From Owenia fusiformis (taxonomy: Eukaryota), in the NCBI GenBank assembly GCA_903813345.2, contig CAIIXF020000001.1:23064001-23128000 (forward strand): 64,000 nt of DNA, in the 5' to 3' direction. Every line of letters starts with the position of its first letter. Position 1 is the stretch's first letter. The position numbers and the translations under genes are program-made. Shown one piece after another: positions 1-64,000 of this stretch. The notes under the pieces are model-generated. The model made no database searches. It had not been told where the DNA came from and worked only from the letters and a program-made list of their open reading frames with translations.

Positions 1-375
1 CAAATAGGCATATAGGTTCGTTCAGAGCAACCATGGGCTTTCAATTAGATGAAAGCCCATGGTCATGGTGCAACGCTCTTGAATCAGTTATAAACAGGAT
101 AATCAACAGATATATGAGAGGGTCAGGCATTTTTTTGACTTGGAGACCTCGACTCGAGGAGTTTGCTGCATTTTCTTGTTGGAATTGCATCAATGTGGGG
201 GGGGGGTTCAGGGGTTCACCCCTAGAATATATTTAAATCGTTATTGTGCATTCTAAGCATTTCAAACTATAATTTGTTTTTTCAACAAATTTTACAACAT
301 GGCTTTTTTCTTTTTATGTGGGGGGGGGGGGTAATCACACCCCTCCCCTGATTATGCCCATGATGTTTGCCACTA

Positions 376-769
376 CAGTCTGTTACACTGCTTCAAAGGC
401 AAGCAGTTGAACCTGAAAAATAAGATATCTATAGACTATTGTGCCATAATATATAGAAAAATATAGTGATATTGCACACAAATGACATTTGTATATTTCA
501 GATTATTTAGTGTTTAGTGCAATAAGTCTGTGCCCTCTTGTAATTTGAGGTCTGTCCACCATGTTATTTTTTGAGAATTAACATGGTAGAGAAGCATCAA
601 AATATAAGAGGTGACAGACTTCATGAGCCAATTTACAAGCAATCCAACATATACAAATGTCCTTCGTGTGCAATATGAATATATTTTTCTATATATTATT
701 GCACAATATTATTTAGATTTCTTATATTTCAGGTTTAACTGCTTGCCTTTGAAGCAGTGTAACAGACTG
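376..769. mobile_element. Tc1/mariner-like MITE
   Basis: TIR cagtctgttacactgcttcaaaggcaagcagtt / aactgcttgcctttgaagcagtgtaacagactg, flanked by TA on both sides. A degenerate relative lies at ~9960-10300. Confidence 0.8.
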
Positions 770-2442
770 TAGGGGCAATCTGTGCGATCATGGGCTTTCA
801 AACGAGGTACCATTTTTGTTTGCAGTACCCTGCTCTTTGGTTCTGATGTACAGTGAATTGATAAGGGTGACAGTGTATATAGAATTAGAGACAAGCAAGA
901 CATTTTGATTTATTGTATGACCTTTATGCCCTAGATGATATGAAATAGTTTGCCAAAATAAAAGTCAGGGGAATAGTTGGACAATTATTGTAAACCATAA
1001 ATCCCTTTGAAAACATGAAGACAGGAAATCAATGTCATCCATAGAAGAATTTGTAATCCACTGGGTTCAGCCATTTGTTCACCTACATGGATAACATTTC
1101 CTCCATACTCTCTTGAGTATAAGATCATTGTCGCACCCCTCTCCCCACCCCCATTGTTTTTATCTTGTGAACTCAAATCTCAAAAGTTCAGCTAATTCAA
1201 AACTGCAGTATATTTTTATTTTTTACGAAGGCCCCATACCATAGACATGGGTGGAGCTCTTCATTATAAGTATTGTGTTTGGATCATTGACTTGACCTCC
1301 AGTACTGAGCTGGATTGGCTTTTGTAGAACATGGACATTTTTAGACTATTATTAGAGGAGGAGGATACTTTTTGGAAACTGGTGGGGAGGGGTCTAAACA
1401 TCAACGTATTTGTGCTTGATTTGTACTACCAGGGATCTAATTGGCCAGATATTTTTTGACCTGAAAAAGTGCAGAAATCAAACGTCCTATGGAGTAAGGT
1501 TGAATATACATGTATAATGAATAACGTGAGTGAAAATTCAAACTTAAAGAAGTGGAATGTATATCTCATCATTCACTAGGGTTAAATGTGATGGTGGGAA
1601 ATTTTGGATACCTTTGAAGATATAACTCAATAACAGGAAGCCATTTAAACCTAGAAACTTTCATTTAAAGTGGCCTTATCATAGCTTGCTGTTGATTCCA
1701 ATCATCATACAAACATCTGTCACTTGATGATCAAACAAACTATCAATTCACTTCAGATTTCACATAGACAAGCTTCCATATACATGTAGATTCATTTATT
1801 CTATGAACATAGAAGTATCAGCATTTTTAATTATTGAACAAGCAGTTGAGAGATTCTATGAGGCTAATTGCCTATTTTTGAAAATTAAAGTCAAATTGGG
1901 TTTTAATATTAGGGTCATACTCATATATAGAAAGTGATCAGACTGTCGTATTGAGAGAAAAATGTTCTATTGATTTGATGACATTGTTTTCTCAATACAG
2001 AATGTTCACTATGAAAACAAAAGTAAACAAGACACTAGACTACAGCCCATCAATCATAGAATCTATGTAGGTTCAGTGAAGTGCTGTAGTATGAATGGGT
2101 ACGTGGTGAAATATGATACGGTATTCTAGAGCTGTTATTTAATTGGATGCATCAGCCAATACGCTTGTGACACATCATTATTATTTAGTTGGAGTGATTT
2201 AAAATGTGATATTTATCATCATACGAATTAATGACATTAACTCATCATATCATCAATGTAAATTAATTGATTTCAACCAATATTGATTGCCTTTTATCAT
2301 ACCACATGCTAGGTGGGTTGTGTCCTCTCACTTTCATTCTCTGTGCATTTGCGAACAAACTGTATGACCAATTTGCTTCGAAATTTTCAAGTTTCTTGGT
2401 ATGAAACTGATTGCTTTTGAGAAATCCTAGATAAAAATTCAA

Positions 2443-2606
2443 TTTTTATGTCAGCCACAAGAACATTGTTATGGGTATCCACTCTCCAACTTTTTTGTGG
2501 ATGATATTGTTAAGTGGTTGGTATTTGGTGGTAGGTGTTCCGTGGTTGGTATTCTTCATCTGTAACAAATGGCAGGTGGTGATATCTTGCATGTTAATGC
2601 CTTGTT
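2443..2606 (+). mobile_element. Short Helentron/HINE-like element (family A)
   Basis: Starts ttttatgtca and ends tctgtaacaaatggcaggtggtgatatcttgcatgttaatgccttgtt; same termini as the copies at 33891-34009 and 60553-62138. Confidence 0.6.
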
Positions 2607-2610
2607 GATA

Positions 2611-3448
2611 TTTGTCATGATGTTACCATTTGCCGTGTTGTTACAGGTGTGCTGTTGTGCACAACATTAGCATTTACAACAGCACTTTACTCCCCATCTG
2701 ATGCCATAGAGCTAACAGCATCTAACTTTGACATGATGTTACCATTTGCCTTGTTGTTACAGGTGTGCTGTTGTGCACAACATTAGCATTTACAACAGCA
2801 TTTTACTCCCCATCTGATGATGTCATAGAGCTAACAGCATCTAACTTTGACATGATGTTACCATTTGCCTTGTTGTTTCAGGTGTGCTGTTGTGCACAAC
2901 ATTAGCATTTTCAACAGCACTTTACTCCCCATCTGATGATGTCATAGAGCTAACAGCATCTAACGTTGTCATGATGTTACCATTTGCCTTGTTGTTTCAG
3001 GTGTGCTGTTGTGCACAACATTATCATTTGCAACAGCACTTTACTCCCCATCTGATGATGTCATAAAGCTAACAGCCTTTAACGTTGTCATGATGTTACC
3101 ATTTGCCTTGTTGTTTCAGGTGTGCTGTTGTGCACAACATTAGCATTTGCAACAGCACTTTACTCTCCATCTGATGATGTCATAGAGCTAACAGCATCTA
3201 ACTTTGACATGATGTTACCATTTGCCTTGTTGATTCAGGTGTGCTGTTGTGCACAACATTAGCATTTGCAACAGCACTTTACTCCCCATCTGATGATGTC
3301 ATAGAGCTAACAGCATCTAACTTTGACATGATGTTACCATTTGCCTTGTTGTTTCAGGTGTGCTGTTGTGCACAACATTAGCATTTTCAACAGCACTTTA
3401 CTCCCCATCTGATGATGTCATAGAGCTAACAGCATCTAACTTTGACAG
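2611..3448 (+). repeat. 119-bp tandem array (7 copies) of the PDIA6 exon-2 acceptor and 5' coding part
   Basis: Exon-like starts after cag at 2647, 2763, 2882, 3001, 3120, 3239, 3358. Only the last copy continues to the donor at 3500. Confidence 0.95.
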
Positions 3449-6400
3449 CAAAGTATTAAACAGTGACCAGCTTTGGTTTGTGGAATTCTATGCACCTTGG
3501 TAAGTAACACCTGGAAACTTTGCAAAATAATCACATAATAAATATCAGGAAACAATTGTTGAATAAAAACTATGTTCCTGGCTTTTGATGATTATCTCAG
3601 ATTAAAAATTCTGCAGAAATGAATATTCTAATTGATATTAAAAATACTCCTGTAAATTAGAATTCAATCTATCATCAAATTCACTGCATTTGTTTTCTCA
3701 GGTGTGGCCATTGTAAGACTCTTGCCCCAGAATGGAAGAAAGCTGCCAAAGCACTTAAAGGAATTGTCAACGTTGGAGCTGTTGATATGACACAGCACCA
3801 GAGCGTTGGCGGACCATACAATGTGAAAGGATTCCCAACCATTAAGATCTTTGGATCTAATAAAAAATCACCTCAGGATTATAATGGTTAGTACATGTAT
3901 TATAAATAAACATGAAAATATTTACAAATAATCCATCAGCTAGTGAAAGATTATACAATGAAACTCATGAATTTGAACACATGTAGAAGTTTTTTTGGGG
4001 TACCAAAGGAGTTCCACTTAGACAGGTTTTACTTAATAATGAACGAAAGACATCTCAATTGATAATTTCTGAACTCTTCAGATTGAAATGTTATACAGTA
4101 CTATTGTATTGAATATTGTCACATTTCACGAGGAATTTATTTTACAATCGCATTATTTCTTTTACATGACACATATCATGACTGAAAGGGAGATGGCATG
4201 ATTTATGATGATACTGAATGTCTTGTTATTCTTTCCATCATATTCTGTTGATGTCCAATATAATTTTACCAAAGTACAGACAGAATTCACCTGGCCCATA
4301 AATTTGAAAAATCTTAAAATTGATCAATTACTACAGAATTTCCAGCAGGATTGACACATTTATTAAAAGTATGACAAAAGTCACTTTATCAGCCTCTGAA
4401 ATTTTAGGGTTTTATCAGCATTTATAATTGTGTTTCTTTTTTATTTGCTAGATGACAGCATTGTGAGTGGATGGAATAACTTTCACAATATTTTTGTCAT
4501 GTTTTCCATTAAGTCAATGTCTGGGAGTGAATACCATATTTGAATGTTTTACAATTGTATTTCGGGCCAGCGTCAAGCCTCCAGCATTGTTGATCAGGCA
4601 ATGTCTGGGAGTGAATACCATATTTGAATGTTTTACAATTGTATTTCAGGCCAGCGTCAAGCCTCCAGCATTGTTGATCAGGCAATGTCTGGACTAAGAT
4701 CACTGGTTAACGACAGACTGTCTGGCAAGTCTAGTGGTGGTAGCAGTGGGGGAAGTGGAGGGGGTAGCAGATCAACCGGGGTAAGGAAGATATTTTAATC
4801 TGAGCAAAAAGTCATCTGATAGCTGTTCAAATAACAGTAAAATAAAGGATTCTGATTAATTTGATATATATTACTAAGACCTCTTTTGTTTTGGATTTAA
4901 ACAGAGTGGAGACCCCAAAGACGTCATTGAACTGACCGATTCCAACTTTGAGAAGCTTGTCTTGAACAGCAAGGATATATGGTTGGTAGAGTTCTTTGCT
5001 CCATGGTGTGGTCACTGCAAGAACCTGGCACCTGAATGGCAGAAGGCTGCAACAGAACTGAAAGGAAAGGTGAAGCTGGGAGCTCTTGATGCAACTGTAC
5101 ATCAGCAAACTGCTGGCCGTTATGGGGTAAGAAGTTTTTATATGGCACAATTTTTATTGTAAATTCCTTTTTCGAACAGAGGTCCTATGCACATAAGGTA
5201 TTAGTGTATAAAATTTCAATCAAATCTGTGAAGCTGTATTCTGAATGCTTAAAAATTCTGAACTAGTTACCAACGCGTATGAAATTTCAATCAAATCTGT
5301 GAACCTGTATTCCGAATGCTTGAAAATTCTGAACTAGTTACCAACGCGTATGAAATTTCAATCAAATCTGTGAACCTGTATTCTGAATGCTTGAAAATTC
5401 TGAACTAGTTACCAACGCGTATGAAATTTCAATCAAATCTGTGAACCTGTATTCTGAATGCTTAGAAATTATGAACTAGTTACCCTCAATGTGACATTAA
5501 TAACAATTATTCCAAACAATGTTTCTTACTATATGTCAAAGGGCATCCAATCAAAAATTGAAATTCTTTAATTATGTAGGTACAAGGGTACCCCACTATC
5601 AAGATGTTCCAAGGGGGTGAGGCCTCAGAGTATGATGGTGGAAGGACCGCTAGTGACATTGTATCCTGGGGACTGAACAAGGCTGCAGAGAATGTGCCCC
5701 CACCAGAGATTGTACAGGTACTGTATATTACTGCTATGGCACAACAGAAACAACATGATATTTGTTTTGATCATTTCATATAAAAAGTAGTACATTAAAG
5801 GAACAAAATGCCTAAATGAAGTCTCACTTTTGATCTTCAAAGTATTCCCAATGGATTAATAAGTACCTGATCTTTCATTTGACACTAAAAACAGCTCAAA
5901 CAGACCACATCAGAGTTGACACTAGATCATGAAAAAATATTTTCGATCTATCATTTATGTATGTCAAGATTTTAGCAATGCCATTGAAAGATGGCATTCT
6001 TGTTTGCATAAATTATCCATTCATTTTTGAGCCATCATATGCGATTTTGTGAAAAGTGGTAATTCACTTCTATGTTATTTCGTGCCTTAAACATAAATCA
6101 CATTGCTCTGATCTCTGATGACTTATTATCTCGAACATGTTCTCTTGTAGATTACAAAAGAAAGTGACCTTACAGATGCCTGTGAAGACCACCAGCTGTG
6201 CATCATCTCAATTCTCCCCAACATCTTAGACTGTCAGTCAAAATGCAGGAACGATTATATCAACATATTGAAATCTATGGGAGATAAATACAAAAAGAAA
6301 ATGTGGGGGTACGTAATCAGCTTTTAAATAGCATTATGTTAGTACGATCTTGTGATAGATAAATATTGCTTTCTCTTAAGAATAAATAATGCAGTCCACT

Positions 6401-8376
6401 CAGTTCTTGACTTTTGCTCTAATACATTACTCTTATACATTACGGCGTTTTTCCATCTTCATTATCAAAAAAGACTTCTTTCGGGAAGGTATAAAGTAGA
6501 GGCCTCTTACAAGACTATCTACTGCAGAAATGCCATACAGGGAAACAAGTTCCTGTTTTTGTTTTAATAAATCTGAAATTTTAATTCCTCCCTTATATTT
6601 TCTTTTCTTGCAGAACCAAATAACTTAAAGCATTCCACTTGTACATGATTCGCTACATACAAATTGATATGATTGTTTTCCATATTTGCAGCTATGTCTG
6701 GGCTGAAGGGGGAGCTCAGATGGATCTTGAACAAGCCCTTGGTATTGGAGGATTCGGATATCCTGTAAGTCTTATTTAAATCATTTTTTCACACATAGCT
6801 TGGTATGGTATATCACATTTCAGCCAATCAGAACACAGTATATGTTATAAGCATTGTGTATTTTACATCAGTTGAACACTCATCTTTGGATTCAGTGAAG
6901 TTAATCACCCTCGTCAATTTCATAATTTCAAGTTGGCTGTCGAGTGAGAATATGAATCATATCATGTGTAGCCAACTAGGTACTTGTAGGTGCTTCAAAT
7001 GTTGACCTTGCAAAAATGTTTCTGGTCAAGTTTCATTCTTTTTAGCGATAGTGTGCAAAATCCTTTGCTATATTTGAATAGAAATTAAGCATCTGACTCA
7101 ATTAAGTCATCTGTTAGTTTTGTATGCTATCCTTTGAATTTGGGCTTCTATACTCATTCTGAGTCTCAAACAAGACACTCATGTTTAAAAGCATTCACAA
7201 TTCATTGATCCTTGGCTAAAATCCTTTATTTATTTGGAATGTGGTGCTCTATAAAATATGCTATGTTTGTCATTTTTGAAATGTAATGTAATGAAATAAT
7301 ATATGTTCTCTGAGCTGAGGTCAAAATTCTATGAATAAGCTTTTAAATGGCAAAATACCGAAATAGATGCTGTTCAGTATCTGGTTCATAAACTTTTTGT
7401 TTTATAACTTCAGGCCATGGCTGCTGTTAACTCTAGAAAATTAAAATATTCTCTGCTGAGAGGCTCATTCAGTGAGACTGGCATCAATGAATTCCTTAGG
7501 TAAGTAAGAGGAGTATTGTATATTGGTACTTTATAATGTTTGGCATTGTGTTTTATCGTGTACATGACTAAATTGGTGTTTTTATGTCATCACCAAAAGT
7601 GGTGACATATTCTTATGGTCTCTTAACTTTTTTGTGACGTTGGTTGGGATTTGGCTGTTGGCGTCTGTACAAATTCTTACAACTTGCAATAACTTACTAA
7701 ATACGGTTAGACTGACTTCAGTTTTGTTCAAAATCATCTACAAGTTCTCAGAAGTTCAAATCTGACTTTGGCTTTCCTTCAAATACCTTCTTAATGTAAA
7801 AAAAGTCAAAAAGGTATTTTTCAACTTTCTTCAAATTGATCAATTTTTTCAAAATCATCTACAAGCTTCAGAAGTTCAAATTTGACTTAAGATATGGCAT
7901 TTGACCGAATGACTTCTTTGTTACATGATATTACTGTTATATTTCTATTTTCAGAGAACTTGCCTTTGGTAAAGGTTCCACAGCTCCTGTTGCAGGAGCC
8001 AAGCTGCCCAGTATTGTAGCTACAGATCCCTGGGATGGCAAGGATGGTCAGGTGAGGAAACAAGTTATTTGAGGGATTATTATATACAGAGGAGGGGTAT
8101 TAGGTTTATCCTGAGAGATAATATATCATTTGACCAGGCCATTTTGTTACCTTATGCATCATCCAGTAAAATTATGAAGAACGTAGTGTATAGCTTTTCA
8201 ATTGTTTTGATAATGGCATCACATATTTATTAACATGTGTTTTTATTGTATAACTTGAGTTTTTCTATTGTATGACATGGTTTGTGTTGTATTTTCAGCT
8301 ACCAGAAGAGGAAGAGTATGATCTCTCTGACGTAGAGTTGGAACCACTTGATGAAGAAGCCAAAGATGAGTTATGA
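3358..8376 (+). CDS. PDIA6: Protein disulfide-isomerase A6 (P5), 5'-partial, 10 coding exons seen
   Basis: Exons 3358-3499, 3702-3886, 4650-4780, 4905-5126, 5580-5717, 6151-6308, 6692-6764, 7414-7499, 7955-8051, 8299-8376, all GT-AG and in phase. Translation: signal-peptide tail [35 protein letters not shown], Gly/Ser linker, [39 protein letters not shown], acidic tail ending KDEL*. The short ATG exon was not identified (probably upstream of the window). Confidence 0.96.
4515..4692 (+). repeat. 84-bp tandem duplication across the PDIA6 exon-4 acceptor
   Basis: Copies 4515-4598 and 4599-4682; caatgtctgg occurs at 4515, 4599 and 4683. Confidence 0.95.
5207..5483. repeat. 71-bp minisatellite, ~4 copies (PDIA6 intron)
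   Basis: Unit tatgaaatttcaatcaaatctgtgaacctgtattctgaatgcttgaaaattctgaactagttaccaacgcg. Confidence 0.9.
7580..7910 (+). mobile_element. HINE-like family A copy with ~2 internal satellite units, 3'-truncated
   Basis: ttttatgtcatcaccaaaagtggtgacatat hairpin, then caaaatcatctacaagttctcagaagttcaaatctgact units matching the reverse complement of the 60.6-62.0 kb satellite. Confidence 0.7.
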
Positions 8377-10568
8377 TGTGGACCTGCCGATATAGGACAT
8401 CATCTCATCACACATCTAGCTCAATAAATTAACCATTCAATCATTCAGTCATTAACACCATCATTTGTCATCATCTGTCATTCATTTGTTCATCAAAAAT
8501 AACTTATATTTTCATCATTTATTTTTATCATCAAATGTTCTGGAACTCTCTGGTGATTATGTGTAGGAATCACTAAGCATCACAGACACTGCATCACCAT
8601 GGACTATAGATATCTACAACACTATGGCTATATATTGCCTTTGCGGGAAAATGAGGGACTTAAGTAGTGAAACTAACTCATGTACTGAAACATGGCATAT
8701 AAGCACTTTAAAACATTGAAACATGGCATATAAGCACTTTTAATCATAACATGTATAAAGTAAGGGACTTATGCTCTAAAATGTTTTAACAGGAAAATAA
8801 TATGAAATTCACATCAAAGAATGATGAGATTCTTTATGTTGTTGATGCTGGTTATTCCTATATGAGAATGTAACCTCTTCGAATTAAATATACAGTTACT
8901 GGGAAGGTAAAGGGGGTATCCTTATATTCAAGATTTGCAAGGACACTTGTCATCTGTGTTAAATAACTCTGAGATTTGCCATCTACAAACACAATACATT
9001 TTCTCTGTAATATAGTACTGTCATTCATGAATCAGACAAATTGTTAACGGGTAAATCTCTACTGTAGTTCTCTCTCAGTTATTGTTCCATGATCACTATG
9101 GATTCCAAGATCATCTAGTAGTTAGAGAATCAATAGTTTAGGCACAGTATAAAAGAAGTGCCCAAAAGAACATATTCCATGAATTATAGATTGAATTCAG
9201 GAACTTAGCTGATAATAGATTGGTCAAATTACAACTTGGAGCTTTCATTGTCATATTATATATTTTTGAAGTGTATTGTAAGCTTTGTGTTCACAATTGA
9301 GACAATGTCTTTTAAAATTCTGAAAATTCTGTTAGATTTTTATATGAATTATAACTTAACTGAGTTATTCCTAGTAATAGTGATAGCAAAAGTATTTGAA
9401 GCTGCTTTTAATGATCATTCCTTTAAATGATATTATTGTTGTCGAGTACTGTACTGTACTGTACTATTCAATACTATACTGTTATGCATGTTTGTAATGC
9501 ATTATGCATGCCTTACTTGCATGCTGTTTTGAAATAAAATGTATTACCAATTCTGTGAATGTGGGAAAGACATATCTCACAGTCAGGTCTTGCATTAGTC
9601 TCTTATGATTCGTTCAGTATGGTGTGTATGTTATGAGAAATGGGGGTTAATAAGCTTGATGCAAGACTTTTTAGGATTGGTATTTGTAAATCATTTGAAT
9701 CGATTGGGCACAGTATGTTACATTATTACATACTAGAAATAGATCTGTTCCAAGAAATAAGCGTTACTTGAATGTGTTTGCACATAAGTCAGGAAGATAA
9801 TTTAGTGCAATCTCGTGTTTGTTTTATAATTGTTAGATATGAACAGTACATTTCCAAACATGTAAAACTAAGATTAATGCAATAAAAATAATTAAATAAT
9901 AAACTGTAACTGTCTGTTGTATACTTTTACATCCTAGGGACATTTATAGTCCGATTTTAAAATTCCATTGAGAACTTTGAATCTAAAAAATAAACAATCA
10001 AATGACATGTTGCAACAGTGAAAAAATAGAAACATATTATGTGCAAGACCTACCTTTGGTATATTTCAGATAGTTATGTATAATGTGCAGCTAAGCTGTG
10101 GCCTTTTGTAATTTAGTAAGTTTCAGCCGTTGGAAAATAATGGCAGAGAAACATCAAAAGATAAGAGGCTTCATATGTAATAGCCAAACTACAAAATAAA
10201 CTTTAATATAATATACAAAAGTTCTATTTTTCCATACACTTTTGCGATGTGGTCATTTGATTGCTTATTTTTTAGATTTAATTCAAAGTTCTGAGTGGAA
10301 TGATGAATCAGACTGTACATTATGAGGTGAATCCATGACATCTCTCCCATGAAGCTACACATCGTGCTAGTTTTCAAATGCTCTCTACATTGTAATTTAT
10401 GCAATGGCGTATTTTACGATCCTTATACGAGGGGTGACCAGTAAGTAATGGACGCTTTTTACACGGGTGTTTTTTATCGACCAATCTCTTAGATTTTTTC
10501 AGCAGTGATCAATCATTCATTTATCTATCAGATTTGAAGACAAAATATGCAATACATATTGATGTCGT

Positions 10569-11442
10569 TATTATCCCGCCGAACGAAGTTCGAGGGGGAC
10601 ATTGGAAAGCCGTCCGTGTATCCGGGCGATAACTCAAACCGATTGACGGATTTGACTCAAATTTTATAGGCGTATGCGTTTTGTGTGTAGCACCTCTGCT
10701 CGAGAAGGAATTTTCAATATGGCTGCTCAATTCAAAATGGTCGCCATTTTTCGTAAAGATGTAATCTTTGATTACTCAAATACAAGTTGACGGATTTAAT
10801 TCAAATAGTATATGCTGATGCCTAAGGACAAAGGAATTCCGCTAAAGAAGAGATTTTCAAGATGGCTTCTGAATTTCAAAGTGGCGGCCATTTTCGTAAA
10901 AAATGTAATCTTTGATTACTCAAATACAAGTTGTCGGATTTGATTCAGCATTATATGCTGATGCCTAAGGACAAAAGAGCTTCGCTCAAGAAGAGATTTT
11001 CAAGATGGCTGGCCTGCTAATTTTCAAAATTGCGGCCATTTTTCGTAAAAGAACGTAATCTATGATAACTCAAATACCAGTCAACGGATTTGGTTCAGAT
11101 TTTATATGATGCTGCCTAGGGACACAGTAGCTCTGTTAGAGAAAGAATTTTCAAGAATTTCGGAATTTTAAAATGGCAACCATTTTTGGGGAAAAAACAT
11201 AATCTTTAATGACTTAAATACCAGTTCACGGATTTGGTTCAAATTTTATATGCTGATGTTTAACACAACTAAGCTCTGTTAGAGAAAGAATTTTCAAGAT
11301 GGCGGCTGAATTTCAAAATGCCTGCCGTTTTTCATAAAAAAAAACGTTATCTTTGATGACTCAATTACCATTGAACGGATTTGGCTCAAAGGGGCAGGTA
11401 CGTTATTGTAAGCTTCTTTTTAGACAGCTCTTACTTAAGTTC
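10569..11442 (+). mobile_element. Helentron/HINE-like element (family B) with internal ~145-bp tandem units
   Basis: 5' hairpin ttatcccgccgaacgaagttcgaggggga, tccg microsatellite remnant, then 5-6 units gat(t/a)actcaaatac..cggattt..ttttcaagatggc..gccatttt. A related minus-strand copy lies at ~59935-60150. Confidence 0.65.
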
Positions 11443-13039
11443 TAATAATTATTTGACCACAAAAACAAATGCGTTTGTTTGGCCAATATGTTATCTTCAA
11501 TAAGGGGCAATAGAATGAAATGATTATGTCTTTAGCTGTCATTAATCCACCCAGCCATCATCTCCAATTTCCGGCAATTATGAGCCAATATTTCACCAAA
11601 ACTGCAGCATTTTATTCCAATTTTTACGGTTAAATTAAAATGGTTCTAGAAGTCAATAATTTACCTCTGAAAAGGAAAGGTGAGTCCTCTTGGGATTAAG
11701 ATAATCCGAAAACAGTGGAAATTTGAGGTCAAATATCTGGCGTAAAAGCAACATTTTTTGATGTGGTTTACCTGAAGAAGTTTTATCAATAAAACGAAAA
11801 TTTATGAATCAAAATTGTTTTATTGTTTTTCGTAACACTAATAAACATTATACAGTTCAAACAACATACATTTATTAGTTAAATTTTTAACACCAATTCA
11901 AAGATTCAAAGGACTATTGCATATCTAATGTGCCATTTCAATGTTTTAGCATTTCAAAAATATTTTGCAACCTAAGTGATCGACCTCATCGTAACATCAC
12001 TCAGATCGCAAACGTTTTGAAAAAATTGAAAAAAATGTTCAATGTCAATCTTTTCTAAATATGCTAAACCAATGTTAATTGTATGACCAATTAAGTTTTA
12101 AATATTATACCATTGGTATCTGCAGCATGTGAACTAAACTTTTGAAATGCATTTCTCGCTTATTTATGAACCACTTTACTTATTTTTTCGGCAAAAACAC
12201 GTGACGATGTGTGCTATGCATTAGTGGAAATTATCGCTTATTAAAACATACGTGTGACCTCTAAAAAGTTAGTTTTAAATAAAAATTGCGATTTTTCGAA
12301 CAAAATGTCCTTCAAAAACCAATTTTGAAAATTAAAAAAAGTCATAGGGCCATCACATTTTGGTAACATTAGATAAAACTACAAAATAAGCCAAAGTGGT
12401 TTAAACTTTGTTAACATTTTTGAAATTAAGGGACTGCTAAAATTTTTATATTTCAATTGTTGGGATCTCAGCCGGAGTCAGAAAACTACAAATACAAACT
12501 GTATATTGGAGAATTATTAAATACTTGTCCATTATAAACTATTACTCATTGACTCTAAAAAGAAAAAGTATTTTAATAGGCTAAACATCTTCACTTTCCG
12601 TTAATGGTTTTTATGACCGTTTAGCGGGTTGTTTTAGGGTAAAATTATGCCTGAGACAACATTCAGATTATTCCATGGGCTCTCTATTGAAAGCCCGCGA
12701 TTACGCAAATTGGCCAATTTTTATAAAGTTTTATTTTATTGTTTTGACCAGCCTGCAAGGACTTAGATATTATCACTGGAGCAGAGGATATCCTTAATCC
12801 CTTATCGCAACCTCAACCTCCACTAGATATCACTCTAAACATTAATATTGCCCTTGACTAAGTTTAGCTTACAACATGGACGAGGTCCATGGTTCGACAA
12901 TTAGGGTGAGGAGCAGGGAATTTTGCAGGGAATAGTTTACAGTCACGTCGGCAAAAATAAGGAGTGACAACAGTGACTTGCATTTCATTCAATAGATCAA
13001 TCGCAACTCAAGCTCAATCGACTTATATCATAGAGGTAC

Positions 13040-13379
13040 CACTGGCGGATCTGGGGGGGGGGGGGGGGCAGAAAATAAAATTGGGCCCAAAAAATATTTT
13101 GGGCCACGCTTAAGGTCAACATTAGCTGGGCCTTTTTACCCCCATAAATGTGGGGTTATTTTGAGGATTTTTGATATTTAGGACATTTGTTACTCATGAG
13201 AAACGAATGTCCTAAATATCAAAAAACTCAAAATAAGCCTTATGTGTTAATTTCAGGCCAAATTTTGAAGAAAATGGCCCTCAAAATTTTGGCCCACTTT
13301 AGGGTTAGGGGCCCAAAATTTTCTATCCTGAAACTTGCCCCCCCCCCCCCCCCCTTGTTGGTTCCCAGATCCGCCCCTG
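13040..13379. mobile_element. MITE with GGCGGATCTGGG inverted ends
   Basis: cactggcggatctggg..polyG / polyC..cccagatccgcccctg; TSD unclear. Confidence 0.7.
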
Positions 13380-13575
13380 GGTAACATTAATCACTCCAAG
13401 TGAGGTACGCAACGAACTAATTACTTCTTTTGGAGAGTGACTGGGTCCCTGAGAAGGTTACTCTCCAACTCAAAAAGTAATTTCAAACGAAATGGCTAAT
13501 CCCTGGACTCGTGCGGAGAGAGCTAAAATAGTACCCAGGCACCTGCTTGGAGGACAAGAAGTATTTAAGGTCACC

Positions 13576-13946
13576 TGACGTAAACAAACTGACGCGATGT
13601 GATTGGATTATAAATAAGAGGAGTGCATTACAAGAAAAGAAAGAGATAAATGTCATACATCCCTACAATTTGACAACAATCATAACGTATATTCATTAAT
13701 TAGTATTTTATAGATTCAAATATGTGCAATTAAAAATGTTGATCTTTTTTACTTTTGTAAACTTTATCAAATAAAGTTAGGAATTCTCACTTATACATGT
13801 TCCGCCATAGCCATCGTGACCTTATTTCGCGGGAATTATGATTTCGCGCCATTTTTCTAGGGCTTTGTCCAATGCTATGTTGACACCCTGAGAGGAAAAT
13901 TTCGATACGAAAGAAAGAAAAATAATCGCATTTTCTAGTGATTCAG
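13576..13946 (+). promoter_or_regulatory. Probable E2F gene promoter and non-coding first exon
   Basis: E2F-consensus sites TTTCGCGGGAA (13825-13835) and TTTCGCGCCA (13842-13851, overlapping YY1-like CGCCATTTT). CRE-like TGACGTAA (13576) and TGACGC (13590), inverted CCAAT (13602), TATAAA (13609). Strong donor CAG|gtgaga after 13946; the next exon's acceptor (16775) lies just upstream of the ATG. Confidence 0.65.
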
Positions 13947-15714
13947 GTGAGACATTTAATTATATTTATTAAGAATATAGACTTTAGGATATAGGTCACA
14001 TTTATATGCTAAATTGGTGTGTCGATCGCTGCAATTTCACTTAGATCTGGACAATGTTATTCCAATGAAAAAATCTTGAATGAAAGTTTTGCCTAAATTT
14101 GAGCAATGGCTGCCATTGGCATTGAAATTGCAGTGTAGTTGTTATGTTTTTATATAGAATACCAGCTACCATATATTTGGATACATCTTTGGAGCATATT
14201 GTTATGTACTTGTTGTACCTTAAAATTGGGAAAGATCGTGTTTAAATGTCTTACAACCAGAAACACCACAATGAAACAGCTGTCAATAAATTGTGGTCAG
14301 TGTCATGGTGATGATTGATGTTTCTTTGTGTATATAATGTATTACATCTACATATGCAACACGTCGTCGGTCATTTATCATTTCTTCAATATAAGTGCTA
14401 GGGTTTATTTCATTCAATTTTTACAGATAATGCCAACAGTCACTGATTATAAATAGGCACACAATAAAACCATGCTTGTTCTTTATCAAGACTTTAGCGA
14501 GCAGATCATGAATTGGTGAGGATGTGACCACATTGACAGGTCTGTCATGTTGACAATTGGTTGATAACTAATTATCCTATGTCACAAGTGATTTACCAAT
14601 GTCCTTGACTTGTGCCATCGTAAACATTACCAAATCAACATGACTTATGTGTAAGAGAAGATGGATTATAAAACATGCCAAGCCTTCCACCCACACTCAC
14701 GAAAGCTATCAAAGCCCACTCCTTGTTAAAAAGTAGTCCACCTTGATAAGCTAACGAGTTACAAATACATTTATGAAAACTACATTGAGTTGTACTGTAA
14801 GTGTTGAAGTATATGGAATATAACTATACCATATACTGTAACTCTTGTTGAACGTTAAATGTCCACCTCAGGGATCAGATAACAACTTGAGATTTGGATT
14901 ACAAGTTACAACCCTCAAGCTCAAAGTGACAATTTTAATATTGAATAAAAAAATCAATCAAACAAAAGCTCAGGAATAAAAGGCAGATGGTATCAGAAAA
15001 ATAGGTCTTTTGAATAGCCTTTAATTAAATGTAATTAACAAGAAAAAATGGACAGCATTGTTTTGATCTGGCCCCTGAGTTGGAAAATATTGCACATGTA
15101 CTTAAAGCCCTTTAAACATTTAAATTGTATAGCTAGACAGTTGAAAAGCCTAACAGCTGATTGTCTAGTATCGGTGGTAAGCAGGTGTTTGGAACACTCC
15201 TGCTTTGTTCAGCTTTAATTTACTAGATTTAAGTAAAGATGGCCTTATTTATATCTACATTTAAGTTTTTTTTAGATTCTGATGTTTTTGTATTGAGTTC
15301 ATGTGTTAAGTTAGTTTAGTACCAATCATCACCTTAGGCTTATATCATCCGTATACAGTATATGTATTTAAGATAAGATAAAATAAGTGATGATTTACTT
15401 GACTTAACTCCATATGATGTTTGGGGATACCAATATGTCTTTCTGTTGTACACTACATGTAAAATAGGTTTGCATAAATGTACATGAACTATCTATGTGC
15501 AATGATCAGCTGCCATTTATGGTTTTGGTATATAATTCTCAATTATGCATTTATTTTTTATTTTTAGCTTCACTTTAAATTCATTTGTTGAGTGCAGTAT
15601 GCAAGTTCAATTCAATTCAATTCACTTTATTTCAAATGTTTCAAGTCATAAAAACTACTTTTGCGAGAGGGTACCTACCTGGATATGTTTTTTATGTTGC
15701 TTGTAGGTTAAAAA

Positions 15715-16600
15715 TAAATGCACTTGTTGCATTTCTAGTCTAAAAATTAATGCACTTGTTGCATTTTTAATCTAAAAATTAATGCACTTGTTGTATTTCT
15801 AGTCTCAATTATGTACTTGTTGCATTTCTAGTCTCCATTTCTAGTCTCAAAATTAATGCACTTGCATTTCTAGTCTCAGAATTAATGCATGTGTTGCATT
15901 TCTAGTCTCTAAATTAATGCACTTGTTGCCTAGTCTCAGAATTAATGTACTTGTAGCATTTGTAGCCTCAAATTAATGCACTTTTTGCATTTCTAGTCTC
16001 AGAATTAATGTACTTGTTGCATTTCTTGTCTCAAAATTAATGCACTCGTTCCATTTCTAGTCTCAAAATTAATGCACTTGCATTTCTAGTCTCAGAATTA
16101 ATGCATGTGTTGCATTTCTAGTCTCTAAATTAATGCTTTTGTTGCCTAGTCTCAGAATTAATGTACTTGTAGCATTTGTAGCCTCAATGCACTTTTTGCA
16201 TTTCTAGTCTCAGAATTAATGAACTTGTTACATTTCTAGTCCCAAAATCAATGCACTTGTAGCATTTGTAGCCTCAAGTTGTTGCACTTTTGCATTTCTA
16301 GTCTCAGAATTAATGCACTTGTTACATTTCTAGTCCCAAAATCAATGCACTTGTAGCATTTGTAGCCTCAAGTTGTTGCACTTTTTGCATTTCTAGTCTC
16401 AGAATTAATGCACTTGTAGCATTTGTAGCCTCAAGTTGATGCACTTGTTGCATTTCTAGTCTCAGAATTAATGCGCTTGTAGCATTTGTAGCCTCAAATT
16501 AAAGCACTTGTTGCATTTCTAGACTCAGAATTAATGCACTTGTAGCATTTGTAGCCACTGTTTGTAGCCTCAATTTGATGCACTTCTTGCGAGTTCTAGT
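15715..16600. repeat. ~30-33-bp degenerate minisatellite (E2F first intron)
   Basis: Unit aattaatgcacttgttgcatttctagtctcag repeated more than 20 times, with variants. Confidence 0.9.
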
Positions 16601-16776
16601 CTGAATTAGTACACTTGCTCAATTTCTATATTCATTATGAAATGAATAAATTACTTTAGAAGTATTTATTTATCATCTCTACTAAAATATTGATATTCAC
16701 AGTATCCACAATTTATCACAGAAATACTCCTTCTTGGGTAAGGCTGGTATGTTTAAAATCTTTGCTTATTTGTAGG

Positions 16777-19700
16777 ATGTCTAGCTACGGAGGAGGAACT
16801 CTTCACCAGTCCTTCAACAATTCAGCCTCGACATCCTACATCAAATCTGAGCTTGACTGTTCGTCATTCATCAAGAATGAGAAAGGAGCCTATGGGTCGC
16901 CAACCCACCAGCAGCTCATGTACCTACCTAGTGTTTATGACAGTGGAGAGACGATCGTTGTGAATCCTAGTAGTCTTACATCAAGCCCGGGCTACACTCC
17001 TGGCCCTAGCTATGTATCCAACTGTAAACCTGCACTTGGAAGACCACCCCAGGTAAGCATGTTACTCATCGCTTTCTTCAAAATTCATTTATCACTGACA
17101 CATATTTATTTAGGAATAACCACAATTGGTTGGTCTAATTTGAACATTTGATTAGTAGGTTCAGATAGACCAGACTAAAAAAGTCCAAATGCAATTGCCG
17201 TATTCGTTGTTCCCTCTTCAAAAGATGAGACACAAAAGATTTTCCTTATAAGGTCAAAAATATTTCCCATGATGCAATTCGCGGAGAAACAAATTCATAC
17301 TTCCTTGTTTTCCCCCCATAGGTTTAACATGGGGATTTTCACACCTATTTTTCAATCGATATATTCGTTCGTATTCCCGTATGGGATGGGAGTACAGAAA
17401 AAAATTTCAGAAATGATTGATCTCCTTTTCATCTTAATATAACACATATTTTTTCATTGTTTTGATTCATAGCTTGGTGTAAGTGATGATTAAAAAGTGA
17501 GAAAATATTGGGGAAGAGAAGGTCACATGATCAGTTGACTAGTCGCCATATTGAAAAAAATAATTTCATTTGACTTTCAACACTTTCATTCCAATCTTAC
17601 CACAAACTGCAACATTATTGCAACAACAGAACAAAAGTACTCATCTTCAAATTGCATAATAGAGTTACGTTGAAAACCCCTTACGTCAAACAACTTAGCA
17701 GTTGACCATAGAAGATGCACCGCAATTATCTAGGCCAATCGGTTCAGTGTCTGAAAGCAAATCTATTGTACTCCTTTCCGAATTTTATTGTTCATTATAC
17801 AAACTTTTCCTGATTATACTCGGTATACTGATTAAGCAATGACAAAGAAAAATACTTCTGATGGTGTCATTGTTTTTTTATTTAGCATGCGGGTGTAAAA
17901 ACAAAATGGCGCAGTTAGTTTGATTTAGAACTTTCAGGTCACGCAAATAGCTACGCGAAATGTACCGTTGGAAAATATTGACCAATCACTTTGTCCTTTT
18001 TGAGGACTTTTTAAGTAAATATATCCGTACCTTCTCGATTAAAGAGCGAACCACGAAAAGGCCTAATTAGAAATAATTTTGATTAACTTCATTAAAAATC
18101 CAAAATTCAGTCAAATTGATATTATATTTGAAATCTACAGGTAAAATTACATCTGGAAATGTGGTTTATTGACTTTGAAAATTTGATTTATTTTGAGAAT
18201 GTGACTTCTAGGTCGGGGAGATTCCCTATAATCCTCATGTTATAAAAGCACAAAAAGTGAAATATCTTTTTTTTTCTTGTATTGGACAGATACTATTTTC
18301 TTTTACTGAACATATTTTGATTTGTATAACTATCAGATACATAAAGAGTAATATGAAAATTGAATCACTAAAACTGATGAATATTCAAGTTCATGGGAAA
18401 TTTCTAATGCCCGAATTAGCCGCCTTGTGATGAAACTAGTAAGTATGGGATCTGGGTTATTATTAAGTTATTGTTGTAGTCTTGCTTCAAACCCTTGTTA
18501 CTCCAGCCCAGGCCCGTAGCCAGGGGGGGTTCGCAGGGTTCGGGCGAACCCCCCCCCCTGGCCAAAAATTCTTTCAAAATCATGCAATTTTTGACCATTT
18601 TGAGCACTTCTCTAGTGATTTTAGCCTAATTTGGTCCAAAATTGTCAAATGTGAACCCCCCCTGGAAATTTTTGAAAATTGAACCCCCCCTTGGCAAATC
18701 CTGGCTACGGGCCTGCTCCAGCCCCTAAATACATCACCTAAGATTTGATGCAGATTAGTTTTGTGGTTACATTAGAAAAAAAGAGTTGTCATACAACATT
18801 ACTACTCTGCTTTCTTACAAATTACCAATGATTTTTGTTAAAAACATTTCTGTCTTCAACTCTCATTTAATATTACTATATATATATAGCATCTCAAGAC
18901 AAGGTTTAGAGTTTCAATCTTGGATGAGGTAATATGTTGTTTTTTGTGTTCTTTTCTTGACTGTTCATTTTTATCTTTTTTAGTTTTTTATTTTATTTTA
19001 GTTTAGACTGTAGTGTCACCATTATTCCATCAAGTAGTGGTGACATATTGTACAAGGAGTGGTGACATATTGTTCTAGTTCTATCATTTTTGTGACTGGT
19101 GTTAGTGTTGTTGGTTGACATACATGTATATGTTTTATCAAAAATTAAGAGAGGTGCAGGGGTTTCACTAGAAATTCCGACAACAGGCTATATAAATGAA
19201 AACAACAGGTTATATTAATGGAAATCATAAATTAAACATGGAAAAGTTGAAAAATCCCTAAAAACAACAGGCGATTTTGTGAAAACAACCGGTGAAAATC
19301 GCCGGTTGCATGCTGCTAATGAAAGCCCTGAAGGTGTTTGTTTATAATTAAACTATGAATTTAGTTATTTATATAAACTAAAAACACAAATGGCAACATT
19401 ATATATGAAACAACACAATTCAGCAATCACCCATTTAAGCAAGTAAAGATTTTCTCCTTCATGAGTCAATATGTTATTGTGTCTACAGAGATCACGATAG
19501 TTGAAAAAACTTGTTAGCCATTGTGGCTAAATCTTCCAAAATATTTTTAGCCAACCAAAATATGAATTAGCCATTTTGAAAAACCGTAAAAAAGGGAATT
19601 CGCAATAGAGGTGTCACGGTCCAAGAAAATTTCGGTACTGTACGGAACGGTACAAATGGTCTCAACACGTTACTTTCGGGACGGGACAGGACAGAATATT

Positions 19701-22700
19701 AAAAATGATGAAATGTCTGATGATGACAGTTTCACTTTCAGTTTCACTTTTCAAAATCATATTCAGGAATAAAAAAACGTCCATTAAAATTGAATGTAAA
19801 GCATCTGCCGCGAATGTGATCGGCATTTCACATAGTCTGCACGGTGTTATATTACCAATTCGTTTACCTTGTGATATCGGAGTCCCAAAATACTTCCAAA
19901 CTGCCGACTTTTTCGACTTAGATGCCGGCTCGATTTTTCAATTTCTTTCCTACATCCGGCATACTGATAATGCACTAGATTTGCGAACGACGATGAAGAA
20001 ATTTACGAACAAGCATTACCATCTACCTGAAATCGCGGGTCCGTTAATAACACTTTTCAATGCAAAGAAGTGTAATCTAGGTACGAGGTAAGTGAAAATA
20101 TTTCAGAACGAAATCGGAGGTGTTCCTCGCTATTTATACACGTTTTTATGCATTTTAGTGAAGGAATCTATGTACCGATATTAACCCTTTCTGTCCCATG
20201 TCCCGAACCGAAGCATCTGGACCTAAATTCGGTCCAATATCGGGAAGCCGTGACACCTCTAATTCGCCATAACTGCGAAATACCTTTACATATTTTTCGC
20301 CACCTCTTTCGAAAATTCGCAATTGGCGAATGGCGAACGTCTACCGTGATCTCTGGTGTCTACTACGCAGGATGCTGCATGACAACTGGTTATTATTATA
20401 GCTAGAATAATGTGAATTAATAACCAGTCATCTCTACAGCATTAAAGCAAGTGGGTGCAGCACCCACTTGAGATGTTGAAAACAGGCTTGCACCCTCCTG
20501 AAAATCGAAAATGAGTAAAATCATGAAAAATTAAATGACCAATTTTGTCTGTATTGTGAAAATTAGAATTTTGCAATAACTTGAGAAAATATCCTGTGGA
20601 GAACACAATGATAACTATTAACTATCTACACAGTTTATTTATGACATGTGTTTAAATACTTATGATGCATAAATGGTAAAAATATATTTCTTTGTAGGCA
20701 AAGCGTAAACTGGAGTTGGAGCCTGTATATCAGAATGACGGTTTCAAAACCCCAAAGGGCAGAAAAAGACTGAGAACCAATTCAGGCTGTAACAGCCCAA
20801 AGGGTGAGTATATTTTCATTTTATGACACCACCACAAGTGGTGCATGTTAATGCCTTATTTATTAAAGGTGCAACAATTAGTGCAGGGGAGGCCATTCAA
20901 TGATCATCGACCAGAATATATTTCAGTTTGGATATTTCATCAAGACTAACATGTATTTTTATTATCTACAAAGAAACCCCCTGGATGAACATTAATTCAG
21001 CTGATATTCCTCTTGAAACGTGGTGAACCTCAAAAATCTATAAGTGGGACTCCCTTTATAGAAGCTTTGAACTGAATTTACACTTCTTAATGCTGAAATT
21101 CATAGTTTATCCATACATTTTAAGAAAATAGGTATGTCAAAGAAGATGTTAAGCCAAATATTGACCTGATAACTCAGAAAAAATTTCTCTCTACAGTCCT
21201 TGTTGCCCCTTTAATAGTAGCTACTAGAAGCAAGATGATGATACCAATATCCTTTAATTAAACCAAAGCAGATTAGAGCAAAATTTGAAACCAGTTGTGG
21301 ACATGAAGAAATATTTAAGTTTGTTGTTTGAAAAGAACTATCCATGGAAGGAAGGGCACAAGGGTGTTCCACTGCAATTTATTATGTGCGATACCTTTAT
21401 GATATTTTATGGAAGACAGACCCAGAGACAACTAATTAAAGCCTTTAAGGCTCAGCTGGAAAGTAACATTTTGGTAAAAAATTGCTATACCTGCACATGT
21501 TATTTTCTGGTACAAAATTAAGTATGAAGGCATATGTGTATTTCCTTGCTTTTTTCAGGAAAGTATCATTACACTGTCTACTTTTAATAAACCTGGAAAA
21601 AGGTCAATGGTAGCTCCTGTGTTGTCTGGAAACTTTGAAAGAAAATTTGGAAAAATAGGAAGTGTGAAATATCAGAATTTGATCATATTGTTGGTGTCTT
21701 CGAGACAGTTTGTATTCCTATCTTAAAGGTCCCTCTCCTGAAGTCAACCTAAACCCATTGATATCTTTCTTAAAAATATGCAACATCTTCTGATATAATA
21801 CCCGTGGACTAAAGATCAAGAGGGTATTTCTCATCTTTTCCCACAGTTTCAAAGCTAGTGTTGCATGCTAGATAAGTTGGACATTTAATGAGAGATGTCA
21901 TGCAACACAAGTTTGACAGTATTGCAGGACAACACAACACTTATGATTAATTCCCATATTTGTCTCTAAAAGGAGAATTCAATGGGCTTTCACTAAAATT
22001 CCAAAAATAGTAAAGTGTTACAAAAAAATCAAAAATCCTAAAACGATGGACTGTATAAAAAACTCCCCTATTTTACTGAAAATTGCAATTCTGCACTATA
22101 CATTACTCTAGGAAATCCTGGAGAGGGCATTGTAGAAGAAACATCACTTAAGTTCACCTTGTCTTTGGTTGGTTCATATTAGGATTTGGAAAAGATCACA
22201 AATTCACAATCAAAATTAACTTATTTGATGCCTTAGATCAGGGCCTTCAATATTAAGAAAGTTGCCATGGTATTTCATAATAGACCAGAGTCAACATTCA
22301 TACATACATACAGAGCTTGAGTAAAGTGCTTCAAAGTAGAAATATGTGAACAGTCATTACAGATACACTAAAGAAAAGAAAACATGTTCAAATGTTAAGA
22401 AAGTTGCCATGGTATTTCATAATAGACCAGAGTCAATATTCATACATACATACAGAGCTTGAGTAAAGAGCTTCAAAGTAGAAATATGTGAACAGTCATT
22501 ACAGATACACTAAAGAAAAGAAAACATGTTCAAATGTTAAGAAAGTTGCCATGGTATTTCATAATAGACCAGAGTCAATATTCATACATACATACAGAGC
22601 TTGAGTAAAGAGCTTCAAAGTAGAAATATGTGAACAGTCATTACAGATACACTAAAGAAAAGAAAACATGTTCAAATTATGTCAACAGTTAGAATTGTTG

Positions 22701-25700
22701 TTGTTCTTATTAACCAAATAAAAGAGAGCATTTGAACATTAAAATTGCAATCAAGGAAAAAGTTCAGAAAAGTGGATAAAGGGATTAAGATATGACATCA
22801 ATATTGACGTAATTAGTAAGGAGAGTTACACACCTGTTGTTAAATAGTTACAGGAATTGCCTCACCCCCTCCCCCAAATCGCCCCTTCCCTGAATTCCTC
22901 CCCCCTTCCCCCAGAACCCCCATCCCCCAACCCAATCCCAGCAGACACCTTCCATTATAATCTTAGAACATAACCAGACATACTTAACACAGGGGCATGT
23001 GTTATTATTTTTATCAGATTGCTCCAAGTGAAATATCACTTCAGATTAAATGCAACCTAGACTCTCTTATCTTTACTGAGAAGAGCATTATTATCATCTC
23101 CTTAAACACAAATGATATCAAGATTTTAAAATATGCAGTTTCAATTTAAGTTATGGACACAATTTTAATTATGTTCATTTCTGTTTTTCTATATAATTTG
23201 ATTTTCACGAATTCATTGTTTCTTGAATTGTAATCTGATTGGAGGAGATTAAAATTATGTGAGCCAATCAGATAAGAAATATCTACAGGATATCAGTATA
23301 TTTTGTTGAAATGCCTTTAATAAACATTATGCAATTATTCACCAAGCAATTTTTTAAAATATGAATTAAGATAAAATTAAGAATGTCATATTTGCAATCA
23401 GTCACTAGTGGCTGGTTAATTTACCGTAGTTGGCACAATATTTTTGTTAACACCATGGTAGCACAGTCTGACATTTAGAGTAACTTCTCAGGTGGGGGAG
23501 CTTTTCAACTTTCATGGGGAGAACTGGCAAACCTTCCCTAGCAATTAGTACTTTGAGGCTCATTTTAAGAGATACTAATTAGTTCATTTTTCTCAGCTTG
23601 AGGAACAAGTTGATTGCATATTAGCTTTAAGTGTAAGAAGTTTAGCCTTAATACATACAAATGAAAATTAGCATATTTGAATTCTTATATAAAGCATCAA
23701 TACATGTAGAGTATAAGTAAACCTTAAGAGGCTTATATGTACATATGTATGTATATAATACATTGGAATCACTTGCCAGGGAGAACTGGACCAGTCCACA
23801 TCTGCACACACAAGGAAAGATTATTTAAGAGGCCAATGAATAATAAAGATTCTCCTATCTACAGCACTGATTAGGGGAAACATCTTGAGAGTTCACTGAG
23901 TGAATGTAGTAACATACTAGAGGTGTTAGATTTTGATAGATTTGGGAATGTGATAATTGTTGCTTATCATCTCGTCAACTCAGTGGTGGATTTCAGAGTT
24001 CGGGACAGACCTATCTTTGAGTCTTATATGTTTGTGAGTGCTATACTGAAAGTGGAATTCATTTGGTTAGCAGAATATACAGAAGCAAATAGTGCTGGTG
24101 AAGACTCGAACCTTAAGAAGATTTTTTGGGATCTCAACATAAAACTGCAAAGAGCAAGTGACTTAGTAACATTTTAGAATCGACTGTTTTAGTAAAAAGT
24201 GAAATTTTAGTTCATTCTTGGAAAAGTGTACTGGCGTTTTAGCAGGAACAATTATTTTCTACACTTTGATCGTGTAGGATACAATCGAATTACAATGGCG
24301 AAAGGACGGAATAGGCGTGCGACTAGAAACTTCGGGAATGTTATACATTCGCAGAACAATCAATCGCCATCTGATGATGTAAAATACAAGAACATAGTTG
24401 GGATTCTCTCCAATACTGCAAAAGGAGGAAGTGTTTCTACTGACAATGGTGTGTTTATGATGCCTGGAATTGCGCAGACCAATCTTATTAACAATACCCT
24501 ATCACACCCAGTGGTACTCAATGGATGTGACCCATCACAGGCGCAACATCTAGGAACCGCCATCAGTTACCAAATGATTCTTCCAGGTTACACCACCCCG
24601 AATACTCAACACCATAGCAACAATACAACAAATTCAAACTTACCAGTTCTCAACACCATGCTCAATATGGGTTATAATCAGACCATTGAGGACCTTATAC
24701 CAAAACATAAGAATGAAACTAGCAAATTGAATAAAACATCTAGTCTGAATCTGAATGGGAAATCTCTGCCAACAGGCCCAAGAAACCACCAGATGGAAAA
24801 GCAAGCTCATGTAAAATCGTTCCAACCAACCTTGAAGGATGTCTTCAAGAGCAAGAAACGCAAATCAGATGTACTGGATGAGGTTAAGAGCTTGCGTAAG
24901 ATGCAACAGATGGTTAATATTGCAACCAAAGAACAAGGCCATGGTGGTCCAGTTAAGAAACAACATGGTATGACATATGTCACAGATCTACAATAAAGAT
25001 AGCCCCTTGCGTACTATTGACTTCATGTTGCGAAAAGGTTTTTTGTCAGATGTTACTGATATGTGAATGATCTCTCAAGATTTCATTGTGGAGATGGGAT
25101 TTTGCAAAACTGTCAGACAGAAAATCTTAAGATTATCATGAATATTTCAAGGAAAATCAAAATCGAAGTATTTTCTGAATTTATAGACATGAAAGGTATG
25201 CAAAAATATAATAATTTTTTGATTGAATGTGTGTACATGTATTATGAATGCAATAAATAATGTATAATCTTATGTACATTGCAGTGAAGTCACCACTTGA
25301 GAAGACCAGATATGACACATCACTTGGCTTGCTTACTAAAAAGTTTGTTGGACTGTTGAGGTCATCTCCAGATGGGGTAAGGCATTTTCAATTAAATGTT
25401 TTTTACTTCATTCTCAACATTAGGCAAGGTTTTTCACTTCATTCTCAACATTAGGCAGGGTTTTTCACTTCATTCTCAACATAAGACAAGGTTTTTCACT
25501 TCATTCTCAACATTAGGCAGGGTTTTTCACTTCATTCTCAACATAAGACAAGGTTTTTCACTTCATTCTCAACATTAGGCTAGATTTTTCACTTCATTTT
25601 CAACATAAGGCAAGGTTTTTCACTTCATTCTCAACATTAGGCTAGATTTTTCACTTCATTCTCAACATTAGGCAGGGTTTTTCACTTCATTCTCAACATT

Positions 25701-28700
25701 AGGCAGGGTTTTTCACTTCATTCTCAACATAAGACAAGGTTTTTCACTTCATTCTCAACATTAGGCAGGGTTTTTCACTTCATTCTCAACATAAGACAAG
25801 GTTTTTCACTTCATTCTCAACATTAGGCTAGATTTTTCACTTCATTTTCAACATAAGGCAAGGTTTTTCACTTCATTCTCAACATTAGGCTAGATTTTTC
25901 ACTTCATTCTCAACATAAGACAAGGTTTTTCACTTCATTCTCAACATTAGGCAGGGTTTTTCACTTCATTCTCAACATAAGACAAGGTTTTTCACTTCAT
26001 TCTCAACATTAGGCTAGATTTTTCACTTCATTTTCAACATAAGGCAAGGTTTTTCACTTCATTCTCAACATTAGGCAAGGTTTTTCACTTCATTCTCAAC
26101 ATTGGGCAAGGTTTTTCACTTCATTCTCAATAATAGGCAAGAGTTTTCATCTCATTCTCAATAATAGGCAAGGCTTAACTCTTAGTTCTAAACATTAGGA
26201 AAAGGTTTTCTCTTCATTTCCCAACAGTATTAACAACACTTCTATAACAGATTGATTTCAGTATAACTCCTAAATAAATATGAGTAAATGTTCCCAAATC
26301 ATACCTGAATAGAATGCCCTTATTTAAACTTTTAACTCTTAGCATTTGAGCTTATCAGTTCAATTGTTGAGTGTAGGATGACAAGATTTTGTTACAGAAA
26401 TACAGGATATTTAGGATAAACATCCTATCAATTACTCCTAATTAATCAAATGATATGTTGAACAAATAAAATTTTGTATAACCCAAGTGGTTTGATCTTC
26501 ACATGTAGTTTTTGTATTCATGATAACATCTTTAATTTTGTATTTGAATCAACTTTTCATTTTTGATCAACAGGATAAAGTTGAAACAACTTAAGTTTTG
26601 CATCAGAATCAGAAACTTTGCAAAAGAATAGATGTCAAATTTATGAACATTTTTATATGGATTCATTTCTGGATAACAATCAATTTCATGCATGATTGCA
26701 TAATACTTAACATAACTTGTTAGGTTTAAACTCTGTATGACCCATGTGGGCTATTCTTAATTGAGCAGAATTACAGTTTTGGCAGGATTACAATTACTTA
26801 AGCTTAACTATTTGGACCTTTAAATCCCAAGGTTTCAGCATTGTTATAAGGTGCCCTATTAATCTAAAAAGTAGATCAATCCAATATTTTTACATTACAT
26901 GTGTGCACAATTGCTGAGATCAATCAACAATCATTCATTCATTTCAATTGAATTAATTTGAATCAAATAAAAGAAAATCTCCATGGATATAAGACCTTTT
27001 ATGCCATTTTAGAAATATCCTGTTATTTCATTTTCAAAGTGGCTTTCATGATTACTTTTCATTGTTTGCAAATTTTGAATTCGTCTTAACTGTTACATAA
27101 ATAGGATTAATACCTGGGTTTGTATGCATTGATCTTATATGTTTATCAAGTTTCTATGGATTCTAAACTTTAAATAGCTCCACATTACACTTGGTGTATG
27201 CACAATGTACATGTATATTTAGAATAAGTAAATATGTACATGTACATTTAGTTTGCATTCAAAGTCTATCACATCTCATTCTTTTCATGAGGAGTTCTGT
27301 TTCTATTTGATCCTTTGAATGGAATCTAAGAATAAAATCATAAAAGACTGTAAATTTTTGAAAATCTTGTTAATTTTGTCTGCTATTTGTTTTGCTTAGA
27401 GGGTTCCGATTAGCATCCCGTATAAAAACAATATGGCGGCTCTAGGCGAATCAACTGGATCAGTCCATTTTTAAGAAATAAGGGGAGTTCTGTAAAATCC
27501 AGTTTATTGAAATTGTCTTTGAGATAAAGTAATCCGTTTATAATGATTTTGAAAACGTTATCCAAAGAGTGATTGCGTTCAAAGAATACATGTACAACAG
27601 CTAAAATCCTTGCATTAGAAACCGGATTGTCTTGCTTTGTTTCATTTGTAAGATATTTCATATGCCAAGTTGTGTGCTATTACGTTATGGGGAAATTTAG
27701 ATGCCAATTTTTCCTTATTATACACAAATAGATGATCCTGAAATTTCGCCCATAAATGTGGAATTGATTTGTCAAAATAAAAATCACCCTTTTATAAATG
27801 TGTGACGATCTATAATATACTTATGCTATATAACAGTTAGAGGTGTTGACACAACGACCTCAAACCTGTGAACCCTTGAGTATTATTCCGGGATCGGGCC
27901 TTTTATACTAAACGGTGAGCAACACCAGAAACGAGCGTTCGATTTGCTAAACGATATGCGTCACCCTTTAAAACACATTTTGAAACTGGTGTATTTTTAA
28001 CAATTCTCCCACATTGTGGCGATTTTTTCAGAAGAACACAATTTTATTTTTCGTGATTGAATTTTTGATATGAAGTAAATACCCTCTAACCTTAAATTTA
28101 ACTGTGGCTCGGATTTGTTAACATACATGTATTTTTGATAAAAAAGAGAGGAATTTGATTTGATGTGAAAATAGTTCAATTGGTATATCCATGCTAGAAA
28201 GTTTTGCATGCTATTCTCTGGATGAGTTTGTCACTATTTATCACAATTTCATCAGTATTCTAAAATGAGGGCTGCTTGTTGTCATACTTATGGAGGGGGG
28301 TGTATATCAACACCACTGAAATACTAGGGCTTTAAACCGACCCACGAGAGCCTGAAAGACCTTAAATAATTGTTTCAAATTTTTCTTCTTCAGGTGCTAG
28401 ATTTGAACAAAGCAGCAGAATATTTAGATGTCCAAAAGCGGAGAATATATGATATTACTAATGTACTGGAGGGAATCAACCTGATAGTGAAAAAATCAAA
28501 AAATAATATACAATGGAAGTAAGTGAAACATTTTAGTTATACAAACATAAGTTATATTATTGTTCTGCACATGTAACCTCGTATGTCCATTTTCGTATAG
28601 TGTGCTGGGGATTTGTTTTTTGGAGCAACTCATCTATTTATCAAATGTTAAATGTGAAATCAAGGGAAGGGAGGTATATCGATGGTAAAGTTCAGAAGCT

Positions 28701-31700
28701 TATATTATTGCAATATGAAAAGTGTAATATGGATAAAATGTAAACGGTGTCTCTAATTAGTCCAGTTAAATATTATATGGACAATGTTTGCTTTTGCTTG
28801 AGTTAATGTTTAATAGATAACTTTTAAGAAATATCCTTCACGTTAACGTAAATGACCTACTTATACTGCCTCCTAAGGCTAGGATATTTAGTAGATTTGG
28901 TTTTCATATCCCTCCTTATAGTACTCACATTATTTTTATTAGAGATAAAAGATTGACCCGTATCCTTTCTTGGCCTAACCTAAGGGTCTTATCAATGTAA
29001 AGTATTTCAATCAACAATCTTCGAACCTAAAATCAAACAAACTTACATAACAATGCCCCATATCACCTTTTATGATCACTTACTTAAATGGTTAATTAAA
29101 CACTCCCCTCCTCGTATAGGCCAGTATTTTTAGTTCAACATGAAGCTTTGACTAGTGTGAAATCATGGTGACCAAGGTATCATTTTTACCCTTGGTGGCC
29201 ATAATATGCCTGGCTGCGTATGAAGCTCCAAGGAAAATTTTTTATGTACTTAACCAAGTGAAAAGGGCACAGTAATATCTGAGAGATGTTACACACAAGT
29301 TCTCCAAAACGTGTGTCACATAACCTCTTTGTTGGTAATTGTTTTCATAAATTCCCATCACCTATACATGCTATCCCACATTGTTAATGGTTGAATAAAT
29401 ATCCCCAACCTGTACAGAGTGAGCCACATTATTAACATTTGATGTATTAATGTTTCAGAGGTGGAAGCAGTGTCACACCATTAGGAACCCAATCTGTAGG
29501 AGTCAGTGCCCAACATGTAGATCTGCACTCAGGTTAGCGATAAGGCCTTAGTTTGTTCTAAGTTACATTTCTGAATTAAAGGTATCTACAGAGTGAGATC
29601 CAAACCAAACCTAATTTTGGAATTGCTATATATGTTTGACTATTGTTTGTTCCACTCATGAAATTTCAAGAAGAGTCCACCATAATCGAGAGTTGTTTCA
29701 AAATTAATGGGTTGCATTTTTGGGGTCACCTTGTATTTTTTTTCACCAGGGGCCGTGAATTCGTACGATCCCCAATCCAATCCAGATAAATTTTATCTTC
29801 TGGGATAAATCTTGGATTACTAATCCGGATTATGATTTGGTGAATTCGTACGATCCGAGGATTATTAGGGGGAATCCCCAAGATTTATCCAATTTGCATT
29901 GGAATTCGGATAAAATTTATCCAAAAAGTAATCCACCTCAAGAGGTGGATTGAGATTTATCCTGAGATTAATCCGAGGATCGTACGAATTCACCGATTTT
30001 TGGATAAATTCTTGGATTAATCCCACAATGCATCATTACCATGACGAAATTTATCCGGATCGGATCGCGGATCGTACGAATTCACCGGCCCAGATTTTTC
30101 AACATTGCAAATCCACCAATTTTGTCAATATTACAAGTAGCCGCCAAATGTTCAAAACAGCTATACCCCAAAATAAGTAGCACCAAATTAAGTAGAAGTA
30201 CAGCAATTGTCTTGATTTTGTTAATACAATACATAATATAGCTTCTATATTATGACAAAGCTTTCTATGATCAAAAATATTTTCTACTATTTATAGATAT
30301 AGCTGACCTTGAAGCAAAAGAGAATAAAGTGGATGAGTTGATCCGTAACTGTAGCCTTCAGTTAAAGATGCTTACGGAAGATGAAGAAAATGCCAAAGCT
30401 GCGTACGTCACATATACAGATATACGTGGAATACAGTCATTTGAAGAACAGACTGTTGTCGCCATTAAAGCTCCCCCAGAGACCAAACTAGAAGTCCCAG
30501 ACCCCTCAGATGTACGTATTTCAAAAATTATTTATATCTAATGCAGTGTTTGACTTATACACCAGACCGACAGATACTGGCGGTCTGATTCTTTTAGGGG
30601 TAGGCAAGTTTCACCTACCCTTTCTGGCTACATTTCAGGGGTATTATATAGATGAACATACTAATGCCACAATTGCCTTTGTTTGTCAAGGATAAAATAT
30701 TTAAGTTCAGGGTGGCTAAAGGATGTTTGCTATACCATGTAATATTAAAGTTGGAAAGCCAACACATTTTCCCAATGTTACTGATATTGTATCATTGGAA
30801 AGCTAACACATTGCTCCTGATGCTACTGATATTGTATCATTGGAAAGCTAAGGCATTGATCTTGATGTTACTGATGTTGTATCATTGGAAAGCTAACACA
30901 TTGATCTTCATGTTACTGGTATTGTATCATTGGAAAGCTAACACATTGATCTTGATGTTACTGATATTGTATCATCGGAAAGCTAAGGCATTGATCTTGA
31001 TGTTACTGATTTTGTATCATTGGAAAGCTAACACATTGATCTTGATGTTACTGATATTGTATCATTGGAAAGCTAACACATTTTTCTGTTGTTACAGAGT
31101 ATACAGATCTGGTTGAAAAGCACTCAAGGTCAAATAGAGGTGTACTTATGTCCAGAGGATGGTACTCCACAAAATAGCGGGACAGAAGACAACTCCAACA
31201 GTTCATTTAGCTCAGAAGATTCCACAGATAGCTACAAAGGTGAGTATCTACATGAGAACATAAAGGAACTAATTTGATCATTTGTTTTATGTAAGCTTTG
31301 AGCTTTCAAACTGCATTTTAGCATTAGGTTCTAGACTTAACATTTCTGCAAAAAACTCTCGTTACAAACAGACATGAGCCTGGCCATGGGAAAACCGGTC
31401 TTATCACAAAAATTAAAATTGTGCTACAGAGCCAAATATGTGCCCAAGATTAAGAGGAAAATGTGCTAAATTAAAATCCGACTTTTTGGTCTAAATATGC
31501 AAGGAAAAATCGTTAAGTCATAAGTCATGGCTCATTTGAAAGGTCTTTTTGTGCTTTTTAAGATTAACAACAACAAAAAACATTGAAAAATCTGTGATAA
31601 GACCCCTTTTCCTGTGTTTTCTCAGCTGTAGCTGTTAACCGCAAAAACCTGCATGATTATGAACAATCATACACTTTGATTTACTTGTATATAAAATTAA

Positions 31701-31970
31701 AGTTAACGATCAATGATAACAATTTCCATTTTATATGTATTTGCAGATGATAAAAGCAAAGTGCGGAATGCCCTCTTGGAGGAACAAGATATATCTCACC
31801 ATATGGACAATCTCCTGCCACAGACTGAGGACCAACACTCAGATTTTGTGCATTTAGAACCACCTTTATCTGAGGAAGACTTTAACTTTGCCCTAGATGC
31901 ACACGCTGAGGGCATATCAGACCTGTTTGATACATATGATATAAAAGATATGAAGAGTCTGGTTGAGTAG
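16777..31970 (+). CDS. E2F3: Activator-class E2F transcription factor (E2F1/2/3 orthologue), ~417 aa
   Basis: Exons 16777-17052, 20698-20803, 25285-25376, 28394-28518, 29459-29532, 30297-30511, 31098-31239, 31747-31970 (1254 nt, in frame). Motifs: [16 protein letters not shown] (cyclin A RxL), [16 protein letters not shown] and [15 protein letters not shown] (DNA-binding domain), AYVTYTDI...AIKAPPET (dimerisation/marked box), [18 protein letters not shown] (Rb binding). The symbol is the closest vertebrate label; the gene is probably co-orthologous to E2F1/2/3. Confidence 0.95.
18509..18715. mobile_element. hAT-like MITE
   Basis: Perfect 16-bp TIR caggcccgtagccagg and perfect 8-bp TSD ctccagcc (18501-18508, 18716-18723). 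A decayed relative lies at ~41340-41455. Confidence 0.9.
19157..19330. mobile_element. Short degenerate MITE
   Basis: caggggtttcactag / ctaatgaaagccctg imperfect TIR; aggtg occurs on both flanks. Confidence 0.5.
19486..20355. mobile_element. hAT-like MITE hosting a nested element
   Basis: TIR cagagatcacgatag / ctaccgtgatctctg; flanking direct repeat gtgtcta. Confidence 0.8.
19606..20261. mobile_element. Nested hAT-like non-autonomous element
   Basis: Perfect 14-bp TIR tagaggtgtcacgg / ccgtgacacctcta; 8-bp TSD attcgcaa/attcgcca. Confidence 0.85.
22253..22677. repeat. 142-bp tandem repeat, 3 near-identical copies
   Basis: ttaagaaagttgccatggtatttc starts at 22253, 22395 and 22537. Confidence 0.92.
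24278..24967 (+). CDS. Putative alternative E2F coding exon (cassette 24278-24967, or alternative first exon from ATG 24295)
   Basis: Lies in the longest ORF of the window (24226-24996), non-repetitive. Acceptor ttttctacactttgatcgtgtag| at 24277, ATG in ACAATGG context at 24295, donor CATG|gtatga after 24967. Both junctions are phase 1, matching the flanking E2F exons. Confidence 0.65.
25400..26175. repeat. 31-bp minisatellite, ~25 copies, just after an E2F donor site
   Basis: Unit aggtttttcacttcattctcaacattaggca, with recurring higher-order variants. Confidence 0.93.
27400..27967. mobile_element. ~570-bp Kolobok/T2-like MITE (TTAA target)
   Basis: Ends agggt...accct followed by ttaa (left flank ttag). 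Near-identical copies at 50455-51026 and 55928-56499 have ttaa on both sides; truncated copy 54321-54465. Confidence 0.8.
29750..30090. mobile_element. Palindromic PIF/Harbinger-like MITE
   Basis: TIR gggccgtgaattcgtacgatcc / ggatcgtacgaattcaccggcc with 3-bp flanks cag/cag; a second internal inverted pair of the gaattcgtacgatcc motif. Confidence 0.75.
30745..31082. repeat. 45-bp minisatellite, ~7 copies, just before an E2F acceptor
   Basis: Unit atgttactgatattgtatcattggaaagctaacacattgatcttg. Confidence 0.92.
31373..31617. mobile_element. Degenerate TIR element
   Basis: ggaaaaccggtcttatcaca ... tgtgataagaccccttttcc imperfect inverted ends. Confidence 0.45.
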
Positions 31971-32209
31971 CAGGTTTGGGTGGGGTTGTTGAAATAGGGT
32001 ATTTATATGAGTATAAATTAAAAGTAACTACAGTGTCTTTGCATTGGATCTCGCATTGTGCCATGAGGGCTGTAATGTACTCTCTGTACACTGGTATATA
32101 CTTCCAGTACACCAGCATGCTATTCATACACCAGTATGTCACTACAGTAGCCTGCTTCTGGTTTATCGAGACATGTTACCTGTGTGCCAGGATATTACTT
32201 CTACTTCAG

Positions 32210-32487
32210 TATGTTACTAGTACACCTTCATGTTACCAGTACACCAGCATGTTACCAGTACACCAGGATGTTACCAGTACACCAGCATGCTACCAGTACA
32301 CCAGCATGTTACTAGTACAGCAGGATGTTACCAGTTCACCAGCATGCTACCAGTACACCAGCATGTTAACGGTACACCAGCATGTTACCAGTACACCAGC
32401 ATGCTACCAGTACACCAGCATGCTACCAGTACACCAGCATGCTACCAGTACACCAGCATGTTACCAGACACCAGCATGTTACCAGTA
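32210..32487. repeat. 19-bp minisatellite in the E2F 3' UTR
   Basis: Unit ccagtacaccagcatgtta, ~14 copies, with degenerate copies from ~32100. Confidence 0.9.
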
Positions 32488-33890
32488 TACCTGATGGTTC
32501 AAATAATAGCTGGAGTTTGAAAGTTAACAACAATGTTCAGTTATAGAATTTATTTACAACAATTAGAGCCTAACTTTGTATGGGGCCAATATTTTCTGTT
32601 TTGGTGTTTAAAGTTATGTTCTTTCCAATGATCTATACATGTAAAGTTTGCGTGATCAATGAAAATTATTAAATGGTATGATCTAATGGTCAAAGGAATG
32701 CTGTAGACTTGGACCATATTATTCTATACTTACATGTGTATGGTGCAAGTATAGCAAAATACCAATGGGGTTATGTCAAAAAGTTCTCCCATGTACCTGC
32801 TAATCAAAATAAGCATTTGTACAGATATCAATATGAAAGGGGTATTTTGTTTAACTGTTACATGGGGGTGATAATATGCTCAAAACATGTAAAACGTTAT
32901 GTTATAAGCATACAGATAATATAACTATATATATATATATTTAGACCAGAGTCTTATTATTTATAGATCCATTACTACTACTTTATTTCATACGGAAATT
33001 TATAATTACAAGTACTCTCAAAATATGTAATAGAAATTTTTAGCACTCATTTTGTAAATGTTGCATGTACACTGTACATAGCTGAACTTCTGTGTCCTTA
33101 AACAAATAGTTAATAGTATATTTATTTATTATTTAAGTATCCAGCCATTGCTAATGATGAGAAGTGCTTTCTAAATGAGAAAAAACTATGTTTAATTGAA
33201 AAAACGAAATTGATTGCAAAATGATTGAGTGGTAAAAATATGCGCTTTGATTTTTTTATTCAGCCATTTGCCAATTTTTGAGATTTTGGTCCTTTTGTAG
33301 AGTTATCAGAGAGAGAGGTTTTTGATATACTGAAAATAATAAAAACTAAAAATACTTTTTAAATTCCATTTGGTGGCCCTGATATAGTGAATCTTATTTC
33401 CAGTTCAATTCTATTTATTGTGATGTCATTTTTTCTAATTTTAAATTACCTAAGGTAACAAACATTAGAATTAAAGATTTGTTCTTAAGTTTGTATGATT
33501 TCAAATGACATTTTCAAAAATTTTGCGAAGTTATTTTTCAATACCATTCTGTTTTTTTACATTATTTAGTGTATACTTTAATTCATAGATGTTGTTAATA
33601 GAGGGTGAGTGTCTAGAAAATTTTGATGTTTTCATGAAGAATTCAATATTTATGAAAGATTTCAACGTGCTAGTTTTGAATAGATTTGTGTTGTAAAGTA
33701 GTTGTTTGAAATATTGTCAACTACAAGCTGGGTTTGGGAGAACACTTTTCGTTACCATCCAGTAGAAAACAAATATTTATGTTAATTCCATCGTTTTTTT
33801 ATAGTTGGACATGATAGGGCACCTTGTTTGACTTCAACAGTGCCACTATGCTTATACAATAGCTGCAAATACTGTGTGCTAATCAATCAT

Positions 33891-34009
33891 TTTTATGTCA
33901 CTACCAAAAGTGGTATATTATTACTGTCTCCAACTTTTGTGATAGAGTCTGATTGTCGATGTCTGTAACAAATGGCAGGTTGTGACATTTTGCATGTTAA
34001 TGTCTTGTT
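33891..34009 (+). mobile_element. Short HINE-like family A copy in the E2F 3' UTR
   Basis: ttttatgtcactaccaaaagtggt ... gtctgtaacaaatggcaggttgtgacattttgcatgttaatgtcttgtt. Confidence 0.65.
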
Positions 34010-34560
34010 TAATTATGCCCTACATGTCTTGTTCATTCATGATAGTGAAATTATTTGATGTTTAGAAGCAACTGAATAATTTCACTTAAAATATGCACTT
34101 TAATGTAATATTGCAAATGTGGGTCAAGTTCTGTTTATGGAATTTTTGTACGATGTGGTCACAAGACTAGACATATGTTTTTTATTTAAGAGACTAGGAG
34201 TAGTAAGTTAGGGTCATATGTCGCACCCAGCATACATGTATTTTCCTTTAATTTGTGTCATTTTGAATTCAGTTTAATATGTCATTAGCTAAAGTAAAAC
34301 TTGTCTATTGTAAAATTATTGCCAACTAATTTTTAATTAATGCATGTAAGAGATGTACTGTGACTCTGTAATATTGTTCTATGCAGAGAATGTGCTGAAA
34401 ATATGCTCAATATATATTTTCTATGCAATGTTTCTATGATTTTGGTTCAAGTTCAATATGTCTCTAAAGCATCATGAAGTATCAATGTAGTGACCTGCTT
34501 CTACAATGGAGTATTGAGGCATGTACTTTACATGAAGATATTTGTATACTATTTTATTGA

Positions 34561-34578
34561 AATAAAAAAGTTAATAAA
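34561..34578 (+). terminator. Probable E2F polyadenylation signals
   Basis: Tandem AATAAA at 34561 and 34573 after a ~2.6-kb AU-rich UTR-like tract. Confidence 0.45.
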
Positions 34579-35335
34579 AATATTGAAGATTACTATATTG
34601 AATTATTTTCTTTTGAATAATGAATAAATTGTAATGGAATCTCAAGACTTTTACAGTATTACAACCAGCGGGAAGATCTTGAATTCAGCATCTGAAAATA
34701 TTCCGATATAAAAATCTATTGATTAAAGGTCTTCAAGATATTTGAAGCCGTGTAAGTCTTAGAATTTTGAAATGTTTAGAAAATTCATACAATAGAGATC
34801 TATAAGAAATATGACCGGACCTAAAATATCTCAAAAATCATGGGACGATTTTCAAGAGACTAGATTACAATAGATTATTGCACAACATTCTGACACATAG
34901 CATCTAAAAAAACCTGTCTGTCTTTAGTTGCTCTGATTTTCTGTGCCAATCCTGCTGATCGAGTAGGCGGGCTTCCCATAAAAAAAGTTGACATACTTTT
35001 AAAAATAAAATGCCTTTGTGTTTCCTTAAATTCTCAATATTTTATATGATGATCATTTCTAATGTTATAAGAATTCATTTGTACGAACAACACCGTTGCT
35101 ATGCAGTTTATTGAGAATTTCTTTTAATAATTGATGTTTAAATCACGTGTTTGTTACAACAAATTTGATTCATCCGTTGACTTCACCAATTCTAAATCGA
35201 AAGTGCCCTATACTAAATTCCATGGCGATCTATGATGCAAGAAGATAGGGCCATGGTATACCATGATGATTGCACAAGATAAACCAAGTGCTGATCTGAG
35301 ATTTCATTAAGGTAAATTAAATGTATTTCTTCCAA

Positions 35336-36710
35336 CTACATTAAGGAAGACCTACATGTAGTATACATCTCAGACTACATTAAGGTAGACCTAGTATACA
35401 TCTCAGACTACATTAAGGTAGACCTAGTGTACATTTCAGACTACATTAAGGTAGACCTAGTGTACATTTCAGACTACATTAAGGTAGACCTAGTGTATAT
35501 CTCAACCCACATTAAGGTAGACCTAGCGTACATTTCAGATTACATTAAGGTAGACCTAGTGTACATCTCAACCCACATTAAGGTAGACCTAGTGTACATC
35601 TCAACCCACATTAAGGTAGACCTAGTGTACATCTCAGACTACATTAAGGTAGACCTAGTGTACATTTCAGACTACATTAAGGTAGACCTAGTGTACATTT
35701 CAGACTACATTAAGGTAGACCTAGTATACATCTCAGACTACATTAAGGTAGACCTAGTATACATCTCAGTCTACATTAAGGTAGACCTAGTGTACATCTC
35801 AGACTACATTAAGGTAGACCTAGTGTACATCTCGAACTACATTAAGGTAGACCTAATGTACATCTCAACCCAGATAAGGTAGACCTAGTGTACATCTCAA
35901 ACTACGTTAAGGTAGACCTAGTGTACATCTCAACCCACATTAAGGTAGACCTAGTATACATTTCAGACTACATTAAGGTAGACCTAGTGTACATCTCAGA
36001 CTACATTAAGGTAGACCTAGTGTACATCTCAACCGACATTAAGGTACACCTAGCGTACATTTCAGACTACATTAAGGCAGGCCTAGTGTACATCTCAGAC
36101 TACGTTAAGGTACACCTAGCGTATATTTCAGACTACATTAAGGTAGACCTAGTATACATCTCAGACTACATTAAGGTAGACCTAGTATACATCTCACCTA
36201 CATTAAGGTAGACCTCGTGTTCATTTCAGACTACATTAAGGTAGACCTAGTGTACATCTCGAACTACATTAAGGTAGACCTAGTGTACATCTCAACCCAG
36301 ATAAGGTAGACCTAGTGTACATCTCAAACTACATTAAGGTAGACCTAGTGTACATCTCAACCCACATTAAGGTAGACCTAGCGTACATTTCAGACTACAT
36401 TAAGGTAGACCTAGTGTACATCTCAAACTACATTAAGGTAGACCTAGTGTACATCTCAACCCACATTAAGGTAGACCTAGCGTACATTTCAGACTACATT
36501 AAGGTAGACCTAGTGTACATCTCAACCCACATTAAGGTAGACCTAGTGTACATTTCAGACTACATTAAGGTAGACCTAGTGTACATCTCAACCCACATTA
36601 AGGTAGACCTAGCGTACATTTCAGACTACATTAAGGTAGACCTAGTGTACATCTCAACCCACATTAAGGTAGACCTAGTGTACATTTCAGACTACATTAG
36701 GTAGGCCTAG
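35336..36710. repeat. 33-bp satellite array (~41 copies) between the convergent E2F and GPLD1 3' ends
   Basis: Unit ctacattaaggtagacctagtgtacatctcaga; explains the spurious YIKVDLVYISD ORFs. Confidence 0.95.
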
Positions 36711-37604
36711 TCTAGTGTTTATCAGAAACTACATCATTCTGTAGATGTTAACATATGTAAAAAGGCATTGTTTGTATACAAATATGTGTTTATTTCATTT
36801 TAAAAATAAATTAAAAATACAGATAATTACACATTATAACAAAACTTCCAAACTCCGCCAGTTCAGTTAAACATACATGTTATATTCGCTCACATATTGC
36901 ACTATCACAGTAAGAAAAATATAATTACATACAGTAAAACTTGTCTAATCTGAATGCCCTTTGGACTGGCAACAATCATTAAGGGACTGGCTAAAAGCAT
37001 TAAGGGATTTTGTATAATACCAAGATATTTTATAAAGAGTATTCAATGACATGTTAAACAGTTCTTTTCCTAATGTTCATGGTTCTTCAAATTCCAAGGT
37101 ACTTTACTAAATTAGTATGGGAGTCAATGGGAGAAGAAACAGGAACAGAAGGTTGTTCAAATTGGGACTTGGGAGGTGTTCGGATTAGTCAAGTGTTCAG
37201 ATATACAGGTTTTACTGTAGACTACTTTTTGAGCATTCCTAAGGAGGTATCAGATCCCTAGTACTAAAATACATTCAAACATGGTAACATTGTAAAATAT
37301 GCATATAAATGAATTATTCTTGATAATCTTAAATAATACTCATATTAGCCTTATTATAAAATTCTGACTACTACACGGTACAATACAATATAATGAACTC
37401 ATTTCATCTAAGACAAGAACCGCAATTATTGCACAAGTGTCTCCAAGGGTAATGGATTGTCTACATATGAGAACAGTGTATACATTTAGTAATTATCTAT
37501 ATATCACTCAGCTCAACAGAGAACCAGCTCTTTTGAAATGAGAATATTGCTATATAATACTTATGCAATTAATATAACATTTACATATGATTCCAAAATG
37601 GTAT

Positions 37605-38651
37605 ACTAGAAGCAAAGCAACATGAATGAGTATACTTGAATAACACAAGACATGACTGGTCCAAGGTTGCAATGTAAGATTGATGTTCCATCAGTTGCAA
37701 TGGAAATGAGTATCTTGCCCAAAGACTGCTATGAGAGATTGACACTCAAATGGTTGCTATGGAAATGAGTATATTTGCATAACAACAGGCATGCCTGCTC
37801 CAAGATTTCTGTAAGATTGACATCTATATGGTTGCTATGGAAATGAGTATACTTGTATGAGAACAAGTGTGCCTGCTTCAAGATTGCTATCTAATGTAAG
37901 ATTGACACAAGTATACTTATATAACACCAAGCATGCCTGCTCCAAGGCTACATTACTAGAAGCAACAAAGCAACATGAATGAGTATACTTGAATAACAAA
38001 AGACATGACTGGTCCAAGGTTGCAATGTAAGATTGATGTTCCATCAGTTGCTATGGAAATGAGTATCTTGCCCAAAGACTGCTATGTGAGATTGACACTC
38101 AAATGGTTGCTATGGAAATGAGTATACTTGCACAACAACAAGCATGCCTGCTGCTCCAAGATTCCTGTAAGATTGACATCTATATGGTTGCTATGGAAAT
38201 GAGTATACTTGCACAACAACAAGCATGCCTGCTGCTACAAGATTCCTGTAAGATTGACATCTATATGGTTGCTATGGAAATGAGTATACTTGCACAACAA
38301 CAACAAGCCTGTTGCTCCAAGTTTGCAATGTAAGATTGACACTCCGACATTTACTATGGAATTGAGTATATTTGCATGACAAGTGTACCTGCTCCGAAGA
38401 CTGCTATCTCGTAATGTAAGATTGACACAAGTAAACTTGTATAACACCAAGCATGCCTGCTCCAAGACTACATTGTAAGATTGACACTCCGACTATGGAA
38501 TTGAGTATACTTGTGTGAGAACAGATGTGCCTGCTCCAAGACTGCTATGTAAGACTGACGCTGCAACAGTTGCCATGGGAATGAGTATACTTGCATGACA
38601 ACAGGCATGCCTGCTTCAAGACTTGTAAGATTGACACTACTTCAACAGTTG
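37605..38651 (-). repeat. Degenerate ~60-80-bp tandem array derived from the GPLD1 terminal exon
   Basis: Minus-strand unit gtgtcaatcttaca..gtcttggagc..gcatg..aagtatactcatttccatagcaac aligns with the coding end gtgtcagccctacatagcagtcttggagctcgcatg..aatatactcattcccatagcaac; ~14 copies. Confidence 0.88.
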
Positions 38652-41600
38652 CTATGGGAATGAGTATATTGCTATCACACCAGACATGCGAGCTCCAAGA
38701 CTGCTATGTAGGGCTGACACTGCTACTTTGGCCTGAAAGCAAACATATACTAGTACATATATGTATATTGTGTTACTAATACTACTCAAAAAATCAAAAT
38801 ACAATTAAAAAGCTCTAATTAAAAAAAAACATTTTTCTGAAAAAGTCAATTTTCATGTTTGACATAATTCTTTGTGGATGATATAATGTATATCTGAAGT
38901 TCAGAACATTACAGAATACGGTGCTATTTTGATTTTATAAAATTTTATTTTCTAGTTTGCATCAAGGCTTGTTCTCCATTCTTGTTCTCCATTAACAATA
39001 AATTATGTATCATGGAAACTGGAACAGGACCAGTACAGTCTTTATGATTGGTGGAAGTAAAACTTATACCTGAACCAATCAAAACACTGCATTAGATACT
39101 GAATCTAAATTTCTAATTCTCAATACTTAATTGTGGTTTCAGTTGTGAAGTTACTGAATCAGTGAGTAGCGAGTGACAGTGAGTAGGGGACAGAGAACAA
39201 GTCAGATGCAAGACTATTTGTTTCATGTATGTATTCATATAGTTACTTGTTTCCCTGGTGATTTAACAACAGCAACATTACTACCAAATCTAGCTTGCTC
39301 TTCCCCATAACGTAATTCATAGGTGGCCTGGAATAGCAAAGGACACACAATCTTACATTCAGACAACATATATACATGTACATAGTGTGAATAGTTCTAT
39401 AAATGTCAGTTAGGCCAAGGCTCTTGACCAATCAAAAGCTTTTGCATTGATGATGAGACAACCCATTTTGAATGCTACAGAAAACAATGCAGAAAAATCT
39501 TATTGCAGTAACAGCTTATGAATATCCATGTACCATTCCTACTTCTCATATTTTTTAGATTGAAATCAATTTCATTCTTTTTGTTCCTGTCGTGGAGGTA
39601 CGATATTGAAAGACAACGACATTTCAGAAAATGAACTGCTGGAAAAATCCTTGGTAAGATCAACTTACTGAGTGCTGGGGGCAAGGTACTACTAGCGACA
39701 TCTGAGGGCAGTCTGTGGTTGTAGAATTAAATTCTGGGAAGCGATCATAATTGGACATGTAGATATAGACTCTGCCTTCCTCAGCTAAAAAACACATTAT
39801 CCCATTATACATGTAGTGCTGTACTAGTAAGCATACAATTACATGTAGTGTGCCTGTACCACAGACTAGTTCATTTGAACGCTTCTGTTACTCCATCCAA
39901 AGCCACATCTGGAAGATGTTGGCTATTAAGCAAAAGTTTTTCACTTTCCTTTTGGATTTTGAAACGACCAGACAGTCTGCAATATGGAAGTGTGTTTCTT
40001 AAATCTGAATAGAGATTAGTATTCGTGAAAGGGGAACCGCTGTCCACCTGGGAATGCTGACTCATCAGTCTCATTCATAATAATCCATTAGTCAAGCCTC
40101 AAGGCATCGTGCTCATCATTAGAGGGGTGAATGGAAACTTGATGCGATACTAATGAATCTAGGTTCATAGAACAAATACAGTAAAACCTTCAAAGTGGAA
40201 CACCTTTGTTGGTAGAACACCTCCTAATTTGAACATTATTTCAAAATATCAAACTTTAAAATGTTCTTCTAACGCATATCGAGTTTTACTGTATACCATA
40301 CCTCCATAAAGTTCCCCTGTGATGTCATCCGTTCTCAGGGGTGCAGTGATGATCAGGTCATCTAAACCATCGCCATCTATATCACTGAACTGGAATATAA
40401 CACAACAGCTGATAACATTGCATGGTTAGTTTGAGGATCCTGGGAGTGGCTCATTTGAAATAACATGTGATAAAGTTGATAATGTATTCATTCTAATGAA
40501 TTGTGTTTTTATAATTTTTGTAGTTTTGTGTAACTTTTATAGTTTTGTACACATAATAATGAAGCAATACTAATAATTATATATATCACACTTTCACAAA
40601 CACCGATGCTTACTAAATTTCAATTGTATAATTTGTACAGCATAGTATTAATCTACAATACAACTAAACAGAGTTGTACAGTAAAACCTGTGTATATTGA
40701 TCATTTTTTGCCAAGTAAAAATGTTCAGTGTTTGTAGGTATACATGGATGGTTATTTATAGAATGGTCTGAACTCTGAAGTAGATATTTTGAATTTTCTA
40801 ACTGTCCCCTCCACTAATTACAGAGAATATGACAGCTTTCTTTTAAGGGTCATACCTGTAGATGGTGCCCAAACCTATCATAGCGCCTGTCACCAGAGAA
40901 TGTAGCAACAAGATACTTGTCATCAGATAGTAGTCTAGAGACATTGTACATGAGGACAGTACCAGCTTGTGTGACGCTTACTGGTAAACCTAACACACTA
41001 CCAGAAACAGCTAAGAAAATAGAGACACAAATGTGAAAAATCAACTTGGAAAATTCTTTGAAATGTCTTGAATTTACCTAATGTTTTATACTTATTACTA
41101 TTATAATATAAGACCACCACTCCCAATGAAAAAATGCAATATTGGACATAAGATTCAATCAATATTAAGATGATATTACATTTAGGTATCTCATATGTCA
41201 TTATTCTCTATAAACAGGTGAACTGCACTGACATCTATTTTCAAACTTCTAATTCTTATCACCAAAGCCTATGACGGTAGAGGTACCAATAAAGCCACTT
41301 ACTGTTCTATCTGAGATAAACATTCAAAGATAATTTCAAAATCATGCAGTATTTCACCATTTAGAGCAGTTTTCGCTTGATTTTAGTCAAATGTGAACCT
41401 CCTTGATTTTTTCAGAAAGTCAACCCCGCTTGGCAAAAGCTAGCTAAGGGCCTGTAGAAGTTACATAGTTGCTAATATAAACTTACAGTTGCTGGGCATG
41501 CTTATAGCCAACATATCTGTGTATTTCTCGTAAGGCATCCCAACAGAGAAACTGTGTCCAAGGTTGCTGAATTCCTCCCTCCCTTCAAATAGATGGATGA

Positions 41601-44600
41601 GAGAGGGTGGTCGGTACACATAAAACTTCCCTACACTCTGGGTATCCTCATCAGAAAATGTACAATTTGGACTGAAACATAACAAAACATGTTTATAGTG
41701 GCCTGGACACCTACTTGAAAATACAGTTATGTCAAATCTCCAACTTTCCTTCAACAATCTATAACTTATTTTAGCTCATTTTGGAATTTCTATAACTCTT
41801 TGAAATTGAAAAATGCACTTTTATCTTTTGGAGTAAATGAATCACATACTGTTTCTTGTGTATGTAACTTTTTAGTATCAACTGTTTTTATGACATAAAT
41901 AAACATTTTCATTAAGAAGTATTGTAATGTTTTTTAACACAAAAGGGATATACATTTCTTATTTTAATCCGAATGAACACGTATCACTCATATCTAGAGT
42001 TCTTTCCCATTTACATCAACTGAACAGGGTTTTAAACACTAGCAAATTGGAAAGTGCTTGTTTAGCAACTTCAGTCCTTTACACCAACAATGTAATGTGA
42101 ATATTCATCACATTAAGTATTTAGAAACATGTTCAATTGAGCAAACGCTCTCATAGAAAACAATGTGAGTTCTCACATGGCTGTCTCGGGTATTATTCAT
42201 CCACATTGATGATAAATTTGTAAACTTTTGTCTTCAAACAACACAATCTAATACTTGCAGAAAAGGAGTGTTTTCTAAACACTTATGCCATGCTCATTTG
42301 ACTGAAATATGAAACAGTAATTAGGATTTGCAATTCTCTATAGCTTACATTTGGCATTTTCTGTATGTAGGGGCTCCAACCATGACCCACATTCCACTGA
42401 GACTTGTCTTCTTGACCTTGACATCATAGCCGAACCAGGAATAATCCTGTTCCCCATCTACTCTCCAATCAAAGTCTAAAGTTGTCAAAGAGACGTGGCC
42501 TTCAAAAATATAAACATACATACTGTATTCTATACAACCTGGTATATCAGTTACAGGTCTTCTTGGACTGTCATTATATTGGTGCATTTATCATTATATT
42601 TATAGTTTAATATGAAATGGAGCACTTTATTTTTTAGTAAAATTTATTTGATATCTGATAGGTTTGGTAACTAACAGGCATAGTATATTATTGATGACTA
42701 TAAAGTTCAGTTTTTATGGGCCATTAATTTACAGTACTTCTCCAGTACTTTAGTATTACAAAGCTAAACTCCCCCAAAATTACCAACCTTTTTGGTAGAC
42801 TGATTTAGCATAGATGGCGCCTACAAATCCCCGGAGTGCACTTCCATTAACTACAGGCGCGAATGGAGCTCCAATGACAAGGTCATTGTATGTGTCCCCA
42901 TTCAGATCTCCACTGCTGAGAGAGTAACCAAGGTTACAATAGACTGCCTGGAGATATGCAAGGAATCAAATCTAAGTACAGGGTGGTAAAAAAAATGGAA
43001 ACCCTTATACTATTTTCCTCATATATTTGTCATTTTAAGACATAACTCCCTGATATTTTGCACATTTGTACATCATCCAATTTCCTATCAGCCTACTTTA
43101 TATCATCAGGCCTGTCAACTGTCCCGCAATTTGCGTATTTGTCACGCATTTGCTGAAGAATTTGAAGTCACGCCAGTTATTTTTGCGTGACAGAAAATGT
43201 CACGCAAATACGCATTTTACCTGGTAATTGTCAAGCAAAAATATTTATGTAGAAAAATTTCTAAAAAAGATGGTCTACACAGCAAAAATACAAACGCCGT
43301 AAAAAATGTACGCATTTCGTTCGGACTTTTCACGCGAATTACGTTTATGTCACGCATTCCGTTCGGAATTTCCGTACCTACCCCCCCCCCGTTGATGGTT
43401 GTTTTTAACGCGAGCGTAGCGAGAGCGAAAAATTTGAGGTGTTCAAAATTTGGCAAGATGTAATAAAATTTAAACCAAGGTGTTCAAAATTTGGATCAAG
43501 GTGTTCAGATTTGGACCAAAGTGTCCACATTTTGAGGGGAGGTGTTCAACATTGCCAAGTCACTCATGTTAGGTGTGCCCAAGTTGACAGGCCTGTATCA
43601 TGACCATCAGATTGATAGTCACAATGTTACAGCACTTTACAGAACATGCCCTAGTGGCCACTATTGCGCTATCGGGCCACCTGCACTGGCCGTCCAAAAT
43701 GTCCCTACCTGTAGGGATATGGCAAGGAAAAAGTGTATGAGAATGACCTCAGGACAATCACAAACCTCAAAAGTGAGACCATCCATATCATTCAGGCCAT
43801 ACCTGCTGAGGAGTGCATTCGGCCCATTGACAACTGTGCAGGTTTGCCTACAGCGCGATGATGGCCAAACTTGAAGCATGTTATTCAAAGTGCTGTAAAA
43901 TTGTGACTATCAGTCTGATGGTCATAAAATTTGGTAGGGTGGTAGATGTACAAATGTGTGAAATATCAGGGAGTAATTCCTTAAAATGGCAAAGATATTA
44001 GGAAAATGCAGGGTTTCCATTTTTTTGACCACCCTGTATAAGGTTTTCTAGAATGTACATGTACATACACAACAGATGTGATATAATTCTACTTTCTACT
44101 TGACATTTTTAGCCAGTGTGTATTGCCTGGCAATATACAGGGTGTCAAATATGCAGTCTGTTCTCCCCCTTAACATTTTTGATTTAAAAATAACATATGG
44201 TTATTATATATCATCTTAAAGGGAATCACACACCAAAATTCAGACTCATTGGTTAAATTCCCAAATTTTTAGAGCATTTTTAGTGATGTCAATTTTTCAC
44301 ATTTTTAATAGTTTGTATGTAATCCCCAAGCAGCTCAGACAGCCTCAGTTCTACAAAGATATGGTTCAAAAATGTTCATACGAGGGGTGGTGCACTTTCC
44401 AGGCTTCTAAGAGCTTTCTTGAAACATTTGAGCAAAATTTCATGGCTATGAAGTTTCTCCTCTGGTCATAAGGTTTTCTATGAAACACACATGTTTTATA
44501 TTATAGATAGAGATGTACAAACCTGACATTCCACAGTGAGGTCTGGTACTGAAGACAAAAAACCTCCTGGTCTACCATAGTACACATACACTCTGCCCTG

Positions 44601-47600
44601 AAAAAATGGGTGAAATATATTCTAGACAGGGATTAACCACGAATTCTTGATAGATAAGGTATACTGAACACAAATCTTGATAAGCTAACAGGATAACTCA
44701 TCCTTAAGACAAGTCATCCCAAGGCAACTCATCTATAAGGTAAGTCATCTAAAAGACAACTGGCCAAAGAAAGTCATACCGAGTACATGTATAACTGGCA
44801 AAAGACAAGTCATACCAAAGACAACTGGTCAAACACAAGTCATCCCAAAGACAAAAGCCCAACCACATGTCATACCAAAGACAAAAGGCTAAAGACAGGT
44901 CATCCCAAGAAAGGTTATCTTTAAAAGCTCATCCCAGGACAACACTACCCAAAACAAGTTATCCCAAGGCAACTCATCTGTAAGGTAAGTCATCCCAAAG
45001 TCAAGTGGCCAAAGAAAGTCATACCAAGTACAACTGGCAAAAAGACAAGTCATACCAAATACAGCTGGCAAAAGACAAGTCATACCAAAGACAACAAGTC
45101 AAAGACAAGTCATCCCAAAGACAAAAGGCCAAAGACAGATAATCCCAAGAAAAGTTATCTTTAAATAGCTCATCCCAAGAAAACTCATCCAAAAACAAGT
45201 CATCCCAAGACAAGTCATCCCAAAGACAATTAATCCCAAGACAAGTCATCCCAAAGACAATTAATCCCAAGAAAAGTCATTCCAAAGACAACTAATCCCA
45301 AGACAAGTCATTCCAAAGACAACTAATCCGAAGACAACTAATCCCAAGACAAGTCATCCCAAGACAAGTCATTCCAAGACAAGTCATTCCAAAGACAACT
45401 AATCCCAAGACAGGTCATTCCAAGAAAAGTCACCCCAAGACATCTCATCCCAAGACAACTAATCCCAAGACAAGTCATTCCAAGACAAGTCATTCCAAAG
45501 ACAACTAATCCCAAGACAAGTCATTCCAAGAAAAGTCATCCCAAGACATCTCATCCCAAGACAAGTCATTCCAAGAAAAGTCATCCCAAGACATCTCATC
45601 CCAAGACAACTAATCCCAAGACAAATCATCCCAAAGACAATTAATCCCAAGACAATTAATCCCAAGACAAGTCATTCCAAAGACAACTAATCCCAAGACA
45701 AGTCATTCCAAGAAAAGTCATCCCAAGACATCTCATCCCAAGACAACTAATCCCAAGACAAATCATCCCAAAGACAATTAATCCCAAGACAATTAATCCC
45801 AAGACAAGTCATTCCAAAGACAACTAATCCCAAGACAAGTCATTCCAAGAAAAGTCATCCCAAGACAACACATCCAAAGACAAATCATCCAACATACATC
45901 ATCATAAAAAAGATAAATGACAGCAATAACAATTACCCCTTTTTTCAAATCTTTAATTTTGCAAGACAGTATAATAAAAATATGAATTATGAAATAATAA
46001 CATTCAACATATTAATAGTTTTTAGCTCTCAAGGGTGAACTATTGTATTGAGAGCTATACAATAAAAGTACAAACACACATTATGTGTGTGGTTGTACTA
46101 AATGTACTGAGAGATAAGTAATTGCCACTCAGTTATTTTTTGATCAGATAATCCGTTTAATTTTGACATTAAGCTCATTTTATAGTATTTTTATAATAAA
46201 AAACACTTGAAAAATTGATATCGAGTTATATTTTTATATTCAACAAATCTCCCTTCACATGTAATGTTTGAAAAATTGATATTGATCATAAAAGTATTTT
46301 TGAACTCAAATTAATTTCTGCCATCAATATCTGTTGAAATGAAGAGGCTGTCAAGAAAATTTGCTACGTAACACGTACACTTTCATCTTTAGATCAAACA
46401 AACCTGCCTTTATGTTTGAAAAACTGATATTGATCATAAAACTACTTTCACCTAAATTTTAGCCATCAATGCCTGTTGCAATGACGCAGCTGTCAAGAAA
46501 ACTACATTTTCACCTTTTAATCCAACAAACCCAGCTTTTATATGCTTAATACTTACTGTATATTGAAGTACTTTTGATCCAATAGATGGCGCACCAACTG
46601 CAAGGTCAGGGTAGCCATCCCTGTTAATGTCAACTATCGCAAGTGAGCTGCCAAATCTTCCATTCTCCTGAAAGAATAACAAAAAAATGAATATCCCCTT
46701 ACTATCAGAATGGTCGGACTCTTACAGATGATTAGACACATTTTACTGATAAGATATTTACAAAAAAACAATATTTTTTCTTCAACCTAGCCAACCATCT
46801 ATTGCCTCAGCCTCCGACCTTGTACTGTATTGTTAAATCTAATGATAATGAAGGTGATAAAAAAGCTTATGTGCTTACATTGGACCAACAGTTGGACAAA
46901 TAGACGGATGGACTGAATGACGGATCAATGAATGCATGCCTATCCAATCCCATGAGCCGCGCAAAACCTGAATGAATCTTGTTCTGGCTCCACAATATAG
47001 ATGAATAAGATATTCTCAATGACATTAAAGGTATCAACTTAGTCGGTTGGATATAATTTATTTAAAAGGTATTTTGGAGATAAGCAAGATTTTCTTTACC
47101 TTATATGGGCCTGAGATGGTGAAGTTGGACACGTCATCTAGGTCAATGTTGAAGCCACTAGGTAATCCTATCCTTGAACCTAAAATTATATGATAAGTGA
47201 AATAGGTGATGTAAATGGAGAAATTCAGAAGATATTCAAAGGAGTCCTAAAAGTGGTACCCTCAATTTATGTACAATTGTATAATGTCATTTCAGGCTTT
47301 TATACATTGTATGGGACTTGAAAAGAATTATGTTGAATATTTTTATCAATCAGATGAATATGAGAGGTTGTCAATATATTGATATTCTCACATGTTATAA
47401 TCATGTAAGCTATGATATGCTTCACTCCCTATAAGCAATTGTCCATGAAGAATCTGAAATACCATCTTGATTCATCAAGGCATTACAATGATTGAGGGAA
47501 TACACTGGTTTAACACACAGTCTTTGGTTTACACATGGGCTTTCAACTAGTCTAGTTGAAAGCCCATGGTTTACAGTATGCTGAAATACACTGATGAGGT

Positions 47601-50600
47601 TTTAGAAACATGTGCTTTAGGGGCGGGGTCAAAATATCAATGTTCATATGGAGACGAAAGTAATTTCGTTTGGACAACAACCCCCCCACCCCCCCCTCTA
47701 GACGAAAGCTTAGGTCACTTCAAAAAAACATTGATTAATAATCGTATCCTATTTGCCGGGTTATTATTATGGTGAATTAACACACGTTCGCAATTTAACT
47801 GCATTGAACTCTTCAAAAGGAGGAGGGAAAAGTACGGAATTTATTTGAAAAATGATCGAATTATCGTCTTTATCTACCGATATTTTGGACCTATCACACA
47901 AAAAAGCTCACGAACTATTGAAAACAAGCCTTTTTATCAGAACATAGCGCCAGAAAAAGTGGGTAAGTCCAATTATTTTTTGTATGTCAGTGCCCAAAAA
48001 CCCCCTCCCCCTCGCGAAAGTACTTTCGTCTCCATATGAACATCGATATTTTGACCCCGCCCCTTAATTATACAGAGAAAGGCCTCTGTGATGAAGTTTG
48101 CAACATTTACATGTACAGTTACAGTAGTCTAGATGAAAACAAAGCATTTATCATTGAACCTTGTTTTGGAGTATATACAATGTTTAATTGCATTTTTTGA
48201 TAGTTAGACATGTCCTGATCAAAAAGCCACAAATATGCAGTTGTAGTAGGTTGAGCGTTTTTTTCTATTGTCTTTTTAAAATTATGTAATATTTCTGAAA
48301 GGGGGCGTGGCACATTTGGTAGTATTCATGTATTTATATGGAGTTAAATATCCCTTATCAGTTATTTCTGTTTAATTTATGACTTGCAATACACATATCT
48401 ACCTGTGAACATTCTCTCTCTGAAAAAATACAGTAATTATGCAAATTAAGTCATTAAATCAACACTACCAGAACAATGTAAACTAAGTGCAGTAGCGATT
48501 GTCTGATTTTTATAACGGGTTCACCTTTGGTAGAACAGAGATTTGGTATCATTGTAAAGCTAAGAATGTAAATGTGTTACAAGTGGAGTTAATTTCACTT
48601 GAATAACATAACCCTAAATTAGAGTAGAATAAATACGATCTAGTATTTCAATTATGAGTATAGGGGTAAAAGAAGTGTATAACAACTGCGTTTTTATGCA
48701 TATTGATTAGCTTACTAATTAGCATATAAATTTTAATTCCTTTTTTACATCAAGTCAATTTGATTATTTGTGCAATATAATACACTATGATATCGCAGTC
48801 TTAGCTTGTATTCGCGAACGCAACTAACGCCGTCGGCTACGTGTAGTAGCAGATAGAGTTGAAATTACATATTCAGTATTAAAACAACTTTGCTTATAAA
48901 ATCTTCATTTCTTTTTTTTTAATTGTAATATGTAATCCAGTTCATTCTGACACTAATCTTATTTTATTTAAGATTTAAATTTTAAAAATACACTTCATTA
49001 TAGAATATTGATTCCAAAAGATACCCCATTTCATCATTGTGAATTCGTATTTTTTCAGAAAAAAAACTAGTAGGCCAATTAGTATTACTGTAATATTCTG
49101 AAGATATAATTTTGCTCCTAGACACCCTGCTCTTGTTATAGATACGAACAGGACTAATACGTTACAAATGAACACCGTAAATAGTTGAATTCTATCTATT
49201 CATTTATTTGCGATAACCTGTGTGGCATTTTGTCTTGTTAATGTTGCAAGATTATCTTTTAATGTAAAGTTGGCATTAATTTTTGTCACTAGTTTGTCCA
49301 TATGAGCCAAAACTCATTGATCATAAAAGAGTATACCGTTTCTACTTTTCTCATTTATTAAATTGTAATGTAATATATTTCATTCTGACACTAATCATAT
49401 TTTATTTAAGATTTAAATTCTAATAATACACTTCATTATAAAATATTGATTCTAAAAGATACACTGTTGCTTCATTGTGAATTAGTAACTGTTCAGAAAA
49501 AAAACATTATCAAGAATCAAATTAAATGAGCAAATACTATGTTTTAATATTCTGATGAAACGATTTAGCTCCTAGACATCCCGCCCTTGTTTTAGATTTG
49601 AATGGGACTACTATGCTACATAGGTCTACATGAACATAGTAAATGGTTAAATCCAGGATTCATGCATTCAGTTTCAAAAGGTGGTATTATTAATCTATTG
49701 TCACCTGATATAATTGAAGCTAATACAAGTATTTCATAACTTCAAAGTATTTCCTAAACAATGACCTTTAACATGTAATAGCAGATAGACTTGAAATAAC
49801 ACATTCAGTATTAAAATAACTTTGCTTATAAAATCTTATATTTTACTTTATTCAACTGAAATTATTTAATTTAGTAATTTACATGATCAAGGAGGGAAAT
49901 AAGTAATTATATCAAACATGTTATAAAAACGAGACATTAATGTCAATGATGCAATTCTTATATAATCTGGAACAATATCCAATTAACACATCTTCACTTG
50001 TATGTCTAAAATTGTTTGCAATAACCTCATATGTCTTGCTAATTCTGCTGCAAGATTATCTTTTAATGTCAATTAAGTTGGCATTTGTTTTGTCACTCGT
50101 TTCTCCGTATGAGCCAAGACTCAGCAGGATTAAATATTGATCATAAAAGAGTATAAGAATGAGTAATTTTGTGAGGTAAAGTGTTTCACAGGTCTGACCC
50201 TGTCTTACTTATAGAGTATTATTCCATGTTTGTTCTGAACATACTCGATTTAAGATTGTATATTTGTCTGGTTTGAATGTGGTAGAATTAGTGATTCTGA
50301 GTTTATATAATAAGGTTTTGTTTCTTGGAGCTGATGATTACATCATGATAAATTAATTACCCTACATACAATTCTGCTGATTTTTTCATAACACTTTTGT
50401 TATATCTCTAGCACCAGCTACTGAGAATTTGAGGATTCTACCAGATGCCTTTAAAGGGTTCCGATTAGCATCCCATATAAAAACAATATGGCGGCTCCAG
50501 GCGAATCAACTGGATCAGTCCATTTATAAGAAATAAGGGGAGTTCTGTAAAATCCAGTTTATTGAAATTGTCTTTGAGATAAAGTAATCCGTTTATAATG

Positions 50601-53600
50601 ATTTTGAAAACGTTATCCAAAGAGTGATTGCGTTCAAAGAATACATGTACAACAGCCAATATAAATCCTTGTATTAGAAACCGGTTTGTCTTGCTTTGTT
50701 TCATTTGTAGGATATTTCATATGCCAAGCTGTGTGCTATTACGTTATGGGGAAATTTAGATGCCAATTTTTCCTTATTATACACAAATAGAAGATCCTGA
50801 AACTTCACCCATAAATGTGGAATTGATTTGTCAAAATAAAAATCACCCTTTTATAAATGTGTGACGATCTATAATAGACTTATGCTATATAACAGTTAGA
50901 GGTATTGACACAACGACCTCGAACCTGTGAACCCTTGAGTATTATTCCGGGATCGGGCCTTTTATACTAAACGGTGAGCAACACCAGAAACGAGCGTTCG
51001 ATTTGCTAAACGATATGCGTCACCCTTTAAAGCGTTTAGAGAAAAACTTAACTGTAAAGGCCTTTTGTACTCCCCTCCCCCTTACACACTACCCTACCTC
51101 GATAGCGCATGCGCGAATTTTTTGGCTTTCAATCAGGTCGCTTTTGAGTATATCGACTGCTTAGTGAAAAGGTTAATACGTTTGGTGCTCGGAGTGAGTC
51201 AATATTGCTATTCGCTGAACTTCAGTGGTGCAATAGTGAAGTCCATGTTCCAAGTTATATGATAGTTGAAGAAATAATGTAAATAATATTGTTTTAAATT
51301 TTAAAATATTTGATATGTCATAGTACACGGTACACAGCTGCAAAAGTTGATCAATACAGGGTACAAGGAATGTAAATTGTTCAATAGTACAGGGAGCGAG
51401 AAAGTAAGCTGATTATACAGACATACTATGTCCCGATCTCATGTATATTTACGTTGCAAACAGTGAAAATAATACTAAAAAGGCCGCCTGTTGATGCTTT
51501 GAGGTGTCATCAATTGTTATTTAATCCAAATAAAGTAAACATTATTTAGTAGATTTAGACACGGGCTTTCAGGTCGTAAATGCATTTTAGTCATTAAATT
51601 AACAAGAACGCTAGATTATACGTGTTACTAGGGTATCAAATTGAAATAAAATAACGAAATTAAATATAAACACGTAAGTGATAAATGACTATTGGCTATC
51701 AGGATTAATGACTATCCGCTATTCAGAATAATTAAAATTGCGTGAACTACATGTAAAGAATCTTTCTATATAACCCCTTGAATGGTCTAATTCACTACCG
51801 TTCTAATAAACCGATCATTTAAAATAGTTTGTTCAAAATACCATCATGCTACGACATTTTGTTCTTCACGATTTGCTGTAGAGGTGATATGACGTCGTAT
51901 TTCTCTATTATTGTAAAAAAACTAATACCAGATCGATGTAGTTTTATATGACGTGTTGAATGTCAGATGTCATTTACATGTACAGTTACAGTAGTCTAGA
52001 TGAAAACAAAGCATTTATCATTGAACCTTGTTTTGGAGTATATACAATGTTTAATTGCATTTTTTGATAGTTAGACATGTCCTGATCAAAAAGCCACAAA
52101 TATGCAGTTGTAGTAGGTTGAGCGTTTTTTTCTATTGTCTTTTTAAAATTATGTAATATTTCTGAAAGGGGGCGTGGCACATTTGGTAGTATTCATGTAT
52201 TTATATGGAGTTAAATATCCCTTATCAGTTATTTCTGTTTAATTTATGACTTGCAATACACATATCTACCTGTGAACATTCTCTCTCTGAAAAAATACAG
52301 TAATTATGCAAATTAAGTCATTAAATCAACACTACCAGAACAATGTAAAGTAAGTGCAGTAGCGATTGTCTGATTTTTATAACGGGTTCACCTTTGCTAG
52401 AACAGAGATTTGGTATCATTGTAAAGCTAAGAATGTAAATGTGTTACAAGTGGAGTTAATTTCACTTGAATAACATAACCCTAAATTAGAGTAGAATAAA
52501 TACGATCTAGTATTTCAATTATGAGTATAGGGGTAAAAGAAGTGTATAACAACTGCGTTTTTATGCATATTGATTAGCTTACTAATTAGCATATAAATTT
52601 TAATTCCTTTTTTACATCAAGTCAATTTGATTATTTGTGCAATATAATACACTATGATATCGCAGTCTTAGCTTGTATTCGCGAACGCAACTAACGCCGT
52701 CGGCTACGTGTAGTAGCAGATAGAGTTGAAATTACATATTCAGTATTAAAACAACTTTGCTTATAAAATCTTCATTTCTTTTTTTTAATTGTAATATGTA
52801 ATCCAGTTCATTCTGACACTAATCTTATTTTATTTAAGATTTAAATTTTAAAAATACACTTCATTATAGAATATTGATTCCAAAAGATACCCCATTTCAT
52901 CATTGTGAATTCGTATTTTTTCAGAAAAAAAACTAGTAGGCCAATTAGTATTACTGTTATATTCTGAAGAAATAATTTTGCTCCTAGACACCCTGCTCTT
53001 GTTATAGATACGAACAGGACTAATATGTTACAAATGAACACCATAAATAGTTGAATTCTATCTATTCATTTATTTGCGATAACCTGTGTGGCATTTTGTC
53101 TAGTTAATGTTGCAAGATTATCTTTTAATGTAAAGTTGGCGTTAATTTTTGTCACTAGTTTGTCCATATGAGCCAAAACTCATTGATCATAAAAGAGTAT
53201 ACCGTTTCTACTTTTCTCATTTATTAAATTGTAATGTAATATATTTCATTCTGACACTAATCATATTTTATTTAAGATTTAAATTCTAAAAATACACTTC
53301 ATTATAAAATATTGATTCTAAAAGATACACTGTTGCTTCATTGTGAATTAGTAACTGTTCAGAAAAAAAACATTATCAAGAATCAAATTAAATGAGCAAA
53401 TACTATGTTTTAATATTCTGATGAAACGATTTAGCTCCTAGACATCCCGCCCTTGTTTTAGATTTGAATGGGACTACTATGCTACATAGGTCTACATGAA
53501 CATAGTAAATGGTTAAATCCAGGATTCATGCATTCAGTTTCAAAAGGTGGTATTATTAATCTATTGTCACCTGATATAATTGAAGCTAATACAAGTATTT

Positions 53601-56600
53601 CATAACTTCAAAGTATTTCCTAAACAATGACCTTTAACATGTAATAGCAGATAGACTTGAAATAACACATTCAGTATTAAAATAACTTTGCTTATAAAAT
53701 CTTATATTTTACTTTATTCAACTGAAATTATTTAATTTAGTAATTTACATGATCAAGGAGGGAAATAAGTAATTATATCAAACATGTTATAAAAACGAGA
53801 CATTAATGTCAATGATGCAATTCTTATATAATCTGGAACAATATCCAATTAACACATCTTCACTTGTATGTCTAAAATTGTTTGCAATAACCTCATATGT
53901 CTTGCTAATTCTGCTGCAAGATTATCTTTTAATGTCAATTAAGTTGGCATTTGTTTTGTCACTCGTTTCTCCACATGAGCCAAGACTCATCAGGATTAAA
54001 TATTGATCATAAAAGAGTATAAGAATGAGTAATTTTGTGAGGTAAAGTGTTTCACAGGTCTGACCCTGTCTTACTTATAGAGTATTATTCCATGTTTGTT
54101 CTGAACATACTCGATTTAAGATTGTATATTTGTCTGGTTTGAATGTGGTAGAATTAGTGATTCTGAGTTTATATAATAAGGTTTTGTTTCTTGGAGCTGA
54201 TGATTACATCATGATAAATTAATTACCCTGCATACAATTCTGCTGATTTTTTCATAACACTTTTGTTATATCTCTAGCACCAGCTACTGAGAATTTGAGG
54301 ATTCTACCAGATGCCTTTAAAGGGTTCCGATTAGCATCCCGTAATAGTACAATATGGCGGCTCCAGGCGAATCAACTGGATCAGTCCATTTATAAGAAAT
54401 AAGGGGAGTTCTGTAAAATCCAGTTTATTGAAATTGTCTTTGAGATAAAGTAATCCGTTTATAATACACTTCATTATAGAATATTGATTCCAAAAGATAC
54501 CCCATTTCATCATTGTGAATTCGTATTTTTTCAGAAAAAAAACTAGTAGGCCAATTAGTATTACTGTAATATTCTGAAGAAATAATTTTGCTCCTAGACA
54601 CCCTGCTCTTGTTATAGATACGAACAGGACTAATACGTTACAAATGAACACCGTAAATAGTTGAATTCTATCTATTCATTTATTTGCGATAACCTGTGTG
54701 GCATTTTGTCTTGTTAATGTTGCAAGATTATCTTTTAATGTAAAGTTGGCATTAATTTTTGTCACTAGTTTGTCCATATGAGCCAAAACTCATTGATCAT
54801 AAAAGAGTATACCGTTTCTACTTTTCTCATTTATTAAATTGTAATGTAATATATTTCATTCTGACACTAATCATATTTTATTTAAGATTTAAATTCTAAA
54901 AATACACTTCATTATAAAATATTGATTCTAAAAGATACACTGTTGCTTCATTGTGAATTAGTAACTGTTCAGAAAAAAAACATTATCAAGAATCAAATTA
55001 AATGAGCAAATACTATGTTTTAATATTCTGATGAAACGATTTAGCTCCTAGACATCCCACCCTTGTTTTAGATTTGAATGGGACTACTATGTTACATAGG
55101 TCTACATGAACATAGTAAATGGTTAAATCCAGGATTCATGCATTCAGTTTCAAAAGGTGGTATTATTAATCTATTGTCACCTGATATAATTGAAGCTAAT
55201 ACAAGTATTTCATAACTTCAAAGTATTTCCTAAACAATGACCTTTAACATGTAATAGCAGATAGACTTGAAATAACACATTCAGTATTAAAATAACTTTG
55301 CTTATAAAATCTTATATTTTACTTTCAACTGAAATTATTTAATTTAGTAATTTACATGATCAAGGAGGGAAATAAGTAATTATATCAAACATGTTATAAA
55401 AACGAGACATTAATGTCAATGATGCAATTCTTATATAATCTGGAACAATATCCAATTAACACATCTTCACTTGTATGTCTAAAATTGTTTGCAATAACCT
55501 CATATGTCTTGCTAATTCTGCTGCAAGATTATCTTTTAATGTCAATTAAGTTGGCATTTGTTTTGTCACTCGTTTCTCCGTATGAGCCAAGACTCAGCAG
55601 GATTAAATATTGATCATAAAAGAGTATAAGAATGAGTAATTTTGTGAGGTAAAGTGTTTCACAGGTCTGACCCTGTCTTACTTATAGAGTATTATTCCAT
55701 GTTTGTTCTGAACATACTCGATTTAAGATTGTATATTTGTCTGGTTTGAATGCGGTAGAATTAGTGATTCTCAGTTTATATAATAAGGTTTTGTTTCTTG
55801 GAGCTGATGATTACATCATGATAAATTAATTACCCTACATACAATTCTGCTGATTTTTTCATAACACTTTTGTAATATCTCTAGCACCAGCTACTGAGAA
55901 TTTGAGGATTCTACCAGATGCCTTTAAAGGGTTCCGATTAGCATCCCGTATAAAAACAATATGGCGGCTCCAGGCGAATCAACTGGATCAGTCCATTTAT
56001 AAGAAATAAGGGGAGTTCTGTAAAATCCAGTTTATTGAAATTGTCTTTGAGATAAAGTTATCCGTTTATAATGATTTTGAAAACGTTATCCAAAGAGTGA
56101 TTGCGTTCAAAGAATACATGTACAACAGCCAATATAAATCCTTGTATTAGAAACCGGTTTGTCTTGCTTTGTTTCATTTGTAGGATATTTCATATGCCAA
56201 GCTGTGTGCTATTATGTTATGGGGAAATTTAGATGCCAATTTTTCCTTATTATACACAAATAGAAGATCCTGAAACTTCACCCATAAATGTGGAATTGAT
56301 TTGTCAAAATAAAAATCACCCTTTTATAAATGTGTGACGATCTATAATAGACTTATGCTATATAACAGTTAGAGGTGTTGACACAACGACCTCGAACCTG
56401 TGAACCCTTGAGTATTATTCCGGGATCGGGCCTTTTATACTAAACGGTGAGCAACACCAGAAACGAGCGTTCGATTTGCTAAACGATATGCGTCACCCTT
56501 TAAAACGTTTAGAGAAAAACTTAACTGTAAAGGCCTTTTGTACTCCCCTCCCCCTTAGAGCTTCTATGACCAATTTAATGGCCAATTGCTAATGAGTTAA

Positions 56601-59600
56601 TTAGCTAATAAATCCATATTTTGCATATAAGACTTCAATTGTTTATATTACGCTTCCTGCTATTGTTACAATTACCAATATTTAAAAGCAAAGACTGCTT
56701 AGCTATTTTGAGGAAGTATTTTGCTGACATCAGCATATTATATTTCGAATAAAGTTGACATCTTAATTAGAAGAGTAACCTTGTTCTTTAAAACATTAAA
56801 TTTTGACCATTCAAGTTCAAATATATGGTTGTAAATTGAAAAGATATGCAAAATCAATTGAAATGAGAAAAATAACTATTACTGCTGACTCAGCACTTAA
56901 TTACAGCATTAATTTTTATCAGTTTCAAGGTTCAGTTCAATTGAAAATTTTGCTGACCTTGCAGAAAAAAATTGCTCAAGGTCACATTACTGCATATTTG
57001 TCAAATCTTCATCAGAACACATCAGATCAACACATTATGCAATAAAACATTGTATATACTCCAAAACAACCCCCTCTTGGCTTTCTTCTAGACTACAGTA
57101 CCTAGTATAACATATACACGTCCAGCCTCTATGTTTCCCAAAGTGCTGTACCCAGGGGCTCCTATTATAAGATCATCCCAGCCATCATTGTTCAAGTCAC
57201 CACTCAGCATTGCCCTGGAAGAAAATGACACCTCGAATTAATGTATACATTTTCACTTTTCAAATAATAAAAATAATCATGTTTCTTTAAAGAAACAATT
57301 CAAATTTATGTAATTTCAAGCTTTTAGTCAAAATACATAGATTATTCTTGGTCAAACAAGAACATTTTTACTCCCTGGGATATAGAGTAAATAATGATTC
57401 TGTTTGTTTTTATTGTTTTTTGGAAATTATTTAGTATTTAAATCTGTGGCTCGGTGAACTTGACATCATGAGACTTTTTTACAGAAACATATGAATTGAC
57501 GTACATAGGTGTTAGAGTTGAACATATACAGCCAAGTGAGGCTTGAATGACTAGTAGCATGTTGGTGGTGCTCCAAAGAATGACATGAATTTTCATTTTT
57601 ATTAGATTAGAGATGATGACCAGAAATTGAGTGTTTCTGATTCCAGTTCGCAAGCGCACATCGAGAAATTAACATTATTAAAATTATAATATGATTCTGT
57701 TGAACATTATGAACATTATGTACATCTGTATATAAAATGAAAGTCTTGAACTAAAATTCTGCATGATAAAATTCCTAAGTTGAAAAATCATCTATTATAG
57801 TCAAGTTGGAATTTGTTTTTTGACTATGTTGTAGTCACTAGCATTTTAGTGTACCAGTGTCATCATTAAACATGATAAATTTTAGATTAGGGGCTGTATT
57901 AAAGGCATATCATTTAACTAAAAAAATGAAAAGCACTGAAAAAATGAAAAGTAGGTGATCCACGTGAGGGCAAAACAGACCACAATAAAATATTGATCTT
58001 GAAATTAATAATTCTTTAAATAGTAATACATGTATTTACACTTTATATCCCTTTTTAAAGTTGACAGCATTGCTAAAATCCATAAATCCATTTTCAATAT
58101 ATAGTAAGAAAAGGGGTTCTTAAACAGGACATTGGGCTTGCATTTCAGAATTTTTTGCTGGCTCTAAAGTGAATATGCACACATCTAACGAAATGAATAA
58201 CCAATATGATGATACCAAAACATCAGTAAGTAAAGGTGAATATTATTATATCATTTATTGACTCTTTAGATGTCATATCATGACATATTAGTCATTAAGG
58301 TAGAGCAGTTCTTCCCATTGTCGAGTTGAAGAACTGGTATCTTTATCCTGGCTAGAACCATAGACAATTCTAGCCAGCGCCAGCCTTTTATCGAGTTAGC
58401 AGCACTCTAGTAGTCGCCGGTATAGGTCAGCAGTCATAGGTCAAAGACAAATCACAAGAAGTGCTGTGACCTGGGTTTGAACCCAAGACCTCTACTTTTC
58501 AGTTTTAAGCCAGACTTCCTGCTTTTCAGACCAATGCCTTAACCACTAGGCCAACCCGGCGACCACAAAAATGTTACTATTAAATCTCATTTGCATTGAT
58601 TTTCAAAACAGCTGTTCACCATGAGCTAAGCAGAGACAATGCTGAATTACTTTGTTATGTATTCACTTAAGTTAATGGGCCCCTGTAATAGGCTAATAGC
58701 TATAATGCCTATCCTTAATTACTTTTAAATTCATAACAATTAAATGACTATTAATTGACTTGGACATACACTTTCACACCTTTGAGATTCCCATTTGTCC
58801 AATGACAAATCACAGAGATGTCAACTCACCCTCCAACTCTGGCATATGGCCGACTCAGAGTATATGAAGATATTGCAGTTTTGACCTTGGCATCATTCAG
58901 TCTTGAGTATTGGTCTAATGTCTTGTTTTGGTGGTATTCAGACAGTTCCGCTTGTTTCTTAAATAAATGCTGAAAGTAGATTGCAATGATCAGTTCAACT
59001 CAGATACTGTGATCACCTTGTAGTTTTAAGAGCATTATGATTCTGATAAAGATGATAACATATCATCCATGTGAAGTCAGTAATCAGGGGTGGTAACATG
59101 GAAAAAGCCACTACCTGCCATTTGTTACAGACATCGAGTAATTAATAATAATGAGGAAATTATAGCTATGTCATGTCATTAATATCATTTAGCTTAAGAG
59201 CTCAAAATATAATAAAACACTAATTTGCAATACAAGATCTAATTTTTTGGGAAAAATTTAACATGTTATACAAATATGTGAACAAATAGAAGTGCAGTCC
59301 TTAAATTATGCACATATCATAAAAATCTCATTAAAACGGTGACTTTGATGGGATTCCAATACCAAAGCATGAAGTTTGAAAACAATAAACGTGTATAAGA
59401 GTATGGGGTGTAGCCAGGATCAAAAACCAGACAACAGCAACGCCAACACGTAGCAAATCACATCGAAACAGCCATGGCTGGCATTTCTACATACAAAGTA
59501 GATAGCAGAAATCATAAAATAACATTGCTCACTAGCCAAATTGTCATCAGAAAGTGTAATATGCTTCTAAGTTGGCACATATAAAAGTTCAACAAAATCG

Positions 59601-62554
59601 CACACACATACATGTAACACATACATTTTTCAAAATGACCACTTACTAGCCAAAATGTCATACATGTAAGATCGTGTGCCACGCCTTCTACCAAAATTGT
59701 CATTAGACAGTGCAACATATCAAATATGAACAAAATTGTTCCACTACTTTAAAAGTTACAGCAAACATTGTCAAAAATAGCGTGTAAATGTTGCCATTTT
59801 TCAAGATGGCTGCCATGTGCTTCTTAAATATTTACATTTCTAGCTTTATTGATGTTCTATATAAATTTTTACATTTTAAACATATTGCTATTACAGTTTT
59901 ATATATTGCAACTAAATTATTCTAAAATCGGCACTAAAATGGCTGCCATTTTTAAATGAGAGGCCATTTTGAAAATCTGCTTTCCAGCAGAACTTCTACC
60001 CCCATAGGGCATATGTGTACAAAATATGAATAAAATCGGGCCAATGGTATTTGAGTTATCACCCGGACAGACGTATGTACAGACGGATGGATGGACAGAC
60101 GGATGAAGGCATTCCCTATATCCCTCTGAACTTTGTTCGATGGGATAATTGGGCAAGGCAAATGTAAACAGGTGAGGCAAATTTAAGCTGAAAAATGCAT
60201 GTTTCTACCTTGGATATAATTTCCACATTTCTAGTTAAAACGTCTGAATGAATATATTTCTGGAAAATTTTTTGGTGAGGCAGACAAGGCAACTGTCTCA
60301 ACAAAATTGGCTATGCAGATGCCAGTTCTCACCTTAACCCTTTTACTGGCTGACAGATATACACCCCTCTTGGTTCTTCTGATCAATACATCCCCTCTAC
60401 TGAGGCCAGGGAACCGTGAGGCCACAAAGAAGCCGTTTTTCTCAGCATTACGGCTTCCCTGCTGCTTCCTAGGTGGGGCTTCTAGATTTGTCATATTACA
60501 GCTGATGTACAGTGGGTTGTGGGGTAAATCACAAGCACTGTAGTAAAAAACAAACAAGGCATTAACATGACAAAATGTCACCACCTAAAACAATTTGGTC
60601 AATTTAAAGCAAGTTGGAAAATACCTTTTGACCTTAAGAAGAACTTCTGAGAACATGTAGATGATTTTGAAAAAAAAATTAGTCAATTTGAAGCAAGTTG
60701 AAAAAAGACCTTTTTGACCTTGAGAAGGTCATTGAAGGTCAAAGGTCAAATCTAAAGTCAGATTTGAACTTCTGAGAACTTGTAAAGTCAAATTTGAACT
60801 TCTGAAAAGATGTAGATGATTTTGAAAAAAAAATTTGGTCAATTTGAAGCAAGTTGAAAACAGACCTTTTTGACCTTTTTTGACCTTGAGAAGGTCATTA
60901 AAGGTCAAATGTCAAATCTAAAGTCAGATTTGAATTTCTGAGAACATGTAGATGATTTTGAAAAAAAAAATTAGTCAATTTGAAGCAAGTTGAAAAAATA
61001 CCTTTTTGACCTTTTTTGACCTTGAGAAGGTCAAATGTCAAATCTAAAGTCAAATCTAAAGTCATATTTAAATTTCTGAGAACATGTAGATGATTTTGAA
61101 AAAAAAATTTAGTCAATTTGAAGCAAGATGAAAAAATACCTTTTTGACCTTTTTTTGACATTGAGAAGGTCATTGAAGGTCAAATCTAAAGTCAGATTTG
61201 AATTTCTGAGAACATGTAGATGATTTTGAAAATTTTTTTTAGTCAATTTGAAGCAAGTTGAAAAAAGACCTTTTTGACCTTTTTTGACTTTGAGAAGGTC
61301 ATTGAAGGTCAAATGTCAAATCTTAAGTCAAATCTAAAGTCAGATTTGAATTTCTGAGAACACGTAGATGATTTTGAAAAAAAAAATTAGTCAATTTGAA
61401 GCAAGATGAAAAAATACCTTTTTGACCTTTTTTGACATTGAGAAGGTCATTGAAGGTCAAATGTTAAATCTAAAGTCAGATTTGAATTTCTGAGAACATG
61501 TAGATGATTTTGAAAAAAAAATTTAGTCAATTTGAAGCAAGTTGAAAAAAGACCTTTTTGACCTTTTTTGACCTTGAGAAGGTCAGATTTGAAGGTCAAA
61601 TGTCAAATCTTAAGTCAGATTTGAATTTCTGAGAACACGTAGATGATTTTGAAAAAAAAATTTAGTCAATTTGAAGCAAGTTGAAAACAGACCTTTTTGA
61701 CCTTTTTTGACCTTGAGAAGGTCATTGAAGGTCAAATGTCAAATCTAAAGTCAGATTTGAAGGTCAAATGTCAAATCTAAAGTCAGATTTGAATTTCTGA
61801 GAACATGTAGATGATTTTGAAAAAACATTTAGTCAATGTGAAGCAAGTTGAAAAAAGACCTTTTTGACCTTGAGAAGGTCATTGAAGGTCAAATGTCAAA
61901 TCTAAAGTCAGATTTGAACTTCTGAGAAGATGTAGATGATTTAGAAAAAAATTGAAGTCAGTCTAAACAGTATTTGTTAAGTTATAGGAAGTTGTAAGAA
62001 ATTGTTACAGACGCCGGACGCCGGACGCCAGACGCCGGACGGCCGGACGCCAGACGCCGGACGCCAACCACCAACCGCCGTCGCAAAAAAACGGAGACCA
62101 TAACAATATGTCACCACTTTTTGGTGGTGACATAAAAATTAACTTAAAGTATACAGTATATGTTCAAATTAAATTAACATTGTTACTTTTAAATTTTGAA
62201 TTATGTATATTCTATTGTAACCCCAGCTGCCAAACTAGGAAATTAATCTGAACATAAGCCTTAGAATATTAACACAAAAAGGTAATTAGTTACTAGCACC
62301 CATCACCACATACAAATCCATAATGGCATAGTGAAATGAAAGCTTTAGCTTCTCCCCCGTGGCTTCTCCAGAAGAAGAGATTACAGTAATATATTATGAA
62401 ACGACACCAAGTACCTTGTTCCCTTGTCCAACATAAACAAAGCTTTATCCCAAATATTAGTAGTCCAGACGGACATATCAAACACACCACCAAGGAAGAA
62501 GTCATTTAACTTGTCCACCAGGAAAGGACTCTTTGATGCATACTTTGGAAGAAG
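38652..62554 (-). CDS. GPLD1: Phosphatidylinositol-glycan-specific phospholipase D (GPI-PLD), 5'-partial, 15 exons seen
   Basis: Minus-strand exons 62554-62415, 60537-60333, 58969-58830, 57214-57102, 47179-47100, 46667-46557, 44597-44523, 42947-42788, 42499-42349, 41671-41487, 41010-40856, 40389-40302, 39784-39669, 39327-39247, 38732-38652 (1881 nt, in frame). Motifs: KSPFLVDKLNDFFLGGVFDMSVWTTNIW, CDLPHNPLYISC, FG-GAP repeats (GDLNNDGWDDLIIGAPGY, DINRDGYPDLAVGAPS, GDLNGDTYNDLVIGAPF, DIDGDGLDDLIITAPLR), C-terminus SSLGARMSGVIAIYSFP*. Confidence 0.94.
42979..44036. mobile_element. Tc1/mariner-like non-autonomous element with long TIRs
   Basis: ta|cagggtggtaaaaaaaatggaaaccct ... agggtttccatttttttgaccaccctg|ta; inverted similarity extends ~100 bp. 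Confidence 0.82.
43107..43595. mobile_element. MITE nested in the Tc1/mariner-like element
   Basis: Perfect TIR caggcctgtcaact / agttgacaggcctg; direct repeat tatcat on both flanks. Confidence 0.8.
44690..45890. repeat. Low-complexity 10-16-bp repeat tract
   Basis: Variants of aagacaagtcatccc / aagacaactaatccc, more homogeneous toward 45200-45880. Confidence 0.9.
47620..48063. mobile_element. PIF/Harbinger-like MITE
   Basis: ~41-bp TIR ggggcggggtcaaaatatcaatgttcatatggagacgaaagta, with tta flanks on both sides. Confidence 0.85.
50455..51026. mobile_element. Kolobok/T2-like MITE, second copy
   Basis: ttaa|agggttccga...gtcaccct|ttaa; same family as 27400-27967. Confidence 0.82.
55928..56499. 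mobile_element. Kolobok/T2-like MITE, copy carried by the segmental duplication
   Basis: Same sequence and same flanks as 50455-51026. Confidence 0.82.
58240..58564 (-). mobile_element. tRNA-derived SINE
   Basis: Minus-strand head ggtcgccgggttggcctagtggttaaggcattgg (A box) ... gggttcaaacccagg (B box), with an over-long A-B spacer, a ~200-bp body and an AT-rich tail. Confidence 0.6.
59935..60150 (-). mobile_element. HINE-like family B copy
   Basis: Minus strand: ttatcccatcgaacaaagttcagaggga hairpin, (tccg/tctg/tcca)n, gataactcaaatac unit, as at 10569. Confidence 0.6.
60553..62138 (-). mobile_element. Full HINE-like family A element with an internal satellite (~10 units of 130-165 bp)
   Basis: Minus strand: tttttatgtcaccaccaaaaagtggtgacata hairpin, (ggcgtcc)n microsatellite, tandem core, 3' subterminal ggtggtgacat and terminus catgttaatgccttgtt. 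Confidence 0.75.
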
Positions 62555-63659
62555 CTGAAATATGGAAAATGCTATAGAAGATCTGGATTCCAGGTGTATT
62601 GGATCATTCTTAGATTATAACTGAAAACATTTTATTCTAAAATCGGTGCATGTTTTTACCTTCAATTCACATTGATTGCATATCACATTATTGTTTTGTA
62701 TTCATTAACATTAGTGAGGATAAATGTCACTGTATAAGGATTCCATTTGCATTTGGTTGGTTCACCATTTTTTTCTCTTGTCTTTCTAAAATTATGAAAT
62801 ATTTCTGAAAGGGGCATGGCACATTTGGTAGTATTCATGAATTTAAATATGTTACCGTTATGTATGCGATAGTTATACAGATTAAAATATGTCCAGTAAA
62901 AGAAAATATTATCTGCCCAACAAAAGAAAAGATATTTCACTTTTTGTAGTTTTACAACATGGGGTCTATGGGGAACCTCCCCGACCTAGAACTCACTTTT
63001 CAAAGAAAAATAAATTTTCAAAGTTGATAAACTCTTTTCAAAACCACACTTTTAGATGTAATTTTATATGTAGATTTCAAATATGACACCAGTTTGACTG
63101 AATTGTGAATTTTTAATGACGTAAATCAAGATTATTTCTACTCGCATCTAGGATATTCAGCTAGCAGGCTGCTCCATGGAGTAAGGTTTTACTGTGAAAA
63201 AAGACAAGTCAGATTTCATCCAGATAAAAAGTTATGCAACATTATGTGGGTTGGTGTCATTTTGTCTGTGTCACACTGTATATACTATGTCATTAAATGT
63301 AAAAAGGTTTTATCTCCAATTTGAATCATGACATTGAATGCTAAAAGGTTATATCTCAAGAGATAGAACCATATAGCAGTAATCATGTTTTTCAAATTAA
63401 GGACATAGAACCTTATTGCATTAGAAATCTCCTATTTCTAATTGAGATACAGCTTTATAACCTTAATTTTTGAAAAGAGCATGGTGAATTTAGGGGGAAT
63501 CCACTTTCACATGCATTTGACCCATATTGGTTGTTAGAACCTTATAATAGTGAAGGGACAATATGTAAGACCAATGCATTACCTCCAGGAAAAGCACTCC
63601 TAGAGATGATAAAATAATTTTGACTTTGAGATGGGGGTAAGATGCAAAGAACCCATCCA

Positions 63660-64000
63660 CATGTTTTTTCTGAAATGTTTTCCTGATTTTCAACCCCTTC
63701 CATACTCTTTTAATTTTTCTTGCATCAATATGTTGCGTTTTGATACACAGTTAACCCCTTTAAAGGAATAAGTGATTCCTTTGTTTTTTTTAAGATATCC
63801 ATTATGGGTGACCCAAATTAGCTGAAAGCAATGGATTGCACGAGTTTTCCCTATGGGAAAATAACATGGGAAATATTGTTTTCCACTTTATCTAAAAGGA
63901 ATCACTTATTGCTTTAAAGGGGTTAACTGTGTGTCAAAAAACAACGTATTGATGCAAGAACAACAGCGGGAAATATTTTCTTGACAATATTCAGAAAAAA
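63660..64000. mobile_element. Fold-back element, probably extending beyond the window
   Basis: ttcttgcatcaatatgttg..cacagttaacccctttaaaggaataagtgattccttt (~63717-63782) is inverted at ~63895-63960. Confidence 0.6.

Follow-up and report, generated by a model that had tools for sequence, protein, structure and literature searches.

An E2F1-3-type gene of Owenia fusiformis, contained in the 64,000-nt stretch of DNA analysed here (the window), very probably (at a probability of roughly 0.85) has two promoters, the inner of which yields a 514-aa isoform by way of its own first exon, without the RxL motif. The upstream promoter would give the canonical 417-aa protein, with KRKLEL and a basic stretch in exon 2, and a TATA-type promoter in intron 2, starting at ~23780, would give a first exon at 23780-24967 with a 224-aa N-terminus. 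This alternative exon would then be spliced in frame to 25285 to make the 514-aa protein, such that the DNA-binding, DP-dimerisation and C-terminal DLFD (RB-binding type) parts would be common to both forms. Public annotation already includes the two isoforms, though unnamed; in other words, the exon is not hidden, as the first-pass annotation of the window had described it. A search of the literature on Owenia fusiformis E2F, on alternative first exons of activator E2Fs and on E2F3b without the cyclin A-binding domain found no such isoform.

Exons of the canonical isoform and the candidate outer promoter

The exon chains in the window correspond exactly to two public Owenia fusiformis proteins: P0004 (514 aa, CAH1773745.1), which is the alternative-start form, and P0005 (417 aa), which is the canonical form with KRKLEL. 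The exons of the canonical form and the elements of its candidate promoter are as follows.

13825..13849, + strand: candidate upstream (P1) promoter elements, proposed from sequence, with an E2F-like site at 13825-13835 (one mismatch) and an exact TTTCGCGC at 13842-13849
16777..17052, + strand: canonical coding exon 1, 92 codons (MSSYGG...ALGRPPQ), phase 0, with an acceptor directly before the ATG
20698..20803, + strand: canonical exon 2, with the RxL motif KRKLEL (20701-20718) and basic FKTPKGRKR; ends in phase 1
25285..25376, + strand: first shared exon and start of the E2F winged-helix DNA-binding domain; acceptor for both isoforms
28394-28518, 29459-29532, 30297-30511, 31098-31239 and 31747-31970 (with stop), + strand: remaining shared exons, with GT-AG borders

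With its last base at 25376, not at 25377 as originally given, the DNA-binding exon measures 92 nt. Exons 28394..31970 supply the remainder of the DNA-binding domain, followed by the CC-MB dimerisation domain and, at the C-terminus, the DLFD block, which would act in transactivation and RB-pocket binding. Within P0004, E2F_TDP (PF02319) is found at aa 235-298 (E 6.5e-28; 96.7 bits, cut-off 25.7) and E2F_CC-MB (PF16421) at aa 320-412 (E 4.5e-35; 120.1 bits, cut-off 33.9), and DLFD is present in the C-terminal acidic block, as it is, somewhere in the final 60 residues, in 103 of the 120 proteins fetched.

The candidate P1 elements are followed by a CCAAT at 13869-13873 and then by a cag/gtgaga donor after 13946, which may mark a leader exon. 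There are three copies of the motif TTTSSCGC in the window where 1.33 would be expected, but 17 shuffles in 100 also have at least three, so that the count alone is not significant; it is the clustering of E2F-type elements near the candidate P1 that is suggestive. Only near the candidate outer promoter are such sites found (13825-13849). Elsewhere in introns 1-2 there are high-copy repeats, over which RNA depth reaches 395, as against 1-30 nearby. A minus-strand ORF at 19662-19937 was considered as a BED-finger and set aside, Pfam giving no family.

The intronic exon and its transcription

24295..24967, + strand: coding part of the alternative first exon, 224 codons plus 1 base (MAKGRNRR...PVKKQH), with the donor after 24967

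The exon lies within a stop-free frame of 261 codons on the + strand (24211-24996). No ORF in the window is longer; the runner-up (188 codons) is inside a tandem repeat, and none of 100 windows simulated with a Markov-3 model has an ORF of such length (mean of the maxima 140.7, top 199). The first-pass annotation had called this ORF the longest in the window, on the strand of the gene and non-repetitive, and all three properties hold: TRF finds no tandem repeat inside it, and read depth over it, which stands in for copy number, is at the level of unique sequence. The sequence likewise confirms the strong context of the ATG at 24295 (ACAATGG), which is the first in-frame ATG after the upstream stop. 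Directly 3' of 24967 is the donor CATG/gtatga, in phase 1; joined at 25285, which is preceded by ...attgcag, the reading stays open, with no stop, and spliced reads agree with the earlier assignment of the donor's phase. Over residues 1-224 of P0004, identity to the ORF peptide (P0001) is 100%.

Evidence from RNA comes from two stranded raw-read runs chosen by species label (X16 and X18) and from contigs with spliced cDNA (X1, whose kind was guessed). In a further run, X5, whose kind was also guessed, spliced joints are absent and introns are covered, so it may be DNA. The joint 24967>25285, which the first-pass annotation had proposed to seek in RNA, is present in 28 reads of X16, 113 reads of X18 and, at depth 48, a single X1 contig. 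For the canonical joint, 20803>25285, the corresponding figures are 13 reads, 21 reads and an X1 contig of depth 82.6, and for 17052>20698 they are 12 reads, 32 reads and one X1 contig. Expressed as a share of the joints into the DNA-binding exon, the alternative form accounts for 68% in X16, 84% in X18 and 37% in X1 (by contig depth); it is therefore the major mRNA form in two of the three informative runs. These shifting ratios between runs indicate a regulated choice of promoter. In the same vein, depth over 23925-24815 is 31-40 in X16 and 110-127 in X18, in a single orientation, and that in the exon 1 bin is 12.7 and 30.4.

Splicing bears on the suggestion that the ORF is an independent nested gene or the remnant of a transposon inside the intron. 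A long intronic ORF might be read in that way, all the more so given the high-copy repeats elsewhere in introns 1-2; the ORF is, however, spliced in frame to an E2F exon, has unique-sequence depth, and matches no Pfam family and no homologue. The joints refute this reading, which is left with next to no probability. The first-pass annotation had named a transposon or nested gene as the result that would tell against its proposal, and the ORF proves to be neither.

The start of the alternative transcript and its surroundings are described by the following features.

23752..23758, + strand: TATATAA box of the intronic (P2) promoter, from a motif scan, 27-34 nt upstream of pile-ups of fragment ends
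23779..23786, + strand: putative transcription start of the alternative transcript, from fragment-end pile-ups and a depth step
23780..24294, + strand: 5' leader of the alternative transcript, ~515 nt, of continuous depth
24276..24277, + strand: in-phase AG acceptor (possible cassette), from the phase of the sequence; no use seen

Fragment ends pile up at 23779 in X16 (9 molecules) and at 23786 in X18 (11 molecules), in reads that are not cap-selected. Depth is near zero upstream of ~23630 and then steps, in X16/X18, from 2.62/0.06 (bin 23331-23627) to 17.5/42.9 and on to 30.8/110, the step at ~23780 being confined to the orientation in which the E2F exons, too, are covered. Since coverage sets in abruptly at ~23780, some 30 nt 3' of the TATATAA box, the exon appears to have its own promoter in intron 2. 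The motif scan finds no E2F-type site around it, within 23000-24300.

The depth profile also bears on the form of the product. The first-pass annotation had put forward two isoforms, one of ~514 aa with a new N-terminus and one of ~647 aa with an insert, and had noted an acceptor at 24277 in phase with exon 2. The former stands, being identical to a public model and having its own joint and its own start. The latter would require a 690-nt cassette (24278-24967) between exon 2 and the DNA-binding exon, giving a 647-aa protein that keeps KRKLEL. The sequence does allow for it, in that AG 24276-24277 has the phase required by exon 2, which stops in phase 1 at 20803, and the cassette and its joined reading are stop-free. 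The joint 20803>24278 is, however, absent from the best 15 joints listed, which go down to 3 reads, a trace level among the 156 weaker ones being conceivable, and there is no 647-aa Owenia protein model among public proteins of 282-900 aa. Moreover, depth is unbroken from ~23780 through the acceptor and equal on either side of it (30.8 and 110 in bin 23925-24221, upstream, as against 31 and 124 over the ORF), which is what transcription running on from ~23780 would produce. The cassette is accordingly very improbable.

Translation of the 224-aa N-terminus, presumed in the two-promoter reading, has several features in its favour. The ORF has a codon score of +0.158 per codon in frame and of -0.28 to -0.48 in the other five frames; none of 500 intron chunks matches its in-frame score, and the codon usage of the 224-codon exon resembles that of the gene's other exons. 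Variation in the exon is ~3x lower than in introns, with 16 of 1112 positions differing from the window over the ORF and 142 of 2949 over intron 2 (Fisher p 8e-8), in contig pieces drawn from two mutually overlapping runs, one of them X5. It could nevertheless be argued that the transcript is real and its long ORF barely translated, the RNA being a regulatory or noisy product of an intronic promoter and the 514-aa model an artefact of annotation. Four upstream ATGs in the leader (ORFs of 12, 1, 1 and 49 codons, all ending before the main ATG) could damp translation; the peptide has no homologue, such that conservation is lacking as a test of function, and it is mostly disordered (mean pLDDT 46). 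Against this stand a 224-codon frame that is open right up to a donor in the phase which the next exon requires, a codon score that is positive in the coding frame only, the deficit of differences relative to the flanking intron, the strong context of the main ATG and the greater abundance of the isoform in two RNA runs. Overall, a barely translated ORF is improbable.

The 224-aa N-terminus

No relatives of the peptide, for which a search among related genomes had been proposed, were found with any method used. The word-indexed search covered proteins of at least 123 aa: in the range 123-392 aa it returned no relative, and at 393-2000 aa the sole match is the Owenia protein itself. HMMER against 1.84 billion representatives gave two matches of the composition type (E 2.9e-4 and 7.7e-4), to repetitive proteins of 2169 aa and 305 aa; Pfam gave nothing above threshold, the ESM Atlas no usable match, and a scan of metagenome contigs 54 pattern matches, of which none was confirmed. 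In the two-promoter reading the N-terminus is restricted to the lineage, and it may be young, a feature at the level of the species. An origin by duplication of exon 2 was also considered, given the resemblance of DVFKSKKRK to GFKTPK..KR and of MAKGRNRR to the MPRG...RR starts of other species; it is rejected at this sensitivity, as a profile of 96 canonical N-termini scores the peptide at -1.0 bits, a value equalled by 769 of 1000 shuffles.

Single-sequence AlphaFold2 gives no usable fold, with 169 of the 224 residues at a pLDDT below 50. The N-terminus is accordingly predicted to be mostly disordered, with one helix adjoining the DNA-binding domain. It is net basic, and its sole basic cluster, KKRK (aa 187-190), is a putative nuclear localisation signal which probably gives nuclear import of the 514-aa form. 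Two features can be placed on the DNA.

24823..24858, + strand: partial match to a PIP degron, by regex, aa 177-188, overlapping KKRK and 41 residues before the DNA-binding domain; a lead only
24862..24933, + strand: only confidently predicted helix of the new N-terminus, aa 190-213, with pLDDT 87-89 over blocks 191-210 (AlphaFold2)

The PIP match deserves some caution. Strict and core PIP-box regexes have no match in the new N-terminus, and the relaxed pattern that does match was set post hoc (9 of 20000 shuffles). In QPTLKDVF, the residues Q1, L4 and F8 fit the PIP box Q-x-x-h-x-x-a-a and the basic K at +4 is present; V replaces the aromatic at position 7 and KD stands in place of TD at 5-6 (K for T at 5). 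Portions of PMC3152358 set out the PIP degron consensus and describe working degrons without TD or aromatics. On this basis it may be conjectured, as something of a long shot, that the N-terminus carries a non-canonical PIP degron (QPTLKDVF + KSKK, aa 177-188) that would lead to PCNA/CRL4-Cdt2 destruction as in Drosophila E2f1, that KRKLEL would recruit cyclin A (and cyclin F) to the outer form, and that the promoter would pick the mode of shut-off.

Cyclin docking and comparison with other activator E2Fs

N-terminal docking of cyclin A/CDK2 is a hallmark of E2F1-3, and the DP partner is also acted on by cyclin A/CDK2. In the Owenia gene the RxL site is present in the 417-aa isoform (AKRKLEL, exon 2) and missing from the 514-aa isoform, as the first-pass annotation had anticipated: the alternative exon chain skips exon 2, and the sole [RK]xL-type match in the new N-terminus is a weak one, KSLP (aa 156-159), through which some docking is still conceivable. 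Among relatives, 120 were fetched and 106 examined, and a KRKLEL-type motif stands before the DNA-binding domain in 101 of these. The five exceptions are the Owenia 514-aa protein itself, a model with an unrelated N-terminus of ~290 aa, two with 11-14 residues upstream and one with KRKLNL; in other words, there is no other credible full-length model without the cyclin-docking motif among those examined. [quoted passage not shown] By sequence features, the gene is a member of the E2F1-3 (activator-type) subgroup, with a 514-aa isoform that is without the RxL feature of that subgroup. Because the motif is missing, the 514-aa form would not be docked by cyclin A/CDK2 (or cyclin F), and its S-phase shut-off would be different or absent; such an escape from docking we put at somewhat below even odds.

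The nearest parallel is mammalian E2F3. PMC6318215 and PMC1914394 describe an upstream and an intronic promoter, with separate first coding exons and common DNA-binding, dimerisation and RB-binding exons, state that 'E2F3a, but not E2F3b, is an E2F target gene', and describe E2F3b as not cell-cycle regulated and RB-bound. Like E2F3a/E2F3b, the Owenia gene has two starts and distinct first coding exons that run onto common exons, and it is a variant of the same two-promoter design. E2F-type sites only near the candidate outer promoter would parallel E2F3a as an E2F target. The cut point differs, however, since the E2F3b promoter is in intron 1, upstream of the RxL exon, whereas the Owenia inner start at ~23780 is in intron 2, downstream of exon 2. 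The products differ as well: as the first-pass annotation had stated, E2F3b keeps the RxL exon, and its exon in marsupial E2F3 isoform X3 (P0090) adds six residues before AKRRLEL, with docking motif and basic region kept, whereas the Owenia exon brings 224 unrelated residues and loss of the motif.

This parallel suggests another fate for the 514-aa form, namely that it is translated and yet does not escape, being E2F3b-like, outside the G1/S wave and mainly a partner of RB, with S-phase restraint exerted through DP phosphorylation, the RB family, atypical E2Fs or another docking site. It would fit with the inner promoter having a TATA box and no E2F site and with isoform ratios that vary between runs, as well as with what is described of E2F3b in PMC6318215 and PMC1914394. 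The parallel breaks at the RxL motif, however, which is retained by the E2F3b-like forms P0090 and octopus P0057 and not by the Owenia 514-aa form. This fate is tentative, and we consider it a possibility to be taken seriously, at perhaps one chance in a few.

Two further systems are of relevance to a possible escape of the 514-aa form from docking. Drosophila E2f1, like that form, is of the activator type and has a long N-terminal region before the DNA-binding domain, and it is controlled in S phase independently of cyclin A docking; part of PMC3420931 assigns its CRL4-Cdt2 destruction to a PIP box at aa 150-157 together with R161. The Owenia N-terminus has a partial PIP match, but no sequence relation to the fly protein was found, and the match fails two consensus positions. 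Engineered E2F1 mutants unable to bind cyclin A, like the Owenia form, have their DNA-binding and activation parts intact and the RxL site gone. They are laboratory deletions, whereas the Owenia form is a natural isoform, major in two RNA runs, with a new N-terminus instead of a deletion.

Part of PMC3420931 notes that the developmental role of cyclin A docking of E2F was not tested with dedicated mouse genotypes. If the 514-aa protein is made, the Owenia isoform pair would set an activator E2F that has cyclin docking beside one that does not, within a single gene, where a natural isoform exchanges just the cyclin-docking module for an unrelated 224-aa tail and retains the rest. Owenia fusiformis is an early-branching annelid for which a developmental time course and functional tools exist. 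Were the degron reading true, a single annelid gene would encode both known S-phase shut-offs of activator E2F, and the 224-aa N-terminus would be a recently evolved exon convergent on the solution found in the fly. Beyond this, the two-promoter design of vertebrate E2F3 occurs outside the vertebrates, at a different cut point.

The open frame and the two E2F forms

The plus-strand frame at 24211-24996 runs for 261 codons without a stop and is, as the first-pass annotation had it, the longest ORF of the window. It beats the top ORF of every one of 100 windows simulated to match the real one in third-order base statistics; those maxima averaged 140.7 codons, and the highest was 199. The earliest in-frame start is at 24295 (context ACAATGG), and the ORF is flanked by an AG acceptor ending at 24277 and a GT donor after 24967. 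Exon 2 of the gene stops at 20803 carrying one base of a codon, the remaining two being supplied by either 24278 or 25285 (the start of the DNA-binding exon), and the ORF exon likewise closes on one codon base. This match of phase lets the DNA-binding exon be reached without a stop whether it follows exon 2, the ORF, or exon 2 and the ORF in series; the phase arithmetic of the earlier annotation is correct throughout.

The 224-residue ORF peptide is identical (100%, full length) to residues 1-224 of a 514-aa Owenia fusiformis protein (CAH1773745.1, A0A8S4MYP4) recorded as 'unnamed protein product', such that the ORF exon is already publicly annotated. The canonical 417-aa Owenia form has its final 290 residues in common with this protein and starts with the peptides of exons 1 and 2, including AKRKLEL. 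Both forms were rebuilt exactly from the window by a script choosing GT-AG borders.

Coding exons of the two rebuilt forms (window positions, plus strand)
16777-17052, 20698-20803: canonical form only
24295-24967: coding part of the exon found only in the alternative form
25285-25376, 28394-28518, 29459-29532, 30297-30511, 31098-31239, 31747-31970: shared by both forms

The shared part holds the E2F winged-helix and CC-MB domains (Pfam), and the top relatives are E2F3-like, E2F1 and E2F2 proteins from molluscs, brachiopods, hemichordates, echinoderms, amphioxus and vertebrates. A literature search on Owenia fusiformis E2F and on E2F3b-like forms without the cyclin A-binding domain returned nothing on the alternative exon.

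The description of the ORF as non-repetitive also stands, Tandem Repeats Finder having found no array within it. The sole nearby array is a 31-nt repeat at 25398-26226 (26.7 copies, 87% matches), in the intron right after the first DNA-binding exon, which accounts for several long pseudo-ORFs in ORF lists. Further long arrays read as open frames at 30652-31116 (in the intron between shared exons 30297-30511 and 31098-31239), 32000-32520, 35316-36704 and 37500-38700. On the minus strand, at 40249-42965, lies a neighbouring gene with FG-GAP repeat exons (PF01839, E 2.7e-10 for 42780-42965), which forms no part of the E2F finding.

Transcription from within intron 2

Two roles had been proposed for the ORF, either a cassette exon (24278-24967, giving 647 aa) or an alternative first exon. 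Raw reads from two stranded RNA runs (X16, X18), together with contigs from two sets (X1, with spliced cDNA, and X5), were mapped over 16500-25395 and brought out three GT..AG joints of the E2F gene.

Joints of the E2F gene in RNA (plus strand)
17052>20698: 12 reads in X16, 32 in X18, one contig in X1
20803>25285: 13 reads in X16, 21 in X18, depth 82.6 in X1
24967>25285: 28 reads in X16, 113 in X18, depth 48 in X1

The last of these is the splice that the first-pass annotation had proposed as a check. The first mate of every ORF read is on the minus strand, as for exon 1 reads, so ORF and gene are transcribed in the same direction. Of all joints entering the DNA-binding exon, the donor of the ORF provides 68% (X16), 84% (X18) and only 37% (X1, by contig depth), isoform ratios varying between runs. 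The cassette reading is not borne out, since its joint 20803>24278 is missing among the 15 joints listed, besides which there are 156 weaker ones. Moreover, the depth in X16/X18 is 2.62/0.06 in 23331-23627, 17.5/42.9 in 23628-23924 and 30.8/110 in 23925-24221, and stays at 31-40/124-127 across the ORF; the transcript is therefore unbroken through the unused acceptor at 24277.

Pile-ups of fragment ends, at 23779 (9 molecules, X16) and 23786 (11, X18), are taken as the 5' edge of the RNA because there is hardly any signal further left, and a TATATAA lies at 23752-23758, 27-34 nt 5' of these pile-ups. Joints, onset of depth, fragment ends and TATATAA together point to the second of the two proposed roles: the ORF is the coding stretch of an alternative first exon, which is driven by a separate promoter inside intron 2. 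The leader is ~515 nt long and contains four upstream ATGs, every one closed ahead of the main ATG.

With a codon table from the gene's eight other exons, the ORF scores +0.158 bits per codon in frame and -0.28 to -0.48 in the five other frames, a score reached by 0 of 500 random 672-nt intron chunks (largest -0.117). X1 and X5 contig pieces, which overlap one another and leave six gap letters per ORF piece unresolved, show 16 differences from the window over 1112 positions compared in the ORF (1.4%) and 142 over 2949 in intron 2 (4.8%; Fisher p 8e-8). Read depth over the ORF is at the level of unique sequence, unlike that of the repeats at 18282-18875 and 20955-21845. Codon use, low variation, unique depth, length and exact phase all say that the ORF is coding, from which we infer its translation.

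In introns 1 and 2, the stretches 18282-18875, 19173-19469 and 20955-21845 have RNA depth of 100-395 in both orientations, with many loose ends and contigs; these transcribed repeats of high copy number are presumably mobile elements. Separately, the summed contig depth of X5 peaks at 245.8 in bin 23628-23924, that of the inferred inner start (neighbours 72.8 and 74.7), which could be due to a short repeat or library enrichment of the region. X5 may be DNA, since it has no spliced joint and its introns are covered.

The new N-terminus and the cyclin-docking motif

The 224-residue peptide has no relative among proteins of 123-392 aa, and matches only its own Owenia protein among those of 393-2000 aa; a set of 1.84 billion representatives yields two composition-type matches with E near 1e-4. 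There is no Pfam family above threshold, no usable match in the ESM Atlas and none confirmed in metagenome contigs. No relative is detectable by these searches, nor so far any sign of conservation. Duplication of a stretch of exon 2 ('DVFKSKKRK' resembling 'GFKTPK..KR') was considered and, within the sensitivity of a profile test, rejected: a profile from 96 canonical E2F N-termini fails to recognise the new one, 769 of 1000 shuffles scoring equally well, so the likeness is no evidence of duplication. Many invertebrate E2F3-like proteins (among P0007-P0071) begin MPRG/MPRK...RR, the Owenia canonical form MSSYGGG and the alternative form MAKGRNRR, homology of this last start to the first being unsupported by the profile test.

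In composition, the new N-terminus is 11.6% N, 9.4% K, 8.5% S and 8.0% T; basic residues (28) outnumber acidic ones (13), and a single KKRK cluster lies at aa 187-190. Single-sequence AlphaFold2 gives a mean pLDDT of 46 (169 of 224 residues below 50) and one confident predicted helix, aa 190-213, directly ahead of the DNA-binding domain.

A KRKLEL-type motif stands upstream of the DNA-binding domain in 101 of the 106 relatives surveyed (from the 120 best, 14 being dropped as unmatched by the regex for the domain start).

Relatives without the motif
P0004: the 514-aa Owenia form
P0046: 290-residue unrelated N-terminus, resembling a fused model
P0051, P0055: 11-14 residues upstream only
P0070: variant KRKLNL

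Judged on these models, the 514-aa form is the sole credible full-length E2F1-3-type member of the 106 without the motif. KSLP is the only [RK]xL-type match in its new N-terminus. Both P0090, a marsupial isoform of the E2F3b-like kind, and P0057, isoform X2 of an octopus protein, begin just ahead of the motif and retain it, the former as had been expected of an E2F3b-type form.

In Drosophila, a PIP box (aa 150-157, with R161) is described as bringing about the S-phase destruction of E2f1, mammalian activator E2Fs depending on cyclin A/Cdk2 instead (PMC3420931). Against the PIP-degron scheme outlined in PMC3152358 (Q-x-x-h-x-x-a-a, TD at positions 5-6, basic residue at +4), aa 177-188 of the alternative form fit at Q1, hydrophobic 4, D6, aromatic 8 and basic +4, and miss at positions 5 (K) and 7 (V). 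A relaxed pattern, picked after the match had been seen, occurs in 9 of 20000 shuffles. That this stretch is a PIP degron, as in Drosophila E2f1, is very unlikely.

Two promoters and a comparison with E2F3

Upstream, an E2F-like site TTTCGCGGGAA, one mismatch away from TTTSSCGC whichever strand is read, adjoins an exact TTTCGCGC (13842-13849) in a cluster at 13825-13849, downstream of which are a CCAAT (13869-13873) and then a cag-gtgaga donor after 13946. Given that coding exon 1 starts at an acceptor directly before its ATG (16776), 13825-13947 is a candidate non-coding first exon and candidate E2F-autoregulated outer promoter of the canonical transcript, although the count of E2F sites in the window is by itself not above chance. 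A motif scan found no E2F-type site within 23000-24300. An E2F-driven outer and an E2F-independent inner promoter would fit, as described for E2F3a/E2F3b (PMC6318215, PMC1914394).

The gene has two starts, each leading to its own first coding exon, and both forms have the DNA-binding, dimerisation and C-terminal parts in common. The 514-aa protein is presumably made and would be imported to the nucleus via its KKRK cluster, pair with DP and bind E2F sites; via the C-terminus that both forms share, it would respond to proteins of the RB family. It would not be docked by cyclin A/CDK2 or cyclin F, such that its activity would outlast that of the 417-aa form, or end differently.

The closest known arrangement is that of E2F3a/E2F3b, with which the Owenia gene shares its two-promoter logic. 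However, the inner promoter is in intron 2 in Owenia and intron 1 in E2F3b, the inner exon adds 224 unrelated residues rather than six, and the Owenia inner form loses the RxL/basic exon, whereas the E2F3b-like P0090 keeps the motif. The Owenia alternative exon is real at the RNA level, and its missing motif makes for a clear functional prediction.
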